Virus record (IMG/VR): IMGVR_UViG_3300029841_000003
Length of the DNA: 64,000 nt
DNA from: a virus
Lineage: Duplodnaviria > Heunggongvirae > Uroviricota > Caudoviricetes
Direction: 5' to 3' (one strand)
Positions 1 through 64,000 of this stretch are shown piece by piece. Below the pieces are notes generated by a model that had not been told where the DNA came from, made no database searches, and worked only from the letters and a program-made list of their open reading frames with translations. Both the position numbers and the translations under genes were made by a program. Each line of letters starts with the position of its first letter. Position 1 is the stretch's first letter.

Positions 1-60
1 GAACTTTCTTGGACTGATTGTGAAACATATGCAGAATATGAACAGTTCTGGATTCAGAGG

Positions 61-447
61 ATGCAGGAAATCGGAGTTCATGCACCTTTTTATATAAGAG
101 ACTTTTCCTGCAATGATCCATATATTCCTCTTGATTTCAGTACACAAATGAGAGAGTGCTCAGGAGACAACGGCAATGGAATTGAATCTGATATCTTAGC
201 TTGGTATTTTCCTTGGATTGAAAATATAAAGTATGACTGCGATAGTTGCCCAGACAATGAATACTGCTATAAAGAGGAATGTCAGGAAACTAAACAACAA
301 TTCATGGGAAAAGAAATTCCAAGAGATCAAGCATGTTTGTATATCTTAGGAAAGATTTGTATTTGCTCAGAATGTGGCTATATACCAGATTTTATAGTTA
401 AAAAGTTAAGCGAAATGTCGGAATATTCATGTAACCATATGGGTTAA
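61..447 (+). CDS. hypothetical Cys-rich small protein (begins inside or just after the window edge)
   Basis: 128-aa ORF on the + strand consistent with flanking gene direction. It has multiple CxxC-like Cys pairs and no recognisable family. Confidence 0.3.
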   Translation: MQEIGVHAPFYIRDFSCNDPYIPLDFSTQMRECSGDNGNGIESDILAWYFPWIENIKYDCDSCPDNEYCYKEECQETKQQFMGKEIPRDQACLYILGKICICSECGYIPDFIVKKLSEMSEYSCNHMG

Positions 448-463
448 GAAAGAGAGGGTAGTT

Positions 464-1405
464 ATGATGAATTATGAAATGTTTGTAGAAGAACTTAAAA
501 ATAAAATAAGTGCAGCTATCAATATTCCTATTGAGAATATAGAATTTTCAAAAGATGGAGATAGATTTTCTCCGACAGGAGACAGACTGCTGGTGAAGTT
601 TGCAGAGCATGATGATGCCTATGAGATCTGTGGAATACATACAAAAGAGCTTTTTAGAGAATTCTTAAATGGAGCATCATTTGACACTATTCTTGATAGT
701 ACTGTAAGAGACATTAGACAGTTACAAGGACAAAATTCTTATGAAAAAACAAAGAAAATTTGGAACTATGAAACTGTTAAAGGCTCTCTTTTTATAAGGC
801 TGCTTAATTATGATGATAATTCTAAAGAATTGAGTAATGCTGTTTATAAAAGAATAGGTGATATTGCTCAGGTATTATATATGAAGGTGTCTGAATGTGA
901 TGGAAACATTATGAGCACTAAGATTTTTAAATCTGTAGTAGAGAAATGGAAGGAAGATGGTTTGACCTTAAGTGAAGACAATATTCTGGAAGAAGCATTA
1001 AGAAACACAGAACGTATGTATCCACCGAGAATTTACAGATGGGATCAGATGCTCTTTAATCCGGAATATGAAGGAGAAGAGTTTATGAGTCCTGGTACAG
1101 AAGAAGCAATTAGCCAAGATCTTATTGGAAATTGTCTAACTACAGCAAAGAAAACAAACGGTGCGGTAGCTATATTTTATCCCGGTGTGGCTGAACGCTT
1201 TGCTGATGTACTGGATTCAGATTTGTATTTAGTGTTTACCAGTGTACATGAGGTAATGGTACATAAAGCAGATGCTGTTGATGCGGTAGACTTATCAATA
1301 ATCTTACAGGATACGTTGGAAGAGGCGACACCTAAAGAAGATTTCCTCACAAGGAAAATATATAAGTATGAAAAAGATACTCATAGATTTCTTTGTGCCA
1401 TATAA
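464..1405 (+). CDS. hypothetical protein
   Basis: 313-aa ORF with an RBS-like GAGAGGG upstream. No recognisable motifs. Confidence 0.4.
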   Translation: MMNYEMFVEELKNKISAAINIPIENIEFSKDGDRFSPTGDRLLVKFAEHDDAYEICGIHTKELFREFLNGASFDTILDSTVRDIRQLQGQNSYEKTKKIWNYETVKGSLFIRLLNYDDNSKELSNAVYKRIGDIAQVLYMKVSECDGNIMSTKIFKSVVEKWKEDGLTLSEDNILEEALRNTERMYPPRIYRWDQMLFNPEYEGEEFMSPGTEEAISQDLIGNCLTTAKKTNGAVAIFYPGVAERFADVLDSDLYLVFTSVHEVMVHKADAVDAVDLSIILQDTLEEATPKEDFLTRKIYKYEKDTHRFLCAI

Positions 1406-1423
1406 AAAATAGCCTCTCTCTTC

Positions 1424-2008
1424 TTGAGAGGGGCTGATAGGAGGGTAGTTATGAGAGAATACCATATTTATATGCAGCGTACAAAGCGTACAGAATGGCA
1501 TTGCGACTATAGCATATATAAATGGCTTCCATGGGAATATGTAGGATATGTAGAGGGGACTAAAGAGCTGTATACATACTTTAAGTTGAAGTTCCCATAC
1601 AGCACAAGAAGTATTAATTTTTACCATTCATTCAACTATTTTGATAGTGAATATGTTAGAACGGATAACGATTGGGATTTTATGTATTACCCACACGAAT
1701 ATCACAGATATTTGATCATGGATGATTATGGTAATGTACGAGACTTTTATCAGCTTACTAAGAAATATAAAAAGAAATACTATCGTACATATCATAAACA
1801 TCATGGATGGAATATTCATTGGGCTTCAACAGTGCCGGATCAGCGTAAAAGTATTACACCAGAAGAGATTGTAGAAGTAAGAAATGAATATGGTATTACC
1901 CTCAAGCCTATAAAACCAAAAAGAAAAATAAATCCATGGGATTATGAGAAAGAATCCAAAGTGTCTGGTTGGAAGATGCAAAGTAAAAGAAGGAAACAGT
2001 GGAGGTGA
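1424..2008 (+). CDS. hypothetical Tyr/His-rich protein
   Basis: 194-aa ORF with aromatic-rich composition, tightly spaced after the previous gene. Confidence 0.35.
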   Translation: MRGADRRVVMREYHIYMQRTKRTEWHCDYSIYKWLPWEYVGYVEGTKELYTYFKLKFPYSTRSINFYHSFNYFDSEYVRTDNDWDFMYYPHEYHRYLIMDDYGNVRDFYQLTKKYKKKYYRTYHKHHGWNIHWASTVPDQRKSITPEEIVEVRNEYGITLKPIKPKRKINPWDYEKESKVSGWKMQSKRRKQWR

Positions 2009-2011
2009 AAA

Positions 2012-2854
2012 ATGAAGATATATTTACTATGTACATTGGATAGTGAACATTATAGAGAACCATATTTTTACTTTTTCAAAACTGCTTTTGCGGCTCATAA
2101 ATGGGTTATAGACAACTTAGTCAGTATTACAGAGGAAAGCCGAGAAGAAGTAATAAGTGAGCTTGAATATAAAAATGTAGACGGATCCGACGATCAGATC
2201 ATGCGAATTGATTATTCATACGGAGATGGAGAATTCTATGTTAACACTATTCATGAAATTGAAATAAAAGATGGAGATTATCTTTGTATTTATCATCATG
2301 CTTACGAAGGTGTTGGATTCTATGTAGAGAAGATTGGCACTTTGGAAGAATGTAAAAATCATATGTTAGATTCTACAGCTAAAATGGCTAATGATTATGA
2401 CATTGATATAACTAATGATGATATATTCGAAGTTAATTCATTTGATTCATGTATTGATGATGATTATCAGTGGCATATGAACAATATTATTCTGTTCAAG
2501 GCAGATGAAATTATTCAAGACGAAAAAAAAGAGTCTAAAGAAACTGAACCAGAAGAAACTGGAGCAACAATATTAACATCAGAGGAATCAAATAATAACG
2601 GTCATAAATACAGTGATGAAATTTATGAAGAGCTAAAAGATTATATGTATGGACCTATTCCTGGATATGGTGTTACTTCTGATTATGTTGAAACTTCGTT
2701 AGAAGAAATAATTGAAGATATTGATGCCAGACCAAAATATGAAGTATTTAAAGAATTGTGTAACTATCATGGAATTGCACCTAGTACGGTAGAGTATCTA
2801 TACGAATCTATTTGGGGAAAGCCAAAGGATAAAACAGTTGGATATTTCTTATAA
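2012..2854 (+). CDS. hypothetical acidic protein
   Basis: 280-aa ORF whose start codon lies 4 nt after the previous stop. Asp/Glu-rich. Confidence 0.4.
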   Translation: MKIYLLCTLDSEHYREPYFYFFKTAFAAHKWVIDNLVSITEESREEVISELEYKNVDGSDDQIMRIDYSYGDGEFYVNTIHEIEIKDGDYLCIYHHAYEGVGFYVEKIGTLEECKNHMLDSTAKMANDYDIDITNDDIFEVNSFDSCIDDDYQWHMNNIILFKADEIIQDEKKESKETEPEETGATILTSEESNNNGHKYSDEIYEELKDYMYGPIPGYGVTSDYVETSLEEIIEDIDARPKYEVFKELCNYHGIAPSTVEYLYESIWGKPKDKTVGYFL

Positions 2855-2952
2855 TACAAATAAAAATAAGGGGATAAAATTGCAGTATTTTTTAATAGGA
2901 GTTATAGCAAGAGTTATTATTGAATGGATATTTAAATGAAAGAAGGTGAAAT

Positions 2953-3141
2953 ATGAAAACTTATAACAGAAGAGAAGTTGAGAGAATCATTCTAAAGAAT
3001 GGCTGGGAACTAGATCATTGTACTGGTGGACATTCGATTTATAAGAAAGAAGGTGTAAAGAAAACATTGTCTATTGCTTATAAGAAATGTAACCGGATGG
3101 TTGTGCAGAGACTTATTAAAGAATTTGGGTTAGTTACATAG
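2953..3141 (+). CDS. hicA: HicA-family toxin (mRNA interferase, YcfA-like)
   Basis: 62-aa protein with the GWEL..GGHSIYKK pattern typical of the HicA/YcfA family (GW-x-GSH-x-h). RBS AGGTGAAAT upstream. Confidence 0.55.
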   Translation: MKTYNRREVERIILKNGWELDHCTGGHSIYKKEGVKKTLSIAYKKCNRMVVQRLIKEFGLVT

Positions 3142-3150
3142 GAGGGCGCT

Positions 3151-3351
3151 ATGGGTAAATACTTAGTAACAGTAAGAGAAATCTTCGAACATACTTATTT
3201 AGTTGAAGCAGATTCTAGTGGAGAAGCAGAGCGTATTTGTAATGCAGAATCAAATGGTTGTGATGTTGATGATTATGTAGATACTGAATATGATTCTGAA
3301 CTGGTAGAGGATGAAGAAGATTTGGAAAGTATTGATTATGATGAATTATAG
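3151..3351 (+). CDS. putative HicB-like antitoxin or acidic small protein
   Basis: Lies immediately downstream of hicA in the usual hicA-hicB order. The N-terminus KYLVTV..YLVEADSSGEAE loosely resembles the HicB N-domain. It has an acidic tail and no DNA-binding domain. Confidence 0.3.
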   Translation: MGKYLVTVREIFEHTYLVEADSSGEAERICNAESNGCDVDDYVDTEYDSELVEDEEDLESIDYDEL

Positions 3352-3643
3352 AAAGAACTTTGATGAAACAAGTGTTTTAACAGACGAACGGAGAGAAAAT
3401 ATTATGAAACTATCAGAATGGAATGAAATTATAAGCTATGCAAAAGAACTATGCCAAAAGCGTACCAGTAATATAAGGCCAATTACATATTCGATGTATG
3501 ATGGCAGAAAAGGAATTTATCTTGCATTATATGATAGTGAAGGCAAACTATACGATCGAATTGCAAGTGGGGTGCATGACACAGTAGATGAATATAAAAA
3601 AGCACTTGATTCTATATACAATATTATTTGTGAATTGATTTAA
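3311..3643 (+). CDS. hypothetical protein
   Basis: 110-aa ORF. The true start is probably at an internal Met (MMNYRKNF). Confidence 0.3.
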   Translation: MKKIWKVLIMMNYRKNFDETSVLTDERRENIMKLSEWNEIISYAKELCQKRTSNIRPITYSMYDGRKGIYLALYDSEGKLYDRIASGVHDTVDEYKKALDSIYNIICELI

Positions 3644-3905
3644 AAGGATAATTTCAGGTTAAGAAAGAAAGGTAAATATGAGTTGGCATACAAAATGGGG
3701 AGATTTTCCAGAACTATATAAAGAAGTAGAAATTCTTATGACTGATGGCAGCATCAAAAGAGATATAATGGTTAAAGGAAAATATGGAAATTATGAATGG
3801 AGGAATTGGACAGATAAGTGTGTTGTAGGATGGAGACCTATTGAAAAAACTACATAAATACTATAAACTGTAAATAGCCATCTTTTTGTATCAAGGAAAG
3901 GTAAG

Positions 3906-4622
3906 GTGAATTTGGGAAAGAAAGTTAAAGTAAGAGATATGAAGCCAGGTTGGACATATAGAGTACCTGGCAAAACATTGGAAGAAATTTATGAAAGTGC
4001 GCATGAATATGCTAAATGGCCTCCGGTACAAATGACAGACGCAAAGCAAAATACAGGTTTATTATTGCTCAAAGTTACTGAAGACAATAAAAACAATTGG
4101 GATGAAAAATACGGGTTCAATCTATATCCTATACATGAAGAAGTTGAGCTGACAGAAAAAGCACTGAGGCCCGGTCAGCAAGGAACTTTTCAAGTAGTAA
4201 GAACCGGGAATAAGGTTTGGAACTATCATCCCAATTGTACTGTCCGAGTAGAAGTAGACTCATTAGATTTTGAAATGGAAGAAGCTTATCCATTCCCTAT
4301 TGCTGTAGTGAGAGATGACTATGAGCCAATACCTTTGCCGAATCCATGGACATGGGGGGAAACAAGCGATCCTGATTCTAAGGCAGCAAAGCATGTAGAT
4401 GTTTGGGACGAGTCTGATGCAAAGACTATAGTTATATTAGGAATAATATCATTTGTACTGTTAATGGCTGGACTCTCTGGTTTGAGTCTACTGATAACAA
4501 TGTGGGCGGTAGCAGCAGCTTATTTTCATTCAAAGCATGAAAAAGTAAGAAAAGAAATCCTTGAACAAAGAAATAAACATGGAATTAGTGGAAGTGGATT
4601 AGACCACAAATTTAGATGGTGA
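3906..4622 (+). CDS. hypothetical membrane-anchored protein (C-terminal TM helix)
   Basis: 238-aa ORF with a GTG start and a hydrophobic segment IVILGIISFVLLMAGLSGLSLLITMWAVAAAYF near the C-terminus. Confidence 0.4.
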   Translation: MNLGKKVKVRDMKPGWTYRVPGKTLEEIYESAHEYAKWPPVQMTDAKQNTGLLLLKVTEDNKNNWDEKYGFNLYPIHEEVELTEKALRPGQQGTFQVVRTGNKVWNYHPNCTVRVEVDSLDFEMEEAYPFPIAVVRDDYEPIPLPNPWTWGETSDPDSKAAKHVDVWDESDAKTIVILGIISFVLLMAGLSGLSLLITMWAVAAAYFHSKHEKVRKEILEQRNKHGISGSGLDHKFRW

Positions 4623-4623
4623 G

Positions 4624-5631
4624 GTGAATTGCATGAAAGGAAGAGAAGAACATAAATATAAATCAGAAAGCAAGATGAGAGCATTGCTTAGGGATAAGCC
4701 ACAATATTTCACTGGTTATTATAATGGTCTATTCAATTCATGCGAATATCTTACTGCGCAAAATTATACTATGACGGCTGTTAGGTTTATGAACTATTTG
4801 AAAGAAAACGGGTTTATAGAGTCAATAGAAGATTGTAATGGAGCAATGACTATTGACAATGTAAACTCTTATCTCTCTTGCTTAAGAGGAAGAGATGGAG
4901 GATATAGTTCAGATAGTGCTAAAGCAACTACTTATACGGCATTAAAATCATTTGCTGATTATTTGTTAAGCAGAAAAATGATTTCAGAGAGCCCTTTTGA
5001 TTGTGGCATAAAAAGAGTTTCTGTAAAAGATCCGCTTAAACAGGTTGCAATGACAGCCGCAGAGTTAAAAAAAGTTGTTGAAAGAATAAATGATAATTCT
5101 ATTGGTACAAAAAGGGCCAACGCAAGAAGAGAAGCATGGAAGGAAAGAAACCTTGCTATATTTACTCTTCTTATGGTAACTGGTATTCGTGTTACTGCGC
5201 TTACAGAACTTAATATGGAAGATATATTCTGGGATCAGAAGATTATTAGGGTTACTGATAAGCGCAGAAACACTTATGAATGTGAACTTGATGATGATAG
5301 TATGGATATTTTAAGAAATTGGGTAATAAAACGTGCAGAACTTTTGAATAAAAGAGATTGTAATGCTCTTTTTATTTCTAACAGACGAACAAGAATCACT
5401 GACAAATCAGTGAGAGATTTAGTTAAGGCATATACCGCAGATTTTGAAAAACATATTACTCCTCATAAATTTAGAAGTACTTTTGCTACATTATTATATG
5501 ATCAGACAGGAGACATTGCATATGTACAGCAATTAATGAATCATTCTCGACCTGACACGACACAAAGATACATCGTTCGAAAGCCCATTAATGCTGAAGC
5601 TGCTAAATATGTAAATAGTTTATTGAAATAA
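4624..5631 (+). CDS. tyrosine site-specific recombinase (XerC/D-like)
   Basis: 335 aa. Catalytic-domain boxes are present: R in LMVTGIRVTALTELN, HKFRSTFATLL (HxxR) and HSRPDTTQRYI (terminal Tyr). Confidence 0.7.
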   Translation: MNCMKGREEHKYKSESKMRALLRDKPQYFTGYYNGLFNSCEYLTAQNYTMTAVRFMNYLKENGFIESIEDCNGAMTIDNVNSYLSCLRGRDGGYSSDSAKATTYTALKSFADYLLSRKMISESPFDCGIKRVSVKDPLKQVAMTAAELKKVVERINDNSIGTKRANARREAWKERNLAIFTLLMVTGIRVTALTELNMEDIFWDQKIIRVTDKRRNTYECELDDDSMDILRNWVIKRAELLNKRDCNALFISNRRTRITDKSVRDLVKAYTADFEKHITPHKFRSTFATLLYDQTGDIAYVQQLMNHSRPDTTQRYIVRKPINAEAAKYVNSLLK

Positions 5632-5671
5632 GTTCTAAACAATGATATAATACAAGAAAGGAGGTTGCAAA

Positions 5672-6880
5672 ATGTTAAGAAGTGAAAACCTGTATGAGAT
5701 ACTGGATAAGTATTTTTCTCAAATCCAGAAAAATTCATATTACAAGAGAGAAGTACAAAAATTTCTTATGAAAAAATATGAATACTCAGATATTGAATAT
5801 ATGCAGTATATCATTGGAGCAAAAAGCAAAGATGAAATTCCAGACAATGAAATGTATTGGCTTATTGATGCGTTTAATAATGTTTTTAGGACAAATATGG
5901 AAATGAAAACATATTTTTCTGATAAGGAAATAGTAAGATTTTCGAGCCTAAAGGCAGATTATTTAAAAACAGATATTTATCCAATAAGAATAAGTCCAGT
6001 GATAGAGATAGCTGAAGATCAATGGGTGACAAAAATAAGTATTGATTTACTAAAAGAGTTTTATGATAACCAGCTTATAATATACAATCCAAGGACTCAG
6101 CGTCAACTTAAACAGAGACGTAGAGGACAAGATGTATCATATACAATTGATATAGTTTCTTCATCAGTAAAAGCTATTGAAGGTTTAATGAGCAAGGGAG
6201 AATTTGTACCTAATGCTTTAACTCTTAATCTCAATGTTGATGATCCAGAGGTAGATTTTGATATTGTTGGATCAGAATTGATACTTAATTCTGGTAAATT
6301 TGATATCATTGATGGTTTTCACCGGTTTAGAGCTGCAATAAACACGAAAATTAAGAATCCTGATTTTCAGTTTAATTTTATTCTGAATATCATGAATTTT
6401 ACAGAAGACAAAGCATGTCAGTATATTGAGCAGGAAGATAAGAGAAATAAGATTTCTAAAAGTTACTTAGCTTCTATGGATAAGTCGTCTCCTACTAATA
6501 TAATTATTGACAAACTAAACAACACATTGGATAGTCCAGTAAGAGGTAAAATTGAAAGAGCACATAGAGGAGAAATAGACAGAGCTACTTTGTTTTCATT
6601 ATTGGAGTTTATTCTTAAAACTAAAAATATGAACCGGAGTCAGTGTATCAAAACTGCGGTATTTATCATAAATATTTTGAAGATAGTTCAAGAGAATAAT
6701 CCAGATGTTGTATTTGATGACACCACTATGCCAGTAGTGTTATATGGTTCATCTATCTCAAAGGATGCATATGAATGTGCAGAAAAAATAGAAAGTGCAT
6801 TAGGAAAAGATGTGCCGATTATTAATAGTGTTACAAACATGAAAGTAAATAAAATAAAAGCTTTATTTGAGGAGGTGTGA
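5672..6880 (+). CDS. ParB/Srx-superfamily (DGxHR / DUF262-DndB-like) domain protein
   Basis: 402 aa. The motif IIDGFHRFRAA resembles the ParB/sulfiredoxin DGxHR..AA catalytic motif (DGQHR/DGQQR families). Confidence 0.4.
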   Translation: MLRSENLYEILDKYFSQIQKNSYYKREVQKFLMKKYEYSDIEYMQYIIGAKSKDEIPDNEMYWLIDAFNNVFRTNMEMKTYFSDKEIVRFSSLKADYLKTDIYPIRISPVIEIAEDQWVTKISIDLLKEFYDNQLIIYNPRTQRQLKQRRRGQDVSYTIDIVSSSVKAIEGLMSKGEFVPNALTLNLNVDDPEVDFDIVGSELILNSGKFDIIDGFHRFRAAINTKIKNPDFQFNFILNIMNFTEDKACQYIEQEDKRNKISKSYLASMDKSSPTNIIIDKLNNTLDSPVRGKIERAHRGEIDRATLFSLLEFILKTKNMNRSQCIKTAVFIINILKIVQENNPDVVFDDTTMPVVLYGSSISKDAYECAEKIESALGKDVPIINSVTNMKVNKIKALFEEV

Positions 6881-7788
6881 TTATGTATAATGAAGAACGG
6901 AAGAAAGAATATCTGCGACATGTAGTAGAAGATCTCGGACAAACTCCACAAAGTGCGAAAGCTCTTTTTAACAAAACGGAAGACTATGAGGACTTACTTA
7001 ACAAGGACTTATGTGATTTTACTTTTTCTGAAATAGATAAATTGTTGTCTACATTTGCAGCCTCATCAATAAATGCCTTAAGGAAAAATATAAGTATTTT
7101 ACGGAAATATGCTGACTGGTGTTGTTCCTGCAACATATCTATAGACAACATAAATCACTATGATGAAATAAATATGGAAATTGAAAGTCTACAGAAATAT
7201 CTTAATAAGGAGAGAGCGGTGTGTCCCAGCAGAGAACAGGTTTTAAAGGATATTTCTAAAATTAGAAACTATTCTGATAAATTTTTAATTCTGGCTTTGT
7301 TTGAAGGAGTAAGAACAGAAGCCCCCGGTGAGCTTTTAAGAGCTAAAATAAGTAAGTTGAATGGTAATATCCTTACTTTCGAAAACGGAGAGGAAAAAAC
7401 TTTGTCAGAGACGCTGGTAGACTTGGCTAAAGTTAGTTCACAAGAGGAGGAGTATATATCTTTTACTGGAACTGCTTCTTTATTAAGTATGAAGGGGAAT
7501 ATTGTTAACTCCAGGAATAATACACGTAGTGATTCATTAGAAGCTTTAAATCTAAGACTGACAAATAGGTTAATTGCGCTTAGAAAAGAGCTTAATATTC
7601 CGTATCTGACTATTCCTCGACTCTATACAGCCGGAATTGTAGAGCAGTTTAGAGAAATAATGAAGAAATATAATGTTTCTAAGGAAGATATCTTTGAAAG
7701 CCAGTATGTTGAAATGGTTAGTTCAAATTATAATATAAGTTCTTATGGCAAAGGAACTCTTAAAAATAAATTTTATAGTTATTTATAA
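6877..7788 (+). CDS. degenerate tyrosine-recombinase-like protein
   Basis: 303 aa. It has an N-terminal SAM-like core-binding segment, an R box (LILALFEGVRTEAPGELL) and a possible Tyr (IPRLYTAG). The canonical HxxR box is absent (SRNNTRSD). The start overlaps the previous stop by 4 nt. Confidence 0.3.
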   Translation: MIMYNEERKKEYLRHVVEDLGQTPQSAKALFNKTEDYEDLLNKDLCDFTFSEIDKLLSTFAASSINALRKNISILRKYADWCCSCNISIDNINHYDEINMEIESLQKYLNKERAVCPSREQVLKDISKIRNYSDKFLILALFEGVRTEAPGELLRAKISKLNGNILTFENGEEKTLSETLVDLAKVSSQEEEYISFTGTASLLSMKGNIVNSRNNTRSDSLEALNLRLTNRLIALRKELNIPYLTIPRLYTAGIVEQFREIMKKYNVSKEDIFESQYVEMVSSNYNISSYGKGTLKNKFYSYL

Positions 7789-7795
7789 TAGATAA

Positions 7796-7837
7796 TACCA
7801 CACATAGATTGACTTAATTTGCTGTGTGTGGTAATAT
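7796..7837 (+). terminator. hairpin terminator overlapping a promoter-like TTGACT-N17-TAATAT
   Basis: Perfect inverted repeat TACCACACA ... TGTGTGGTA (7796-7833). Its loop contains TTGACT (7809-7814) and the TAATAT box lies 17 nt downstream. Confidence 0.45.
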
Positions 7838-7883
7838 TTAAACATAATAAGCGAACAAGCGTTCGAACATTGGAGGGATTGCA

Positions 7884-8150
7884 GTGTTAGAGAGACTTTA
7901 TGAATGTTTTGGAACTGAGGAGAGAATTGGATTAATTTGTCACATAAATGGCATGGAAATGGGGTGGATGAACTTTGTAATTGAAAATATATATGAAGAG
8001 GGAGATGTTGTAAGAGTAGAAACCGGAGATTCTTACATAAGACTGGAGCCGAAGCTTTATGAAGAGGTTCCAGTTGGAGAAGGGGAAAAATTTGTTCATG
8101 GTAAAGATTATGTTATATTGTATAAAATGGAGGAAGAAGAGTGCTTTTAA
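7884..8150 (+). CDS. hypothetical small protein
   Basis: 88-aa ORF overlapping the ligA start by 10 nt. Confidence 0.3.
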   Translation: MLERLYECFGTEERIGLICHINGMEMGWMNFVIENIYEEGDVVRVETGDSYIRLEPKLYEEVPVGEGEKFVHGKDYVILYKMEEEECF

Positions 8151-10186
8151 AAGAAATGCGTGAATTAGTGGAAGAATTAAATATATATGCTCATGCGTAT
8201 TATATGGAAGATACTTCTCTAATTTCTGATTATGAATATGATAAAAAATATGATCGACTTAAAGAACTTGAGAAAGTTACAGGTATTATTTTAGCCAACA
8301 GTCCCACTATCAATGTTGGCTCAGAAACAGTTAGTGAGTTAGAAAAAGTCGAACATGATCATCCAATGTTGTCCTTAGACAAAACAAAGGATATAAATGA
8401 AGTTGAAAGTTTTATGAATGGTTTGCCAGGATTAGCCATGCTAAAAATGGATGGGCTTACTATTTCAGTAAAATATATAGATGGTAAATTGGTTGCTGCA
8501 GAAACTAGAGGGAATGGAATCATCGGAGAGAATGTTTTACATACAGCAAACAGTTTTGTAAATCTTCCAAAGGAAATTCCTTATAAAGATGAAGTAGTAG
8601 TTGATGGAGAAGCTGTCATGGAAATCCATCATTATACTTATCTTAAAGAGCTAAAAGATATTGATCTGAAAAAAGATGGAGAAAGAAAGGGACTTTTTGG
8701 TGAAGAATTAGAAAAATATATTAAAGATAATGGTATTAAGAATATCAGAAATTTAACTGCTGGCTCTGTTAGACAGCTTGATAACTCCGTTACAAAAGAA
8801 AGAAAAATCAAGTTCATTGCTTGGAAGGCCGTTCGTGGAATAGATGGAAATAGTTTCATGAAAAGATTACAGATATTAGATCTGTTAGGATTTGAAGTGG
8901 TCCCTTGGGTAAAAGTTGATAATATTGAAGAGAATATTAAAGAACTTAGAAAAACCGCAAGAGAAAAAGATGTTCCTATTGATGGAATCGTATTTTCATA
9001 TGATGATATTGATTATAGTGAAAGCTTAGGAAACACATCACATCATGTTCGATCACAATTGGCATATAAATTTGCAGATGATAAGTTTGAAACAGTAATT
9101 AGAGATGTGGAATGGAGCATGGGAAAGACTGGACAGTTGACACCTGTGGCAGTTTTTGATCCGGTTGAAATAGATGATACTATTGTTGAAAGAGCTAGCT
9201 TACATAATGTGAGTATTTTCAAAAGTTATGAACTGTCAGTAGGAGATACGATTACGGTATATAAGGCAAACATGATCATTCCGCAGATCGCAGAGAATTT
9301 GACCAGAAACGGTGACAAATTGTTTACTGTGCCTGACAAGTGCCCTATTTGTGGTGGTCATGTAAAAATTACAGGTGAAAATGAGACAGAAGAGCTTCAG
9401 TGCATGAACCTTGAATGTAAAGGGAAACTTCTTGGTGAATTATGTACTTTTGTAAGCAAAGAAGCACATGATATTACAGGGCTTTCTAAATCTACTCTGA
9501 GTCTATTAATAGAGAAAGAATTTATTAAAGGGCCTTTAGACTTATTTTATCTAAAAGACTGCCGGGGAATGTTAGTGACATTACAAGGGCTAGGAGCAAA
9601 AAAGGTTGATAAAATCCTGGAATCAATAGAAAAATGCCGCAAGACAACTCTGCCTAAATTCCTTTATGGGCTGTCCATACCTTTAATCGGTCGAAGTGTT
9701 AGTAAGCAGCTAAACATTGTTGAAGAGAAGAGAGCAAGAGAAAAAGGGTTAAAAACAGCTTTTGATAGCTTTATTAAAGATATGGATTCTCAGTATGATT
9801 TTACATGTTTGGAAGACTTTGGTTTTGCGAAAGCTTCTTCTTTGAAAAATTATTTTGAAGAAAATCAAAGATACATAACTGAGCTTGCTGCGGAATTCCA
9901 GTTTGAAGAAATTTCTCAGGAGACGGTAAAAGATGTTTTGAATGGGGCAATATTCTGTATTACTGGGACACTCACCGAGTTTGCCAATAGAGCAGCTCTA
10001 GTAGAGAAAATAGAGTCTCTTGGAGGTAAAGTCACAGGATCAGTAACTAAAAAAACTAACTACCTTATTAATAATGATACATTGTCAAAGAGTAGCAAGA
10101 ATGTGAAAGCTATGCAGCTTGGTATCCCGATAATTTCAGAAAAAGAATTTTTAAACAAGTTTGTAAAAAAAGTGTTGACAAGGTAG
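8141..10186 (+). CDS. ligA: NAD+-dependent DNA ligase LigA
   Basis: 681 aa. N-terminal Ia domain (YAHAYYMEDTSLISDYEYD), KxDG adenylation motif (LAMLKMDGLTISVKY), Zn-finger Cys cluster (CPICGGH...C...C) and a C-terminal BRCT-like region (IFCITGTL). Confidence 0.9.
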   Translation: MLLKEMRELVEELNIYAHAYYMEDTSLISDYEYDKKYDRLKELEKVTGIILANSPTINVGSETVSELEKVEHDHPMLSLDKTKDINEVESFMNGLPGLAMLKMDGLTISVKYIDGKLVAAETRGNGIIGENVLHTANSFVNLPKEIPYKDEVVVDGEAVMEIHHYTYLKELKDIDLKKDGERKGLFGEELEKYIKDNGIKNIRNLTAGSVRQLDNSVTKERKIKFIAWKAVRGIDGNSFMKRLQILDLLGFEVVPWVKVDNIEENIKELRKTAREKDVPIDGIVFSYDDIDYSESLGNTSHHVRSQLAYKFADDKFETVIRDVEWSMGKTGQLTPVAVFDPVEIDDTIVERASLHNVSIFKSYELSVGDTITVYKANMIIPQIAENLTRNGDKLFTVPDKCPICGGHVKITGENETEELQCMNLECKGKLLGELCTFVSKEAHDITGLSKSTLSLLIEKEFIKGPLDLFYLKDCRGMLVTLQGLGAKKVDKILESIEKCRKTTLPKFLYGLSIPLIGRSVSKQLNIVEEKRAREKGLKTAFDSFIKDMDSQYDFTCLEDFGFAKASSLKNYFEENQRYITELAAEFQFEEISQETVKDVLNGAIFCITGTLTEFANRAALVEKIESLGGKVTGSVTKKTNYLINNDTLSKSSKNVKAMQLGIPIISEKEFLNKFVKKVLTR

Positions 10187-10203
10187 AATGACTATGGTAT
10201 ACT
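10175..10203 (+). promoter_or_regulatory. sigma-A type promoter TTGACA-N17-TATACT preceded by an operator-like palindrome
   Basis: TTGACA at 10175-10180, a 17-nt spacer and TATACT at 10198-10203. The upstream element AACAAGTTTGTAAAAAAAGTG is shared with the next promoter. Confidence 0.45.
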
Positions 10204-10245
10204 TAGAGCAAGTTAAGAGAAAGGAGAACAGTTTCAAGCAATAAA

Positions 10246-10293
10246 CAAGTTTGTAAAAAACTTGTTGACACAGAATACGGAGTATGTTATAAT
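10246..10293 (+). promoter_or_regulatory. consensus sigma-A promoter TTGACA-N17-TATAAT with an overlapping 7-bp inverted repeat (operator-like)
   Basis: TTGACA at 10265-10270, an exact 17-nt spacer and TATAAT at 10288-10293. The inverted repeat CAAGTTT-gtaaa-AAACTTG (10246-10264) abuts the -35 box. Confidence 0.6.
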
Positions 10294-10319
10294 ACATATA
10301 TCACAAAAGGAAGAGGAAA

Positions 10320-10955
10320 ATGAGATATGTTTTAGAAAGTGAAAAATATCCTGGAAATTATTTGGTGTTTAAACATGGAAGTCCTCCTCATGTGGTGGAT
10401 TTAAAATCTGCTCAGAAGTTTGACAATGTACCGAAAGCTTTAAACAGGATATCAACAATTCCTAAAAATTTAAGCATATACGCCCCTTGGAAAGTAACAT
10501 CAGTTGATGAGAGAGTTGGTTTTGTACAGCAGAATAAATCTCTTGTAGAGATTGGTGATTATAAAAAGAAAATAGATGACAGCATATTGCCTATTAAAGA
10601 AATATTAGGTAATAGAAAACCTTTAGAAAAACAGCTAAAGGAACTGGAGCTTATATCTCAGGATCTTGATCACTATATAGAATTTAATAAACTGAATGTT
10701 ACTTCTGGATATTGGGCCTATAAAATAAAAAAAGCAATTAGAGAGAAACGAAGAAGTATAAAAGAAGATCTATATTATATAGATTATCTTCAGACAGCTT
10801 CATTACCTCAAATTGTAAACGGGGAAGGGAGGCCTAATTTAGATAATCAAAAATATCGAATTAGATCAGATATTGGACAAGAGTTTTTTAATCAGAAGTA
10901 CATATCTAAAGAAATAGCAGAGAAGATTTGCAAAGAAATAGAGGAGATTACATAA
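10320..10955 (+). CDS. hypothetical protein
   Basis: 211-aa ORF, first gene downstream of the consensus promoter, with a strong RBS GGAAGAGGAAAA. Confidence 0.4.
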   Translation: MRYVLESEKYPGNYLVFKHGSPPHVVDLKSAQKFDNVPKALNRISTIPKNLSIYAPWKVTSVDERVGFVQQNKSLVEIGDYKKKIDDSILPIKEILGNRKPLEKQLKELELISQDLDHYIEFNKLNVTSGYWAYKIKKAIREKRRSIKEDLYYIDYLQTASLPQIVNGEGRPNLDNQKYRIRSDIGQEFFNQKYISKEIAEKICKEIEEIT

Positions 10956-10957
10956 TG

Positions 10958-11860
10958 AATGAATTAATTATGCTGGTAGGTTTACCTGCTTCCGGTAAAA
11001 GTACATGGGCTAAAGAGTATTCAGAAACTCATCCTGATTATATAGTGCACTCTTCTGATAAACTCAGAGAAGAAATGTATGGAGATAATTATGATGACGC
11101 AGACAACAGTAAAGTATTTGAAGAACTGCATCGTAGAATACTGGAAGATTTGAAAATGCATTCGGTTATTTATGATGCTACTAATTTGGTAAAGAAAAGA
11201 AGAGTGCATTTTTTAAAAGGAGTTCCTAAACATGTTTATAAAACATGTATTATGTTTTTGAAAACGTATGAAAAATGTTTAAAGGATAACTCAAAAAGGG
11301 AAAATTCAGTTCCAGACGAAGTGATTACAAGAATGAGGAAAGTATTTTCTCCACCAATGTACCATGAAGGGTTCAATGAAATTAGAGTTGTACAAGATGA
11401 TCATAAAGATATAAAAGAATTAATAGATATGGCTCGTGACTTCGATCAAGAGAATCCACATCATTCTCTTACTCTTTATGAACATCTGAAAAAGGTTTCA
11501 GAAGGAGTACCTAGAGAAGAAAAAAATTTATGGGTGGCGGCCTGTCTCCATGATATTGGAAAGCTTTTCACTAAATCAAGAATTAATGGAAAAGGTGAAG
11601 AGGATGATTACTGTCACTATTATCAACATCATTGTGTTGGAGCTTATGAATGTTTAACATGTTTTGATTTTTCCGGTGCACTTACAGGAAAAGATATATA
11701 TGATGCTTTTTATACAGCAAATTTGATTTATTATCATATGCATCCCTATTTATCATGGTCGCAATCAAACAAGGCAAAGAATAAAGATAAGTATTTAATT
11801 GGAAAACAGATGTTTTCAGATGTGATGTTATTACATGAAGCAGATGTTAAAGGGCATTGA
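10958..11860 (+). CDS. polynucleotide kinase-like P-loop kinase fused to an HD phosphohydrolase domain (Pnkp-like RNA/DNA end-healing enzyme)
   Basis: Walker A LVGLPASGKSTWAKEY at the N-terminus, as in T4 Pnk. The C-terminal half has HD-domain residues (HSLTLYEHL ... ACLHDIGK ... HH). The start was chosen at MNELIM, because the ORF-track start at 10928 overlaps the upstream gene. Confidence 0.55.
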   Translation, partial: NELIMLVGLPASGKSTWAKEYSETHPDYIVHSSDKLREEMYGDNYDDADNSKVFEELHRRILEDLKMHSVIYDATNLVKKRRVHFLKGVPKHVYKTCIMFLKTYEKCLKDNSKRENSVPDEVITRMRKVFSPPMYHEGFNEIRVVQDDHKDIKELIDMARDFDQENPHHSLTLYEHLKKVSEGVPREEKNLWVAACLHDIGKLFTKSRINGKGEEDDYCHYYQHHCVGAYECLTCFDFSGALTGKDIYDAFYTANLIYYHMHPYLSWSQSNKAKNKDKYLIGKQMFSDVMLLHEADVKGH

Positions 11861-11900
11861 TTTTCGATATAAACAATGATATAAAACAGGAGAATAAAAA

Positions 11901-13001
11901 ATGAGAATTATTAAGGTAGGAAACACATTTAGAACTTACGACGATTCATTAGAAACTTTCGACAAGCTTCCGGCTCAGAATTATGTCGTGAGGTTTCAAA
12001 AGAATTCTGGTTTCTTTTTAGAAAAATATGCAGACATAGAAATCAAAGAAAAAACCTACGGAGTACATATGAGTAAGGTTGAAAAAGTTCTTAAAGCTTT
12101 CCCAAAAGCAGAAAAGAACCTTGGCGTTATCCTGTCAGGCAATAAAGGAATCGGCAAATCATTGTTTGCAAAGACATTGGCTGTGGAAGCAACAAAAGTT
12201 GGTTTACCAGTTATCATTGTAGACACGTATATTCCTGGAATTGCAAGTTTCATAGAAGAAATTGAACAGGAAGTAATGGTACTGTTTGATGAATTTGATA
12301 AAACATTTGGCAGTATTAAAGCTGCTGATGGCATGGCAGATCCTCAAACAGAAATGCTTACATTGTTTGATGGATTGTCTCAAGGGAAGAAAATGTTTGT
12401 GATTACTTGTAATGACCTCAACTCGTTAAATAGTTATTTAGTAAACAGACCTGGAAGATTCCACTATCATTTTAGATTTGAGTATCCGTCAGATGCTGAA
12501 ATTACAGAGTACTTAGAAGATAAGTTAGATAAACAGTATTACAGTGAAATTGAAAAAGTAATTTCTTTCGCTCACAAAGTAGATTTAAACTATGACTGCC
12601 TGAGAGCAATTGCATTCGAGTTGAATTTTGGAGAGCCTTTTGAGATAGCAATCAAAGATTTGAACATTATTAATCTGAATAGTGTTATATATGAAGTCAC
12701 TCTACATCTTGAAGATGGTTCTGAGGCAACCACAAAATTGACCATTGATTTCTTTGATAAAAGTGCAAGGATTGAACCGGAATTCTGCTTTAAAGGAACT
12801 TATGTAGATGCTTCTTGTAAGGTTCTTGATTGTGAGTTTGATCATAAGAAAGGCATCATTTATGTATCTGGAAATGATATTAAATTAGAAAGTGATAATT
12901 ACTATAATAATGAAGAAGATGAAAAGATCATCAAAGAAATGAAACCAGCATATATGACTTTTATAAGAGCAAAAAGTAGAGAATTGCATTATGCAGTATA
13001 A
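11901..13001 (+). CDS. AAA+ family ATPase
   Basis: 366 aa with Walker A GVILSGNKGIGKS and Walker B VLFDEFDK. Confidence 0.5.
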   Translation: MRIIKVGNTFRTYDDSLETFDKLPAQNYVVRFQKNSGFFLEKYADIEIKEKTYGVHMSKVEKVLKAFPKAEKNLGVILSGNKGIGKSLFAKTLAVEATKVGLPVIIVDTYIPGIASFIEEIEQEVMVLFDEFDKTFGSIKAADGMADPQTEMLTLFDGLSQGKKMFVITCNDLNSLNSYLVNRPGRFHYHFRFEYPSDAEITEYLEDKLDKQYYSEIEKVISFAHKVDLNYDCLRAIAFELNFGEPFEIAIKDLNIINLNSVIYEVTLHLEDGSEATTKLTIDFFDKSARIEPEFCFKGTYVDASCKVLDCEFDHKKGIIYVSGNDIKLESDNYYNNEEDEKIIKEMKPAYMTFIRAKSRELHYAV

Positions 13002-13038
13002 ATAATCTGTATATAGATACCTTCATAGGTATCTATAG

Positions 13039-13111
13039 AGGGTAGTGGCCAAGCGGTAAGGCACAGCACTTTGACTGCTGCATTCATGGGTTCGAATCCC
13101 ATCTACCCCGT
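13039..13111 (+). tRNA. tRNA-Gln (anticodon TTG)
   Basis: Cloverleaf by eye: D-arm GCC-AAGCGGTAA-GGC, anticodon stem CAGCA/TGCTG, loop CTTTGAC, T-arm ATGGG-TTCGAAT-CCCAT and acceptor AGGGTAG/CTACCCC. The 1:72 pair is an A:C mismatch. No CCA is encoded. Confidence 0.6.
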
Positions 13112-13478
13112 AGTTCTAAGTTAGCTCTGAAGGCCAAAGAGGTAACCAATAGAACTAAGGTATACCTACTTATGTTCATGGCGAACATAGATAAAACTTA
13201 AGTGAAATTTTGGATGGTTTAATAACTGGAACCTGTTCAAAAAAGGGAACACAGTACATTGGTAGCAATGGTTTGAATGTACAAAACATTTATATAGATG
13301 TGCTTTGTGCTAATGAGTAATTAGTATAAGGCGAAAAAAGTAATTGAGTCAGTGAGGTAGAGGTGAGTGATGGGGCAACGGAATGGTGACGACTGTTCGT
13401 GTAGCTGACATGATTACAAATCAATCATTATAGTTGTTACGTTTTTATATGTGGGTGTTTTCAAAGTTCACCCACTAT

Positions 13479-13552
13479 GGAAACTTAGCTCAGTTGGTTA
13501 GAGCAACCGGCTCATAACCGGTCGGTCCTGGGTTCGAGTCCCAGAGTTTCCA
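13479..13552 (+). tRNA. tRNA with CAT anticodon (elongator Met, or Ile2 if lysidinylated)
   Basis: Acceptor GGAAACT/AGTTTCC, D-arm GCTC-AGTTGGTTAG-AGC, anticodon stem ACCGG/CCGGT, loop CTCATAA and T-arm CCTGG-GTTCGAG-TCCCAG. G1-C72 argues against an initiator tRNA. Confidence 0.75.
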
Positions 13553-13783
13553 CTTCTCCTGACGAAGGAGTGACTTTTGAGAGCTCTAATTTTCAATAGT
13601 AAAGAGCCGTTGCTGATTTGGTAGTGAGAATCAGATGGCGCTGGAAAGACAGATAGTTTTTGAGATGTTTTGTAAAGTAATAAATGTCCCAGCTTTAGAG
13701 AAAATGTAGGGAATTGAGCTGATCAAAGAACACATAATCCTGTTGTGACTGCAGCACGACAGGTCATGCATGAAAATTTAGTA

Positions 13784-13856
<73 letters not shown>

Positions 13857-14099
13857 ATTTGTGATCCTGAGATGGTAACAAAATTGGTTTAAAATCCAAT
13901 TGTCCCCAAAATATATAAAAACGTGAATAGTAGTAAAGCGATTGTACTGCGAAAGCAACTGATTCATCAGTTATGAGGGATGATCTTATCAGAAATGAAT
14001 GATAAGAAGTTCATAAGAGAACTGACAGTAAAGTAGCGTTTACTGTTGAACAAAAGAAAATAGTAACTATTAAAGTTTAAAATTCAGGAGGTATTTATT

Positions 14100-14738
14100 A
14101 TGACAACAGAAAAAATGAATGTACATAAAGCATTAGCGGAACTGAAGATCTTAGATGATCGCATCGTAAAAGCAATCAACAGTGTAGAAGCTTGTATTTC
14201 AAATAAGCATTCTAACACAAAAGTCAAAGGTGTAGATATCAAAGTTTACACAGGGGTTATGAAATCTTCTTATGATAAAGCAACTGATTTAATCAAGAGA
14301 AGAGAAGCTATTAAAAGAGCTGTAGTTCTTTCAAATGCAGTAACTAAAGTCACTGTTGCTGATAAAGAGTATACAGTAGCTGAAGCTATTGAAATGAAAA
14401 ATCATGGAATGGACTTCAAGAAACTTTTAAAACAGAAAATCAAAAAACAGTATGATGCTGCTATGGCTCAGATCATAACTGAGAATGGTAAATTGGAAGA
14501 TAAAGCTGAAAATTATGTTGTAGGGCTCTATGGCAGTAAAGAAGGTAAAACCTCTACTGAAGAGTTTACAAAAACTAGAGAAGCTTATATAGAAGCTCAG
14601 ACAATGGAACTTGTTGATCCAATTGGTGTTCTTAAAGAAATGGAGGATTTAGAAACAGAGATTGCAGAATTTACTGCTGAAGTAGATGCGGCACTTTCAG
14701 TAAGTAATTCTCTGACAGAAATAGAAATTACATACTAA
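14100..14738 (+). CDS. hypothetical protein with predicted coiled coil
   Basis: 212-aa ORF with a strong RBS AGGAGGT, followed by a hairpin TATATGTCT...AGACATATA. Confidence 0.4.
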   Translation: MTTEKMNVHKALAELKILDDRIVKAINSVEACISNKHSNTKVKGVDIKVYTGVMKSSYDKATDLIKRREAIKRAVVLSNAVTKVTVADKEYTVAEAIEMKNHGMDFKKLLKQKIKKQYDAAMAQIITENGKLEDKAENYVVGLYGSKEGKTSTEEFTKTREAYIEAQTMELVDPIGVLKEMEDLETEIAEFTAEVDAALSVSNSLTEIEITY

Positions 14739-14929
14739 GATATATTCACTGCTTATCGAAAACTTTAAACTATAATCTATATGTCTTTTTAGCTGGGTTA
14801 GACATATATAAAACAATAAAGAAACCACAGCATTACTTATACAGTAGATAATAGTATAAACTACAAAATGGATTAGGATTACGTGGTCGTATAGGACCTG
14901 TAAGCTTAATATATTATATTATTGGATGA

Positions 14930-15060
14930 GGCAGATAGCCATAGTACTGTAAAGTTCAAAGATTAAAACTCAAATCTTAAAATTCAAAATTCAAAGTTTA
15001 TCCCAGTTTAAAGATTAAAGAATAAAGCATAAAGAATAAAGATTTATCAAATCCTTGGTA
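14930..15060. repeat. A-rich short direct repeats (AAAGATTAAA x2, AATTCAAA x2, ATAAAG x3)
   Basis: The repeats are visible in the intergenic sequence between 14739 and 15180. Their function is unknown; they could be iterons or regulatory. Confidence 0.3.
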
Positions 15061-15180
15061 AAAGTTTATGAGCATGATTATACTTGGCTCTTAGTTTGTA
15101 CAAGGCTGGTAAGTAGTGAATAAGTAAATATAATAGTCGCTTTCATTATTAACAATTGGCAGTTCAACTGCCAGTTGTAC

Positions 15181-15262
15181 CCACCCATGGTGGAATTGGC
15201 AGACACGTTAGATTTAGGTTCTAATGCTTAATAGCGTGAGAGTTCGAGTCTCTCTGGGTGGA
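15181..15262 (+). tRNA. tRNA-Leu (anticodon TAG), class II with long variable arm
   Basis: Acceptor CCACCCA/TGGGTGG, anticodon stem TTAGA/TCTAA, loop TTTAGGT, a 13-nt variable arm and T-arm GAGAG-TTCGAGT-CTCTC. A palindrome GGCAGTTcAACTGCC sits just upstream. Confidence 0.7.
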
Positions 15263-15286
15263 TTAATAAATAGAAAGGAGTAAAAA

Positions 15287-15787
15287 ATGTTTCAAGTAGG
15301 AGATATAGTACAAGTAATAATAGTGCCTAAAAAATATAAACAATATGATATTACAGGTGCTACAGGTATTGTAAAAACAGTTTATTCTAACAATATAAGA
15401 ATACATATCTCTAGTTATTACAACGAAAAATCAGAAGAAGGAGATTTTTATTTTAAAGAAAATGAGCTAGATAATTTTGCAAGAAAGGAAAATGATATGT
15501 CAATTATAGAACTTTGGGAGAAAAGAAGTATTGAAAAGATTGATAAGGAAACTGAAATTAAATTAATGGAATTACTTGCAGAAGATGAATATACCCATGA
15601 TTTAATTTTACATATGAATGATCTAAAAGATGCTAGGTTTAAAGTTGAAATGCCAAATAACATTTATGATATGACTTCTGATTATACCAGAGGAATGAGA
15701 ACTATTACTTTAAGTTCAGCAGAAGAGAAAAAAGTTGAAATTAAAAAAAGTAGCAGAAGAAGTTGGTGTCTTATTAGAGATGTGTAA
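15287..15787 (+). CDS. hypothetical protein
   Basis: 166-aa ORF with RBS AAAGGAG. Confidence 0.35.
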   Translation: MFQVGDIVQVIIVPKKYKQYDITGATGIVKTVYSNNIRIHISSYYNEKSEEGDFYFKENELDNFARKENDMSIIELWEKRSIEKIDKETEIKLMELLAEDEYTHDLILHMNDLKDARFKVEMPNNIYDMTSDYTRGMRTITLSSAEEKKVEIKKSSRRSWCLIRDV

Positions 15788-15861
15788 AGGAGACGTTGTT
15801 AAAGAAATGGAGATTCTTTGTAGCTATAGAGTTGTAGAGTACCCATTCGGGAGAATGACTG

Positions 15862-16437
15862 TTGGAGGTAATGCTTGTGGGAAATAAAAAGAAAGTTCTG
15901 ATTGTAGTTGATGTGCAGAATGATTTTGTAACTGGCTCACTAGGTACGCCGGAAGCTCAAGCTATTGTACCTAAAATTAAAGAAAAGTTTGAAGAATATA
16001 AAAATAATGGGGATTATGTAGTGTATACAATGGATACACATAATTCAGATTATTTGAATACTTCTGAGGGTAAAAAACTTCCTGTTGAACATTGTATATA
16101 TCGAACTTCAGGGTGGGAGGTTATAGATGAAATTCATCCTGTAAAAAATAATTATAACAATTTTATGGTATGTAAAAAGTCAACTTTTGGTTATGAAGGC
16201 TGGGATTGGGAAGAAATATTTGGGACAGACAGTGATATAGACAATTTAAACATTGAAATCATAGGTGTGTGTACAGACATCTGCGTTATCACAAATGCTC
16301 TTCTTATCAAAACTTATTATCCGGAGGCAGAGATCACAGTAGATGCGTCATGTTGCGCTGGAACTACACCGGAGAAGCATAAAGCAGCTTTAGAGGTGAT
16401 GAAAAGTTGTCAGATTAATGTGATAGGAGAGAAATAA
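15862..16437 (+). CDS. pncA: nicotinamidase / isochorismatase-family hydrolase (PncA-like)
   Basis: The N-terminus VLIVVDVQNDFVTGSLG carries the isochorismatase-family Asp. The conserved catalytic Cys context IIGVCTDICV is present. Confidence 0.7.
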   Translation: MEVMLVGNKKKVLIVVDVQNDFVTGSLGTPEAQAIVPKIKEKFEEYKNNGDYVVYTMDTHNSDYLNTSEGKKLPVEHCIYRTSGWEVIDEIHPVKNNYNNFMVCKKSTFGYEGWDWEEIFGTDSDIDNLNIEIIGVCTDICVITNALLIKTYYPEAEITVDASCCAGTTPEKHKAALEVMKSCQINVIGEK

Positions 16438-16438
16438 G

Positions 16439-16900
16439 ATGGTAGGAGAAAATACTGTGGAAATGAAGAAATTAGAAGAAATTACATTAGAGGATATTCA
16501 GAACTACTTACGTAAATATGACTGTGATGGAGTGATCACTACAAAACTTGTTGAAAAAAACAATACAGAAACCTTACAAGTATTTGAGTTTGATGGGCTT
16601 TATGACGATACTATTTGGGTGTGCTCAATTTATAAAAATGAGGATAATGATTTTTATATAAAAACAGCTGACGCAACCTCACCGTTTAATCATGCAGATG
16701 GCGTTGAATACGATGATAAAGAAAATGAACTGTTTAAGATTAGTACAATTGTCGCAGAATTATTAAGTTATGTAAAAGTTTCACTATGTGATTCTATTGA
16801 TTATCTCCAAAGACAGGTGGATTTTATCAATAATTTCTGTAATGGCAATCATTTGAATAATCCGTCTGTAATAACTACCTGTGATATTGAGCATAAGTAA
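16439..16900 (+). CDS. hypothetical protein
   Basis: 153-aa ORF. Confidence 0.3.
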   Translation: MVGENTVEMKKLEEITLEDIQNYLRKYDCDGVITTKLVEKNNTETLQVFEFDGLYDDTIWVCSIYKNEDNDFYIKTADATSPFNHADGVEYDDKENELFKISTIVAELLSYVKVSLCDSIDYLQRQVDFINNFCNGNHLNNPSVITTCDIEHK

Positions 16901-16953
16901 AAGTTAAGTAAGGATTATTAAACAGTAAGAAATAAATTATAAGGAGATTTGGA

Positions 16954-17757
16954 ATGATTAAATTAAACGGTGTAGAAATCAAACTTGATAAATATCCGGA
17001 TGGAACATTCTTATTTAAGGATATTCCTCCTATTGGAGGATGGTGCAGAGATAATATTGAATGGTTCTTTGAATCAATGGAAGAGTTAACAGCAGTTGAA
17101 TATATTACTAGATATTGTTGGGACCATAGAGTAGTGCCTAATTTATATATGCCTTATATCCCAGATGCACGTATGGACCGAGTTAAGCATGAGAACGAAT
17201 TATTTACTTTAAAATATTTTGCTCAGACTATTAATTCATTACATTTTGGAAAAGTAGAAGTTTTAGATCCACATTCTGATGTATCTGCTGCATTATTTAA
17301 TAAAGTACATGTAGGATCCCCGAATCGAATGATTGAGGATACTGTCAAGAAGATTGCTAGTGATAATCTTATGATGTTTTATCCGGATGCAGGATCTATG
17401 AAAAGATATTCTTCAGCAGTACATCTTCCATATGCTTTCGGTATTAAGAATAGAGATTGGGAGACCGGAGAAATTAAAGGTTTAGATTTATCAGGTGAAA
17501 TTGATCAATTACCAGGTAAAGACATTCTTATTGTAGATGACATTTGCAGCAGAGGTGGTACTTTTTATTATAGTGCTAAAAAGCTGAAAGAGGCCGGTGT
17601 AGGTAAGATTTATCTTTATATTACTCATTGTGAGAATACTATTTATGAAGGAGAACTTCTGAAAAACAATGGACTGATAGAGAAGATTTATACGACAGAT
17701 ACGATTTTGACAAATCTGGAAAGTCCTAAGATTGAATTGGTTGAGAGATTTAGATGA
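16954..17757 (+). CDS. prs: ribose-phosphate pyrophosphokinase (PRPP synthetase)
   Basis: Shows Prs hallmarks: YPDGTF (FsDGE-like), MPYIPDARMDR (PYfgYaRqDr), VEVLDPHS (DlHa), FYPDAGSMKR and the PRPP-binding loop DILIVDDICSRGGTF. Confidence 0.85.
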   Translation: MIKLNGVEIKLDKYPDGTFLFKDIPPIGGWCRDNIEWFFESMEELTAVEYITRYCWDHRVVPNLYMPYIPDARMDRVKHENELFTLKYFAQTINSLHFGKVEVLDPHSDVSAALFNKVHVGSPNRMIEDTVKKIASDNLMMFYPDAGSMKRYSSAVHLPYAFGIKNRDWETGEIKGLDLSGEIDQLPGKDILIVDDICSRGGTFYYSAKKLKEAGVGKIYLYITHCENTIYEGELLKNNGLIEKIYTTDTILTNLESPKIELVERFR

Positions 17758-17809
17758 ATCAGTCCTGTACACACGCAGCATTCTTGCAGAAAAGAGGTAA
17801 GAGAAGAAA

Positions 17810-18097
17810 ATGAGTAAATCAGTATTAGTGATTGATACGCCAGAGAAATGTATACGTTGTCCGCTATTAAACGATGCAGATGAATGCACAGTACAAGATG
17901 CTAATGCAAATTTCAATGCTGGTGATTCGTGGGATGAGTTAATGAAAGGATGTCCTTTGAATCCATTGCCGGATAAAATGAAATTAACAGGAGTGTACGG
18001 AAGAGAGTATTTTCAAAGCAATGGAAAAATGCCTAGCTACAAGATTGGTTGGAATGATTGTTTGAGAGAAATTACAGGAGAAGATAATAATGAGTAA
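17810..18097 (+). CDS. small CxxC zinc-ribbon-like protein (paralog of the next gene)
   Basis: MSKSVLVIDTPEKCIRCPLL is similar to the N-terminus of 18090-18458 (MSKVMLSIEEPNSCDECPF). Confidence 0.35.
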   Translation: MSKSVLVIDTPEKCIRCPLLNDADECTVQDANANFNAGDSWDELMKGCPLNPLPDKMKLTGVYGREYFQSNGKMPSYKIGWNDCLREITGEDNNE

Positions 18098-18458
18098 AGT
18101 TATGTTATCTATAGAAGAACCTAATTCATGTGACGAATGCCCATTTTCAGAATTAGAAACGTATGGATATTATTGCCAATTATTAAATAAATACATTAAT
18201 TCCTTAAAAAGGAAAGAACATTCAACGATTCCTAAATTATGTCCATTAAGAGAATTACCAGATTACCGTACAGAAACATACAAATGGGAAGATAGACTTC
18301 TAAGCTTACAAGACGTGATTGAATCAATGGCTTATGAAATTGCTACATATAGACACTCTAATAGATATTCTCATATAGAAGATGTGGATGATATTTTAAG
18401 AGAATATGAAGTTGATAAAATTATAAAGGAGATGAGAAAGTATGGAACCAATTATTAG
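18090..18458 (+). CDS. small CxxC zinc-ribbon-like protein (paralog)
   Basis: Shares its N-terminal motif with the previous ORF. Confidence 0.35.
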   Translation: MSKVMLSIEEPNSCDECPFSELETYGYYCQLLNKYINSLKRKEHSTIPKLCPLRELPDYRTETYKWEDRLLSLQDVIESMAYEIATYRHSNRYSHIEDVDDILREYEVDKIIKEMRKYGTNY

Positions 18459-18783
18459 TCCTTGGTTGATTTATTTTGCAAGTAGAGCAGATGCAGTGGG
18501 GACTTTATTTCTGATTGTTGCAGTAGCTGCATTTGCAATATGTTTGATAGGATTTGATGATTTAACAAAGAATGGATTCAAGTTATTTATTTCAATTGGG
18601 ATTATTTCTGTAATTTTAACAGTTCTTACACCAACTACCGAAACCGTTTATACAATGATGGTTGCAAATGAACTAACATCGGACAATGTTCAAGCAATTG
18701 GGAAAACCGGCAAGGATGTTATTGATTACATTACTGATCAGATTGATAAAGTTGTAAACGACAAAGAGGAGAATAAAAAATAA
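18442..18783 (+). CDS. small membrane protein (2 predicted TM helices)
   Basis: Hydrophobic stretches LFLIVAVAAFAICLIGF and LFISIGIISVILTVL. Confidence 0.35.
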   Translation: MEPIISPWLIYFASRADAVGTLFLIVAVAAFAICLIGFDDLTKNGFKLFISIGIISVILTVLTPTTETVYTMMVANELTSDNVQAIGKTGKDVIDYITDQIDKVVNDKEENKK

Positions 18784-20255
18784 TGAATACAATGGCAATT
18801 TTACTCTCAGACACATATAAACAGATACATAATAAAATCTATCCAAAAGGACTGACGAAATTAGTATCTTACTGGACCCCACGAAGATCAATGCTTAAGA
18901 ATCAGAACAAAATGGTATTCTTTGGTCTACAGGCATTTATTGAAGAGTATCTGGTCGATTATTTTAATAAAAACTTTTTTGAATTAACAGCAGCAGAAGT
19001 TGAGCATACATATAAATACAGTATGGATATACAGTTAGGAAATAGTTATGACCTAAAGCCTATTATGAAACTTCATAAATTAGGTTATCTTCCAATTCAG
19101 ATACGTGCTATCCCGGAGGGAACATTAGTACCAATGGGCATCCCATGCATCGAAATTACAAACACACATCCAGATTTTGCTTGGGTAGTACAGTGGATCG
19201 AATGTATCCTGCAGGTTGAACTCTGGAAACCATGTGCTCATGCAACAATTGGTCATATGTATAGAGAACTTGCAAATGACTACTATAAAATGACCTGTGA
19301 TGACTTTTTAAGACCTGAAATGGCATGCTCAGATTTTGGTATGAGAGGAATGTCTTGTATGGAAGAGGCAGTAAGATGTTCATCTGCTTGGTTATTATCA
19401 TTTGATAAGACAAGCACAATTCCAGCCATTGATTATATAGATACGTATTATGATGCTTGCTGCTGGACTGAAAAGATTGGAATTGGGGCTGTATCAACAG
19501 AGCATAGCTGCATGGCTTCAAACTTTGCAGTAGACGGTGATGAAATCACATTTGTAAAAAGACTACTTACAGAACTATATCCTAATGCATCTTTTAGTAT
19601 GGTATCTGATACATATGATTACTGGAACATGATTGATAATATCCTTCCGGCTTGTAAAAAAGAAATCATGCAGCATAATGGTAAACTTCTGGTTCGCCCA
19701 GATTCCGGAGATATGGTAGAAATTGCTGTAGAGACAATTGAAAAGCTTTGGAATACATTTGGCGGAACAGTAAATAACAAGGGATATAAAGTGCTTGACC
19801 CGCACATTGGAATTATCTATGGGGACGGATGTACTCTCAACAATGTAGAACAGGTATGGGAAGAACTTAAAGAAAAAGGATTTGCTGCAAACAATATTGT
19901 ATTCGGAGTCGGAGCATTTTGCTTCTCAGCAGTTATAGAACCCGATGGACATATAGTTGTTGTAACTAGGGATATGTTTGGTATTGCTATGAAAGCTACA
20001 TATGGAATTGTTAATGGCGAGCCAATTATGATTTATAAAGATCCAAAAACCGACACGAGTCATTTGAAAAAGTCTCATAAAGGGTGTTGTTGTATATATC
20101 ACGATGACAATGGAGAGTTGCAATGCATGGATGGATTTAATGATGTATTTCGTGACGGAGTATTAAGAACTGTATTTAAAGACGGTGAAATGTATCATAA
20201 AGAAACATTTGAAGACATTAGAGAAAGACTAAACGGAAGAAACAAAGATGAGTAA
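18783..20255 (+). CDS. nadV: nicotinamide phosphoribosyltransferase (NAMPT/NadV)
   Basis: 490 aa, aligned by eye along the full length of NAMPT: ILLSDTYK, AIPEGTLVP, DFGMRGMSCMEEA, VSDTYDYWN, LVRPDSGD, GYKVLDPHIGIIYGDG and VFGVGAF. Confidence 0.85.
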   Translation: MNTMAILLSDTYKQIHNKIYPKGLTKLVSYWTPRRSMLKNQNKMVFFGLQAFIEEYLVDYFNKNFFELTAAEVEHTYKYSMDIQLGNSYDLKPIMKLHKLGYLPIQIRAIPEGTLVPMGIPCIEITNTHPDFAWVVQWIECILQVELWKPCAHATIGHMYRELANDYYKMTCDDFLRPEMACSDFGMRGMSCMEEAVRCSSAWLLSFDKTSTIPAIDYIDTYYDACCWTEKIGIGAVSTEHSCMASNFAVDGDEITFVKRLLTELYPNASFSMVSDTYDYWNMIDNILPACKKEIMQHNGKLLVRPDSGDMVEIAVETIEKLWNTFGGTVNNKGYKVLDPHIGIIYGDGCTLNNVEQVWEELKEKGFAANNIVFGVGAFCFSAVIEPDGHIVVVTRDMFGIAMKATYGIVNGEPIMIYKDPKTDTSHLKKSHKGCCCIYHDDNGELQCMDGFNDVFRDGVLRTVFKDGEMYHKETFEDIRERLNGRNKDE

Positions 20256-20721
20256 AATTACAGATTATTTATTAAAAGATGATGTGATTGTAGTAATGGA
20301 TGTAGATGGAGTACTTGCTCCGTATGAGTTTTCTGAATTAAGTCATAGTATGACTGACGATGAATGGGACAGACTTGTAGCTTCCGGTGAGAATCCGTAT
20401 AAAGATGTGCGTCCGATCAAATTAATACAGGAGTTTATTCAGAAGAAAGGCGTGAATAAAGTATATACCTGTTCAAAGAGTCCTTTAAATGAAATTCCTG
20501 GTAAAAGAGCTTTTATAAAAGACAATTATGATCTGCCAGATGATAATATCTATTTCACTTTAGAAAAGACAGAAAAACTTACTGTGCTTCAAACGCTGCA
20601 ACAAAAGCTCGGACTTAAGCCATCTCAGATTGCAATTGTAGAAGATACAGTTAAAACTTTGGATTATATTCGTGCACATAGCGATTTTGTAACTGTACAT
20701 GTTTCATCATTTATGGAGTAG
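20248..20721 (+). CDS. HAD-superfamily hydrolase (phosphatase/nucleotidase-like)
   Basis: HAD motif I VVMDVDGVLA near the N-terminus. Confidence 0.45.
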   Translation: MSKITDYLLKDDVIVVMDVDGVLAPYEFSELSHSMTDDEWDRLVASGENPYKDVRPIKLIQEFIQKKGVNKVYTCSKSPLNEIPGKRAFIKDNYDLPDDNIYFTLEKTEKLTVLQTLQQKLGLKPSQIAIVEDTVKTLDYIRAHSDFVTVHVSSFME

Positions 20722-21142
20722 ATATAGGGAGGTATTAAAAATGAGTTATTTTACTGATTCAGTTTCAGATCTTTGTCAGGGGATTATTGATAAAGTAGAT
20801 ACTTATGAAAAACGAATCAAATACTTAGAAGAAGAAAACAAAAAGTTCAAAGATGAGCATTATAAAGACTCTGAAATGCAGAGAATGAAAACAGAGTTGG
20901 AAAAAGCAAAAGATGATTTACATAGAGGATTTCCAATTTCTAAAGAAGAAGAGGAGAAAATCAAAGAGTGGCAGTTAAAACATGACGCTGAGAAACATGG
21001 TTTGAAAACTATGGAACAGAGATTGAGAGCTGGCGGATGTTGTGGCGGGAGATATACATATCAATTTGTTCCCACAAGCATTGGAACTATTGGAGAAGTG
21101 ATTTGCTCCTGTGGCGAGAAGTTTACATTTCAGGATTTATAG
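20699..21142 (+). CDS. hypothetical coiled-coil protein with C-terminal Cys cluster
   Basis: 147-aa ORF with C-terminal GGCCGG...CSCGEKF. Confidence 0.3.
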   Translation: MFHHLWSRYREVLKMSYFTDSVSDLCQGIIDKVDTYEKRIKYLEEENKKFKDEHYKDSEMQRMKTELEKAKDDLHRGFPISKEEEEKIKEWQLKHDAEKHGLKTMEQRLRAGGCCGGRYTYQFVPTSIGTIGEVICSCGEKFTFQDL

Positions 21143-21152
21143 GAAAAGATTT

Positions 21153-21653
21153 ATGATTAAAATTATTGAAGGTAACATTGTAGATGCACAGACCGATTAT
21201 ATAATTCATCAAGTTAATTGCCAAGGAGAAATGAATACTGGAGTCGCTAAAGCATTAAGAGATTATGACGAAGGTATTTATATACATTATAGAAACGTCT
21301 GTAAATTACGTGAGTTTAATCCAGAATTACTTCTTGGAACATATGACGAGTACTTTATCAGAAGGAAAAATCAAGAGATATTGTCCTTATTTGCACAAGA
21401 CAAGTATGGATATGATGGAAAACAGTATACTGATGTTAAAGCTTTTCGAGAAGGATTAAATTTTATTCGACAACAAATACCTGTTTATTGGTTTGATGCT
21501 GATAACAGACCTCACAAGACAACCATTGCACTCCCATATAAAATAGGCTGCGGAAGAGGAGGAGCAGACTGGGAAGTGGTTTATAAGATTATAGAAGAAG
21601 AATTAAGTAGTTTTGAAGTAGAATTGTGGAAATTGGAGGAGCAGAATGTTTAA
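21153..21653 (+). CDS. macro-domain-like protein (ADP-ribose binding/processing)
   Basis: The N-terminus MIKIIEGNIVDAQTDYIIHQVNCQGEMNTGVAKALRD parallels the macro-domain pattern (GDIT...DAIVNAAN..GGGGVDGAIHRAAG). The start was chosen at the internal ATG, because the track start at 21111 overlaps the previous gene. Confidence 0.45.
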   Translation: MIKIIEGNIVDAQTDYIIHQVNCQGEMNTGVAKALRDYDEGIYIHYRNVCKLREFNPELLLGTYDEYFIRRKNQEILSLFAQDKYGYDGKQYTDVKAFREGLNFIRQQIPVYWFDADNRPHKTTIALPYKIGCGRGGADWEVVYKIIEEELSSFEVELWKLEEQNV

Positions 21654-22791
21654 TGTAGAAAAAGCAACAAATGATTGTATTCAGTGGATTAGAGATTGGA
21701 GAGAAGAGAATGGTCCTGGATGTAATCTCATAGTAGGTATTTCCGGTGGCGTTGACTCTTTAGTAGCTGCTAAGCTATGTGTGGAAGCCGTTGGAGCTGA
21801 CAAAGTTCTCGGAGTAATCATGCCGAACTATAAACAGGATGATATTGATGTGGCTTATGATATTTGCCAGCATGTATTAAACATTGATTATCTTACTATT
21901 AATATTGGATCAGCTTATGATGATATTATTGATCAAATTGATGCTGCATTTAATGTAACAGATCAGACATTAATTAATCTCGCTCCTAGACTAAGAATGA
22001 CCACTCTATACGGGGTGTCACAGTCACACAATGGAAGAGTGGTTAATACATGTAATCTTTCTGAGGATTACATCGGATACTCCACTAGATATGGTGACGC
22101 AGCAGGGGACTTTTCACCGTTGGCTCAGTTCACAAAGAGTGAAGTAAAAAGAATCGGTTATTATTTAGGACTACCTAAAAAATATATAGAGAAAACACCA
22201 TCAGATGGGTTATGCGGTAAATCAGATGAAGATAGCTTCGGATTTACCTATGCAGTATTAGATAGATATATTCGTACAGGTATTTGCGATGATCCGGAAA
22301 TTAAAAGACGGATTGATCGTTTACATACAAAAAATAAGTTTAAACTGAAACCAATGCAGTATTTTAATTATAAAGAGGAGAAAACAGATATGAATATGTC
22401 ACCAGATGAGATTTTAAAAGCACTTGAAAAAGCAGTAGCGAAAAAAGAAAAAGAGCATACTATTGGAGAAGAGCTTAGAAGCTGTGAGCGTCAGATTAAA
22501 GATGCTTTAGGCATTGATGTATATATTGTACCTAAAAATAAAACTGATAAACAGGTTTGTAAAACACTTTCGAAAGATGATATCACATTTGTAGGAAGAA
22601 CAAAAGATATTGCTACAGGAAAAATTAGAACTACTGTAGGGTTCAAAGATGGAACACAGACTTCTGTAGTCTTAAATGATTGGGAAGACGAAGATGATAC
22701 TGAAAAAGCCATTATGTGGTGTTTGCTTAAGAAGTGTTTCAAATCAAAAAGAAGCTTAGAAAAAGTAATTTATTCAATGGAGGACATGTAA
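21646..22791 (+). CDS. nadE: NH3-dependent NAD+ synthetase (NadE) with ~130-aa C-terminal extension
   Basis: PP-loop SGGxDS (GISGGVDSLVAAKLC) plus NadE-type downstream blocks (RMTTLYGV, GDFSPLA). Residues ~250-381 form an extra domain of unknown function. Confidence 0.8.
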   Translation: MFNVEKATNDCIQWIRDWREENGPGCNLIVGISGGVDSLVAAKLCVEAVGADKVLGVIMPNYKQDDIDVAYDICQHVLNIDYLTINIGSAYDDIIDQIDAAFNVTDQTLINLAPRLRMTTLYGVSQSHNGRVVNTCNLSEDYIGYSTRYGDAAGDFSPLAQFTKSEVKRIGYYLGLPKKYIEKTPSDGLCGKSDEDSFGFTYAVLDRYIRTGICDDPEIKRRIDRLHTKNKFKLKPMQYFNYKEEKTDMNMSPDEILKALEKAVAKKEKEHTIGEELRSCERQIKDALGIDVYIVPKNKTDKQVCKTLSKDDITFVGRTKDIATGKIRTTVGFKDGTQTSVVLNDWEDEDDTEKAIMWCLLKKCFKSKRSLEKVIYSMEDM

Positions 22792-22792
22792 T

Positions 22793-22981
22793 ATGAGATC
22801 AAAGAATTCCTGGAACAAAGAGTATGAGACAAAAGTAGATAAAAACGGAAAGAAACATACTAGAATGGTTAAACATGGGATGAAGCAGTCTAAGAAGTCA
22901 CTTGCTTTTTCTAAACATGTAAATAAAATGAAAACTGATAAACCTAAGTGGAATAAGAAATCTAGTGGCGAGAGCCACTAG
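22793..22981 (+). CDS. small basic Lys-rich protein
   Basis: 62-aa ORF following an RBS. Confidence 0.3.
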   Translation: MRSKNSWNKEYETKVDKNGKKHTRMVKHGMKQSKKSLAFSKHVNKMKTDKPKWNKKSSGESH

Positions 22982-22993
22982 AAAGGAGGGCTC

Positions 22994-23389
22994 ATGAAAA
23001 TACGGAAAGGATTTGTTACTAATTCAAGCTCTAGCAGTTTCATTATTTGCTTTGCAAGGATTGCTGACAAAGAAAAAGCTCAGAAGATAATTGATCAGTT
23101 CAATCTTGATGTATTAGATGTTACTGGTGTAAATGATGAAAAAAACTGGTCTGGTGAGCTTGGTGCTAGTTGGTGCGGAGCGGTCATTTATGGGGTTGAT
23201 GACATTTTAGAAAAGCACCCTGATGGAGAATATATCGTAATTGAGGACAGGAACGATGCTTATTATGATGAATGGGGTGATGCTGTATATGATTATGATT
23301 TCTCTATGAATGAAGCAATAGATGCTATTACGGAAGTAAATGGATTTGCTGATATAGAAGTTGCTGAAGGAGAAGGGAGAGATGGTTAA
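22994..23389 (+). CDS. hypothetical protein, GFVTNSSSSS-motif family (paralog 1)
   Basis: Its N-terminus MKIRKGFVTNSSSSSFII is nearly identical to that of the next gene. RBS GAAAGGAGGG. Confidence 0.45.
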   Translation: MKIRKGFVTNSSSSSFIICFARIADKEKAQKIIDQFNLDVLDVTGVNDEKNWSGELGASWCGAVIYGVDDILEKHPDGEYIVIEDRNDAYYDEWGDAVYDYDFSMNEAIDAITEVNGFADIEVAEGEGRDG

Positions 23390-23772
23390 TGAAAATAAGA
23401 AGAGGATTTGTTACTAATAGTTCGTCTTCAAGTTATATCATTGCAAAAAAGAAAGATGCAACATTAGCAGACATTAAAAATTCACTGTTGAAAGTAAGAG
23501 ACAACGCTAAATCTTTTTTGATTGAACAGCATAAATGGATTGATCTTGAGCCGGATGTAGAAGAGTCAATAAGAAAAGAAGATTATGATAAGGCTGTGGA
23601 TGCGTTTTTAGAACACACAGCAGATTATTTATACGGTAACTTTAATGATGGAACATTAGGTGATTGGGAAGTTGGATCAGATGAATTCTGGAGTGAAAAC
23701 GGGGATCCATATGAAAATTTTATTTTAGATTCTGCATGGCTTATTGGTGATGAAAACTTACAGATTATCTGA
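23389..23772 (+). CDS. hypothetical protein, GFVTNSSSSS-motif family (paralog 2)
   Basis: N-terminus MKIRRGFVTNSSSSSYII. It is a tandem duplicate of the previous gene. Confidence 0.45.
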   Translation: MKIRRGFVTNSSSSSYIIAKKKDATLADIKNSLLKVRDNAKSFLIEQHKWIDLEPDVEESIRKEDYDKAVDAFLEHTADYLYGNFNDGTLGDWEVGSDEFWSENGDPYENFILDSAWLIGDENLQII

Positions 23773-23781
23773 GGAGTAAAC

Positions 23782-24300
23782 ATGAAAATAAAAGCAAAGC
23801 AAATAATTGTAGATGGGAGCACATCTTATAAATATTATAAACCTAAATTCTGTTGCAAAGCATTGGAAGAGAATCCTAGGATAGTTATTTCTAATGAATA
23901 TCCTGATAACTACTTATGTAGAACTTGTGAAACTATAGAATGCCATGGTTGTGACTATAAAACTGATGAAACTTTTGGAATTTTCTTTTACATAAGCGAA
24001 GAAGTCCAAGACTGGGAAGATACATGGCCTGAAGACTATTATTACCCTCTTAAATTCTGTCCATTTTGCGGAGAACCAATTGAAGTTGATGTCATAGAAA
24101 CCATTGATAAAACAGAAGAAGCAGAAAAGGTATCTGAGGTTGCAACGAAGCTACGAAAACAGTTATGGACATGTGATAGCAAGAAAAAGTGTGCAGAGTT
24201 AGAAAAAGAGATAAGGAACTTAGACGATATAGTAAATTATTATTATTCAACAGGAGAAATTGATGAAAATAGAGAAAATCAAAAAATTGTTGAAAAGTGA
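23782..24300 (+). CDS. Cys-rich zinc-finger-like protein
   Basis: 172 aa with CC..C, CRTCETIECHGC and CPFCGEP motifs. Confidence 0.35.
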   Translation: MKIKAKQIIVDGSTSYKYYKPKFCCKALEENPRIVISNEYPDNYLCRTCETIECHGCDYKTDETFGIFFYISEEVQDWEDTWPEDYYYPLKFCPFCGEPIEVDVIETIDKTEEAEKVSEVATKLRKQLWTCDSKKKCAELEKEIRNLDDIVNYYYSTGEIDENRENQKIVEK

Positions 24301-25294
24301 ACACTATGATTTCTTAAGAGCGAACGAGCACCTGGGGAGTAACATAATTCTATTAGGCTTAGGTGGGTCTCATGCTTATGGTACAGATACAGAAAACTCC
24401 GATCTGGATATTAGGGGTTGTGCTTTAAATAAAAGAGAAGAAATCCTGATTCCTACACATAATTTTGATCAGGTAACGGAAGAAACAACAGATACAACAA
24501 TCTATTCTTTTAATAAATTGATAACTCTATTGTCAAACTGCAACCCAAACACAATTGAGCTGATAGGATTGAAGCCAGAACATTATCTTTATATTCATCC
24601 AATTGGTCAAGAACTTCTTGATAATGCTGAAATGTTTTTATCTAAGAAAGCGATCTATTCTTTTGGAGGCTATGCTACAAGCCAGCTAAGAAGGCTCGAT
24701 AATAAATCTGCCAGGAAATTGGGACAAGAAGAAAGAATGCAGCATGTTCTTAATAGTATTATGAATGCTTTTTATACTTTCCCTGAAAAGTATTTCAATT
24801 TTCCAGAAGATGCAATAAAGCTTTATGTAGATAAAGGTATTCAGGAAGATTATGAAACAGAAGTATTTATGGATATCCAGTTGAAGCATTACCCTTTGAA
24901 TGATTATCAGGGGATGTGGGCCGAAATGAAAAACATTGTTAGGGATTATTCCAAAATTGGGAAGAGAAATAAGCATGCCATAGAACATAATAAGTTAGGA
25001 AAGCATATGTGCCATTTAGTGAGATTGTATCTTATGTGTTTTGATATTCTTGAAAAAGGCAAAATTATTACATATAGAGAAGATGATCATGAGCTTCTTA
25101 TGGCTCTACGTAATGGAGAATATTTGGATGCAAACAGTCAGCCTATCCCAGAATTTTTTGAAATGGTAAACGAGTTAGAGAAAAGACTTGAGTATGATTC
25201 AAAGAATACCTCATTGCCTGATAAACCAAATTATAAAGCTATAGAAGAATTTGTAATGTCTGTCAATGAAAGAATTGTATTAGGAGAGATTTAA
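24260..25294 (+). CDS. Pol-beta-superfamily nucleotidyltransferase (minimal NTase fold, PF10127-like)
   Basis: NTase signature GLGGSHAYGTDTENSDLDIRG (GS...D.D). 344 aa. The substrate is unknown. Confidence 0.5.
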   Translation: MMKIEKIKKLLKSEHYDFLRANEHLGSNIILLGLGGSHAYGTDTENSDLDIRGCALNKREEILIPTHNFDQVTEETTDTTIYSFNKLITLLSNCNPNTIELIGLKPEHYLYIHPIGQELLDNAEMFLSKKAIYSFGGYATSQLRRLDNKSARKLGQEERMQHVLNSIMNAFYTFPEKYFNFPEDAIKLYVDKGIQEDYETEVFMDIQLKHYPLNDYQGMWAEMKNIVRDYSKIGKRNKHAIEHNKLGKHMCHLVRLYLMCFDILEKGKIITYREDDHELLMALRNGEYLDANSQPIPEFFEMVNELEKRLEYDSKNTSLPDKPNYKAIEEFVMSVNERIVLGEI

Positions 25295-25296
25295 GA

Positions 25297-27918
25297 ATGA
25301 ATTTTAATGGATTAAAAAGTAGCGAAGTAGAGGTTAGTAGGACTACATATGGAAGTAATAAGCTTCCGGAACCTGAATTGAAAAAATGGTATCATTTTGC
25401 TAAGGAAGCATTAACTGAACCAATTACTATGATTCTAATAATAATTGCTTTGTTTCAGTTGGTTTTAGGCGCTATGGGAGTAATGTCTCTTTCTGAACCT
25501 GTAATGATTATAGTGGTTTTAGCTATTGTTACTGGAATTGCTATTAAGACAGGTCTAGGCGTACAGAAATCTGCAGCAGAGCTAAGAGCAAAAACGGCAG
25601 TTAGATATTGTGATGTTGTCCGAGATGGAAACGTACAGACAATTAATAAAGATGATCTGGTAGTAGGTGATTTAGTTCTATTGAGAACTGGACAAGAGAT
25701 TTTTGCAGATGGATTTATTGTTGATGGAGAAATTTCTGTTAATAACGCCGCTATCAATGGAGAGACAAAAGAATGTAGAAAAATTCCTAGTGCTAATTAT
25801 AAGCATGTTAAAACAACATCAACTACTGCATATACGGATCAGTGTTCTCTCTTTGCAGGAACAGTTATCATGTCTGGTGAAGGAAAAATGATTGTTACAG
25901 ATGTTGGTGTTAATACAGTTAATGGTGATACTCTTGTCAAAATGCAGACTTTAGAGCCTCCTAAGACAGCTCTTGATATTGCTCTGGATCATTTGTGTGA
26001 TTTTATTTCAAAATGGGGAACAATTGCGGCAGCATTAGCATTTGTAATTATGACAATTACAGGTATCTTAAATGCTGGAAGCTTAAGTCAGTATTTCTTA
26101 GGAAGTATTCTTGAAAGTATTCAGAAGGTAGCACAGAATGTCTCAAATGCATTGACAATTATTGTTGCGGCTGTACCGGAAGGTCTGCCACTCATTGTAA
26201 AACTTGTAACTAAACAGAATGTATCGACAATGGAAAAATTCAATATTCTTGCGAAGAATACTGGTAAAATTCCTGAATTGGCGTATGTTAATTTAATTTG
26301 TACGGATAAGACAGGAACTCTCACAACAGGTGAAATGACCTCTACAGTTATGATTAACGGTAACTGTCAGGATATTTTTAATAAGGAAAGTTCGCTCAAC
26401 GAGCTAATTGATTTAAACATTTGCATGAACAATAGCGCAGTGTTTGACTCTAATGGAAACATCACTGGTGGTAATTCGATTGATCGAGCAGTGCTTGATA
26501 TGCTTTCTCCTGAAGATGCACAAAAAATACAGAATAAAGCTATCATAAAGAAACGTGTTCCATTTAGTAGTGAAAATAAATTCTCTGCAATTACTTTAAG
26601 TAATGGAGCAAATGATTTTACTGTTTATAAGGGTGCACCAGAAAAACTGATTGAGAAATGCAAAACTTATCTCGATAATGATGGCAATGTAACTGAGCTA
26701 ACAGAAGAAAAACGAAAAGCTTTGAAAAGTCATATTAAGGGATTAACAGAGAAAGCAATGAGGTGTATTGCATTGACTATCTCAGATAAAGCTGATGATG
26801 GTCTCCCTGATGAAATGAATTTCCTTGGAGTCATTGGAGTTGTTGACCCGGTTAGGAATGAAGTTCCAGAAGCAGTAAAAATTGCTCATAAAGCTGGAAT
26901 TCAGGTAATTGAAATTACTGGTGATTGCATGGAGACGGCTAAGGCTGTTGCTATGGAAGCTGGCATTTATAAGCCTGGAGACTTAGCAGTTACTAATGAT
27001 GAGTTTGAGGCAATGTCAGATGTAAAAGTAAAAGAAATTATTCCACAGTTAAGAGTAATTTCCAGATGCTCACCGAATACGAAACTTCGTCTTGTAACAT
27101 TAGCGCAAGAAATTGGAATGTCTGTAGCAATGACAGGTGATGGTGTGAACGATGCTCCTGCATTAAAGAAAGCAGATGTAGGCTTTGGAATGCAAGACGG
27201 ATCTGATGTAGCAAAAGAAGCAGCAGACATTGTTTTGACGGACAATAATTTTGCAAGTGTAGTAAAAGCAGTCGAACTTGGTAGAACATTTATGCATAAC
27301 ATTATGATGTTCCTTGAATTCCAGCTGCCTATCAATATTTCGTTGTTGATCTTAAGTATGGTATTTCCAATTATTTCTGGTGGCTCTGCTCTATTAGCAG
27401 CAGTTCAGATCCTTATTGTAAATATCATCATGGATTCACTTAACTCATTAAGCTTTGGTGGAGAACCGCCAAAAGAAGAATATATGAATGAAGAGCCTAT
27501 CATGAAAGGATCCGGATTATTTATCCGTGGAGCGAAAGGGAGAATTGCATTAAGTTCAATTGTATTTATTGCTTTATTTGGTGTAATTACATTTGGTCCA
27601 GTTGGGAATATGTTTACAACAAAACTTTCGGCTATGACAGCGAGATTCGCTTTATTGTGTTTAATGGCAGTATTTAATGGATTCACTATTAGAACAGATA
27701 GTATGAATCTTTTCAAAGGAATTAAAAATAATAAATTATTTGTGTATATCGCATTAGGTATTTTTGCAATGACTGTAGTTTTGTGTAATTTTGTAGGAAA
27801 TTTAGTACAGACAACTCCAATGGATGTTAAACAGTGGATTGTAGTCTTAGTGACAGCTTTTATGATTGTGCCTGTAGATTGGATTAGGAAAGCAATTTGT
27901 AAGAAAGGAAGTAAATAA
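25297..27918 (+). CDS. P-type cation-transporting ATPase
   Basis: 873 aa with the phosphorylation motif ICTDKTGTLT, a TGD motif (ITGDCMETA), the hinge MTGDGVNDAPALKKADVGFGM and multiple TM segments at both ends. Confidence 0.85.
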   Translation: MNFNGLKSSEVEVSRTTYGSNKLPEPELKKWYHFAKEALTEPITMILIIIALFQLVLGAMGVMSLSEPVMIIVVLAIVTGIAIKTGLGVQKSAAELRAKTAVRYCDVVRDGNVQTINKDDLVVGDLVLLRTGQEIFADGFIVDGEISVNNAAINGETKECRKIPSANYKHVKTTSTTAYTDQCSLFAGTVIMSGEGKMIVTDVGVNTVNGDTLVKMQTLEPPKTALDIALDHLCDFISKWGTIAAALAFVIMTITGILNAGSLSQYFLGSILESIQKVAQNVSNALTIIVAAVPEGLPLIVKLVTKQNVSTMEKFNILAKNTGKIPELAYVNLICTDKTGTLTTGEMTSTVMINGNCQDIFNKESSLNELIDLNICMNNSAVFDSNGNITGGNSIDRAVLDMLSPEDAQKIQNKAIIKKRVPFSSENKFSAITLSNGANDFTVYKGAPEKLIEKCKTYLDNDGNVTELTEEKRKALKSHIKGLTEKAMRCIALTISDKADDGLPDEMNFLGVIGVVDPVRNEVPEAVKIAHKAGIQVIEITGDCMETAKAVAMEAGIYKPGDLAVTNDEFEAMSDVKVKEIIPQLRVISRCSPNTKLRLVTLAQEIGMSVAMTGDGVNDAPALKKADVGFGMQDGSDVAKEAADIVLTDNNFASVVKAVELGRTFMHNIMMFLEFQLPINISLLILSMVFPIISGGSALLAAVQILIVNIIMDSLNSLSFGGEPPKEEYMNEEPIMKGSGLFIRGAKGRIALSSIVFIALFGVITFGPVGNMFTTKLSAMTARFALLCLMAVFNGFTIRTDSMNLFKGIKNNKLFVYIALGIFAMTVVLCNFVGNLVQTTPMDVKQWIVVLVTAFMIVPVDWIRKAICKKGSK

Positions 27919-27919
27919 A

Positions 27920-28687
27920 ATGGGATTTTTTGATAAGTTATTTGGGAAAAAAGATGAGGAAGCAGCAGTAGAGTTATCTTCTGCTGTAACTCAGCAACCT
28001 GTATATGAAGAAAAGTTACAGACAATTGATATGTCTAAGCACAGTGAAAATCTTGGCAAAGTACTTATTGATATGTCTAAGGGAAGCAAGATTGATATGA
28101 CAAAACATACAGCTAGAGTAGCTCTTGCAATGGATTATTCAGGAAGTATGGATTGGCTGTATGATAATGGATCTGTACAGGAAACCATTTCTCGTTTGTT
28201 GCCTATTGCTCTAAGATTTGACGATAATGGAGAACTTGAGAGTTGGTTGTTCTCAAATGGAGCGGAGCGCTTAAAAGCTGCTAACGCTGATAATTATAGT
28301 AGTTATGTTAAAAATGTTATGAAAAAAGCTCATATGTATATGGGTGGTACTAATTATGCTCCTGTATTGAAAGAAATGGTTACATATTATAAAGATATTG
28401 AGCCAAGTGAGATTCCAGCATTTATCATCTTTATTACAGATGGTGAGAACAGTGACACTTCTGCCACCAATGCAGTTATTAAAGAGCTTTCAGAGTACAA
28501 CATCTTTGTACAGTTCATAGGAATTGGGGATGAAGATTTTGGTTATTTAAAATCCCTTGACAATATGAAAGGTAGAAAACATGATAACACCGGTTTTACA
28601 GCAGTAAAAGACATGAATAAAATGTCTGATGAACAGTTATATACAGAGATTCTTCGTCAGTATAAAGACTGGCTGAATAATAAATAA
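27920..28687 (+). CDS. von Willebrand factor A (vWA) domain protein, TerY-like
   Basis: MIDAS motif DYSGSM, then GGTNYAP and IFITDG, which are typical vWA blocks. Confidence 0.6.
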   Translation: MGFFDKLFGKKDEEAAVELSSAVTQQPVYEEKLQTIDMSKHSENLGKVLIDMSKGSKIDMTKHTARVALAMDYSGSMDWLYDNGSVQETISRLLPIALRFDDNGELESWLFSNGAERLKAANADNYSSYVKNVMKKAHMYMGGTNYAPVLKEMVTYYKDIEPSEIPAFIIFITDGENSDTSATNAVIKELSEYNIFVQFIGIGDEDFGYLKSLDNMKGRKHDNTGFTAVKDMNKMSDEQLYTEILRQYKDWLNNK

Positions 28688-28704
28688 AAAGGAGATAAAG
28701 AGAT

Positions 28705-29343
28705 ATGGCAGTAATCAACATGAGCAAAAATCAGAAAATTAGTATGGTAAAAGAGGATGGTACAGGTATTAAGAACTTCTTCATTGGAGTCAATTGGGAT
28801 CAGAACCGTTATGCTGGTGAAGCAGATATTGACTTTGATATCAATGGATTTTTAACAGATTCAAGTCGCAAAGTAGTATACCCAGAAGATTTAGTAAACT
28901 ATAAAACCTATGAAGATGGGTCTGCATATCCTTGGGTAGATTATTCAGGAGACAATAAAACTGGTGATGATTCTCAGGGAATGATTTTTAATGGAAAGCA
29001 TTATGACGAATATTTTATTGTACATGCTGACACATTCCCGAAAGATAAAACAGAATTTACTATCTGCTTAACAATTTTTAGGGCATTACAGCGTATGCAG
29101 AACTTTGGAATGGTCTCCAATGCAGTTATGACAATTTGTGATTACGACAATCCAGATGGTGATAAGTATGAATATGATCTGTCTGAGAATGAGAACTTTG
29201 AAAAATTGAATGCAGTAGAAATGGGTAAATTATACCGTTACGGAGATGGATTCAAATTCCAGGCATTAGGTTCCGGTTATGTGGGAGGTATGACAGAACT
29301 GTTTAAAAACTTTGGGCTTGATATTGATGAGGGGAGAGACTAA
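28705..29343 (+). CDS. terD: TerD-domain protein (tellurium-resistance/stress TerD family)
   Basis: Blocks align by eye to TerD: ISMVK, GVNWD, SGDNKTGDDSQG, FGMVSNAVMTI, GKLYRYGDGFKFQALGSGYVGGMTELFKNFG. Confidence 0.8.
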   Translation: MAVINMSKNQKISMVKEDGTGIKNFFIGVNWDQNRYAGEADIDFDINGFLTDSSRKVVYPEDLVNYKTYEDGSAYPWVDYSGDNKTGDDSQGMIFNGKHYDEYFIVHADTFPKDKTEFTICLTIFRALQRMQNFGMVSNAVMTICDYDNPDGDKYEYDLSENENFEKLNAVEMGKLYRYGDGFKFQALGSGYVGGMTELFKNFGLDIDEGRD

Positions 29344-30089
29344 TGAACTTATTTGAAATTGTGGTCCTAATAGCTGTAGTAATTAGTATTGTGTTATTTA
29401 TTGCACGTACAACTCAAATTGGTAAGAGAGTGTCACTTAGAGTTGCTGGTACAGCAGACGAAGCAATTCAAAAAGATGCAGCCACCCCTGAGGGAGCTAA
29501 AGCTTATTATAACGCTGCTATTGAAAAGAAAGAAGATGAACTTCAGCAGGAAAATGTAAGATATCAACAGATGCTTGGTAAGATTTCCAATTATGAAGAT
29601 GACCTGTTCCATTTGAAGAAAGATGCCATGAAAGCAGATGTAAATGTAAATGCTTGTGTGGATCGAGGAGATGACGAAGCAGCAAAAGTCTACTTAAAAG
29701 AACAACAGGAGCTGAATGATAAGATTGATTTTATTAAGAGTACATTAAAAGAATGGAAAGAGAATGCTGACGTACAGAAAGAAAAAGTAGAAGTATTACA
29801 GCAACAGCTTAATGATTTAAAAGCAGAAAAAGAAAGTGCTGTTTTAACTTTGGAAACAGCTCAGGCATCAAAAGCTTTTAATGTAACACCGGGAGTATCT
29901 TCTAGTGAAGAGGAAAAGATGCTAGAGAAAGTACGTGACGGAGTTAAAAAGCAAAAAGAGGCTGCTGATGGAGCTAGGATCGTTTATGAAAGTTCTACTA
30001 TTGTGCAAAAACAGCGTCTGGATAAGAAAATGAAAGATGATGAAATTAATAAAAAGTTGCAGGAACTGAAAACAAAGAAAGGCAAATAA
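29343..30089 (+). CDS. PspA/IM30-like coiled-coil protein with N-terminal TM helix
   Basis: N-terminal hydrophobic segment followed by a long coiled coil. Stretches such as DRGDDEAAKVYLKEQQEL resemble PspA (KDREDLARAALIEKQKL). Confidence 0.4.
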   Translation: MNLFEIVVLIAVVISIVLFIARTTQIGKRVSLRVAGTADEAIQKDAATPEGAKAYYNAAIEKKEDELQQENVRYQQMLGKISNYEDDLFHLKKDAMKADVNVNACVDRGDDEAAKVYLKEQQELNDKIDFIKSTLKEWKENADVQKEKVEVLQQQLNDLKAEKESAVLTLETAQASKAFNVTPGVSSSEEEKMLEKVRDGVKKQKEAADGARIVYESSTIVQKQRLDKKMKDDEINKKLQELKTKKGK

Positions 30090-30322
30090 AATGATAGTGT
30101 TAAATATAGGCGTGTTTGTAGTATGCTTATTAACCTGTTTCTTAGTTGGATTCTTTGTAGGGAAGAGAAAATAAGTGTAGTAACAAAAGGTTAAGGTGGG
30201 GTTCAATTCCTCACCTACACTTAAGGAGGTTAAACAATGAAATAAAATATGGAGGTGATATTACGCAAAGAGGAAAACGAATATTAAATAAACCAATTGA
30301 TGACGCATGTGAAAAGGAAATT

Positions 30323-30505
30323 TTGGCACCAACAAAAAGAGTGATCACTGTAGAAGCTGAATACGACTTGACTGATCCTAAATTAATTGGAGCAAAAATA
30401 ACTGACAGAGATATAGTAGAAGAATTGGTAAAAGATGAGTTTATTACATCTTTTGAGCAAAATGATGGATTTGTAAGTTTGACAGTAACTTGTAGTGATT
30501 ATTAG
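30323..30505 (+). CDS. hypothetical small protein
   Basis: 60-aa ORF. Confidence 0.25.
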   Translation: MAPTKRVITVEAEYDLTDPKLIGAKITDRDIVEELVKDEFITSFEQNDGFVSLTVTCSDY

Positions 30506-30516
30506 GAAGGAGAAAA

Positions 30517-30939
30517 ATGATTAATAGTTTTACTGGAGATTATTACTTTTTAAGTAACTTTTATATGGCCCCGGTAAGTTATAACGGATGGGACTATACA
30601 AATAATGAAGCAGCTTTTCAAGCACAGAAAACAAAAAATCGTAGACTAAAATTTCAGTTATTCTCTCAAGCTAGCCCATCAGAAGCAAAGGCAGCAGGTA
30701 GAAAGATTGATTTGAGATCAGATTGGGAAGAAGTGAAAGATAAAGTAATGTATGAAATCGTACTGGCTAAATTCACTCAGAATCCAGACCTTAAGGAAAA
30801 ATTACTTGCTACAGGAGATGAATATTTGGAAGAGGGTAATACTTGGGGAGATACTATTTGGGGAACTGTAGATGGAGTTGGAGAAAATAGGCTTGGGAAG
30901 ATACTTATGAGAGTGAGAGATGAATTAAATGAAACTTAA
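30517..30939 (+). CDS. NADAR (YbiA/DUF1768) domain protein
   Basis: FTGDYYFLSNFY...AFQAQK...W..VK..VMYEIVLAKFTQNPDLKEKLLATGDEYLEEGNTWGDTIWG matches the NADAR family pattern (F.G....LSNF...Eh.fqA.K...W......M...l.KF.q...l...Ll.Tg...L.E....D..WG). Confidence 0.65.
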   Translation: MINSFTGDYYFLSNFYMAPVSYNGWDYTNNEAAFQAQKTKNRRLKFQLFSQASPSEAKAAGRKIDLRSDWEEVKDKVMYEIVLAKFTQNPDLKEKLLATGDEYLEEGNTWGDTIWGTVDGVGENRLGKILMRVRDELNET

Positions 30940-31055
30940 CATATTTTTTATCATTCTTGATGCTATTTTTATAGCAGTATCATTGGTAGACCTTATTACT
31001 TATAAAAATTTATTTAGTTTAATGCTAGTAGCTTTTTTCGCTTGGACATTTGTAA

Positions 31056-31340
31056 TTGATATTAAAGAATATAAAGGAGACAAATAACATGGTAAAAACA
31101 TTAAAAGAAACAACAGAAATGATGGTTAGCCCAGATTATAAAGAAAGATTCAAAGCTGAATATTACCAGTTAATGCTTAGATTCAGAGGTTTACAGTCTA
31201 TGCTCTTTAAATGGGACAATGGAACTCTTAGTTTTGAACCAACATGCCCAAGAAGTACTTATAATATTCAGATTGATGCTATGGCAAGCTATTTAGCTAT
31301 CTTAGAAGCTAGGGCTGTTATGGAAGGTATTGAATTATAA
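31056..31340 (+). CDS. hypothetical protein
   Basis: 94-aa ORF. Confidence 0.3.
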   Translation: MILKNIKETNNMVKTLKETTEMMVSPDYKERFKAEYYQLMLRFRGLQSMLFKWDNGTLSFEPTCPRSTYNIQIDAMASYLAILEARAVMEGIEL

Positions 31341-31518
31341 AGGAGAGAGTATGAATCCAGTATTTGTATTTTTAATATTGGTTGGAGCTGTAGTTTTATG
31401 GTTCCTATTATCTGCATTGTTTTATCCATTCGGACGATTCTTGCATAGAATTTGGAAAGATGCAGTAGACGAAATAAACAGAGAAGAAAATAAAGAAAAA
31501 GATAAGGAGAATGAGTAA
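31330..31518 (+). CDS. small membrane protein
   Basis: 62 aa with a TM helix (VFVFLILVGAVVLWFLLSALFYPF). Confidence 0.3.
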   Translation: MNYKGESMNPVFVFLILVGAVVLWFLLSALFYPFGRFLHRIWKDAVDEINREENKEKDKENE

Positions 31519-32489
31519 TGAAAAAGAAAAAAGGTTTTTTAGGTGGGGTTGGATTAGCAGTAATAATTGCAGCAGGATTAATTTGTGTAGCAAAGTGCAC
31601 AGTAAGAGTTCCTGCTGGTTATGTAGCTGTAGAATACAAGATGAACGGTGGAATTTCAAAAGATACTCTTTCACAGGGATGGAATTTGATTTCACCTACA
31701 GTAAAAACATCACTGTATTCAATTGGTATTGAACAGTCTTATCTGACTTCAGAAGATAAAGGTGATTCACCAAAAGATGAGAGTTTTAAAACTCCTACCG
31801 CAGATGGGAAACAGCTTCTTGTTGATTTGGAATTCTCTTATAAATTCGATCAGGATCAAGTTGCTGATGTATTTACAAGATTTAAAGGTCAGTCCGGAGA
31901 AAGTGTAAAAAATACTTTCATTAAACCAAAGATGAAAGCGTGGACACAGGAAGTAACTGCTAAGTATCCGGTAACAGATGTATTTGGTGATAAACGCCAG
32001 GAACTGAATGAAGCACTTGACAAATACTTGAAAAAGAAATTTGAGCCATATGGAATCATCATTGATACTGTAAACTTTACTTCAATTTCTACAGATGATG
32101 AAACTCAGGCTGCTATTCAGAAGAAGGTAAATGCACAGCAGGAACTGGAACTTGCAAATATTGAAGCTAAGACTGCAAAGGTACAGGCAGATAAAGATAA
32201 GGAAGTTGCTCTCATCGCAGCGGAGCAGGATAAAGAGAAAGCCGCTATTGAAGCTGAACAGGCGAAAATCACTGCGGAAGGTAAAGCTGAAGCTACAAGA
32301 ATTAAAGCGGATGCTGAAGCAGAAGCAAATAAAAAGATCGCTGAGTCACTTACTCCAGAACTTATTGAGAAACAGAAGATTGATAAGTGGAATGGTGATG
32401 TGCCGAAGGTACAAGGTGGAAATGCTGCAACAATTGTTGACGCAGGAGAATTAACATCAGGCAATGTAGCAACTGTTGAAAATAAATAA
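31518..32489 (+). CDS. SPFH/band-7 (prohibitin/HflC-like) domain membrane protein
   Basis: N-terminal TM helix, an SPFH-like core (VPAGYVAVEYKMNGG ... TVNFTSIS) and a C-terminal Ala/Glu/Lys-rich coiled coil. Confidence 0.65.
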   Translation: MKKKKGFLGGVGLAVIIAAGLICVAKCTVRVPAGYVAVEYKMNGGISKDTLSQGWNLISPTVKTSLYSIGIEQSYLTSEDKGDSPKDESFKTPTADGKQLLVDLEFSYKFDQDQVADVFTRFKGQSGESVKNTFIKPKMKAWTQEVTAKYPVTDVFGDKRQELNEALDKYLKKKFEPYGIIIDTVNFTSISTDDETQAAIQKKVNAQQELELANIEAKTAKVQADKDKEVALIAAEQDKEKAAIEAEQAKITAEGKAEATRIKADAEAEANKKIAESLTPELIEKQKIDKWNGDVPKVQGGNAATIVDAGELTSGNVATVENK

Positions 32490-32509
32490 TTAATAATGAG
32501 GGTAACGTA

Positions 32510-32770
32510 TAGTGAGAACTGTGGACATATACCACACTGACGGTAGTGTAGGGATTTTGCGTCAGTATAAAGAGGTGGCTGCGTAGGGTGAGGATAACGT
32601 TAACAACTACGAATTGTAATGTTGGCCCAAAGCAAGTAAGTATAGTTATGATATCTGCTGCCATAGGCAACACCTCCTTCAAAAATAATGTGTGATACAA
32701 TCCCATATCACATTACCCATTCAGAAGATCCTCACCCGGTACAGACCTGGGATCAATAGTATTGTACTTT
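32510..32770. ncRNA. candidate structured ncRNA or regulatory leader (GC-enriched intergenic island)
   Basis: ~290 nt with no ORF. GC is visibly higher than in flanking phage DNA. Several inverted repeats are present, including CTGACGgtagtgtagggattttgCGTCAG and CCTCACC...GGTGAGG. Confidence 0.2.
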
Positions 32771-32777
32771 AGGTGAG

Positions 32778-32981
32778 GTGGTTTGTCAATATAAGGAGAG
32801 TACAATGATAAAAACTACGATTACGGAGACAACTAAAAAATATGATAAAGAAGGCCATCTTATTGAGGAGACAACTAGAACTGAAACTACTGAGGATAAT
32901 ACTATAACATTTAGTTCTTACCCCTATGGGACAACTCAGAAGGATTGGACCTTAACTACAAATGTAGGAGAGAGTTTATGA
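32778..32981 (+). CDS. hypothetical Thr-rich small protein
   Basis: 67-aa ORF with RBS AAGGAGAG. Confidence 0.3.
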   Translation: MVCQYKESTMIKTTITETTKKYDKEGHLIEETTRTETTEDNTITFSSYPYGTTQKDWTLTTNVGESL

Positions 32982-33343
32982 AAAAGAAAGTATTAAGTAT
33001 TTTAGGAGTTCTATTGATAAGTATTTCAACATTAACTGGTTGCGCTAAATGCATTGATAAAAAAGAGGAAAGTGTGAAGGTCACAGTTGTAAATGAATAT
33101 TATAAACCTAAAGAAACCCGTTTTACAGGTATGGTTAATCATGTTCCGCAATTTCGAACTGATTATGCTGAATATGAAATTACGGTAAATTATAACGGAA
33201 CTGAATATTCACTTAATGATGAAAGTACATATCGTAAATATCATGGAAGAATAGGGCAAACAGTGTCTGCCGTATTGATTACAAAAACATACGATAATGG
33301 CAAGGTAAAACAATGGATTGATAGTTTAGGAGGAATTAAGTGA
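32945..33343 (+). CDS. putative lipoprotein
   Basis: Signal peptide followed by a lipobox (LISISTLTGC). Confidence 0.45.
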   Translation: MDLNYKCRREFMKKKVLSILGVLLISISTLTGCAKCIDKKEESVKVTVVNEYYKPKETRFTGMVNHVPQFRTDYAEYEITVNYNGTEYSLNDESTYRKYHGRIGQTVSAVLITKTYDNGKVKQWIDSLGGIK

Positions 33344-33582
33344 TTAAGCAAACCATGGGATGGATTTCTGCTATATGTGGAGTAATTGGAGCTGTATGTA
33401 GTGGTTGGAAGTTAATGCTTTTGCCAGTAGTAACAATATTAAACATGATTGCAGATAAAAAATTAAACCTGTGTATTTTACTAATTTCAATTATGAAAAT
33501 GTTTTTTGCGATACCCATAGCATATTTCATGATTCTTATAGGATTTTCAATCGCTACATATTGTTGGAGGTGGTGGAAATAA
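33340..33582 (+). CDS. small membrane protein (2 TM)
   Basis: Hydrophobic 80-aa ORF. Confidence 0.3.
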   Translation: MIKQTMGWISAICGVIGAVCSGWKLMLLPVVTILNMIADKKLNLCILLISIMKMFFAIPIAYFMILIGFSIATYCWRWWK

Positions 33583-35270
33583 TTTGGATTACGGGTGATA
33601 CACATGGGGGTTGGATCCATAGATTAAATATGGACTCGTTCCCGGAGCAAAGAGAGATGACTAAAGATGACTATGTAATTGTTCTTGGAGATTTTGGGAT
33701 ATGGAGAGATTCACCTCAGCAAAGGTGGTATCTGAATTGGCTTGAAGAGAAGCATTTCACAACACTCTTTATTGATGGAAATCATGAATGTTTTCACAAA
33801 GATACAGATATTTTAACAATTAATGGTTGGATGAATATAAAAGATGTTGTTGAGAGTAAGGAAAATATTCTTGTAGCTTCAGTAAACATGGAAAATCACA
33901 ATATTTCATATTCGAAACCATTAAAAAAAGTTGTAAATTATTGTGATAAATTAATTGAAATTACAAGCTCTAATTTTAAGCAATGTGTTACTTTGAATCA
34001 TGATATTATAGTAAATAACAAAAAAATTAAAGCGAATGAATTATTAAAAAATAAATTTCGTATTGAAGACTTTAGATTTCATATAAATAATATAAATCCA
34101 GGAATTAATATAAGAAATGAGATTATTGAATTAATAACATCTGTTATCATGGACGGAACAATCGTTGATTATAGTCAAATAGATAGCAATTCAAAAAAAA
34201 TGAGAGTGCAATTCCATTTAAAAAAGCTTAGAAAAATAGCATACATAAAAAGTATCCTTGATAGATGCAAGATAAAATATACTGAGAGATATATGGGACA
34301 AAGTGAATGTTATTTGAATATTTATGGAGATGATGCAAGATATATAAATTCATTTTTAACAGGAATAAAGCAAATACCTTGTGAGTGGAGAAATATGTCA
34401 GATATTCAATTTATGTACTTTCTTAATGCTATAGTTAATACAGATGGAACATCATCTGGGAACAATATCGTATGGAGGACCACATCAAAGCATAACGTTG
34501 ATATTGTAACCGAGCTATGCATTAAAAATAATTATGATATCAATGTGATTACTTTAGATAATGCATCAGGCTACACTAATGATGGCTTAGTTCAATATCA
34601 AATTTCTATAGGGAAAAATAAGCGACTTGATGAAAAAATTAAATATGAAATTATTGAGTACAACGATAATGTATACTGTTTGACAATGGATAATGGTACT
34701 TTAATAACACGATACAAAATGTGTCCTGTAGTGAGCGGTAATTGTTACGATATATTAGATTCTTATCCAGTAGAAGAATGGCATGGAGGTAAGGTGCATT
34801 TTATTAAACCATCAGTAATTCATCTCATGAGAGGACAAGTATTTGATATAGACGATTTAAAATTTTTTACTTTTGGCGGAGCTGCAAGTCATGATATTTC
34901 AGATGGAGTATTAGAGATTGACGATCCAAGAATAAAGGAATGGAGGTATGATCCAGATAAGATGTATCGAATCAATCATATTTCATGGTGGGAGCGAGAA
35001 ATGCCAAATCAAGAAGAGATGGATGAAGGTATAAAGAACCTGGCAGAACATGACAATAAAGTAGATTTTATCCTGACACATTGTACAGCTTCTTCTACAG
35101 CAGCATTATTATCACATGGATTATATAAACCGGATAAGCTAACTGATTATTTGGAAGAGATCAGATGTAATGTTGACTATGGACGTTGGCTGTGTGGGCA
35201 TTACCACGACAATAAAGCAATAACGACAAAAGATATAGTTCTATATGAACAGATTGTGAGGATCGCATAA
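33573..35270 (+). CDS. calcineurin-like metallophosphoesterase interrupted by an intein
   Basis: GTG start after RBS GGAGGTGG. Metallophosphoesterase motifs GDTHGG, GDFG and GNHE. The intein (33789-34742) is inserted immediately after GNHE. The extein resumes with CYDIL...GGKVHF...GHYHD. Confidence 0.6.
   Translation: MEIIWITGDTHGGWIHRLNMDSFPEQREMTKDDYVIVLGDFGIWRDSPQQRWYLNWLEEKHFTTLFIDGNHECFHKDTDILTINGWMNIKDVVESKENILVASVNMENHNISYSKPLKKVVNYCDKLIEITSSNFKQCVTLNHDIIVNNKKIKANELLKNKFRIEDFRFHINNINPGINIRNEIIELITSVIMDGTIVDYSQIDSNSKKMRVQFHLKKLRKIAYIKSILDRCKIKYTERYMGQSECYLNIYGDDARYINSFLTGIKQIPCEWRNMSDIQFMYFLNAIVNTDGTSSGNNIVWRTTSKHNVDIVTELCIKNNYDINVITLDNASGYTNDGLVQYQISIGKNKRLDEKIKYEIIEYNDNVYCLTMDNGTLITRYKMCPVVSGNCYDILDSYPVEEWHGGKVHFIKPSVIHLMRGQVFDIDDLKFFTFGGAASHDISDGVLEIDDPRIKEWRYDPDKMYRINHISWWEREMPNQEEMDEGIKNLAEHDNKVDFILTHCTASSTAALLSHGLYKPDKLTDYLEEIRCNVDYGRWLCGHYHDNKAITTKDIVLYEQIVRIA
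33789..34742 (+). mobile_element. intein with LAGLIDADG homing-endonuclease domain
   Basis: Begins with block A CFHKDTDILTINGWMNIKDV (C..DT.I....G). Two LAGLIDADG-like motifs are present (LITSVIMDGTIV and FLNAIVNTDGTSS). Ends VVSGN, followed by the extein Cys (+1 C at 34743). 318 aa in frame. Confidence 0.6.
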
Positions 35271-35482
35271 TGGCAGAGCTTACAGAAAACGCTAAAGATT
35301 ATATTGAATGTCTAAAAGATATATTACAAAGAAAATATCTACTGTCAGGTGAGAAAGCTTTAGATATGATTGCAACTTCTTATATTATGGAGTCTCTTAT
35401 TGATTACCCAGAAGAGACATTACATGATGATATTGAAGCACATGCAGATAATATTTATGAAGATTGGATAGGTGAGCTATGA
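35270..35482 (+). CDS. hypothetical small acidic protein
   Basis: 70-aa ORF whose start overlaps the upstream stop. Confidence 0.3.
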   Translation: MAELTENAKDYIECLKDILQRKYLLSGEKALDMIATSYIMESLIDYPEETLHDDIEAHADNIYEDWIGEL

Positions 35483-35627
35483 AAACATTTTTATCAATTT
35501 TGAATATTCTATGCTGGGGTATTCTAGGAGCCTATTGTTCATCAATAGGGATACATGGAACAAGATTTTATATAATATTACTAATTGTTGGCGTTATTGA
35601 TATACTTAGTGTTGTGGTGAGTAGCTT

Positions 35628-36185
35628 ATGAATTATTATATTTCAGACTTACATATTGGTCACACAAATGCATTGGCATTCGATGCTAGACCATTTAAGA
35701 CAATAGAAGAGAACGATGAAACTATTAAAAATAATTGGAATTCAGTAGTTGGCTTAGATGATGATGTTTATCTTTTGGGAGATATTAGTTGGTATGGCTC
35801 AACTAAAACATTGGAGTATTATAGCCAGTTAAATGGTAGGATTCATTTAATAAAAGGAAATCATGATAATAAGATTCTGAAAAACAAAGATTTACAGAAT
35901 TTATTTGTAGAAATAGTTGATTATAAAGAACTATACCTTAATCCAAAAGAGAGTATTATTCTTTGTCATTATCCGATTCCTTGTTTTAAGAATCATTACT
36001 ATGGTTGGTATCATTTATATGGACATGTACATACAGGTTTTGAAAATAATATGATGCAAAGAACAAAGTATGAAATGGAAAATCTATATAATACACCATG
36101 TAAAATGTATAATGTCGGAGCAATGCTGCTGAATTATACTCCTAGAACTTTAGAAGAAATAACAGGGGGAGCTACGTGTTTATAA
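35628..36185 (+). CDS. metallophosphoesterase (calcineurin-like)
   Basis: Motifs DLHIGH, LLGDI, GNHD, CHYP and GHVH. Confidence 0.6.
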   Translation: MNYYISDLHIGHTNALAFDARPFKTIEENDETIKNNWNSVVGLDDDVYLLGDISWYGSTKTLEYYSQLNGRIHLIKGNHDNKILKNKDLQNLFVEIVDYKELYLNPKESIILCHYPIPCFKNHYYGWYHLYGHVHTGFENNMMQRTKYEMENLYNTPCKMYNVGAMLLNYTPRTLEEITGGATCL

Positions 36186-36351
36186 CTAGAAAAAAGATGA
36201 AAAAGAAAATTACTGATACATATAACAAAGGATTCCATATAGGAAAACTTTATGGTGTTACTAAAATATATAACGAAGTAAAAGGAGGCAACACAGATGT
36301 AATTGATCTGTGCAAGAGAATTATGAGTGAGAAAGAGGTATTCAATACTTA

Positions 36352-37650
36352 ATGTATTGTGCTTACATTACTGAGCTTAAGCAACTTCGTAAACACAGCA
36401 ATGCTGATAGGCTCCAGCTTGGTACCGTTTTTGGAAATACGGTTATTGTTGATTTAAGTTATTACGAAGGGCAGAAAGTTGTATTTTTCCCGGTTGATGG
36501 TCAGCTAGGAGAAGAATTTGCAAAAGAAAACAATTTACTGCGTATTAAAAATGAAGATGGAACAACTACAGGTGGATATCTTGATCCTGTAAAACGAAAC
36601 ATTAAAGCTATGAGACTGCGAGGTGAAAAATCAGAAGGATTGGTTTTACCAGTAGAATCTCTTAGTAAATGGACTGATATAAATAAATTATCTTTAGGAG
36701 ATCAAATTACTGTACTTGATGGGACAGTTATCTGTAAAAAATATATTCCAAGATCAAATCATAAAAAATCTAACAATGGTCCGAAAGTAAAAACTCCAAA
36801 TTTAAAAAACAAATTTCCTTATTTTAAAGAACATGCTGATACAGAACAGTTAGCATATAACTTAAATGCCTTTAAACCAGGAGATACTTGTTACATTACT
36901 TTGAAAATGCATGGCACATCTGGTCGAACAGCAAATGCAATAGAAGTAACTACTAAGAAAAAGACTCTACTACAGAAACTTTTTTGTAGACCGGCTCCTG
37001 TTATCAAAGAATGGAAAATAGTTACTGGAACAAGAAGAGTTGTACTCAATACATTTGAAGGCGGTTACTATGGGAATGATAAATTTAGACAGAAATATCA
37101 TGACTACTTTATTGACAAACTGCCAAAAGGAATGGAAGTGTTTTATGAAATCGTAGGGTGGGTTGATGGTACAGAGCAGACCATTATGGGAACCTGTTCC
37201 AACACTAAAATTAAAGATAAAGAAGTTAAGAAGCTTTACGGTGATGAAACAGTGTTCTCTTATGGGTGTACTCCTGGTACTTCTGATATTTATGTTTATA
37301 GAATGACTATGACCAATGAAGATGGGATTATTACAGAGATTCCATGGGAAGAAGTAAAGAATTGGTGTGATCGTTTAGGAGTTAAACATGTACCTGAATT
37401 TGATAAATTCCTGTTTACTACTAAAGAAGATCTTATGGAGCGTGTAGAAAAATACTATGATGGGCCTGATCCAATAGGGGCGACACATGTTAGAGAAGGT
37501 GTAGTTGTAAGAATTGATAATAGAAGTAGCTTTAAGGCTTATAAACACAAGAATTTCACTTTCAAGGTCCTTGAAGGATTGATAAAAGATTCCTCTGATA
37601 CACCGGATATGGAAGAGGCACAAGAAATTATTGAGGAGGAAACTGTATGA
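36352..37650 (+). CDS. ATP-dependent RNA ligase (Rnl2-like nucleotidyltransferase)
   Basis: The motif I variant LKMHGTS (K-x-H-G, as in T4 Rnl2 KIHGTN) sits within a 432-aa protein. It is neighboured by phosphoesterases and an HD phosphohydrolase. Confidence 0.5.
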   Translation: MYCAYITELKQLRKHSNADRLQLGTVFGNTVIVDLSYYEGQKVVFFPVDGQLGEEFAKENNLLRIKNEDGTTTGGYLDPVKRNIKAMRLRGEKSEGLVLPVESLSKWTDINKLSLGDQITVLDGTVICKKYIPRSNHKKSNNGPKVKTPNLKNKFPYFKEHADTEQLAYNLNAFKPGDTCYITLKMHGTSGRTANAIEVTTKKKTLLQKLFCRPAPVIKEWKIVTGTRRVVLNTFEGGYYGNDKFRQKYHDYFIDKLPKGMEVFYEIVGWVDGTEQTIMGTCSNTKIKDKEVKKLYGDETVFSYGCTPGTSDIYVYRMTMTNEDGIITEIPWEEVKNWCDRLGVKHVPEFDKFLFTTKEDLMERVEKYYDGPDPIGATHVREGVVVRIDNRSSFKAYKHKNFTFKVLEGLIKDSSDTPDMEEAQEIIEEETV

Positions 37651-38417
37651 CATTAGCAGAGAGATTTTTTAAGGAAGAATTAGAAGTATTTGAAAATGAT
37701 GATATTCAGGAATTTTGTATTGAATTACTAGATACTGCGCCTACATATTTCTGGCAAGTGTCTGCTTCAAGTACTAACAAGTATCACCCTGATTATACAG
37801 TTGGTTTTATGGGACTTGCTAAACATGTAAAAGGAGCAACTAGATTCTTAAATCATATGCTGTCAATTGATTGTATCAAGAGTCAGTTTACATCAAGAGA
37901 AAGAGATATGCTACGAACAGCTATTATGAACCATGATGATGAAAAACTTGGGCGTAATGGCAGTCAATATACTCTTTTTAAACACCCGTTACTTATAGCT
38001 GAGAGAATAAAATCCTATAAAGGATTTGAATGGTTGCCGGATGAAGAATTGGATTATATTGCAGACTGTTGCGCCTCACATATGGGTGAATGGAACACAG
38101 ATAAAAGAAGTAAAGATGAGCTGCCATTACCAGAAACAAAAGGTCAGATGATAGTTCACTTAGCAGATTATTTAGCATCAAGAAAAGATTTAACAGTATC
38201 TTTTGATGAAACTGAAGTAGATGAACTGATGAAAGAATTCAAACCTACACCAGAAACATATCTTATGCCATTCGGCAAACATAAGGGAGAACCACTCTCT
38301 GAAATTCCAGATAGTTATTTAGGATGGTTGAATGATCAGAATCCATCAGAACCTCTGAAAACACTACTTGCTGAAGCTTTAGGCATTAGCGGAAGCATCT
38401 TTGAAGAGGAGGAATGA
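37647..38417 (+). CDS. HD-domain phosphohydrolase
   Basis: H...HD...H...H...D pattern (KYHPDY, AKH, MNHDDEK, ASHMGEW, HLADYL). Confidence 0.5.
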   Translation: MTLAERFFKEELEVFENDDIQEFCIELLDTAPTYFWQVSASSTNKYHPDYTVGFMGLAKHVKGATRFLNHMLSIDCIKSQFTSRERDMLRTAIMNHDDEKLGRNGSQYTLFKHPLLIAERIKSYKGFEWLPDEELDYIADCCASHMGEWNTDKRSKDELPLPETKGQMIVHLADYLASRKDLTVSFDETEVDELMKEFKPTPETYLMPFGKHKGEPLSEIPDSYLGWLNDQNPSEPLKTLLAEALGISGSIFEEEE

Positions 38418-38592
38418 GATGGAAACACGAACAACATTATGCCAGTGCACTCGTTGTGCTTCAGTGTTTGAATGGAATGAAAGAAAAAATAATAGATGTC
38501 CAGAATGCAAAGGCATATATACAGTTATTAGATTCGCTAACCCGTCAGATGAAGAATATTTAGATAGAGTTAGCATGAGATTTAGTGAATAA
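38401..38592 (+). CDS. zinc-ribbon small protein
   Basis: CQCTRC ... CPEC (two CxxC pairs) in 63 aa. Confidence 0.35.
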   Translation: MKRRNEMETRTTLCQCTRCASVFEWNERKNNRCPECKGIYTVIRFANPSDEEYLDRVSMRFSE

Positions 38593-38657
38593 GTCGTTCA
38601 ATCATGAACGCTTATCAATATACCAAACAATATTATTTATAAGAGGAGACAATATTC

Positions 38658-39578
38658 ATGAGTGAAAAAACAAATTTAAGACAGGCAGACACAAAAGTAG
38701 AAGTAGTTGGTATTGTAAGCGAAAACACACTGGAAGAGTCAGTAAGAGATGGTAAAAAAGTTATTAGCGGTGACATTACAGTACAGACAGGAGACATTAA
38801 CTTTGTAACATTTAGAGTGTATATCAATGAGAAAAAGAATGACGGCACAGATAATGGCTATTATGTAGGCATTGAAACTGTAATGAGAGAATATCAGTCT
38901 ATTGCTAAAGTTGGTAAAGACGCAGCTACAAGAGTAACTGTTACAGATGGTCAAATCAGACCTCGTTCTTACGTTGGAAAAGATAAACAGGTACATGTAG
39001 GTATTTCTTATCAGACAATGATTTTTAAGCGTTATGATGGAGCCCCAGAGAAATTCGAGCCTCGTGCTTGGTTTGAAGTAGAAATGGCAATTGCTTCTAT
39101 TACTCCAGAACTTTATACATCTGGTGAGAATAAAGGTGAAGAAACAGGCCGAGCTATCGTAAAAGGATGGGTGCCTACATACGCAGGAATTGAGCCAATG
39201 ACCTTATATGCTCCAGCAGAAGATGGAATTGCAGAAGCAATTTTAGATGATTATGCACCAAATCAGACTGTTAAGTTCTATGGTGATATTGTAAATAGTC
39301 GTGCAGAAATCACAAAAGAAATTCCTGTAAAAATTGGTAAACCAAGATTTGAGAAGAAAACGATCTATAAAAATGAAATGATTATTACAAATGCTTCTGA
39401 TGCTTACGGTGAGGATAGTGAAACACCAACTCCAGAACCATATGACATTGGTGCAATTTCTCAGGCAATTACTGATAGAGAAGTTCGCTTAGAGGAAGAG
39501 AAAGCAAAAGCTAAACAGCCAGAGACAGCAACTTCTGCCGCAACAACTAAAGCTAGACCAAAACTTCCTAATTTTTAA
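38658..39578 (+). CDS. putative phage ssDNA-binding protein (DUF2815-like)
   Basis: Sits in the typical module position upstream of the AAA_24 ATPase, with a strong RBS and a C-terminal tail ending PKLPNF. The assignment rests on context and is weak. Confidence 0.35.
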   Translation: MSEKTNLRQADTKVEVVGIVSENTLEESVRDGKKVISGDITVQTGDINFVTFRVYINEKKNDGTDNGYYVGIETVMREYQSIAKVGKDAATRVTVTDGQIRPRSYVGKDKQVHVGISYQTMIFKRYDGAPEKFEPRAWFEVEMAIASITPELYTSGENKGEETGRAIVKGWVPTYAGIEPMTLYAPAEDGIAEAILDDYAPNQTVKFYGDIVNSRAEITKEIPVKIGKPRFEKKTIYKNEMIITNASDAYGEDSETPTPEPYDIGAISQAITDREVRLEEEKAKAKQPETATSAATTKARPKLPNF

Positions 39579-39630
39579 TCTATAAACAAGTTTGTAAAAA
39601 TATAAATAGTAAAATTAAAGGAGATTACAT

Positions 39631-40629
39631 ATGACAGATAGTATTTTTGAACCAGAAGTAAGCGTTGTAGCACATGGCCTTGAAGGAAAAGTAATTATGC
39701 TTTATGGCACAAACAATACGGGAAAAACTTATAATTGCGCAAAGATGAAGAATGCTTTGTTCTTCATGTGTGAGAATGGTTTAGGTGCTCAGGCAGGAGT
39801 TAAACATAAAATGATTAACAACTGGAGAATGTTCACTAAGTACATCAAAGAACTTACTGATCCTAAAACAGTAGAAAGAGCTAAAGAGATTTATTCCACT
39901 ATTGTTATTGATGAAGTATATGCTTCCTCTCTGTTTTGCCAGAAATTCGTATGTGACACATATGGTGGAGGATGCATTTCTCTTGGAGCCAATGAAAACA
40001 GCAAAGTAAATCTTTATCAGATTTATGAACGTATTTATTGGGAACAGATTCAGAAATTAGTAACTTCCGGGTATACAGTGGTATTCGTTGCACATGCAGA
40101 CGAAAAAGATGGCTTTATTCAGCCTAAGGGAGACAAGCGCTGTATTAAACCAATTGTAGATAATTGTGACGTAGTGGCTTACCTTGAGCCAAATGGCGTA
40201 GATGAAGATGGACATGTAATTAAATCTTCTGCTTATTTTGCACAGACAGATAAGTTCTTCGCTCGTTCAAGATATGATTTCATGGTAACTAAAATTGAAG
40301 AGTTTACAGCAGATAATTTAGAGAAAGCAATTTCTGATGCAATCACTAAACAGGAAGAAGCTGACGGTATTAAATCAGTATCCTATGATGAGCAGCAGTC
40401 TATGTATGAAGAAAAAGAAACAATGTCCTTTGAACAGCTTCAGGAAGAGATTGCCCTTTGGGGAGGTAAACTAGCTGCCTCAGATCATATGGAAACATTG
40501 ACAGATATTGTAGAGCAGACTCTTGGTGTCGGGAAGAAAGTATCTCAGTGTACTAAAAAGCAGACTGAGGCTATGAGTATTATTCTCGAAGACATTAAGG
40601 ATGCTTGTGCTGAATTAGGAGTGGCGTAA
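39631..40629 (+). CDS. AAA_24/Sak4-like RecA-fold ATPase (phage nucleotide-binding protein)
   Basis: Walker A VIMLYGTNNTGKTY with a RecA-like core, preceding the helicase/primase genes. Confidence 0.5.
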   Translation: MTDSIFEPEVSVVAHGLEGKVIMLYGTNNTGKTYNCAKMKNALFFMCENGLGAQAGVKHKMINNWRMFTKYIKELTDPKTVERAKEIYSTIVIDEVYASSLFCQKFVCDTYGGGCISLGANENSKVNLYQIYERIYWEQIQKLVTSGYTVVFVAHADEKDGFIQPKGDKRCIKPIVDNCDVVAYLEPNGVDEDGHVIKSSAYFAQTDKFFARSRYDFMVTKIEEFTADNLEKAISDAITKQEEADGIKSVSYDEQQSMYEEKETMSFEQLQEEIALWGGKLAASDHMETLTDIVEQTLGVGKKVSQCTKKQTEAMSIILEDIKDACAELGVA

Positions 40630-41222
40630 TGCCAAGGGCAATGTACATTTGCCCGGTATGTCATAAAAATGTACTTGCTTCGAAAGCTATTCATATAAAA
40701 ACCAGATACTATCATAAAGCTTGTCTTGATAAAAAAATCAAGAAAGAAAAAGAAAAGATTGACAATGATAAACTGACGAAGAAGCAAAGGGAACAATATG
40801 AGAGAGCGCTGAAACAAAGTGCTCTCCCTGAAATCCCTGAAGCAGTTCCAGAAAGTGAAGCCCAGGCAGCAGAAAAATTCTTTAGCAAAGTGGAGCAAAT
40901 ACAGGGTAAATGCACAGCGAAAAGTTCAGCAATGGCTTATAAATACAAAAAAATGTATGAAGGATTTACTTGGGAAGGAATGGAACAGACTTTAGAATAT
41001 TGTTTTTCTATAGTTGGATTAGAAGCCAGGAAAGATGAAGATAGTGACATTGTTGGATTAATTCCTTGGTATTATGACCAAGCTCAGGCATTTTATGCAC
41101 AGCTAGACAGTATAGAACCTTCAAAAGTAGATTTGGATAAGATTTATAAAAAGAAGCATATAAAAGTATCGCCTAAAAAGAAAAATGTAGATTTGATTGA
41201 TATAAGCAAAATAGGGGAGTGA
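40629..41222 (+). CDS. zinc-finger and coiled-coil protein (possible helicase-loader/replication accessory)
   Basis: N-terminal CPVCHK...HKAC, Lys-rich coiled coil, immediately upstream of the dnaB-like gene. Confidence 0.3.
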   Translation: MPRAMYICPVCHKNVLASKAIHIKTRYYHKACLDKKIKKEKEKIDNDKLTKKQREQYERALKQSALPEIPEAVPESEAQAAEKFFSKVEQIQGKCTAKSSAMAYKYKKMYEGFTWEGMEQTLEYCFSIVGLEARKDEDSDIVGLIPWYYDQAQAFYAQLDSIEPSKVDLDKIYKKKHIKVSPKKKNVDLIDISKIGE

Positions 41223-42835
41223 ATATGTTAATTGACAAACACGCCACTCTTCAATGTTTAGGATGTATTATGAAGAAACCTTCCCTTTTGGAAGAATACA
41301 CACTTACACAGTATGACTTTGAAGAAGAACAATTTTACGCAATATTATTTTCATGTGTGTATAATCTCTACAACCAAGGGGTAGAGATTATAGATACATT
41401 TGCTATAGATAGTTTTCTTTCAAGATATGAGAAACAATATAAAATTTTCAACGATAATCAAGGAATTGATTATTGTGACGATGCCATTCGTTTGGCTGAA
41501 TTGGAAAATTTTAGTTACTACCTGGAACGCTTGAAGAAATTTAGTCTTTTAAGATATTGGGATTCATGTGGAGTAGACATAAGGAACATCTATGATCAAA
41601 CAATCATTGATCCTAGCAGACAAGAACAGCAAGCAGCTAAATTAGATGCAACTTCAATAAATGATATGATTCTGGAAGAAGAGGATCTGCTCATTACGAA
41701 AGCAAAAATGCTCTATGGAATGGATTCTTCGAGAAGGGGTCAGCTTGCCGGTAAGGGAATGAAAGAACTGAAAGAAAGATTGAAAGAAGAACCAGAGTTT
41801 GGAATACCTTTACAGAGCCCTATGATGACTACTATTGCTAGAGGGGCGAGACTTAAAAAGGTCTATCTTCGTTCTGCTGATTCTGGTGGAGGAAAGACAA
41901 GGACTGCATTGGCAGATATCTGTAATATTTCAATCCCTTATTTCTATGATACAGATAAAAAAGAATGGATTTACACTGGGTGTGAGGAACCATCTCTATT
42001 CATCTCTACTGAGTTAGAGGAAGACGAAGTACAGACTATCATTATGGCATACGTTTCCGGAGTACCAGAGAACAAGATTCTTGATGGAGACTATGAAGGA
42101 GATGAGGAAGAACGAGTAGATAAAGCTATTGAATATATTGCTACTTATCCTTTATATATAGAAATTATTAATGATTTTGGTATAGAAGATATATCAAATA
42201 TCATTAAAACTTATAAGAGAGAAAAAGGATGTCATTATTTCGTATTCGATTATATACATATGTCAGCTAAATTAATTGCTGAAGTTGCTTCTATGAGTAA
42301 AGGAATGAAATTGAGAGAAGATCAGACTTTGTTCTTATTCATGGACACTCTTAAGAATTTGGCTATGAAATTGGATATCTTTATTCTAACAATGACTCAG
42401 TTAAATGGTACATACAAAGATAGTCAGATTAAAGACGAAACAATGTTAAGAGGTGCAAAATCTCTAGCAGATAGAATTGACTTAGGTGAAATTTCACTGA
42501 GGCCAACAAGTGCAGAGTTAGAGTGTGTAAAGAAACTTATGCACAATATGTATGGAGTGCCAATACCCAATCTTGTAAGACACATATATAAAGTACGAAG
42601 AGGAAAACTGACAAAAATCCGTTTATGGCAATATGCTGATCTCTCTACTGGTAGAACTAAAGATTTATTTATTACAGACAACTATTATAACCTGATCGAA
42701 ACTGAAGTGGCTGTAGCTCAAATTGAGAAAGTAATTGAGGAACATTCTGAGAGCCTTGATGATATCCAGATTACTGATGATGAGCAACAAGAAGCTACGA
42801 GTACTTTATTGGGATCAATGCCATTTGATTTTTAG
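41219..42835 (+). CDS. DnaB-like replicative DNA helicase
   Basis: DnaB N-terminal domain-like start, Walker A (LRSADSGGGKTRTALA) and a RecA-like C-terminal domain. 538 aa. Confidence 0.7.
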   Translation: MNMLIDKHATLQCLGCIMKKPSLLEEYTLTQYDFEEEQFYAILFSCVYNLYNQGVEIIDTFAIDSFLSRYEKQYKIFNDNQGIDYCDDAIRLAELENFSYYLERLKKFSLLRYWDSCGVDIRNIYDQTIIDPSRQEQQAAKLDATSINDMILEEEDLLITKAKMLYGMDSSRRGQLAGKGMKELKERLKEEPEFGIPLQSPMMTTIARGARLKKVYLRSADSGGGKTRTALADICNISIPYFYDTDKKEWIYTGCEEPSLFISTELEEDEVQTIIMAYVSGVPENKILDGDYEGDEEERVDKAIEYIATYPLYIEIINDFGIEDISNIIKTYKREKGCHYFVFDYIHMSAKLIAEVASMSKGMKLREDQTLFLFMDTLKNLAMKLDIFILTMTQLNGTYKDSQIKDETMLRGAKSLADRIDLGEISLRPTSAELECVKKLMHNMYGVPIPNLVRHIYKVRRGKLTKIRLWQYADLSTGRTKDLFITDNYYNLIETEVAVAQIEKVIEEHSESLDDIQITDDEQQEATSTLLGSMPFDF

Positions 42836-42843
42836 GTGTACTG

Positions 42844-43980
42844 ATGCCTTACTATGATAAAAATGCAATATTAAAGGCTCTTACAAAGGAACAGGTAATC
42901 AAGATAGTTACCGATTTAGGATCAAAAGGATATAGAACAGACTCATCTGGGAATCTTATCTTTCAAACAATCTGTCATGGTGGCGATAGTTATAAGCTTT
43001 ATTACTATCATGAACCTACAGATCAGTATTCTGGAAGAACATTTCATTGCTACACCTCATGTAGCGAATCATTCTCTATTTTTGAATTAGTAATCAGAGC
43101 TAAAAGAGTACAAGGGATTACTTATACTTGGTATCAGGCGGTATCTTATATTGCTAATCAAATAGATATGAAAGCTGTTGAACATATTGAGAGACCAAAA
43201 CATATATGTGATATGTCGTGGCTCAAGAAGTTTGGGAAAAACAAATCTACAGACATTATAGACTGTGAACCTATAGATGAGCATGTATTAGAAATGTTTG
43301 AATATACTCCTCATGAAGTGTTTTTAAACGACCATATTTCCAGAGAGACGTTATCTACATTTGAAATATCTTATTGGGGTAATACAAATCAAATAGTTAT
43401 TCCTCATAGAGATAGACATCAAAATCTTATTGGTATAAGAGGAAGATATCTCGATGAAGAAGACGTAGAGAACATTGGAAAATATGTACCTCTTAATATA
43501 GAAGGAAAATTTCTAAGCCACAAGTTATCACATAATCTTTATGGTATTCATATTAACCAGAATAAGATTAAGACTTGTAGGAAATGTTTACTACTTGAGT
43601 CTGAGAAAGGAGTTATGCAAAATCATTCGTATTTTGGTGATGATGACTTTTCTTTAGCTGTATGTGGCAGTGAAATTTCAGATGAACAAATCAAATTGCT
43701 ACTCGATTATTTGAAGATAGAAGAATTAATTCTTGGTTTTGACAAAGAATATAAGGATCCGTATGGATGGGACGGTGAGCTGTACAAAAATAAATTATTT
43801 AAGAAAATACGTCCGATTATTCCATATTGTAAAGTATCAATCTTATGGGATAAAGATGGGGTGTTAGATTATAAGGATGCGCCTACAGATAAAGGCAAAG
43901 AAACATTATTAAAACTGCTTGATGACAAAGTAGAAATAACTATGGAAGATATCACGTTGGAGGGAACGTATTATGTATAG
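42844..43980 (+). CDS. DNA primase (DnaG/TOPRIM-like)
   Basis: N-terminal Zn-binding region (CHGGDS...HCYTSC), a TOPRIM-like acidic cluster (LLLESEKG ... GFDKEY) and its position between helicase and nuclease. Confidence 0.45.
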   Translation: MPYYDKNAILKALTKEQVIKIVTDLGSKGYRTDSSGNLIFQTICHGGDSYKLYYYHEPTDQYSGRTFHCYTSCSESFSIFELVIRAKRVQGITYTWYQAVSYIANQIDMKAVEHIERPKHICDMSWLKKFGKNKSTDIIDCEPIDEHVLEMFEYTPHEVFLNDHISRETLSTFEISYWGNTNQIVIPHRDRHQNLIGIRGRYLDEEDVENIGKYVPLNIEGKFLSHKLSHNLYGIHINQNKIKTCRKCLLLESEKGVMQNHSYFGDDDFSLAVCGSEISDEQIKLLLDYLKIEELILGFDKEYKDPYGWDGELYKNKLFKKIRPIIPYCKVSILWDKDGVLDYKDAPTDKGKETLLKLLDDKVEITMEDITLEGTYYV

Positions 43981-43991
43981 AAAGGCATTAA

Positions 43992-44978
43992 TTGACTGAA
44001 ATCAGTCAGAAAATCCGACAAGTAACTGAGGAGGATAAGGGGTTACCTTATCTCTCCTACAGTAAAGAGAGTAACTTTGATCACTGTCCACTGAGCCACA
44101 AATTAAAGTATATAGACAAAAACTTTTCAAAGAAATCGTCTCTTCCTATGGAAATTGGTTCTATTTTACATAAGGCATTAGAGCTTAAAGGAAGAATGAT
44201 AATGGAAGGTAAGACAGTAGATTATGACTATCTTAAAAGCATTACAGAAGAGGGCTATTTAGAGACTGATGAGAAGTCGGATAATCACATTCTTGGTATA
44301 AAAGACCTCAAAAAGAAATATTTTGATGAGTTTTTTACTGCTGATAGTAAGTCAGGTATGAACTATTCAGAAAAGATGGATATCTTTTATAACAAAGTAT
44401 TACCATCTAGGATTGATAGTAAAGAGTGGACTCCCGTAGCAGTAGAACAGAGATTTGAATTTGTATATGACGACAGAGTTATTATACATGGTTTTATTGA
44501 TAGAGTGGATAAGAATGCAAAAGAGCAGCTAAGGATTACTGACTATAAATCCTCAAAGGCCGTGTTTAGAGATGCAGATATAAAAACACCTATGCAACAT
44601 GTAATTTATGATCTGGCATGTATTCATTTATATGGACAGCCTGCAACAGACCATGTGTATGATTTTATTCTTATAGATGCTATTCAAGGAGCTGACGAAG
44701 GTGTATGTACCAAAGGCTATCTTAACAGAGGAATTAAGAAACTGGACAAGGTGTTAAATGAAATGGATGAAATGGAAATTAAAGGCGAGTATCCTCCCAA
44801 ACCAACTCCATTATGCTACTGGTGTCCATTCCACAGCACTTCCCCAAATGCTGATCCTAAGTTTTCTGGTCTATGTCAGTATCATAGCTTATGGACACCT
44901 GAGAAAAAATCATTTGCAGTACTTAATCCTTATGGACAAGAAATAAAGAAAGAAACTAAGAGAAAGTTGGTGTTCTAG
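43992..44978 (+). CDS. PD-(D/E)xK nuclease, Cas4/RecB-like with C-terminal Cys cluster
   Basis: IHGFIDRVD...ITDYKSSK motifs (D...D/ExK) and C-terminal CYWCPF...C (Fe-S/Zn cluster), typical of the DUF2800/Cas4 family. Confidence 0.55.
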   Translation: MTEISQKIRQVTEEDKGLPYLSYSKESNFDHCPLSHKLKYIDKNFSKKSSLPMEIGSILHKALELKGRMIMEGKTVDYDYLKSITEEGYLETDEKSDNHILGIKDLKKKYFDEFFTADSKSGMNYSEKMDIFYNKVLPSRIDSKEWTPVAVEQRFEFVYDDRVIIHGFIDRVDKNAKEQLRITDYKSSKAVFRDADIKTPMQHVIYDLACIHLYGQPATDHVYDFILIDAIQGADEGVCTKGYLNRGIKKLDKVLNEMDEMEIKGEYPPKPTPLCYWCPFHSTSPNADPKFSGLCQYHSLWTPEKKSFAVLNPYGQEIKKETKRKLVF

Positions 44979-47462
44979 TGAGAATAGAGACACATGCGCA
45001 TACAGAATTTAGTCAGCTTCGTATGTTGGACTGCATCGTAAAAGTACCTCAATTAATAAAACAAGCTGCATCTCTTGGACTTTCAGGAGTTGCTATCACT
45101 GACCATGAGTCTGTATCTGGTCATGTGAGATTTATTCAAACAATTAAATCCATGAAGTCTTCCGGTGAACTGCCGGAAGATTTCAAAGGAATACTTGGTA
45201 ATGAAATATATTTAGTTGACAAATTAAATATATCAGAAGATGGAAAGAAGTCTTGTGATTCTCCATTTTATCATTATATTCTTCTGGCTAAAGATGAAAT
45301 AGGGCATAAGCAGTTAAGAGAACTTAGTTCATTAGCATGGGACAACAGTTTTTATACAGGAAGGATGGAACGTGTTCCTACATTGAAAAGTGATCTGGAA
45401 CATGTAGTTAAATCTAATCCTGGACATCTGATTTCAACGACAGCATGTTTAGGAGGAGAATTAGGCAAGTCTCTATTAGCAGGAGAAAATTATATGGATT
45501 TTCTTCTCTGGAACCAGCAGTTATTTGGTAAAGATTTTTACTTGGAAATGCAACCGGGACTGTCAGAAGAACAGATAAAGTTGAATCGAGAGATTGTAAA
45601 ATTAAAGCATCAATTAGGAATAAAAGCTACTATTGCCTGTGATGTCCACTATTTGAAACAAGAGGATAGAGAAATTCATGCTGCTTATCTTAATAGTCGC
45701 GATGATGAAGAAAGAGAGTTAGGTGATTTCTATGAATCAACTTGGATGATGACCAATGAGCAAATTCATCAGAGGATGGATTATCTTGGGTATGAAGAAG
45801 TGGAAGATGCATTGAAGTGTTCTCTGGAGATTGGTGAGAAGGTTGAAGAGTATGATTTGTATTGTCCAACTATTGTTCCTGGAGCTGACATCCCTGATTT
45901 TGAGTTAAGTGATTTCTTTGGCAATTATTATGATCGCTATGAATACATATCTAAATTCGCTCATAGTGATAATGTTTATGATAGATATTTATTAAAACTG
46001 ATAGAAGATGGATATTATGAAAAGATTCCTTATACTACTTTCGGTAAAGTAAAATTTTTTGAGACTTTAGATAGAATTGAAGTTGAATTAAAAGAAATGT
46101 GGCTTGTTACTGAAAAGCTTGGTACAAGTATTTCTTCCTATTATATATCAACACTTGAGTTGGTTAATATTATGTGGGAAGAAGGAGATTCTTTAGTGGG
46201 TGTAGCCAGAGGTTCAGTAACAGGAATGTTTACAATGTATCTCATTGGCATTACTCAGATGAATCCTTTACAGTGGGGACTGCCTCATTGGAGACATATT
46301 TCCCATGAAAAAGTTGAACTCAGTGACGTAGATATCGACACACAGCAAGATAGAAGACTAAAAATCATTGAAGCTGTGAAACGTCGCAGAGGTGAAAGAA
46401 AAGTACTTAATTGTAGTACTTTTAAAACAGAGGGTAGTAAATCAGCTATTATTACTGCTGGTAGAGGATTAGGATTAGATTCAGATATCACTCAGTATTT
46501 ATCTAATCTTATCCCTGTTACCAGAGGTCAAACTTGGAGTTTGCATGATTGTCTTTATGGGAACGAAGAGAAAGAACGTCAGAGACAAACTGAATTTGCA
46601 AATGAAGTCAAAAAATACGACAAACTTTTAGAAACGGCTATGACTATTGAAGGGCTTATATGTGGAAGAAGTATACATGCTTCAGCAGTATATTTGTTTA
46701 ATGAAGATTTTTTGGCTCACAATGCTAGGATGAAAGCTCCAAACGGTATTTATATCACTCAATTTAATATGAAAGATTCTGATTATTGTTCTGGTCTTAA
46801 AATGGATTTCTTAACCATTCAGGCATTAGATAAGATTAGAACTTGTATGAATTTGCTAATTGATGCGGGATATATGAAATGGCAAGGATCACTGAGAGCT
46901 ACATATAATAAATATTTACATCCAGATGTACTTGATTATGATACTAAAGAAATGTGGGATATGGTTGCAAAGAATGATGTGACAGATCTCTTTCAGTTTG
47001 ATACTGCAGTTGGGCTCCAGGCAGCTAAACGAATCAAACCCCATTCCTTAGTAGAGCTTGCAACTGCGAACTCAATTATGAGACTTATGGTATCAGGAGA
47101 AGGCGCTGAACAGCCCATTGACACTTATATTAGGTATAAGAATGATATTAATGAATGGTACAAATGCATGAGAGATGAGTACCGTTTGACAGAAAGTGAA
47201 ATAAAAATATTAGAGAAATATCTATTACCTGTATATGGAGTAGGAGATACACAGGAAATTGTAATGGAAATTTCTATGGATGATCATATTTCAGGATTCA
47301 ATGTTACACAGAGTAATAAGTTAAGAAAAGGTATTGCTAAAAAAGATGAAAAACTGCAGGAAGCTATGAAAAAGATGTTCTTTGAACATGGCAAAGAGAT
47401 TGGAACTTCAGAGAATCTGCTGAACTATATCTGGAAAGAAGTTATAGGAAAGCAGCTTGGGT
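44978..47462 (+). CDS. dnaE: DNA polymerase III alpha subunit (DnaE-type), exon 1
   Basis: PHP domain N-terminus (ETHAHTEFS...ITDHESV) and the polymerase core. The exon ends ...KQLG-Y. The ORF-track read-through tail (LNTAQVKPCERMQ...) is intron sequence. Confidence 0.75.
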
Positions 47463-58376: not shown

Positions 58377-58432
58377 CATGAACTTATCAATAAAAGAATC
58401 ACAATATTACATACACAAAGGAGATTATTAAT

Positions 58433-58951
58433 ATGGCAAAAAGAGTTGCAAAATTTGAAAAAGTATCTTATGAACAGTTTGAAACAGCATGGAAAGATTC
58501 ATTCAGTAAGCCGTCAATGATTACTGATAAAACAATTAAAGATGCATATTACCCTATTGAACTTCCTCAGAGAGCAACTAAAGGTAGTGCTGGCTATGAC
58601 TTCTATTCACCGTTGTCATTTGTGTTAGAGCCGGGAGAAACAATTAAGATTCCAACTGGTATTCGTTGCGGAATGAACAATGATTGGGTACTAATGTTGT
58701 TTCCAAGAAGTGGTTTAGGTTTTAAATATAGAATAAGACTTGAGAACACAGTTGGCATCATTGACAGTGATTATTTCTATTCAGATAACGAAGGGCATAT
58801 TATGGTTAAAATTACCAATGAAGGGGTTAAAACTATGAAAGTAGCTAAAGGTGATGGCTTCTGTCAGGGGATTTTCTTACCTTATGGAATTACAGAAGAT
58901 GATAAAACTGAGGGTACTCGTAATGGTGGATTTGGAAGTACAGATAAATAA
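58433..58951 (+). CDS. dut: dUTP diphosphatase (trimeric dUTPase)
   Basis: dUTPase motifs ATKGSAGYDF, PRSGLGFKYRI and GIIDSDY. Confidence 0.8.
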   Translation: MAKRVAKFEKVSYEQFETAWKDSFSKPSMITDKTIKDAYYPIELPQRATKGSAGYDFYSPLSFVLEPGETIKIPTGIRCGMNNDWVLMLFPRSGLGFKYRIRLENTVGIIDSDYFYSDNEGHIMVKITNEGVKTMKVAKGDGFCQGIFLPYGITEDDKTEGTRNGGFGSTDK

Positions 58952-59071
58952 AAAATAGAGGCGCTGAATAGAGTGCCTCTAAAAAAAATGTGTGTTGGTT
59001 GTGTACAAGTGAAGTGTATAAAACAACCATCTACACTATATCATACTATTTAACAAAAAGAAAGGATAAAG

Positions 59072-59299
59072 ATGAAAATTCGACTAAATGATTCGACAGA
59101 TGCTACAGAAATTGTCAGTATTGCCAATAGATTTAAAAATTGTGATATTGATGCACAGTTCGGAAGATATGTTATTGATTTAAAGTCTATTCTGGGAGTC
59201 TTATCTTTTGGATTACCAAAAGATATTGACATAAATATTATGGGTCCAGAAATAGATATAGAAATTTTTAATAAAGCTATTAAAAAGTGGAGGGTTTAA
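59072..59299 (+). CDS. small protein with HPr-like pattern (lacks the phosphorylatable His)
   Basis: The layout resembles HPr (..KSILGVLSFGL..DIDINIMGPE..) but no GLHARPA-type His is present. The assignment is weak. Confidence 0.25.
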   Translation: MKIRLNDSTDATEIVSIANRFKNCDIDAQFGRYVIDLKSILGVLSFGLPKDIDINIMGPEIDIEIFNKAIKKWRV

Positions 59300-59982
59300 C
59301 TATGAAATTTGAAAGAACACATGTATATAACTTTGAAGAAGCACTTTATGGAATGAGACTGCCGTTAATGTCTCATAGTAAGAGTGATAGTGTTTCTTGT
59401 GTGCTTGCCGAATGTGGTGAATGCCCATTTGATGATGGACCTTACGACCAGTGTGGAATGACGGATTATATTATTGGTCCAAACGATATGGATTTATGTC
59501 AGAGACTTATCAGTGCCGGACCAGAGCATAGAAAATTTTTAAGACAGATTTCTGTAGCTGTTACTATTACCGCACCGCTTTATTGGTGGAAAGAGTACGA
59601 TACATACAAAGTAGGAACAGTAGCTAATAGTTCCAGTACAATGCACAAACTTGCTAGTACACCTATTACTTTGGAATGTTTTGAAACAGACGATTTCGAT
59701 TCAGAGATTGAAGACCCAGCAGTTATTATTAATCAGTGTGAGCATTATAGACAGAAATATCTTGAGACTAAAGACAAACGCTATTGGAAAGCTTTAGTAC
59801 GTTGGTTGCCTAATGGATGGCTTCAGACAAGAACTCTCAGTTTGAATTATGAGAATCTTCGTTCTATGTATTTTCAGAGGAAGTCTCATAAATTAACTGA
59901 ATGGCATCAGTTCTGTGACTGGATTTTAACTCTTCCTTATGCTAAGGAGTTAATTACTTATACAAAGGAGACTAAAGAATGA
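59287..59982 (+). CDS. divergent ThyX-like (flavin-dependent thymidylate synthase fold) protein lacking canonical dUMP-binding Arg/Ser residues
   Basis: By-eye alignment to T. maritima ThyX gives GPEHRKFLRQISVAVTITAPLYWWKEY ~ [25 protein letters not shown] and QTRTLSLNYENLRSMYFQRKSHKLTEWHQF ~ [30 protein letters not shown]. The RHR...S...SxRY segment is replaced by YDTYKVGTVANSSSTMHK. An extra N-terminal Cys cluster is present. Confidence 0.4.
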   Translation: MEGLTMKFERTHVYNFEEALYGMRLPLMSHSKSDSVSCVLAECGECPFDDGPYDQCGMTDYIIGPNDMDLCQRLISAGPEHRKFLRQISVAVTITAPLYWWKEYDTYKVGTVANSSSTMHKLASTPITLECFETDDFDSEIEDPAVIINQCEHYRQKYLETKDKRYWKALVRWLPNGWLQTRTLSLNYENLRSMYFQRKSHKLTEWHQFCDWILTLPYAKELITYTKETKE

Positions 59983-60512
59983 TAGTACTTGTAGGAGAAT
60001 CAGCATCAGGTAAAAGTTCTATTGAAAGAGAGCTTATTGCTTTAGGTTTTAATAAAATAGTTACATATACTACTAGACCTATGAGAAAAGAAGATGTAGA
60101 TGGAGAAACATATCATTTTATTACAGAAGAGCAATTTAATGATATGATAGAAAAAGATCTTTTTGCTGAACATGCTTCTTACAATGGTTGGCAATATGGA
60201 ACAGCCAAAGAAGACTGTACAGATGATAAAGTAGTTGTCTTGACTCCTCATGGGCTCAGACAATTAAAGAAGAACAAAGATTTGCATATTATATCTTTCT
60301 ATATTGATGTTCCTCGAAGGGATAGATTAATTAAAATTCTGGAACGTGGTGACGACATAGAAGAAGCCTATAGGAGAAATCTATCTGATGTGGGTCAATT
60401 TGATGGTATTAAGGATGAAGTAGATTATGTAATTTCAAATAAAGGCTATTCATGGAGTCCTTTAAATATGGCTCATATAATCAAAAGGAGTATGGAATGG
60501 ATGAAATGTTAA
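59979..60512 (+). CDS. guanylate kinase-like (d)NMP kinase
   Basis: P-loop VLVGESASGKSS and guanylate-kinase signature TTRPMRKEDVDGETYHFI. Confidence 0.7.
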   Translation: MIVLVGESASGKSSIERELIALGFNKIVTYTTRPMRKEDVDGETYHFITEEQFNDMIEKDLFAEHASYNGWQYGTAKEDCTDDKVVVLTPHGLRQLKKNKDLHIISFYIDVPRRDRLIKILERGDDIEEAYRRNLSDVGQFDGIKDEVDYVISNKGYSWSPLNMAHIIKRSMEWMKC

Positions 60513-60679
60513 CTCCAACAGATATACAAAAACATCTTAAAATAGGACGCAACAAAACATATCAGCTTATTCAATTAAGTTCTTTTCCTAAAATAAAAAT
60601 AGGAAATACATACAGGATTCCTAAAGAAAAGTATCTTAAATGGATATCTGATAATATACGTAAAACAATATTTTTATAG
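60497..60679 (+). CDS. xis: excisionase / DNA-binding (Xis-family HTH) protein
   Basis: LTPTDIQKHLKIGRNKTYQLIQ...IKIGNTYRIPKEKYLKWI matches the excisionase-family HTH pattern. It is adjacent and convergent to the integrase. Confidence 0.55.
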   Translation: MDEMLTPTDIQKHLKIGRNKTYQLIQLSSFPKIKIGNTYRIPKEKYLKWISDNIRKTIFL

Positions 60680-60687
60680 TAAAAAAA

Positions 60688-60718
60688 TGGGAGCTATATC
60701 GAAATGATATAACTCCCT
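60688..60718. terminator. bidirectional hairpin terminator between xis and int
   Basis: GGGAGCTATATCgaaatGATATAACTCCC followed by TTATTTTT. Confidence 0.5.
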
Positions 60719-60723
60719 TATTT

Positions 60724-61917
60724 TTAATCAAGTAAATTTATGACTTCTGATTTATGTTTATTCATGATATGCATATATATGTTATAAGTTGTGGAAACAT
60801 CTTCATGTCCAAGTATCTCTGATATTACCTTGATATCTACAGGTTGGTTCTGTTCCCATCCTTTCTGCAGCAGCATGGACCCAAATGAATGTCTGAGATC
60901 ATGTAAGCCGAAACCGTCAGATTCAATATCAGCTCTCTTGAGGATTGCTTTAAGCGTCCTGGTAAGAGTTGACTGTGATGGTGGAATATTGTTCTTAGTT
61001 ACGAATATATGGTCATCTCCGGATGCTTCCAGTCCAGGAGACACAGTTTTAAGCCAGAGCAACTGTTCCTTTGCACGATTTGCCAGAGGAATGACTCTGA
61101 TTGACTTAGGACGCTTTGGTGTATCTATGAGCCACTGATATTTGCTATCTACTTTGATACGCTCCATTGTCTTATCTATGTTAATGGTATTATTCTTAAA
61201 ATCTATATCTTTCCATGTGAGAGCATAAGCTTCTCCTATACGCATACCAGTATAAAGAACTAACAGACAGAACCTAGCATTACGTCCATAGATGTAATCA
61301 CCTGTCTTTACGCCTGGCAAAGCAGAATCTGCTTTCATAAGAGCCGTCTTATAAAACTTCTCAGCTTCTTCTAAAGATAAGAAAGAGTGCTCTTTCTTCT
61401 GTACTGCATATTTTGACTTATGCGGCATCTTAATCCCTTTTGCAGGATTCTCTGTGATGATGTTACAGGATACAAGATAGTCGAAAACAATATTGAAAAG
61501 AGTGCGTGTCTTTTTAACAGTACTCTCAGAATATTTCTTCGACATATTTGTATAGTATGTTTGAATGACAATCTTGTCTATAGCAGCCATCTGGACATCA
61601 GCAATCGGATTAGTTTTAATATAGCAGCGATTTGTAGACTGAAGAGTAGCATAGTTATTTGTCTTGAAAGTCGGCTCCAACGTCTGCAGGATATTATCTA
61701 TACATTCCCCAAGAGTCATCTTACGATAATCTTTTTGGTTAACCCTCATACTCTTAGCTTCAAATTCTTGTATCTTGCGTTTTACATCAGCTTTTGTCCT
61801 TCCTACAAATTCTTTCCGGCTTGTCATACCATCATATTTCTTACGGTACCTATAGTATGTAATGTCATTCTTTGTTACAGTATCCCATGATCCTGAACCT
61901 TTTTCCCTTCTTGCCAT
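60724..61917 (-). CDS. int: tyrosine integrase (phage integrase family)
   Basis: R box (YTGMRIGEAYALTWKDI), HDLRHSFGSML (HxLRH) and GHEDVSTTYNIYMH (catalytic Tyr). The start was chosen at MARREKG, after RBS GGAGGG. The track start at 61986 is upstream. Confidence 0.85.
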   Translation of the reverse strand: MARREKGSGSWDTVTKNDITYYRYRKKYDGMTSRKEFVGRTKADVKRKIQEFEAKSMRVNQKDYRKMTLGECIDNILQTLEPTFKTNNYATLQSTNRCYIKTNPIADVQMAAIDKIVIQTYYTNMSKKYSESTVKKTRTLFNIVFDYLVSCNIITENPAKGIKMPHKSKYAVQKKEHSFLSLEEAEKFYKTALMKADSALPGVKTGDYIYGRNARFCLLVLYTGMRIGEAYALTWKDIDFKNNTINIDKTMERIKVDSKYQWLIDTPKRPKSIRVIPLANRAKEQLLWLKTVSPGLEASGDDHIFVTKNNIPPSQSTLTRTLKAILKRADIESDGFGLHDLRHSFGSMLLQKGWEQNQPVDIKVISEILGHEDVSTTYNIYMHIMNKHKSEVINLLD

Positions 61918-62039
61918 ATACATCCCTCCGTTGTGCAAATTTACACTAATTTTACTTACAAAATAAAAAACTTTACTTTTTCCCAAAATTATGATAATAT
62001 GAATTATGTGTTAAGTAAATTATAGCATACGGATAAGGA

Positions 62040-62100
62040 CGAAGCAATAATTATTTCCCCCCTATCAATGCGGGAAATGAAATATTCCCCCTTATTTCCC
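62040..62100. repeat. C-tract direct repeats ATTTCCCCC(C)TA x3 with an inverted partner GGGAAAT (candidate integrase arm sites or att-region repeats)
   Basis: ttatttcccccctatcaatgcgggaaatgaaatattcccccttatttcccccttatg lies between the int start and tRNA-Arg. Confidence 0.4.
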
Positions 62101-62259
62101 CCTTATGAATTAAATTTAATAGGGTGAAAAGGGTATAAACTAACACGACTAGGTATCAAGTTTTACAACTGAATATCTCTTGCAAAGTGGCTTTAAAGCC
62201 AGTAAAATCAATGCTTTTCAGTATTTACAAAGGTTTAAAAAGATTGATTTTCAAGATAC

Positions 62260-62331
62260 GCGCCTGTAGCTCAGTGGATAGAGCAGTGGTTTCCGGTACC
62301 ATGTGCGGGGGTTCGATTCCCTTCAGGCGTG
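62260..62331 (+). tRNA. tRNA-Arg (anticodon CCG), host-type GC-rich
   Basis: Acceptor GCGCCTG/CAGGCGT (G1.U72), D-arm GCTC-AGTGGATAG-AGC, anticodon stem GTGGT/ACCAT, loop TTCCGGT and T-loop TTCGATT. GC content switches to ~50% from here on. Confidence 0.65.
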
Positions 62332-62455
62332 CTGCCTGGGACGTATGTACAGTTCCGGTGCGTTGTATCACAGGAGTTATCAGAATCGGGAACTGTCAGA
62401 AATCGTATGGCGGCAGTGAACGGAGCAAACGGTAACTCATAAGGAGGACAAGAAC

Positions 62456-63361
62456 TTGGATGATTTTAGAGAATGGTTATCAGATAATCTCCGGTATTTT
62501 ATGCTGGGTGGAGCTATTCTGATAATTGTGGTTGTCCTGTTTTGCGGCATTCGAGCCTGTTCCGGAAGTAATAAGGGGAATTCCGGAGATGAACAGAAAA
62601 CCACATCCGAAGACCAGGGAAATGTTCCTTCTTCTCCGATAAGTGAAGGGGAGTCTGACGAGAAGAAAGAAGACGCCAATCCCATGGAAACAGCAGATGC
62701 AGACGTTACTGCATTGATCACGAGCTATTATCAGGCTCTGGGGGAAAAAGATATTGCAACGCTGAAGACTCTGGAAGATGATTTCACACCGTCTGATGAG
62801 TCAAAAGTCACAAATTTGAAAGATTATATCGAAGGGTATGAAGTAGGCGATGTGTACACGAAGAAAGGTATGACAGATGATTCTTACGTGGTTTACGCCT
62901 GTTTCTCGTATATCTGTCAGGGCGTTGAGACCAAGGCCCCTGCACTGACTCAGTTCTATGTATATAAGAACAGCGAAGGAAACTGGGTGATCAATAACGG
63001 AGCTTTACAGGATTCTGAGATTTCCGCATATATGGAAAAACAGTTATCAGACAGTGATGTTTCAGCTCTTATAAAGAAGGTGCAGAATGAACTGGATCAG
63101 GCACAGCAATCTGATCCGTCTCTTGAAGAATTCCTGAATGGTCTTGGGGAGGAAGCAGGTGTGTCAACAGAGGCAGAAGATGGCACGATGCTTACTGCTT
63201 CGGAGGAATGTAATGTACGCGCAGAAGCCAGCACAGATGCTGATATCCTTGGCGTGATCTCAGCAGGTGATCAGGTTCAGAAGACAGGTACTGATGGTGA
63301 ATGGGTTCAGATCGACTACGACGGTCAGACCGGATACATCAGAGGAGATTTACTTGAATAA
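62456..63361 (+). CDS. host membrane-anchored protein with C-terminal bacterial SH3 (SH3b) domain
   Basis: N-terminal TM helix, an acidic low-complexity linker and a C-terminal domain NVRAEASTDADILGVISAGDQVQKTG..GEWVQIDYDGQTGYIRGDLL (SH3_3-like). GC-rich codon usage unlike the phage genes. Confidence 0.55.
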   Translation: MDDFREWLSDNLRYFMLGGAILIIVVVLFCGIRACSGSNKGNSGDEQKTTSEDQGNVPSSPISEGESDEKKEDANPMETADADVTALITSYYQALGEKDIATLKTLEDDFTPSDESKVTNLKDYIEGYEVGDVYTKKGMTDDSYVVYACFSYICQGVETKAPALTQFYVYKNSEGNWVINNGALQDSEISAYMEKQLSDSDVSALIKKVQNELDQAQQSDPSLEEFLNGLGEEAGVSTEAEDGTMLTASEECNVRAEASTDADILGVISAGDQVQKTGTDGEWVQIDYDGQTGYIRGDLLE

Positions 63362-63376
63362 AATTGAATATGGAAC

Positions 63377-63430
63377 GTAAAAAATACAGGCGGTTATCCT
63401 TGTGGTAACTGCCTGTATTTTTTACGTTCC
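63377..63430. terminator. bidirectional rho-independent terminator between convergent host genes
   Basis: Long inverted repeat AACGTAAAAAATACAGGCGGTTA...TAACTGCCTGTATTTTTTACGTT. Confidence 0.6.
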
Positions 63431-63509
63431 GTTTTTCTGACATTGTTCTTGTCAGCTTCTGCTGGAGATTTTGCTGTTCTTATTACTTTTCGCAACTTCC
63501 GCAAGGGAC

Positions 63510-64000
63510 TTACTTGATTCGATTAAATTCACCGTATGTAACTCCTGTCGATAATTCTGTCTGATGCAGGGAAGCCAGTTCGTGCACTGTTACAAGCTGA
63601 TAGCCTTCTTCGATAAGCTGCGGGATCAGGATCTCGGCTGCATCTACAGAGGTGCTGAAAATGTCATGCATCAGAATAATGGAACCATCTTTTACGTTAT
63701 TCATGACTTCCTCAACCGTAGATTCCACATCCTGCGTTTTCCAGTCCAGGGTGTCAATGGACCACAGAATCATCGGGGTTCCCACAGTTGATTTTACAGT
63801 ATCATTAACAGATCCATATGGCGGGCGGACCACCGAAGCTCCCTCACCTGTAAGATTTACAAGCTGTTCATCCACTCTTGCAATTTCTGAACTGATCTCA
63901 TCCGAAGAAAGAGTCGCCAGATCCTTATGGTCATAAGTGTGGTTTCCAAGTTCACAGCCCAGTTTCTTCATGCGTTTTACTTCGTCCGGAAAACTGGCAA
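63510..64000 (-). CDS. polysaccharide deacetylase (NodB-homology domain), 3' part; gene continues beyond the window
   Basis: NodB motifs are present: the ORF-track Met codon at 63969-63971 followed by HTYDH (motif 1), RPPYGSVN (motif 2) and LMHD (motif 3). The reading frame is open to the window edge. Confidence 0.6.
   Translation of the reverse strand, partial: ASFPDEVKRMKKLGCELGNHTYDHKDLATLSSDEISSEIARVDEQLVNLTGEGASVVRPPYGSVNDTVKSTVGTPMILWSIDTLDWKTQDVESTVEEVMNNVKDGSIILMHDIFSTSVDAAEILIPQLIEEGYQLVTVHELASLHQTELSTGVTYGEFNRIK

Follow-up and report, generated by a model that had tools for sequence, protein, structure and literature searches.

NADAR-family enzymes remove guanine-linked ADP-ribose (ADPr) (PMC11543638, PMC11125620), and all NADARs tested in the literature that we examined, across the four defined NADAR families, hydrolyzed ADPr-guanine on DNA or RNA. 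DarG1, the DarT1-linked NADAR antitoxin of the BC4488 family (Schuller et al. 2023, PMC11543638), has a basic N-terminal extension, which forms the proposed DNA groove, and a catalytic Asp (D171 in the Escherichia coli C7 protein). Orphan phage NADARs are also described: those of T4, Bas32/33, and Bas60 allow phages to grow again on DarTG1 hosts (Nat Commun 2025, PMC11825919), and the Bas32/33 enzyme neutralizes DarT1 and rescues several phages on such hosts (Johannesman, Carlson & LeRoux, PMC11825919). Mutation of E36 or K43 abolishes the anti-DarTG1 activity of the T4 enzyme, AdfN (gp30.3, Pfam PF08010), which is specific for T-even phages, whose DNA is modified. E. coli YbiA (PDB 2B3W) is encoded by a chromosomal, LexA-regulated housekeeping gene and acts as a riboflavin-intermediate N-glycosidase; it hydrolyzes ADPr-G and ADPr-C in vitro. 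YbiA-type and T4 NADARs process ADPr-G in vitro, yet neither rescued cells from DarT1. These papers back two general statements of the first-pass annotation of the present locus, namely that NADARs remove guanine-linked ADP-ribose and that phages use them in counter-defense.

The locus considered here lies in a 64,000-nucleotide stretch of a Caudoviricetes genome (IMG/VR record IMGVR_UViG_3300029841_000003), hereafter the window. Its carrier is a Blautia prophage that is very common in the gut; an integrase, a tRNA-Arg junction, and SPbeta-like genes mark it as an SPbeta-like prophage. The gene and its start signal are as follows.

30504..30512, + strand: Shine-Dalgarno-like AGGAAGGAG, 4 nt 5' of the NADAR ATG, read directly from the sequence
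30517..30939, + strand: NADAR-family ADP-ribosyl N-glycohydrolase CDS, 140 aa, stop included in the coordinates (from the ORF and Pfam PF08719)

An ATG-to-TAA reading frame of 140 aa fills 30517..30939 exactly, and the four motifs by which the gene had been recognized are all real: F5-x-G7-x4-L12SNF15, A33FQAQK38, K85F86, and G111DTIWG116. The Pfam search that the first-pass annotation proposed gives a match far above chance to the NADAR superfamily (PF08719, also labeled DUF1768 or COG3236), scoring 103.9 bits where the gathering threshold is 35.1 (E = 1.3e-29) and coverage of profile positions 9–162 of 163. PHROG 1017 matches at 3e-47, and among PDB sequences YbiA (2b3w) and the Phytophthora NADAR (8bau) match at 8.6e-19 and 7e-8. 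The protein is a single-domain one. An exact-sequence cluster look-up shows that it is identical to WP_227194140.1, "NADAR family protein [Blautia wexlerae]," so the NADAR label is already public in NCBI and family membership is not new. Homologs occur in 608 of 50,697 phage records, and the exact protein is found in 2,333 blocks of a metagenome assembly collection; a search of genome contigs with the NADAR gave a single distant match, from a Saccharibacteria bin (53% identity), which does not point to the host; the Blautia assignment comes from the identical protein. No match to positions 29000–33000 was found by megablast against the 50,697 phage records. A sequenced close relative is therefore absent from that set, and comparison at the protein level alone is informative.

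The NADAR-superfamily fold consists of an α-helical core flanked by two small β-sheets and is superimposable on YbiA and the Phytophthora NADAR (PnNADAR). The AF2 model of the window protein (pLDDT 86.2), with its helices and two hairpins, is predicted to have this fold. In Foldseek, the model aligns to YbiA 2b3w with a TM-score of 0.83 (37% identity) and to the ADPr-bound Phytophthora structure 8bau with 0.76, and these are the only PDB matches at E ≤ 0.001. Alignment to the Phytophthora structure, for which residue roles have been assigned (PMC11543638), shows that the catalytic and ADPr-contacting residues are kept: E43, K50, K75, R79, D86, W89, E125, D130, and W133 of the Phytophthora enzyme correspond to E31, K38, K58, R62, D69, W70, E106, D112, and W115 of the window protein. 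Across 27 homologs, each of these positions is either invariant or conserved to at least 90%, with the exception of R62, which is variable. E31 and K38 are invariant in this set and align with E43/K50 of PnNADAR, E88/K95 of EcC7, and E36/K43 of T4 AdfN. The third acidic position is a Glu, E106, which sits inside the motif L-E-E-G-N-T-W-G-D. As the conserved core motif starts at residue 5, there is no space for an N-terminal extension. The NADAR identity proposed for the gene thus holds, and the active site is intact; the protein is an ordinary member of the family, reduced to a stand-alone minimal core.

Among phage NADARs that defeat DarTG1, the closest one found belongs to the tested group Bas32/33, which is likewise stand-alone, about 140–150 aa long, and without an N-terminal extension. 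Identity to the NADAR of the BASEL T5-like phage HildyBeyeler is 47% over the full length (E = 8e-33), where the phage (MZ501074) is taken as Bas33 from its bas33_ locus tags, one figure legend in the BASEL paper giving another phage as Bas33. Both carry the GNTWGD(T)xWG motif, and their catalytic residues (E, K, E, D, and W) agree. The window protein is a phage-encoded, stand-alone homolog of an experimentally validated anti-DarTG1 NADAR. The two differ in host (Enterobacteria for Bas33, Blautia for the window NADAR), in gene context (nucleotide-metabolism genes as opposed to NAD-salvage and Sequestin genes), and in predicted charge (pI 9.0 as opposed to 4.95). Homologs in Bacillus and T5-like phages are found amid DNA repair and nucleotide-metabolism genes, such as that of AR9 beside SbcC and that of phi18-2 amid Nrd, ThyX, and dUTPase. 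AdfN of T4 is also a phage-encoded orphan, and its catalytic pair E36/K43 occupies the alignment positions of E31/K38, but identity is 29%, T4 has a His at the position of E106, and the AdfN family model (PF08010, Phage_30_3) scores 19.7 bits on the window protein, below its cut-off of 36. With DarG1 the protein shares the superfamily, the Glu/Lys catalytic pair, and the predicted hydrolysis of ADPr-guanine. Unlike DarG1, it has no adjoining DarT1, no basic N-terminal extension, and a Glu (E106) in place of the catalytic Asp.

The best structural match, YbiA, has the same minimal core fold and the same type of Glu at the position of E106, but it is chromosomal, whereas the window NADAR is phage-borne, and it did not protect against DarT1. 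This resemblance raises the question of metabolite damage control, in which the window enzyme would be a YbiA-like N-glycosidase acting on riboflavin intermediates or on reactive side-products of phage NAD+ synthesis. Identity to E. coli YbiA is 37–38%, and the score of 82.5 bits with TIGR02464 (riboflavin biosynthesis intermediates N-glycosidase) is slightly above the cut-off of 73.7. However, a true YbiA scores 169.5 bits, and the bas33_ NADAR, from the group that counters DarT1, scores a similar 66.8, so this label does not separate functions. A Pfam scan of 20 neighboring ORFs turned up no riboflavin-synthesis domain, and neither did the gene lists of related contigs; elsewhere the window was inspected by eye. 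Nor is the benefit of such an activity to a phage obvious. We regard a role in damage control as very improbable. The first-pass annotation had named assignment to another family, such as a riboflavin-pathway N-glycosidase paralog, as the outcome that would count against it; given the marginal TIGR02464 score and the ability of YbiA itself to hydrolyze ADPr-G and ADPr-C, this objection falls away.

The reading that we favor, with a probability of roughly 0.45, is that the NADAR is a phage counter-defense enzyme that would strip ADP-ribose from guanine, and probably cytosine, in nucleic acids. The analysis itself establishes the family, the fold, the intact active site, the relationship to tested enzymes, and the gene context; activity, substrate, and role in infection are extrapolated from homologs. 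By analogy with the ADPr-bound structure, E31 and E106 would hold the distal ribose of ADP-ribose, and K38, K58, R62, W70, D112, and W115 would hold the diphosphate. The N-glycosidic bond between ribose C1'' and the base nitrogen would then be hydrolyzed to release free ADP-ribose. The targets may be phage DNA or RNA modified by host ADP-ribosyltransferases of the DarT1 or pierisin type, and the enzyme would be coexpressed with other anti-immunity genes, namely a Sequestin sponge and a NARP1-like module for rebuilding NAD+ (both described below).

Several observations weigh against this counter-defense reading. The protein lacks the basic extension and the catalytic Asp of DarT1-linked NADARs, and the YbiA-type and T4 enzymes show that activity on ADPr-G in vitro does not guarantee rescue from DarT1. 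It is also acidic, with a predicted pI of 4.95 compared with 9.0–9.4 for the Bas33, YbiA, and T4 NADARs. This last point is weak evidence, however, as pI ranges from 4.85 to 9.67 within the NADAR clade, and for the same reason pI was dropped as a decisive proxy for nucleic-acid binding. Further, the dominant context in related phages is an NAD+-salvage operon and not DNA metabolism. Finally, a PADLOC scan of the 83 window ORFs matched no DarT, other ADP-ribosyltransferase (ART), or toxin model, in a prophage with a full length of about 137–175 kb, at least 70 kb of it beyond the window. A literature search for DarT in Blautia returned nothing useful. The suggestion of a potential anti-DarTG function is therefore plausible in view of the 47% identity to the BASEL T5-like NADAR, although the window offers no DarT or ART to go with it. 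It is neither new nor proven, since phage NADARs that defeat DarTG1 are published and the closest one found is 47% identical.

The immediate neighbors of the gene are informative both for the counter-defense reading and for its alternatives.

30323..30505, + strand: 60-aa ORF next to the NADAR gene on its 5' side, with 11 nt from its end to the NADAR start; matches no family
30929..31087, + strand: 52-aa hydrophobic (membrane-like) ORF, sharing 11 nt at its start with the end of the NADAR gene; annotated as a gene in 8 of 8 metagenomic copies
31089..31340, + strand: Sequestin-family gene, Pfam PF21825 (62.7 bits, cut-off 24.8)

The 60-aa ORF is kept beside the NADAR gene in the same phage lineage and is called as a gene in one of its members (L003). 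The 52-aa ORF is probably translationally coupled to the NADAR gene. In a promoter and terminator scan of positions 29900–32900, promoter-like sites were scarcer than in shuffled sequences and one weak site resembled a terminator; no transcription unit could be defined. The NADAR gene lies one gene away from the Sequestin gene, packed head to tail with this known anti-defense family, whose members are phage sponges for the Thoeris signal 3'cADPR (bioRxiv 10.1101/2025.07.12.664507). These neighbors also bear on whether the NADAR could be the antidote to an ART of the phage itself, that is, an antitoxin or immunity partner as in the YarT-YbiA and DarT1-NADAR pairs. NADARs do act as antitoxins adjoining ARTs, and T4-like phages express a NADAR early together with ARTs. 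The two flanking ORFs, however, have no ART features, and the PADLOC scan of the 83 ORFs speaks against a partner in the window as well. We consider an antidote function of this kind scarcely credible.

A set of genes for NAD+ metabolism lies upstream in the window.

15862..16437, + strand: isochorismatase-family (nicotinamidase-like) gene, Pfam PF00857 (5e-24), syntenic with the NADAR operon in relatives
16954..17757, + strand: Prs-like protein, PHROG 619 (1e-66), Pfam Prs below threshold
18783..20255, + strand: NAMPT/Namat-like phosphoribosyl- or ADPR-transferase, Pfam NAPRTase (1.2e-29) and NAMPT_N (4.6e-10)
21153..21653, + strand: macro-domain protein (TARG1/DarG/Poa1p clade), PHROG 335 "phosphatase" (1.5e-36)
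21646..22791, + strand: NAD synthase NadE, Pfam PF02540 (1.7e-48), its start overlapping the macro gene

Homologs of the Prs-like protein include phage "ribose-phosphate pyrophosphokinases," among them those encoded by Felixounaviruses. The protein is probably the Adps (ADPR pyrophosphate synthetase) of an NAD+ reconstitution pathway of the NARP1 type, for which the literature uses pairing with a NAMPT-like gene as the criterion; the assignment to Adps/Namat instead of Prs/Nampt is inferred from this gene pairing alone.

The macro protein is a candidate ADPR-1''-P phosphatase (Adpp-like). It is too diverged for the Pfam Macro model (E = 0.086) and was recognized through PHROG, PDB profile, and PADLOC searches only. 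Its family profile matches BT1257 (5e-13), the DarG macrodomain 5m3i (2e-12), a Poa1p-type ADPR-1''-P phosphatase (2e-7), and TARG1/OARD1 (7e-7) in the PDB, and the gene matches the macro part of the PADLOC DarG model at 6e-15. A MacroD-type macro domain was also sought; an E. coli YmdB query and Pfam Macro found nothing in the window ORFs. A thymine-ADPr hydrolase of the DarG2 type would make the NADAR and macro proteins a dual anti-DarT pair, and the macro protein does match DarG macro models. In the family alignment, judged by eye, no Lys is invariant at the catalytic-Lys position of TARG1 and DarG, and the NARP1 context of the macro gene also fits the published Adpp phosphatase.

In the window, the NADAR gene is outside this operon, about 9 kb (9.4 kb) downstream of the macro–NadE pair. 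In relatives it is usually inside. An NAD+-salvage gene lies within 2.5 kb of the NADAR gene in 48 of 85 related phage loci, and a macro gene lies within 2 kb in 44, all 85 being non-independent samples of one clade of gut phages. Most often the genes run in the order nicotinamidase, Prs/Adps-like, NAMPT/Namat-like, macro, NADAR, and NadE directly 3' of NADAR, with overlaps of 4 and 8 nt. Linkage to NAD+-salvage genes persists across at least six gene orders, and in a sister lineage with 86–92% identical NADARs the gene sits between macro and NadE, together with Tpt1, SLOG-like, and NMNAT-like genes. Co-occurrence of macro and NADAR genes in DNA viruses is itself a published pattern (PMC9503650). 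The phage had been credited with two independent ADPr-processing domains. The macro domain exists, but the two are not independent, as in relatives their genes are adjacent and overlapping within a single NAD+-salvage operon.

This placement suggests another reading, which we hold to be possible although we lean against it: the NADAR could be a NARP1 "feeder" or signal-destroying enzyme that cleaves a soluble N-linked ADPR derivative generated by host NADase/TIR immunity, such as N7-cADPR, canonical N1-cADPR, His-ADPR, or a base-exchange product. The ADPR set free would be rebuilt into NAD+ by the neighboring Adps/Namat-like enzymes. Parallels are provided by Adpp, the macro phosphatase that converts ADPR-1''-P to ADPR, and RyDEP, the glycosidase that converts 2'/3'cADPR to ADPR; such ADPR-regenerating accessory enzymes have published precedent in NARP1 operons. 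In most relatives the NADAR gene occupies a comparable slot in an Adps/Namat-like operon, right after the Adpp-like macro gene, and all three enzymes would release free ADPR. The NADAR fold, however, is unrelated to those of Adpp and RyDEP. The linkage retained through the rearrangements described above is consistent with a feeding role, as is the location of an acidic protein beside a 3'cADPR sponge. YbiA shows that the NADAR fold can act on small-molecule N-ribosides. In addition, Iyer et al. 2022 predicted that the substrates of phage NADARs are soluble ADPr compounds and pointed out the NAD-salvage genes around them. On the other hand, NADAR activities in the literature that we examined are on base-linked ADPr in nucleic acids and on riboflavin intermediates (YbiA-type), with none on a free ADPR derivative. 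The distance of the window gene from the operon, the non-independence of the 85 loci, and the reliance of the Adps/Namat assignment on pairing also argue against this role, and anti-defense genes cluster for reasons other than shared chemistry.

Stated for the gut Firmicutes phage clade as a whole, the NADAR may, although this is somewhat unlikely, be a third kind of NARP1 accessory enzyme beside Adpp and RyDEP. It would turn an N-linked ADP-ribose product of immunity into free ADPR, with N7-cADPR (type IV Thoeris), His-ADPR (type II Thoeris), canonical cADPR, and base-ADPr as potential substrates. A signal or dead-end product may thereby be destroyed and NAD+ reconstitution fueled (by nicotinamidase, Adps, Namat, macro, NADAR, and NadE). 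The two 2026 preprints on NARP1 accessory enzymes that we examined do not mention NADAR.

The presence of Tpt1 in some of these operons could instead point to RNA repair, with the NADAR joining the macro phosphatase, Tpt1/KptA, and RNA ligase in removing ADPr derivatives formed during the repair of cleaved tRNAs. Tpt1/KptA lies just upstream of the macro gene in phage variants L003 and L004 and in the sister lineage (L028), the window has an RlaP nucleotidyltransferase, an RNA ligase, and a kinase/HD protein, and de Souza & Aravind and Iyer et al. have put this association forward. But NADARs were inactive on RNA ends to which Tpt1-like enzymes had added phosphate-linked ADPr, Appr>p and Appr-1''p, the by-products known for Tpt1, lack an N-glycosidic bond that a NADAR could cleave, and Tpt1 is absent from the window. 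A contribution to RNA repair thus seems improbable.

The same context bears on the type of immunity that the phage faces. The first-pass annotation took the two ADPr-processing domains as a sign of strong selection from ADP-ribosylating host immunity, which overstates the case. Macro proteins of this type have recently been shown to feed NARP1 by acting as ADPR-1''-phosphate phosphatases (bioRxiv 10.64898/2026.01.28.702374), an activity that, by analogy, answers NAD+-depleting and not ADP-ribosylating immunity. With a Sequestin sponge for 3'cADPR and an Adps/Namat-like pair among the neighbors, the context fits Thoeris and NADase defenses at least as well as DarT. As a whole, the earlier interpretation is partly supported.

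Finding a NADAR here adds little in itself: the protein is already annotated, the family is common in phages, and its anti-DarTG1 role is published. What stands out is that related phages hold the gene inside an NAD+-rebuilding operon. The NADAR literature describes the role of phage NADARs that are not linked to DarT as an open question, and the conserved operon placement provides a testable hypothesis about that role. If the NADAR does feed NARP1, the arms race around this pathway would extend to N-linked ADPR products. The locus is also of value because a single Blautia prophage, itself extremely prevalent, combines a NARP1-like module with a Sequestin sponge and a NADAR, and this co-occurrence suggests that conflicts over NAD+ and ADP-ribose are important to a dominant commensal of the human gut.

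The ORF at 30517..30939 is a secure member of the NADAR family.

30504-30512, plus strand: ribosome-binding-like AGGAAGGAG, upstream of the NADAR start
30517..30939, plus strand: NADAR ORF, ATG to TAA, 140 aa

All four motifs named in the first-pass annotation are present (F5xG7x4LSNF15, A33FQAQK38, K85F86, and G111DTIWG116), and the Pfam search that it proposed matches NADAR (PF08719, DUF1768) across nearly the full profile (E = 1.3e-29; 103.9 bits versus a gathering score of 35.1). PHROG 1017, of unknown function, is matched at 3e-47. The solved relatives found by sequence are Escherichia coli YbiA (2b3w, 8.6e-19) and the Phytophthora nicotianae NADAR (PnNADAR)-ADPr complex (8bau, 7e-8). An AlphaFold2 model built with 27 homologues as input has a mean pLDDT of 86.2, with uncertainty confined to the first 11 residues, and a Foldseek search of the PDB with this model returns just two structures at E ≤ 0.001: YbiA (TM 0.83, 37% identity) and PnNADAR (TM 0.76, 28%). 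The biochemical class is certain: the ORF encodes an intact NADAR, whose predicted activity is to hydrolyze an N-glycosidic ADP-ribosyl linkage and free ADPR. The original identification is correct, but the gene was already annotated and its candidate function already published.

ADPr contacts were mapped by phmmer alignment to 8bau, with residue roles from Schuller et al. 2023 (PMC11543638); the chain numbering is shifted by two relative to the paper, and the register was verified at E43, K50, and E125.

ADPr contacts of PnNADAR and the aligned residues of the window NADAR
E43: E31
K50: K38
K75: K58
R79: R62
D86: D69
W89: W70
R93: K74
E125: E106
D130: D112
W133: W115

The sole contact counted as differing is the adenine-stacking Y84, replaced by R67; arginine is also found here in YbiA and the T5-like phage NADAR. 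Across the 27 homologues, six of these positions (E31, K38, W70, E106, D112, W115) never change, K58 and D69 are kept in 90% or more, and R62 is variable. A five-way alignment places E31 and K38 opposite T4 AdfN E36 and K43; alanine substitution of these AdfN residues abolishes anti-DarTG1 activity. At the third acidic position the window NADAR has Glu, the hallmark of the YbiA family, whereas DarT1-linked NADARs have Asp and T4-type phage NADARs have His. DarG1-type NADARs carry a basic N-terminal extension, a proposed DNA groove; the conserved core of the window NADAR starts at residue 5, so this extension is absent.

The first-pass annotation considered that assignment to a riboflavin-pathway N-glycosidase family could overturn the NADAR reading. 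The protein does score marginally with NCBIfam TIGR02464, "riboflavin biosynthesis intermediates N-glycosidase" (82.5 bits; cut-off 73.7), but E. coli YbiA scores 169.5, SPbetaL3 80.6, and the T5-like phage (bas33_) NADAR 66.8, which makes the label uninformative, and we rejected it as a refutation of ADPr hydrolysis. Indeed, YbiA itself strips ADPr from guanine (PMC11125620) and cytosine (PMC12945103) in vitro, so the label is no refutation. Pfam found no riboflavin-synthesis domain in 20 neighboring ORFs, the gene tables for related contigs list none, and a riboflavin-type housekeeping role is highly improbable.

Relatives of this NADAR are abundant: a protein database search returned at least 7,971, and tblastn detects homologues in 608 of the 50,697 phage records searched. 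SPbetaL3 (62%, the closest in a cultured phage), phi18-2 (57%), and AR9/PBS1 (55%) head the phage matches; ~90 T5-like phages of Salmonella and Escherichia come next at 45.5%. Escherichia phage HildyBeyeler (BASEL, MZ501074) is among these last, and its NADAR, bas33_0070, is by global alignment a moderately close homologue (47% identical). The GenBank locus tags of MZ501074.1 read bas33_, but a BASEL supporting-figure legend names "KurtStettler (Bas33)", so it is the locus tags that link HildyBeyeler to the tested NADAR^Bas32/33.

NADARs hydrolyze guanine-N2-linked ADP-ribose, and DarT1 and NADAR pair as toxin and antitoxin (PMC11543638). In vitro, ADPr-G is hydrolyzed by each of the four E. 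coli and phage NADAR subtypes, but neither YbiA nor T4 gp30.3 protected cells against DarT1 (PMC11125620). ADPr-G in RNA is also a substrate, whereas phosphate-linked ADPr is not (PMC11833690), and both NADAR-type and YbiA-type members remove ADPr from cytidine (PMC12945103). The orphan phage NADARs T4 AdfN (gp30.3), NADAR^Bas32/33, and NADAR^Bas60 overcome DarTG1 defense (PMC11825919/PMC11257639). The claim that NADARs strip guanine-linked ADPr and act in phage counter-defense is thus borne out by published work (PMC11543638, PMC11825919), and the anti-DarTG idea restates a function published for a moderately close homologue.

Our leading reading, at a probability of roughly 45%, is that the window NADAR would strip ADPr that DarT1- or pierisin-type toxins have attached to G or C in phage nucleic acid. 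Every reported enzymatic test of the family in the literature covered supports this reading, as do experiments in vivo with three orphan phage NADARs, among which one group shares 47% identity with the query. Against it, the host has no known cognate toxin, the DNA-binding extension is missing, and the protein is unusually acidic (pI 4.95, net charge about -4), compared with 9.0-9.4 for tested NADARs (Bas33-type 9.0, YbiA 9.4, T4 9.0), all with demonstrated nucleic-acid activity. Because pI spans 4.85 to 9.67 within the close NADAR clade, acidity is weak counter-evidence. PADLOC, run on 83 window ORFs, detected neither DarT nor any other ADP-ribosyltransferase, and we consider it least likely of all that the NADAR is an antidote to the phage's own transferase.

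G+C in the window is ~33%, and almost every gene is on the plus strand. The prophage end is marked by the following features together with a rise in G+C from ~33% to 44% past the tRNA.

60724..61986, minus strand: tyrosine integrase, at the prophage-host junction
62260..62332: tRNA-Arg(CCG), probable attachment site

Genes beyond the junction encode Blautia proteins, a 301-aa SH3-domain protein and a polysaccharide deacetylase. The exact NADAR sequence is in NCBI (WP_227194140.1 / MCB6689324.1, "NADAR family protein [Blautia wexlerae]") and in 2,333 metagenome-collection blocks, on 200-294 kb contigs whose conserved neighbors include the SPbeta-type replication genes YorF and YorH; the same gene lies on IMG/VR viral contigs of about 137-175 kb. 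From the Blautia entry, the metagenome spread, and the SPbeta-type neighbors, it follows that the gene belongs to a very common and large SPbeta-like prophage, hosted by a Lachnospiraceae species dominant in the human gut.

The plus strand also carries four tRNA genes (13039-15262; Gln-TTG, Met-CAT, Phe-GAA, Leu-TAG) and, by eye, a DnaE/PolC-type polymerase, apparently in two ORFs (44978-47542 and 48374-49762) parted by a 214-aa homing-endonuclease-like ORF (47651-48295). One of the 83 scanned ORFs matches the PADLOC homing endonuclease model.

In the window, NADAR lies, closely packed with its flanking ORFs, in a stress/membrane cluster, a Ter-type gene set inside the prophage.

25297-32489, plus strand: stress/membrane cluster
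Ending 11 nt upstream of NADAR, plus strand: 60-aa ORF
Starting 11 nt before the NADAR stop, plus strand: 52-aa hydrophobic ORF
31089-31340, plus strand: Sequestin-family gene, 83 aa (PF21825, 62.7 bits, cut-off 24.8)

Upstream are PspA/IM30-like (below the Pfam threshold), TerD, vWA-TerF-like, and P-type cation ATPase (873 aa) genes, and downstream is an SPFH/Band 7 gene. Sequestins have been shown to act in phages as sponges for 3'cADPR, the signal of type I Thoeris (bioRxiv 10.1101/2025.07.12.664507); this one begins one nucleotide after the 52-aa ORF and adjoins NADAR only in the window's own lineage (10 of 85 related loci). A simple scan for promoters and terminators around NADAR gave nothing above chance.

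About 9 kb upstream of NADAR is an NAD+ module (15862-22791, plus strand) that also includes a HAD-like gene.

15862-16437, plus strand: isochorismatase/nicotinamidase-like
16954-17757, plus strand: Prs-like (Adps-like), PHROG 619; Pfam Prs sub-threshold only
18783-20255, plus strand: NAMPT-like (Namat-like)
20248-21142, plus strand: two small ORFs
21153-21653, plus strand: macro-like protein, 166 aa
21646-22791, plus strand: NAD synthase (NadE)

In the phage NAD+ reconstitution pathway NARP1, Adps pyrophosphorylates ADPR and Namat couples ADPR-PP with nicotinamide; its published signature is the pairing of Prs-like and NAMPT-like genes in a phage. Gene pairing and homology point to putative Adps and Namat genes here. 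The nicotinamidase and NadE beside this pair suggest an extended or deamido route (nicotinate, deamido-NAD, NAD+), of which we found no description in the NARP papers covered. Nucleic-acid repair genes (8141-10186, 10928-11860, 24260-25294, and 36352-37650, plus strand) include a 681-aa NAD+-dependent DNA ligase-like protein (by eye), a P-loop kinase plus HD protein, an RlaP "RNA repair pathway" nucleotidyltransferase, and an RNA ligase (PF09414).

Pfam Macro misses the macro-like protein (E = 0.086), which matches PHROG 335 "phosphatase" at 1.5e-36. A profile of its family (eight sequences) finds the solved macro domains of BT1257 (5e-13), DarG (2e-12, 4e-11), a Poa1p-type ADPR-1''-phosphate phosphatase (2e-7), and TARG1/OARD1 (7e-7), and the macro part of the PADLOC DarG model is matched at 6e-15. 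The second ADPr-processing domain of the first-pass annotation is therefore real. The gene matches Adpp, a NARP1-associated, Poa1p-like phosphatase that converts ADPR-1''-P, a product of RES-domain defense proteins, to ADPR (bioRxiv 10.64898/2026.01.28.702374).

The supposed independence of the two domains does not hold. We located homologues of window marker genes within each of 85 fetched loci, 80 from IMG/VR (NADARs 61-100% identical to the window NADAR) and five from metagenomes or genomes.

Gene arrangements around NADAR in the 85 loci
32 loci: nicotinamidase, Prs/Adps-like, NAMPT/Namat-like, macro, NADAR, NadE
11 loci (sister lineage): Namat-HAD fusion, Tpt1/KptA, small ORF, macro, SLOG-like, 191-aa ORF, NADAR, lipoprotein, NadE, small TM ORF, NMNAT-like
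2 loci: 32-locus order without macro
1 locus: NADAR follows NadE
1 locus: NADAR between Namat and NadE
12 loci: NADAR 7.5-8 kb downstream of Namat, macro, NadE
10 loci: arrangement as in the window
16 loci: NAD genes absent within 2.5 kb in the available sequence, several with short upstream flanks; one has a nicotinamidase-like gene 1.9 kb downstream

An NAD-salvage gene is in the fetched flank of 68/85 loci and within 2.5 kb of NADAR in 48; macro lies within 2 kb in 44. In the 32-locus order, macro and NADAR overlap by 4 nt and NADAR and NadE by 8 nt. This shared operon argues that macro and NADAR are not two independent acquisitions; they are partners in one mosaic NAD+/ADPr module in this phage clade. 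In the window lineage, NADAR has been split from the module by rearrangement; 32984-33337 is a homologue of the lipoprotein gene directly following NADAR in the sister lineage, whose NADARs are 86-92% and Namat-like proteins up to 99% identical to those of the window. The window has no homologue of that lineage's NMNAT-like gene.

One sister-lineage contig (L028, 7261-12358) groups NADAR with Tpt1/KptA, macro, a 141-aa SLOG-like gene (by eye), NadE, and NAMPT fused to a HAD-like domain, and encodes a 191-aa NMNAT-like protein (by eye) with an HxGH motif. Tpt1/KptA also lies beside macro in two variants of the window phage (L003, L004). Processing of a Tpt1-linked RNA-repair by-product by NADAR is improbable, as NADARs are inactive on phosphate-linked ADPr (PMC11833690). 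Elsewhere, the AR9 NADAR precedes an SbcC-like ATPase, and those of phi18-2 and the T5-like phage lie among nucleotide-metabolism genes. In SPbetaL3, Gad1 (9793-10680), annotated as anti-Gabija, follows NADAR (5992-6429) at a distance of ~3.5 kb, so this NADAR is probably in an anti-defense region of an SPbeta-like phage.

It is possible, if less probable than action on nucleic acid, that NADAR hydrolyzes a soluble N-linked ADPR derivative, feeding NARP1, destroying an immune signal, or both. The operon context conserved across relatives favors this proposal, as do two 2026 precedents of NARP1-operon accessory enzymes, Adpp and the cADPR glycosidase RyDEP; neither preprint mentions NADAR. Iyer et al. 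2022 (PMC9503650) associated NADAR with phage NAD-salvage genes, noted that Macro, NADAR, and SLOG co-occur, and predicted soluble ADPr derivatives as substrates. Against the proposal, the NADAR papers covered report no family member acting on a soluble N-linked ADPR derivative. The two readings are close and mutually compatible.

Only the place of NADAR as an integral, translationally coupled part of an Adps/Namat/macro/NadE operon, in a large gut-phage clade, goes beyond the literature covered. This placement turns the proposal that NADAR is a feeder N-glycosidase for NARP1 into a concrete hypothesis that can be tested.

Follow-up and report, generated by a model that had tools for sequence, protein, structure and literature searches.

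Gene content of the locus

The locus raises the question of whether a compact group of phosphoesterase, RNA ligase and HD-protein genes constitutes a cluster for healing and sealing RNA ends, as had been proposed in an earlier note on this DNA. The stretch analysed (64,000 nucleotides, hereafter the window) comes from a large gut Clostridia prophage, and all four genes named in that note, two metallophosphoesterases (MPE1 and MPE2), an ATP-dependent RNA ligase and an HD protein, were found on the plus strand between positions 33,573 and 38,417 (Table 1). Along with several small ORFs, they make up one tight plus-strand run of eight ORFs (33,573–38,592) that overlap by 1–17 nt, and no plus-strand terminator-like site was seen between 32.4 and 39.8 kb.

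The window probably encodes a toolkit for the repair of RNA breaks, with an Rnl5-type RNA ligase at its centre, predicted activities and tRNA as the likely substrate. Phage kits composed of ligase, kinase, phosphoesterase and RlaP, occasionally with calcineurin-like or HD phosphatases, have already been predicted (PMC7824862); here, the conserved partners of the ligase are located 12–25 kb away from it. The core genes (ligase, Pnk-HD and RlaP) are dispersed over 26 kb, and co-regulation can therefore not be read from an operon. The healing-and-sealing interpretation was upheld as regards the RNA-type ligase, its conserved kinase-HD partner and the recurrence of both MPE families beside Pnk kinase or RlaP genes, but not as regards the Rnl2 assignment, the partnership of the adjacent HD protein and the placement of the core healing enzymes within 33,573–38,417.

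Table 1. Features of the window discussed in the text
Feature	Coordinates	Strand	Matches and remarks
NAD-dependent DNA ligase, LigA type	8141..10186	+	PF01653, PF03120, PF00533 on identical gene in L087/L088; KMDG motif
Pnk-HD: 5'-OH polynucleotide kinase with C-terminal HD phosphoesterase	10955..11860	+	PF13671, PF01966, TIGR04075
tRNA cluster Gln-UUG, Met-CAU, Phe-GAA, Leu-UAG and RAGATH-27 RNA	13039..15262	+	
RlaP-family Pol-beta nucleotidyltransferase ('RNA ligase-associating')	24260..25294	+	PF10127 E=4e-16, 59.9 bits, cut-off 23
MPE1, calcineurin-like metallophosphoesterase, intein-split	33573..35270	+	PF00149 E=2e-6; phrog_1649 E=1e-43
Intein inside MPE1, 318 aa, two LAGLIDADG motifs	33789..34742	+	TIGR01445 intein_Nterm E=0.003
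70-aa protein, function unknown	35270..35482	+	phrog_13182; restricted to the window's own clade
50-aa hydrophobic, membrane-like ORF	35479..35631	+	Read from sequence; clade-specific
MPE2, small metallophosphoesterase, 185 aa	35628..36185	+	PF00149 E=5.9e-7; phrog_547 E=1.5e-43
58-aa ORF, function unknown	36176..36352	+	Clade-specific
Rnl5-type ATP-dependent RNA ligase, 432 aa	36352..37650	+	PF09414, PF21189, TIGR02306, phrog_968, AF2 model
HD-domain protein, YhaM-like fold, C-terminal ExoX-like_C/QSregVF_b domain	37647..38417	+	PF12843 3.5e-7; PF01966 0.023
63-aa Cys4 zinc-ribbon-like ORF	38401..38592	+	Weak HypA-like match; mostly clade-specific

The ligase is of the Rnl5 type

The ligase possesses an N-terminal OB domain followed by a C-terminal nucleotidyltransferase domain, without a C-terminal appendage, as do the Rnl5 ligases DraRnl and NgrRnl. 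The profile search proposed earlier gave a match to PF09414 (RNA_ligase) with E=5e-9 (37 bits, cut-off 27); further matches were to phrog_968 ('RNA ligase', E=1.2e-71), to PF21189 in the OB domain (E=2.9e-5) and to TIGR02306 (DRB0094/DraRnl, E=2.3e-16). Motif I reads TLKMHG (T183-L-K185-M-H187-G188), and at least 97% of 67 sequences share T183, K185, H187, G188, E266, E382, G383, K398 and K400; the motif I lysine, on which the earlier note had staked its reading, is thus conserved on alignment, and the protein is a ligase of the RNA type. It had been described as 'Rnl2-like', an identity that we rejected: the AF2 model (pLDDT 79.5) aligned over its full length (~420 columns) to Naegleria NgrRnl (Rnl5), its best full-length structural match, with E=1e-15, and to T4 Rnl2 with only 2.8e-7, and the N-terminal OB domain (PF21189) and TIGR02306 likewise place it with DraRnl/NgrRnl.

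The motifs mapped by DraRnl mutagenesis, TEKLHG (with the motif I His at +2), EGVVV (motif IV) and the motif V lysine, are matched by those of the window ligase (PMC1807946, PMC4408790). It differs from the Rnl5 ligases in its low identity to NgrRnl (~17%), in belonging to a phage family of its own (phrog_968) and in insertions, namely a low-confidence linker (135–151) and a hairpin after motif I. Since its TIGR02306 score (59.6 bits) falls far under the 151-bit equivalog cut-off and the protein exceeds DraRnl/NgrRnl in length by ~90 aa, it may prefer other substrates. The Rnl5 enzymes that have been characterised act best on nicked duplexes in which an RNA strand provides the 3'-OH, and only feebly on single strands (PMC4408790). 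Their physiological substrates have been described as unknown (PMC4408790, PMC5397189), and the sole phenotype of an Rnl5 enzyme in vivo, a sensitivity to radiation in which genome reassembly is delayed, has been interpreted in terms of 'ribo-patch' repair of DNA (PMC5397189).

Conserved partners and the adjacent HD protein of the ligase region

The kinase-HD fusion mentioned previously proved real, although it starts at 10,955 and not at 10,958. Pnk-HD matches PF13671 (2.8e-20), PF01966 (1.8e-5) and TIGR04075 (bacter_Pnkp, 2.4e-11), has the kinase P-loop GLPASGKST, and its PDB matches are PSTK, the C. thermocellum Pnkp kinase domain and T4 Pnk. Elsewhere it is a conserved neighbour of the ligase: among 68 IMG/VR loci with a ligase at <85% identity, 50 have Pnk-HD in the ligase flank, in every case in the same orientation and at most of them no more than 1.6 kb away, and after dereplication it was located no further than 3 kb from the ligase in 38 of 80 other phage lineages. 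The same linkage was detected on bacterial genome contigs (Roseburia, Lachnospiraceae MAGs, Virgibacillus and Clostridium). RlaP genes, often situated between ligase and Pnk-HD, occur in the ligase flank of 40/80 lineages, and RlaP has in vitro activity as a nucleotide-adding enzyme on tRNAs with damaged 3' ends (PMC12776372). Neither a kinase nor an MPE is seen in the available ligase flank in ~24 of the 80 lineages, many of these contigs being short. The tRNA cluster of the window begins 1.2 kb downstream of Pnk-HD, and tRNA genes are found within 10 kb of the ligase at 20 of 51 diverged loci.

The HD protein next to the ligase, which had been counted as part of the end-healing cluster, appears to belong elsewhere. 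Its own PF01966 match is weak; homologs 50% identical to it carry this domain, and its homologs combine PF01966 with PF20600. Residues H47, H60, H96-D97, H113, H145, H171 and D174 are invariant in 34 sequences, and the best Foldseek match of the AF2 model (pLDDT 89.6) is the HD nuclease YhaM (9h3f, E=6.5e-5). The homologs follow PolIII-alpha and ERCC4, in the replication module, and adjoin the ligase in only 2/80 other lineages; the protein is probably a replication-module nuclease and not a ligase partner. In the window and its relatives, the head of the DNA-replication module is usually occupied by the ligase, alone or paired with Pnk-HD; here, this module (YorF-like, AAA_24, YorH, DnaB, PD-(D/E)XK and PolIII-alpha) lies just downstream of the ligase.

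Two metallophosphoesterases, one of them split by an intein

The MPE1 reading frame is 565 aa long because an intein splits it, the spliced protein having 247 aa, and the profile matches fall in two stretches. The intein begins with Cys1 and ends in Gly-Asn followed by Cys+1, was inserted directly after the GNHE metal-binding motif, and matches LAGLIDADG_3 weakly (E=0.13). Intein-less alleles in near-identical phages encode 247 aa, and at the very positions predicted for the junctions their sequence is GNHE|CYDIL. The intein is carried by the window and loci L009–L011 and is missing from L001, L002, L005, L006, L008, L012, L013 and L018. Of the 13 other lineages that have MPE1, 7 have its homolog immediately after RlaP, and in all seven a full Pnk-HD is missing from the flank.

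In MPE2, the motifs DxH, GD, GNHD and GHxH are all intact, and further matches are to PDB 1xm7 (3.7e-9) and, weakly, to TIGR04123 PdeM (1.7e-5); it is a candidate 3'-phosphate/2',3'-cyclic-phosphate esterase. An MPE2 homolog directly follows a kinase-only Pnk in 8/9 lineages, compared with 0/41 lineages with Pnk-HD (Fisher p=1.7e-8), and these eight loci are deeply diverged, with kinases 29–45% identical. In two more lineages (L057/L058 and L112), MPE2 is found just upstream of the ligase. No Pnkp phosphatase domain was matched when MPE1 and MPE2 were searched by sequence against PDB chains. The association of MPE2 with kinase-only Pnk, and that of MPE1 with RlaP at loci lacking Pnk-HD, therefore make both enzymes plausible alternative 3'-end phosphoesterases; both families are also widespread in phages without an evident ligase link.

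Proposed pathway and its alternatives

We think it fairly likely that the products of these genes act as a modular pathway for the healing and sealing of RNA breaks; the most plausible substrates would be tRNAs, of the host or of the phage, that anticodon nucleases or other metal-independent ribonucleases have cleaved. The analysis established which domains are present, which catalytic residues are conserved and that the genes are repeatedly linked in diverged phages; the enzymatic activities and the substrate are inferred. A break would leave 2',3'-cyclic-phosphate (or 3'-phosphate) and 5'-OH ends, the latter to be phosphorylated by the kinase domain of Pnk-HD. A phosphoesterase, possibly the HD domain of Pnk-HD, would remove the 3' phosphate to give 3'-OH, with MPE2 and MPE1 as putative additional or alternative enzymes for this step, and RlaP could restore one or two nucleotides on a trimmed 3' end. 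The ligase, adenylylated at Lys185, would pass AMP to the 5'-phosphate and seal the 3'-OH/5'-PO4 break while the surrounding helices hold the ends together. The HD/ExoX_C protein would stand outside this pathway and go with the adjoining replication module.

The same enzymes might instead act on phage DNA or RNA-DNA junctions during replication or repair, which we regard as unlikely. Pnk-HD and the MPEs would then heal 5'-OH/3'-phosphate nicks left by host nucleases, RlaP would add a short ribonucleotide patch, and the ligase, which needs a ribonucleotide 3'-OH, would seal the RNA-OH/pDNA nick. Such 'ribo-patch' repair would fit the sealing by Rnl5 enzymes of nicked duplexes whose 3'-OH is on RNA, DNA being accepted as the 5'-phosphate and template strands, and the delayed genome reassembly of irradiated cells lacking DraRnl (PMC5397189, PMC1807946); additions of 1–2 nucleotides by RlaP would supply exactly the two 3'-terminal ribonucleotides on which DraRnl depends. 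Runella HD-Pnk heals DNA ends as well as RNA ends (PMC6097658), and PdeM, which MPE2 weakly resembles, is a ligase-associated DNA-damage endonuclease. The position of the ligase immediately upstream of the replication module, here and in most relatives, points the same way, but may merely reflect common early or middle expression. On the other hand, the phage already has a separate enzyme for sealing DNA nicks, its NAD-dependent DNA ligase, and relatives, too, have a DNA ligase, either LigA or an ATP-dependent enzyme. The kinase domain has its nearest matches among kinases that act on RNA or tRNA, tRNA arrays lie nearby at many loci, and the substrates of RlaP in vivo and in vitro were RNAs (PMC12776372).

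It seems improbable, more so than DNA repair, that the genes of the local cluster came together by chance in an early region of mosaic make-up, with the ligase and distant Pnk-HD as one system and the MPEs unrelated to it. The MPEs could then dephosphorylate proteins (cf. lambda phosphatase), degrade cyclic-nucleotide defence signals, or serve as replication/excision accessories akin to metallophosphoesterase-type recombination directionality factors, which in mycobacteriophages likewise carry inteins beside a conserved motif (PMC5050341); calcineurin-like phage enzymes have also been predicted to degrade signalling nucleotides (PMC7824862). MPE1, MPE2 and the HD protein each occur in the ligase flank of just 9–13 of the 80 other lineages, and relatives of MPE2 in many Vibrio and Pseudomonas phages, and of MPE1 in cluster J mycobacteriophages, are annotated simply as 'phosphoesterase'. 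Two independently sampled MPE2 homologs differ in context, one being placed among SIR2, PARP and AAA genes, where no ligase is close by, the other 3.3 kb from another PF09414 RNA ligase. Without a shared pathway, however, the exclusivity of MPE2 and kinase-only Pnk would be hard to explain, as would the occurrence of MPE1 beside RlaP at loci that lack Pnk-HD, and the overlapping window genes form one tightly packed unit.

Comparison with known systems

The RNA-repair reading follows the logic of T4 Pnkp and Rnl1, which counter the anticodon nuclease PrrC: a phage 5' kinase, a 3' phosphoesterase and an ATP-dependent RNA ligase could jointly restore a broken tRNA. In the window, the predicted phosphatase is of the HD type (plus metallophosphoesterases), whereas that of T4 is HAD, the Rnl5-type ligase is without the Rnl1 tRNA-specificity domain, and an RlaP nucleotidyltransferase is added. 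Repair of loop breaks is typical of Rnl1 and Rnl4, not of Rnl5. With bacterial Pnkp/Hen1 (C. thermocellum: kinase, metallophosphoesterase and Rnl4 ligase) the system shares a related kinase domain (PDB 4gp7/4jst, E~1e-7) and a calcineurin-type metallophosphoesterase, here as a putative 3' healing enzyme, an arrangement mirrored by the kinase-only Pnk and MPE2 modules of relatives; its components are separate genes and not a single polypeptide, and none of the annotated parts of the window includes a Hen1 methyltransferase.

Runella slithyformis HD-Pnk (Munir and Shuman 2017, cited in PMC6097658) similarly unites an HD 2',3'-phosphoesterase and a 5'-OH polynucleotide kinase in one enzyme, encoded beside an ATP-dependent polynucleotide ligase. 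The window protein has the reverse order (kinase N-terminal, HD C-terminal), its ligase is Rnl5-type and it is a phage that carries the system, in which neither Tpt1 nor methyltransferase-HIT genes were seen. The RlaP RNA-repair operons of phages and bacteria (Burroughs and Aravind 2016, as cited in PMC12776372 and PMC7824862) link PF10127 to RNA ligases, kinases and phosphoesterases, with calcineurin-like/HD phosphatases as occasional members; here, RlaP is linked to an Rnl5-type ligase in large Clostridia phages, and the components are dispersed in the window genome. DraRnl is partnered by the DEDDh-like DR_B0095, unlike the window ligase family, which is linked to Pnk-HD and RlaP. The closest isolated phage is Bacillus phage vB_BcoS-136 (MH884508), in which MPE, intein and HD/ExoX_C neighbours are not annotated and an ATP-dependent DNA ligase is nearby; its ligase (54% identical) and the AAA_33+HD protein directly after it have remained adjacent and are annotated as 'RNA ligase' and 'polynucleotide kinase'.

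Identity of the RNA ligase

All four genes that the earlier note had recognised in the cluster, two metallophosphoesterases (MPE1 and MPE2), an RNA ligase and an HD phosphohydrolase, were borne out by domain and phrog matches (see table), with three corrections that concern the type of the ligase, an intein in MPE1 and the HD protein. The ligase is an Rnl5-type homologue in a divergent phage subfamily, and not an equivalog. It comprises an N-terminal OB domain (PF21189, residues 6–101) and a nucleotidyltransferase domain (PF09414, residues 180–398). The chain stops 32 aa beyond motif V and lacks a C-terminal module; both domains, and a terminus about 30 aa past this motif, are the Rnl5 layout. 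The DraRnl model TIGR02306 (RNA_lig_DRB0094) matched the ligase with E=2.3e-16, with residues 6–221 alone aligned and 59.6 bits against the equivalog cut-off of 151.15 bits. Sequence searches of the PDB, both with the single sequence and with a 31-sequence profile, returned only noise, so that the relationship to the Naegleria gruberi RNA ligase (NgrRnl) came from a structure model: the AlphaFold model made from 31 homologues (pLDDT 79.5) was matched to NgrRnl by Foldseek with E=1e-15 over about 420 columns. T4 Rnl2 aligned with the nucleotidyltransferase core only (about 287 columns, E=2.8e-7), a match eight orders of magnitude weaker, and DNA ligases also aligned with the core only, at E≥4e-4. 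The Rnl2-like identity proposed earlier is contradicted by the N-terminal OB domain, by the missing Rnl2-specific C-terminal domain and by the far better model match of NgrRnl.

According to the motif definitions from DraRnl (I, T-x-K-x-H-G; III; IV, EGVVV; V, K; PMC1807946), motif I of the ligase is T183-L-K185-M-H187-G188 (TEKLHG in DraRnl), motif III is E266, motif IV is E382-G-V-V-V and motif V is K398/K400. Across 67 non-identical sequences, among them phages at 28–54% identity, residues T183, K185, H187, G188, E266, E382, G383, V385 and K398/K400 are kept in 97% or more. A non-conserved motif I lysine, or a placement among the DNA ligases or capping enzymes, had been named as grounds for abandoning the assignment; the lysine is conserved and no such placement was found. 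A DNA ligase or capping enzyme (KxDG motif I, C-terminal OB) is ruled out by the KMHG sequence and by the restriction of DNA-ligase matches to the core, and a replicative DNA ligase of the phage by the KxHG motif, the Rnl5 fold and the separate gene for an NAD-dependent DNA ligase, LigA. Characterised Rnl5 enzymes are Mn-dependent and seal duplex nicks, for which they need a ribonucleotide 3'-OH strand (PMC4408790, PMC5397189); the physiology of the clade has been called 'uncharted' (PMC5397189).

Features of the window referred to in the text, with coordinates and principal matches
Feature	Coordinates	Strand	Matches and remarks
LigA	8141-10186		NAD-dependent DNA ligase
Pnk-HD	10955-11860		PF13671 (2.8e-20) at residues 13-143, PF01966 (1.8e-5) at 179-251; residues counted from the TTG of the ORF at 10928, recorded gene begins at ATG 10955
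AAA/nSTAND3 ATPase	11901-13001		follows Pnk-HD
RAGATH-27 RNA	14745-14832	+	Rfam RF03100, 91 bits (gathering score 76)
RlaP	24260-25294		PF10127, E=4e-16, 59.9 bits (cut-off 23)
MPE1	33573-35270	+	PF00149, E=2e-6; phrog_1649, E=1e-43
Insert in MPE1	33789-34742		318 aa
MPE2	35628-36185	+	PF00149, E=5.9e-7; phrog_547, E=1.5e-43
Ligase, 432 aa	36352-37650	+	PF09414, E=5e-9; phrog_968 'RNA ligase', E=1.2e-71
HD protein, 256 aa	37647-38417	+	HD, E=0.023 (weak); C-terminal QSregVF_b/ExoX-like_C, E=3.5e-7 (clear)
PolIII-alpha, whole	44978-49762		two ORFs
PolIII-alpha, first ORF	44978-47542		PHP, core and finger
NUMOD4 homing endonuclease	47651-48295		free-standing gene
PolIII-alpha, second ORF	48374-49762		HHH_6 C-terminal part
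Integrase-type genes	4624-5631; 6877-7788
P-type cation ATPase (873 aa), vWA-TerF-like, TerD and PspA/IM30-like genes	25297-30089		in series
Band_7 protein	31518-32489
NAD+ gene set and NADAR domain protein	15862-22791; 30517-30939
Tyrosine integrase	60724-61986	-
tRNA-Arg(CCG)	62260-62332

Recurrent partners of the ligase

Homologues of the window genes were mapped onto the surroundings of ligase relatives in 80 loci from IMG/VR and 80 from bacterial genomes; clustering of the ligases at 90% identity, with the window's own clade left out, gave 80 lineages. Scanning of bacterial genome contigs with the single ligase sequence gave no matches, but loci were found with an alignment-based scan. 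A homologue of Pnk-HD (a 5'-OH polynucleotide kinase fused to an HD phosphoesterase) was present in 50 of the 68 viral loci with a ligase <85% identical to that of the window, co-oriented with the ligase every time and usually ≤1.6 kb downstream. At the level of lineages, a full-length Pnk-HD lies in the ligase flank in 41 of the 80 (≤3 kb away in 38), and a nucleotidyltransferase of the RlaP family (PF10127 matches) occurs in 40, often placed between ligase and Pnk-HD. An isolated phage, Bacillus phage vB_BcoS-136, has the ligase and Pnk-HD genes side by side, annotated as 'RNA ligase' and 'polynucleotide kinase'. The window phage possesses all three genes, but scattered.

From its sequence, Pnk-HD is predicted to be of the HD-Pnk type, with a P-loop 5'-OH kinase and an HD phosphoesterase domain in a single polypeptide; relatives of the kinase domain are PSTK, the C. 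thermocellum Pnkp kinase and T4 Pnk. Four phage tRNA genes begin 1.2 kb downstream of it, and the tRNA cluster also harbours a RAGATH-27 RNA, flanked by a 212-aa ORF and tRNA-Leu. Among the relatives, a phage-borne tmRNA and an amber-reading tRNA (anticodon CUA) lie in locus L060 (3715–4401), at a distance of about 6 kb on the upstream side of its ligase, and locus L069 (944–3920) contains tRNA-like genes with odd anticodon loops. The AAA/nSTAND3 ATPase gene after Pnk-HD was considered as a conserved partner and rejected, since it was found near no other ligase cassette; a similar ATPase follows an MPE2 homologue in L174 (6562–7665), an unrelated 236-kb contig with SIR2 and PARP genes. The ligase family and its partner Pnk-HD abound in gut metagenomes of humans and animals; at least 8000 relatives of the ligase were scored, and the exact Pnk-HD protein occurred in 6784 index blocks.

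Metallophosphoesterases and the intein in MPE1

Both metallophosphoesterases exceed the PF00149 cut-off of 21.5 bits (MPE1, 28.8; MPE2, 30.5), and their metal-binding motifs can be read from the sequence as GDTHG/GDFG/GNHE/GHYH in the spliced form of MPE1 and SDLHIGH/LGD/GNHD/GHVH in MPE2. With homologues in 13 of the 80 other ligase lineages each, they are at first sight not conserved neighbours. Nine lineages, however, encode a kinase-only Pnk (158–204 aa, without the HD domain), and an MPE2 homologue directly follows it in eight of these (L060, L073, L075, L079, L113, L115, L117 and L118), in place of Pnk-HD near Rnl5-type ligases, as compared with none of the 41 Pnk-HD fusions (Fisher p=1.7e-8). 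The eight loci are deeply diverged, with kinases 29–45% and ligases 43–64% identical. In seven lineages, none of which shows a full-length Pnk-HD in the flank, an MPE1 homologue lies directly downstream of RlaP and upstream of the ligase (L003, L059, L066/67, L075, L079, L081/82 and L116). Two additional lineages have MPE2 a short way upstream of their ligase. Two MPE2 homologues were sampled independently of the ligase: one is 3.3 kb from another PF09414 ligase, and the other precedes an AAA/nSTAND3 ATPase of the kind that follows Pnk-HD in the window. Because these positions are complementary, we infer from gene context that a single pathway draws on HD, MPE2 and MPE1 as alternative modules for its 3'-end phosphoesterase step. 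In a search for fusions with kinase or ligase, each of the 120 MPE2 homologues among the matches listed was a stand-alone protein (about 185 aa). The possibility that MPE1 is a Bxb1-type recombination directionality factor was considered and set aside; its relatives in the phage database are limited to gut phages without annotation and to the 'metallophosphoesterases' of cluster J (~27% identity).

The length of the MPE1 ORF (565 aa) is due to an insert that directly follows the metal-binding motif GNHE. This insert has Cys1, block B TLNH and two LAGLIDADG-like motifs (IMDGTIV and IVNTDGTS), and its C-terminal junction, ...VVSGN|C, consists of Gly-Asn followed by Cys, with Gly instead of the usual penultimate His. 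On these features it is a class 1 intein with a homing endonuclease, and its splicing is predicted. In the empty-site alleles of near-identical phages, GNHE|CYDIL is joined at precisely the junctions that were predicted. The intein looks recently mobile, since alleles with and without it coexist among genomes 99–100% identical in the neighbouring ligase.

The HD protein and the replication module

The HD protein is a member of the HD-domain phosphohydrolases by its metal-binding residues and fold. PF01966 matched the protein itself below threshold (15.4 bits, cut-off 22), but homologues at ~50% identity have PF01966 and PF20600, and residues H47, H96-D97, H145, H171 and D174 of the HD signature are invariant. 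A profile search of the PDB gave only noise; the best match of its structure model (pLDDT 89.6) was the HD 3'-5' exonuclease YhaM (E=6.5e-5).

Loci sampled via its homologues have the gene order SSB, primase-helicase, PD-(D/E)XK, PolIII-alpha, ERCC4 and, last, the HD-ExoX_C protein. Since its homologues close the replication module in this way, and adjoin the ligase in just two of the 80 other lineages, the HD protein cannot be retained as a member of the proposed RNA-repair cluster, and judged from gene order it belongs to the replication module. Of the healing and sealing idea put forward in the earlier note, one part that stands is the kinase-HD protein, as the recurrent partner of the ligase elsewhere.

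In many phages (e.g. L004 and L089–L091) the HD-ExoX_C protein comes after PolIII-alpha and ERCC4, and no DEDD-type proofreading exonuclease was seen in these replication modules. We speculate that it may be a replisome-associated 3'-5' exonuclease, an HD nuclease that replaces the DnaQ fold. The PolIII-alpha gene of the window is split by a homing-endonuclease gene; in relatives such as L004 it is a single intact gene of 1111 aa.

Relation to known repair systems and possible function

The kind of system is already known from T4 Pnkp/Rnl1, bacterial Pnkp/Hen1, Runella HD-Pnk with its ligase and RlaP-linked repair operons, and the pair of ligase and polynucleotide kinase is already annotated in isolated Bacillus phages. 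T4-type Pnkp has a HAD (DxDxT) 3'-phosphatase, whereas the C-terminal domain of Pnk-HD is of the HD/HDIG type; in comparison with Runella HD-Pnk, the domain order is reversed. Bacterial Pnkp/Hen1 is a fusion of kinase, metallophosphoesterase and ligase next to the 2'-O-methyltransferase Hen1; in the window, the components are separate genes, and a methyltransferase is absent from the Pfam annotations of about 1–22 kb, 26–48 kb and the larger ORFs of 48–64 kb. The mechanism proposed below agrees with a scheme that has been predicted for phage RNA repair in general, and that includes occasional calcineurin-like and HD phosphatases (PMC7824862).

At breaks with 2',3'-cyclic-phosphate and 5'-OH ends, the kinase domain of Pnk-HD would phosphorylate the 5' end, HD and/or MPE enzymes would clear the 3' end, RlaP would lengthen it where nucleotides had been lost, as Pseudomonas RlaP does on tRNA mimics (PMC12776372), and the Rnl5-type ligase would close the break through Lys185-AMP. 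We tentatively regard as possible a widespread, modular phage pathway of this kind, in which Rnl5-type sealing is combined with RlaP rebuilding after RloC-like nucleases and with swappable 3'-end phosphoesterases. In such a pathway RlaP may restore the nucleotides taken by 'repair-defying' anticodon nucleases (RloC-like), and the swappable options may be HD fused to Pnk, MPE2 with a kinase-only Pnk and MPE1 with RlaP; the presence of all three phosphoesterases in the window phage perhaps serves the handling of several kinds of RNA ends.

Another possible explanation, rather unlikely in our judgement, is that the enzymes act in the repair of RNA-patched DNA nicks. It stays a serious rival because characterised Rnl5 enzymes prefer duplex nicks and use single strands weakly, because their only known phenotype is genome reassembly after irradiation (PMC4408790, PMC5397189), and because the ligase habitually stands at the head of the replication module. 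RNA rather than DNA as the substrate is favoured by four points: the phage has an NAD-dependent DNA ligase of its own, RNA is the known substrate of RlaP, the Pnk-HD kinase domain has tRNA/RNA kinases as relatives, and 20 of 51 diverged loci have tRNA arrays in the vicinity of the cassette. The looser reading that the metallophosphoesterases are unrelated to the ligase pathway we consider improbable.

Kits for the rejoining of cut tRNAs are a classic counter-defence of phages (T4 Pnkp/Rnl1), and gene neighbourhoods have led to the prediction of many others, few of which have been tested. The general picture of phage RNA repair would stay as it is. Through the comparative pattern, the Rnl5 clade gains an explicit genomic context of kinase, phosphoesterase and RlaP, and two uncharacterised metallophosphoesterase families become candidate 3'-end healing enzymes; this context, the apparent interchange of HD, MPE2 and MPE1, the abundance in gut metagenomes and the polymorphic intein are of moderate interest.

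Setting of the cluster in the prophage

The window holds about 62 kb from the right-hand part of a large prophage, which is low in GC (0.30–0.36) and has nearly all genes on the plus strand. The probable right end is marked by a tyrosine integrase gene followed by tRNA-Arg(CCG), past which the GC content rises to 0.44 and a host-like gene with an SH3 domain is found; two more integrase-type genes lie elsewhere in the window. Megablast of 33400–38600 against GenBank phages returned zero matches; the phage is without a close isolated relative. Eight plus-strand ORFs, with neighbours overlapping by 1–17 nt, occupy 33573–38592; the interval of 32.4–39.8 kb is free of plus-strand terminator-like sites, and a promoter and terminator scan gave no signal exceeding chance.

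The region around MPE1 appears to be an insertion hot spot. In L001 (8129–8905), as well as in L005, L006, L010 and L018, an additional 258-aa ORF with no Pfam match is located between MPE1 and a 70-aa gene that is ~69% identical in these loci. Upstream of the cluster in the window, the row of P-type ATPase, TerD and PspA genes is followed by a Band_7 protein. The window further encodes a set for NAD+ salvage and synthesis (isochorismatase/nicotinamidase-like, PRPP-synthetase-like, NAMPT and NAD synthase) and a NADAR domain protein, which likely counter NAD-depleting or ADP-ribosylating host defences.

Follow-up and report, generated by a model that had tools for sequence, protein, structure and literature searches.

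Does the 954-nt segment that interrupts a metallophosphoesterase (MPE) gene of a tailed phage (Caudoviricetes; IMG/VR record IMGVR_UViG_3300029841_000003) encode an intein, and how would such an intein splice and move? The window is the whole stretch of phage DNA that was analysed (64,000 nt), and its source is an SPβ-like phage of the human gut with an A+T-rich genome. The evidence assembled here makes it very likely that the segment encodes a class-1-type intein that houses a LAGLIDADG homing endonuclease and separates Glu72 from residue 73 of the 247-aa MPE, within motif III of the enzyme. The gene and its parts are as follows.

33573 to 35270, plus strand: MPE precursor gene, 565 aa, 66.2 kDa (coordinates include the stop codon)
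33573 to 33788, plus strand: N-extein, 72 aa, with MPE motifs I (GDTHG), II (GDFG) and III (GNHE), ending in …FIDGNHE
33789 to 34742, plus strand: intein, 318 aa, 36.9 kDa, pI 8.6, 26.5% G+C
34743 to 35267, plus strand: C-extein, 175 aa, with Cys+1 as its first codon and the remaining MPE motifs (…THC…, GHYH)

The host protein carries GDTHGG, GDFG and GNHE, with GHYH farther downstream. Its N-extein matches Pfam Metallophos (PF00149) at 28.8 bits (cut-off 21.5), and PHROG 1649 (metallo-phosphoesterase) is matched at E 1e-43. The precursor probably starts at the GTG at 33573, where it reads MEIIWITGDTHG as in homologue P0006, and this start overlaps the 3' end of an upstream 80-aa ORF (33340 to 33582). 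When the spliced 247-aa product was modelled with AF2, a single intact MPE domain was obtained (pLDDT 89.8, pTM 0.88) in which the junction lies in the loop that follows strand 63-67; among solved structures, Dbr1, LpxH and PptH have the nearest folds. With the motifs DxH, GD, GNH[DE], H and GHxH on a predicted MPE sandwich fold, the host protein is assigned to the calcineurin-like metallophosphoesterases. Intein-free homologues, when aligned, all share G69, N70 and H71. Given that the insert interrupts metal-binding motif III, it is reasonable to expect that the MPE needs splicing for activity and that the unspliced protein would be inactive. A neighbouring small phosphoesterase (35628 to 36185) has an empty site, GNHD-N, and a six-frame hmmsearch found no second copy of the intein family in the window.

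The insert comprises 318 codons in frame within the MPE gene, and its junction layout is GNHE/C…SGN/C (slashes mark the junctions), with the Cys1 codon TGT at 33789-33791, the terminal Asn codon AAT at 34740-34742 and the +1 Cys codon TGT at 34743-34745. The ORF that contains it (33471 to 35270, plus strand) is open throughout. The chance of 318 stop-free codons is 5e-15 at this base composition, and 0 of 20,000 shuffled inserts stayed open; thus, the open frame is not a product of chance. Stops in the other five frames of the insert number 14-48, and the G+C content of the intein is 26.5%, whereas that of the exteins is 36-40%. A DNA-level element (an intron or a free-standing endonuclease gene) was considered and rejected, as the insert is stop-free and in frame with both flanks, and an Rfam search found no intron.

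Homologues up to 95% identical are missing the insert to the nucleotide. More than 6800 extein homologues, mostly 245-248 aa long, are without it; among the best 120 extein matches, 119 have no insert at the site and the remaining one is without the N-terminal part. Protein and DNA alignments both put the gap exactly at 33789 to 34742. The codons and both alignments therefore bear out the original prediction, which had placed a 318-aa in-frame intein with these same boundaries right after GNHE. Identity to an intein-free contig, L004, is 98.6% on the upstream side of the insert and 92.7% on the downstream side, with no difference in the 12 nt that precede the junction or in the 18 nt that follow it; a second contig, L005, represents a syntenic phage without the insert. 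Such near-identical phages, differing only by the intein at an identical site, indicate recent gain or loss. The L004-type empty site reads …ATTGAYGGAAATCATGAA/TGTTACGATATATTAGAT… and is a candidate endonuclease target. A nucleotide search of GenBank phages with positions 33300-35700 gave no match.

In close intein-free alleles the empty site, identical in other respects, includes the Cys codon (GAA/TGT in L004). The L005-type empty site is an Asn allele, GAG/AAT, with silent changes at four flanking positions. Along with the insert, residue +1 has changed from Asn to Cys, which is what a need for splicing would predict. This change bears on the idea that the insert is a domesticated, non-splicing domain and that the enzyme functions as the 66-kDa protein; nothing specific was found in favour of this. 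That idea is extremely improbable, given that the insert splits active-site motif III, the closest homologues work without it, and all splice-junction residues are kept and are conserved across thousands of relatives.

The motifs expected of an intein with a homing endonuclease lie within the insert as follows.

33789 to 33830, plus strand: block A, CFHKDTDILTINGW, aa 1-14; Cys1 is the N-terminal nucleophile
33981 to 34013, plus strand: block B, QCVTLNHDIIV, aa 65-75; T68 at B:7 and H71 at B:10
34122 to 34166, plus strand: LAGLIDADG-like motif 1 (block C), IIELITSVIMDGTIV, aa 112-126; …VIMD122GT…, with predicted catalytic Asp122
34407 to 34457, plus strand: LAGLIDADG-like motif 2 (block E), QFMYFLNAIVNTDGTSS, aa 207-223; …VNTD219GT…, with predicted catalytic Asp219
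34668 to 34715, plus strand: block F, NVYCLTMDNGTLITRY, aa 294-309; Cys297 at F:4 replaces the usual Asp
34722 to 34742, plus strand: block G, CPVVSGN, aa 312-318; Ser316 at G:5, Gly317 penultimate and Asn318 terminal

Block A and the two LAGLIDADG motifs had been predicted, and all were found, with both acidic residues conserved. Blocks F and G, whose absence had been proposed as the mark of a native inserted domain, are likewise present and conserved. Conservation was counted over 116 full-length relatives. Residues C1, K4, T6, L9, T10, G13 and W14 of block A are invariant in the close family, as is the run I120-M121-D122-G123-T124 of the first LAGLIDADG motif; Asp122 is found in 111/116 relatives and Asp219 in 114/116. 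Block B aligns with its counterpart in the Mja KlbA intein (2jmz), and H71 occurs in all 116 relatives, with Thr or Ser at position 68 in 112. Block F was aligned with IYDLTV of the same KlbA intein. At the C-terminal end, G317 is kept in 111/116 relatives and N318 in 115/116, and the +1 residue is Cys, Ser or Thr in 115/116.

The residues expected of a class 1 intein are in place at the splice junctions and in block B, namely Cys1, the block B T-x-x-H, the C-terminal Asn and Cys+1. The usual but non-obligatory assisting residues are absent, with Gly317 in place of the penultimate His (G:6) and Cys297 in place of the F:4 Asp, and this is a family-wide trait: the F:4 residue is Cys in 79 relatives, Ala in 17, Gly in 11, Ser in 8, Gln in 1 and Asp in none. 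Block F has no His to compensate. With the F:4 Asp, the penultimate His and a block F His all missing, Asn cyclisation must rely on something else. Arg308, which is Arg in 105/116 relatives, could be conjectured to aid it.

Sequence searches place this arrangement within a large family. A word-indexed protein search with the intein retrieved 10 relatives only, falsely suggesting rarity, and was corrected by an exhaustive HMM search (hmmsearch) with 7825 matches, including 2533 relatives (cluster representatives) at E<=1e-10. The family, with more than 2500 representatives, is almost wholly confined to MPE motif III. About 100 of the 116 full-length relatives are inserted directly after GNH or GNH[D/E], and same-site relatives include P0121-P0129. 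The insertion site, the [S/T]-G-N end and full-length homology place the intein in the MPE motif-III ('GNH') family, of the type found in the recombination directionality factor (RDF) of mycobacteriophage Bethlehem.

The Bethlehem RDF (gp51/gp52 phosphoesterase) is a calcineurin-like phosphoesterase with its intein at the same site after GNH[D/E], reading GNHD/C…LTGN/S. Its intein has 317 aa (318 here), Cys1, a LAGLIDADG endonuclease, V-[WY]-C in block F and a penultimate Gly, and hhalign aligns residues 1-317 to 1-317 (probability 92%, E 7.5e-7). However, identity is only about 22%, and its +1 residue is Ser instead of Cys. The host enzymes also differ, with an integrase-directionality factor of a G+C-rich actinobacteriophage on one side and a 247-aa enzyme of an A+T-rich SPβ-like gut Firmicutes phage on the other. 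Inteins of this kind were described in 37 cluster-A1 RDFs (Kelley et al., 2016; PMC5050341). The inteins of Rheinheimera Barba phages (QNO01741.1) and the Klebsiella jumbo phage fENko-Kae01 (WNV47399.1) show 30-32% identity over 318 residues (E 1e-27 to 5e-29) and the layout Cys1…TGN/Cys+1 in the GNH motif of an MPE. Unlike the intein studied here, they are inserted one residue earlier (GNH/C) and have Gly or Ser at F:4; their host enzyme is a small HD-less 'DTHxGH…GNH' MPE, and the phage hosts are Gammaproteobacteria. The records of these Rheinheimera and Klebsiella phages carry no intein annotation.

The family also changes how the C-terminal end is to be read. The original prediction regarded SGN as atypical, which is correct for inteins generally but not within this family, where [S/T]-G-N ends occur in 99/116 relatives (TGN 72, SGN 27). 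It further held that Gly in place of His affects Asn cyclisation; the Gly is indeed present. The Bethlehem RDF intein, with its native penultimate Gly, splices completely and efficiently, and the G316H mutation slows its splicing (Kelley et al., 2016; PMC5050341). As Gly is the family rule and is faster than His in the tested relative, SGN does not indicate impairment.

Recognition of the intein required a family profile and a structure model beyond single-sequence scans. Intein and LAGLIDADG matches in single-sequence Pfam, NCBIfam and PDB scans were all sub-threshold: NCBIfam TIGR01445 (intein_Nterm) reached 19.4 bits against a cut-off of 24.5 (E 0.0016), the Pfam Hint models gave no match at E<=1, and Pfam LAGLIDADG_3 matched aa 210-243 weakly (E 0.13). 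The family profile matched the AceL NrdHF intein (6zgq) at E 3e-7, and full-length tblastn matches were phage inteins in ribonucleotide reductase (RNR), DNA polymerase and thymidylate synthase genes. The AF2 model of the intein (pLDDT 87, pTM 0.86) has a HINT fold, with the TliVMA, PI-SceI, PI-PfuI and PhoVMA inteins as the full-length top matches in Foldseek (E 3e-14 to 1e-8). Its middle domain resembles I-DmoI and I-Tsp061I (E about 1e-5), and two helices, each ending in an acidic residue, lie within the matched LAGLIDADG pseudo-dimer fold, whose order is alpha-beta-beta-alpha-beta-beta-alpha. The combination of HINT and LAGLIDADG is shared with PI-SceI (1vde), PI-PfuI (1dq3) and TliVMA/PhoVMA (7qsu, 7qst), with query TM-scores of 0.53-0.65, whereas identity is 11-15% and the hosts are V-ATPase and RNR. 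These inteins are larger, have extra DNA-recognition regions and carry the canonical penultimate His.

The weak LAGLIDADG_3 match, together with the close relative P0123, in which Asn substitutes for the second catalytic Asp, could suggest that the splicing domain is intact and the endonuclease dead, so that the intein is a vertically inherited, immobile passenger; homing cycles normally include a phase in which the endonuclease decays. This is possible but we consider it unlikely, given that D122 and D219 are both present here and kept in 111/116 and 114/116 relatives, respectively, and that the domain is modelled confidently and matches I-DmoI. The recent gain or loss implied by near-identical phages that differ only by the intein at an identical site also argues against an immobile element. 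Furthermore, the endonuclease of the Bethlehem relative is toxic in Escherichia coli, and that intein could be cloned only with an endonuclease-inactivating mutation (PMC5050341). An active endonuclease is thus favoured, and we infer that the enzyme cuts intein-free alleles.

The Cys at F:4 raises a different possibility. Class 3 (WCT) inteins have no N-terminal nucleophile and carry Trp at B:12, Cys at F:4 and Thr at G:5, and the F:4 Cys, their hallmark, is otherwise unusual (PMC2807308). The present intein resembles class 3 inteins such as the MP-Be DnaB intein (PMC2807308) in its F:4 Cys, in part at G:5 (Ser here, Thr or Ser in the family) and in its phage association; it differs in having Cys1 and Ile at B:12. 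Class 3 was rejected as the main reading, since Cys1 and T-x-x-H are present, B:12 is Ile, and a third of relatives have Ala, Gly or Ser at F:4. A weaker version would have class-3-like or redox-gated splicing, in which Cys297 would either serve as branch nucleophile or pair in a disulfide with Cys1 or Cys+1, and MPE activation would be conditional. In its favour, Cys297 is invariant in the close family and shared by 79/116 relatives, and the family's Thr or Ser at G:5 recalls the WCT triplet. Position 1 is Pro in three relatives, which thus have no N-terminal nucleophile; each of the three has F:4 Cys and Cys+1. However, three of three is not significant against a base rate of 68%, and Ala, Gly or Ser at F:4 in 36/116 relatives shows that the Cys is dispensable in the family. 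In addition, Cys1 and the block B T-x-x-H are intact with Ile rather than Trp at B:12, and the Bethlehem RDF intein, which also has VWC, was classed as class 1 by Kelley et al. (PMC5050341). Conditional splicing of this kind is therefore very doubtful. It is also improbable that the family as a whole has an uncharacterised catalytic arrangement, in which Cys1, Cys297 and Cys+1 would make splicing and MPE activation redox- or metal-dependent and the Pro1 members would follow a class-2- or class-3-like route.

Under the preferred class 1 reading, the 66-kDa precursor would be translated first, and Cys1, activated by Thr68 and His71 of block B, would form an N-terminal thioester. The N-extein would then pass to Cys+1, and Asn318 would cyclise without a penultimate His, its neighbour being the Gly typical of the family. 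The predicted products are the excised intein (37 kDa) and a 29-kDa enzyme in which GNHE-C-YD is restored, with a ligated-junction peptide …FIDGNHECYDILDSYPVEEWHGGK; the computed masses are 66.2 kDa for the precursor, 29.3 kDa for the ligated exteins and 36.9 kDa for the intein. In homing, the endonuclease would cut intein-free alleles at …GGAAATCATGAA/TGTTACGAT…, and repair from an intein-bearing copy during co-infection would insert the intein.

With a large known family of which one member has been tested experimentally, this intein is an ordinary example, and it opens no long-standing question. Its practical consequence is that the gene should be annotated as an MPE with an intein, where automatic pipelines give a 599-aa hypothetical protein. 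An HNH endonuclease gene also splits the DNA polymerase; with the intein, it indicates that homing elements accumulate in the replication and nucleotide-metabolism genes of SPβ-like gut phages. One intein lineage targets GNH across many phosphoesterase families, with a penultimate Gly in 111/116 relatives, which extends the Bethlehem RDF case beyond actinobacteriophages. The family thereby offers many natural variants for the study of Asn cyclisation without an assisting His.

The metallophosphoesterase gene lies in an uninterrupted reading frame at 33471..35270 on the plus strand. Its likely initiation codon is the GTG at 33573, giving a protein starting MEIIWITGDTHG…, which agrees with how homologues P0006 and P0124 begin; this GTG overlaps the stop of an upstream 80-codon reading frame. 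The intein boundaries originally predicted, 33788/33789 and 34742/34743, were borne out exactly when the codons were read directly, and every motif quoted with them was found. The insert comprises 954 nt, or 318 codons in frame. At its own base composition, the chance of 318 stop-free codons is 5e-15 and none of 20,000 shuffles was stop-free; the remaining five frames contain 14-48 stops.

Junctions of the insert
33788, plus strand: end of GNHE, N-extein side of the junction
33789-33791, plus strand: Cys1 codon, TGT
34740-34742, plus strand: terminal Asn codon, AAT
34743-34745, plus strand: Cys+1 codon, TGT

Over 6800 homologues exist for the 247-aa protein obtained by conceptual splicing; almost all measure 245-248 aa, and the identity of the best is 88-95%. 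In their alignment, GNH[E/S] joins directly to N/C-YDILD and the 318 residues form a single clean gap. The gap recurs in DNA: L004, a Logan metagenome contig, matches the window at 32058-33792 (98.6%) and 34743-35251 (92.7%) with no match between. Around the junction it is identical to the spliced window sequence over 12 nt on the upstream side and 18 nt downstream. A 70-kb ENA contig (L005) is a syntenic relative with an intein-free phosphoesterase gene, sharing with the window a cation ATPase, vWA, TerD, PspA, a second phosphoesterase and an RNA ligase. The insert has 26.5% G+C, the two exteins 40% and 36%, and the window 34%. The gap in protein and DNA alignments shows the 318 residues to be an addition to the host gene, not a native inserted domain lacking blocks F/G.

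An AlphaFold model of the insert, built from a seven-sequence alignment (insert and closest relatives), reached pLDDT 87 and pTM 0.86. Foldseek matched its whole length to the endonuclease-containing inteins TliVMA, PI-SceI, PI-PfuI and PhoVMA in the PDB (E 3e-14 to 1e-8), and the next matches, to the central domain, were the free-standing LAGLIDADG enzymes I-DmoI and I-Tsp061I. The family profile matches the AceL NrdHF intein (E 3e-7) and, at E 0.018, the Spl DnaX mini-intein. From the single sequence, blocks B and F could be aligned with the Mja KlbA intein, and tblastn matched inteins of phage genes for ribonucleotide reductase, DNA polymerase and thymidylate synthase over the full length at 21-27% identity. 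Single-sequence scans fell under threshold for Pfam LAGLIDADG_3 (E 0.13) and NCBIfam intein_Nterm (19.4 bits, cut-off 24.5).

All close relatives of the intein (40-55% identity) share its site and its type of host enzyme, and each terminates in [S/T]-G-N. An exhaustive profile search over 1.84 billion cluster representatives returned 7825 relatives at E<=1e-3, of which 2533 reached E<=1e-10. The original prediction of a LAGLIDADG intein after GNHE stands, but its description of the SGN end as atypical does not hold within this family.

Features of 116 full-length matches among the best 150 of the profile search
Insertion directly after GNH or GNH[D/E]: about 100 of 116 (GNHE 44, GNHD 21, xGNH about 30)
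C-terminus: TGN 72, SGN 27
Penultimate Gly: 111 of 116
Terminal Asn: 115 of 116
Block B His: 116 of 116
First LAGLIDADG Asp (D122): 111 of 116
Second LAGLIDADG Asp (D219): 114 of 116
Block F:4: Cys 79, Ala 17, Gly 11, Ser 8, Gln 1, Asp 0
Arg at position 308: 105 of 116

Family inteins also interrupt the GNH motif in Rheinheimera Barba phages (LGNH|C…VTGN|C; locus L001, 1255-2724) and Klebsiella phage fENko-Kae01 (PGNH|C…ITGN|C; locus L002, 1267-2844). The inteins are unannotated in GenBank, where the genes are labelled 'putative serine/threonine protein phosphatase' or 'hypothetical protein' in the former and 'hypothetical protein' in the latter.

A functional precedent exists: Kelley et al. 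(2016, PMC5050341) described 37 inteins in the recombination directionality factors of mycobacteriophages, proteins of the calcineurin-like phosphoesterase type. The Bethlehem gp51 intein has a penultimate Gly (G316) and splices essentially to completion, precursor builds up when this Gly is changed to His, and cloning was possible only with an endonuclease-inactivating mutation (PMC5050341). The Bethlehem gene reads …EGNHD|CSWTN…VWCLRVPNG…IHLTGN|SRA, with an intein of 317 aa against 318 in the window. Pairwise BLAST against it was marginal (best E-value 0.017), and profile-sequence comparison with the window intein family aligned residues 1-317 to 1-317 (probability 92%, E 7.5e-7). Phosphoesterase also figures among the established actinobacteriophage intein hosts in a 2025 survey. 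Given this end-to-end alignment, the shared site and the survey listing, the window intein can be placed as a distant member of a family whose known functional representative occupies the same site.

Taken as a class 1 intein on its residues, it would form a thioester at Cys1 with help from Thr68 and His71, Cys+1 would carry out transesterification, and Asn318 would cyclise. The penultimate His and F:4 Asp are missing, and no conserved His was found in the family outside block B; the conserved Arg308 is a candidate stand-in. In WCT inteins F:4 is Cys, and other inteins usually have Asp there (PMC2807308). Against a class-3-like route via Cys297, Cys1 is present, B:12 is Ile, and a third of relatives carry Ala, Gly or Ser at F:4. 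Three family representatives (P0172, P0173, P0219) start with Pro instead of Cys/Ser (GNH|PYHKDT…, GNH|PLSKDT…). All keep the F:4 Cys, Gly-Asn end and Cys at +1, and in two of them the block B Thr/Ser is missing as well. These three may have no activity, or may splice despite lacking an N-terminal nucleophile.

Of 119 homologues lacking the intein, 114 have Asn immediately after GNH[E/S/D], four have Cys and one has Ser; in intein-bearing alleles Cys follows the intein, or Ser in the same-site relative P0128. Two separate intein-bearing lineages have these empty Cys alleles as their nearest relatives: P0001 shares CYDILD with the window, and P0035, P0045 and P0054 share CFDRL with the intein relatives P0121 and P0122. 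This pattern fits repeated gain and loss in a homing cycle. The intein fragment P0124 has 23 cluster members, and intein-free P0001 and P0005 have 691 and 2002; these sizes suggest that intein-free alleles outnumber intein-bearing ones in sampled metagenomes.

In intein-free alleles, the codon after GNHE (window 34743..34745; 1730-1732 in L004; also in L005) is commonly AAT (Asn) and more rarely TGT (Cys), the latter identical around the site to the intein-bearing allele. These TGT sites either stand ready as homing targets or were left behind when an intein was precisely lost.

The spliced protein is modelled as a single metallophosphoesterase domain (pLDDT 89.8), with the junction falling in a loop that follows strand 63-67 and contains the invariant G69-N70-H71. 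A 318-residue domain within motif III would presumably block catalysis until removed. Its nearest solved folds, Dbr1, LpxH and PptH (E 2e-5 to 1e-3, TM about 0.55), do not point to a particular substrate.

The window is the region of a large phage devoted to replication and nucleotide metabolism, with all genes on one strand, five tRNA genes and a DNA polymerase 48% identical to SPβ YorL; relatives of the phosphoesterase come from human faecal phage contigs.

Neighbouring features
35628..36185: second, small metallophosphoesterase (PHROG 547), just downstream of the intein-bearing gene, GNHD-N site empty
36352..37650: RNA ligase (Pfam RNA_ligase E 5e-9, plus PHA02142 OB domain)
44978..47542: YorL-type DNA polymerase piece 1, 854 aa (PHROG 405 positions 45-783 of 1190)
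47651..48295: HNH endonuclease gene between the polymerase pieces (PHROG 59, E 5e-36)
48374..49762: YorL-type DNA polymerase piece 2, 462 aa (PHROG 405 positions 804-1094)

Among solved folds the intein-bearing enzyme is closest to Dbr1, which debranches RNA; together with the two downstream genes and the phage tRNA genes, one might speculate that this points to an RNA repair or processing module. No group I intron reached the Rfam gathering threshold in 44978..49762, so the polymerase appears to be split by a free-standing homing endonuclease gene, although an intron that escaped recognition is conceivable. Elsewhere, an Rfam RAGATH-27 RNA match (14745..14832, plus strand; 91.3 bits, gathering score 76.1, E 2e-11) lies between a tRNA cluster (13039..13857) and tRNA-Leu (15181..15262). 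Upstream of the intein-bearing gene, a block of unusual phage cargo at 25297..30089, recognised through synteny with L005, comprises an 873-aa P-type cation ATPase (labelled only 'ATPase' in PHROGs) and vWA/TerF-like, TerD and PspA/IM30-like proteins.

The intein finding is correct and was well described. Its arrangement is already known from the functionally tested Bethlehem intein, to which it is distantly related and whose site it shares.
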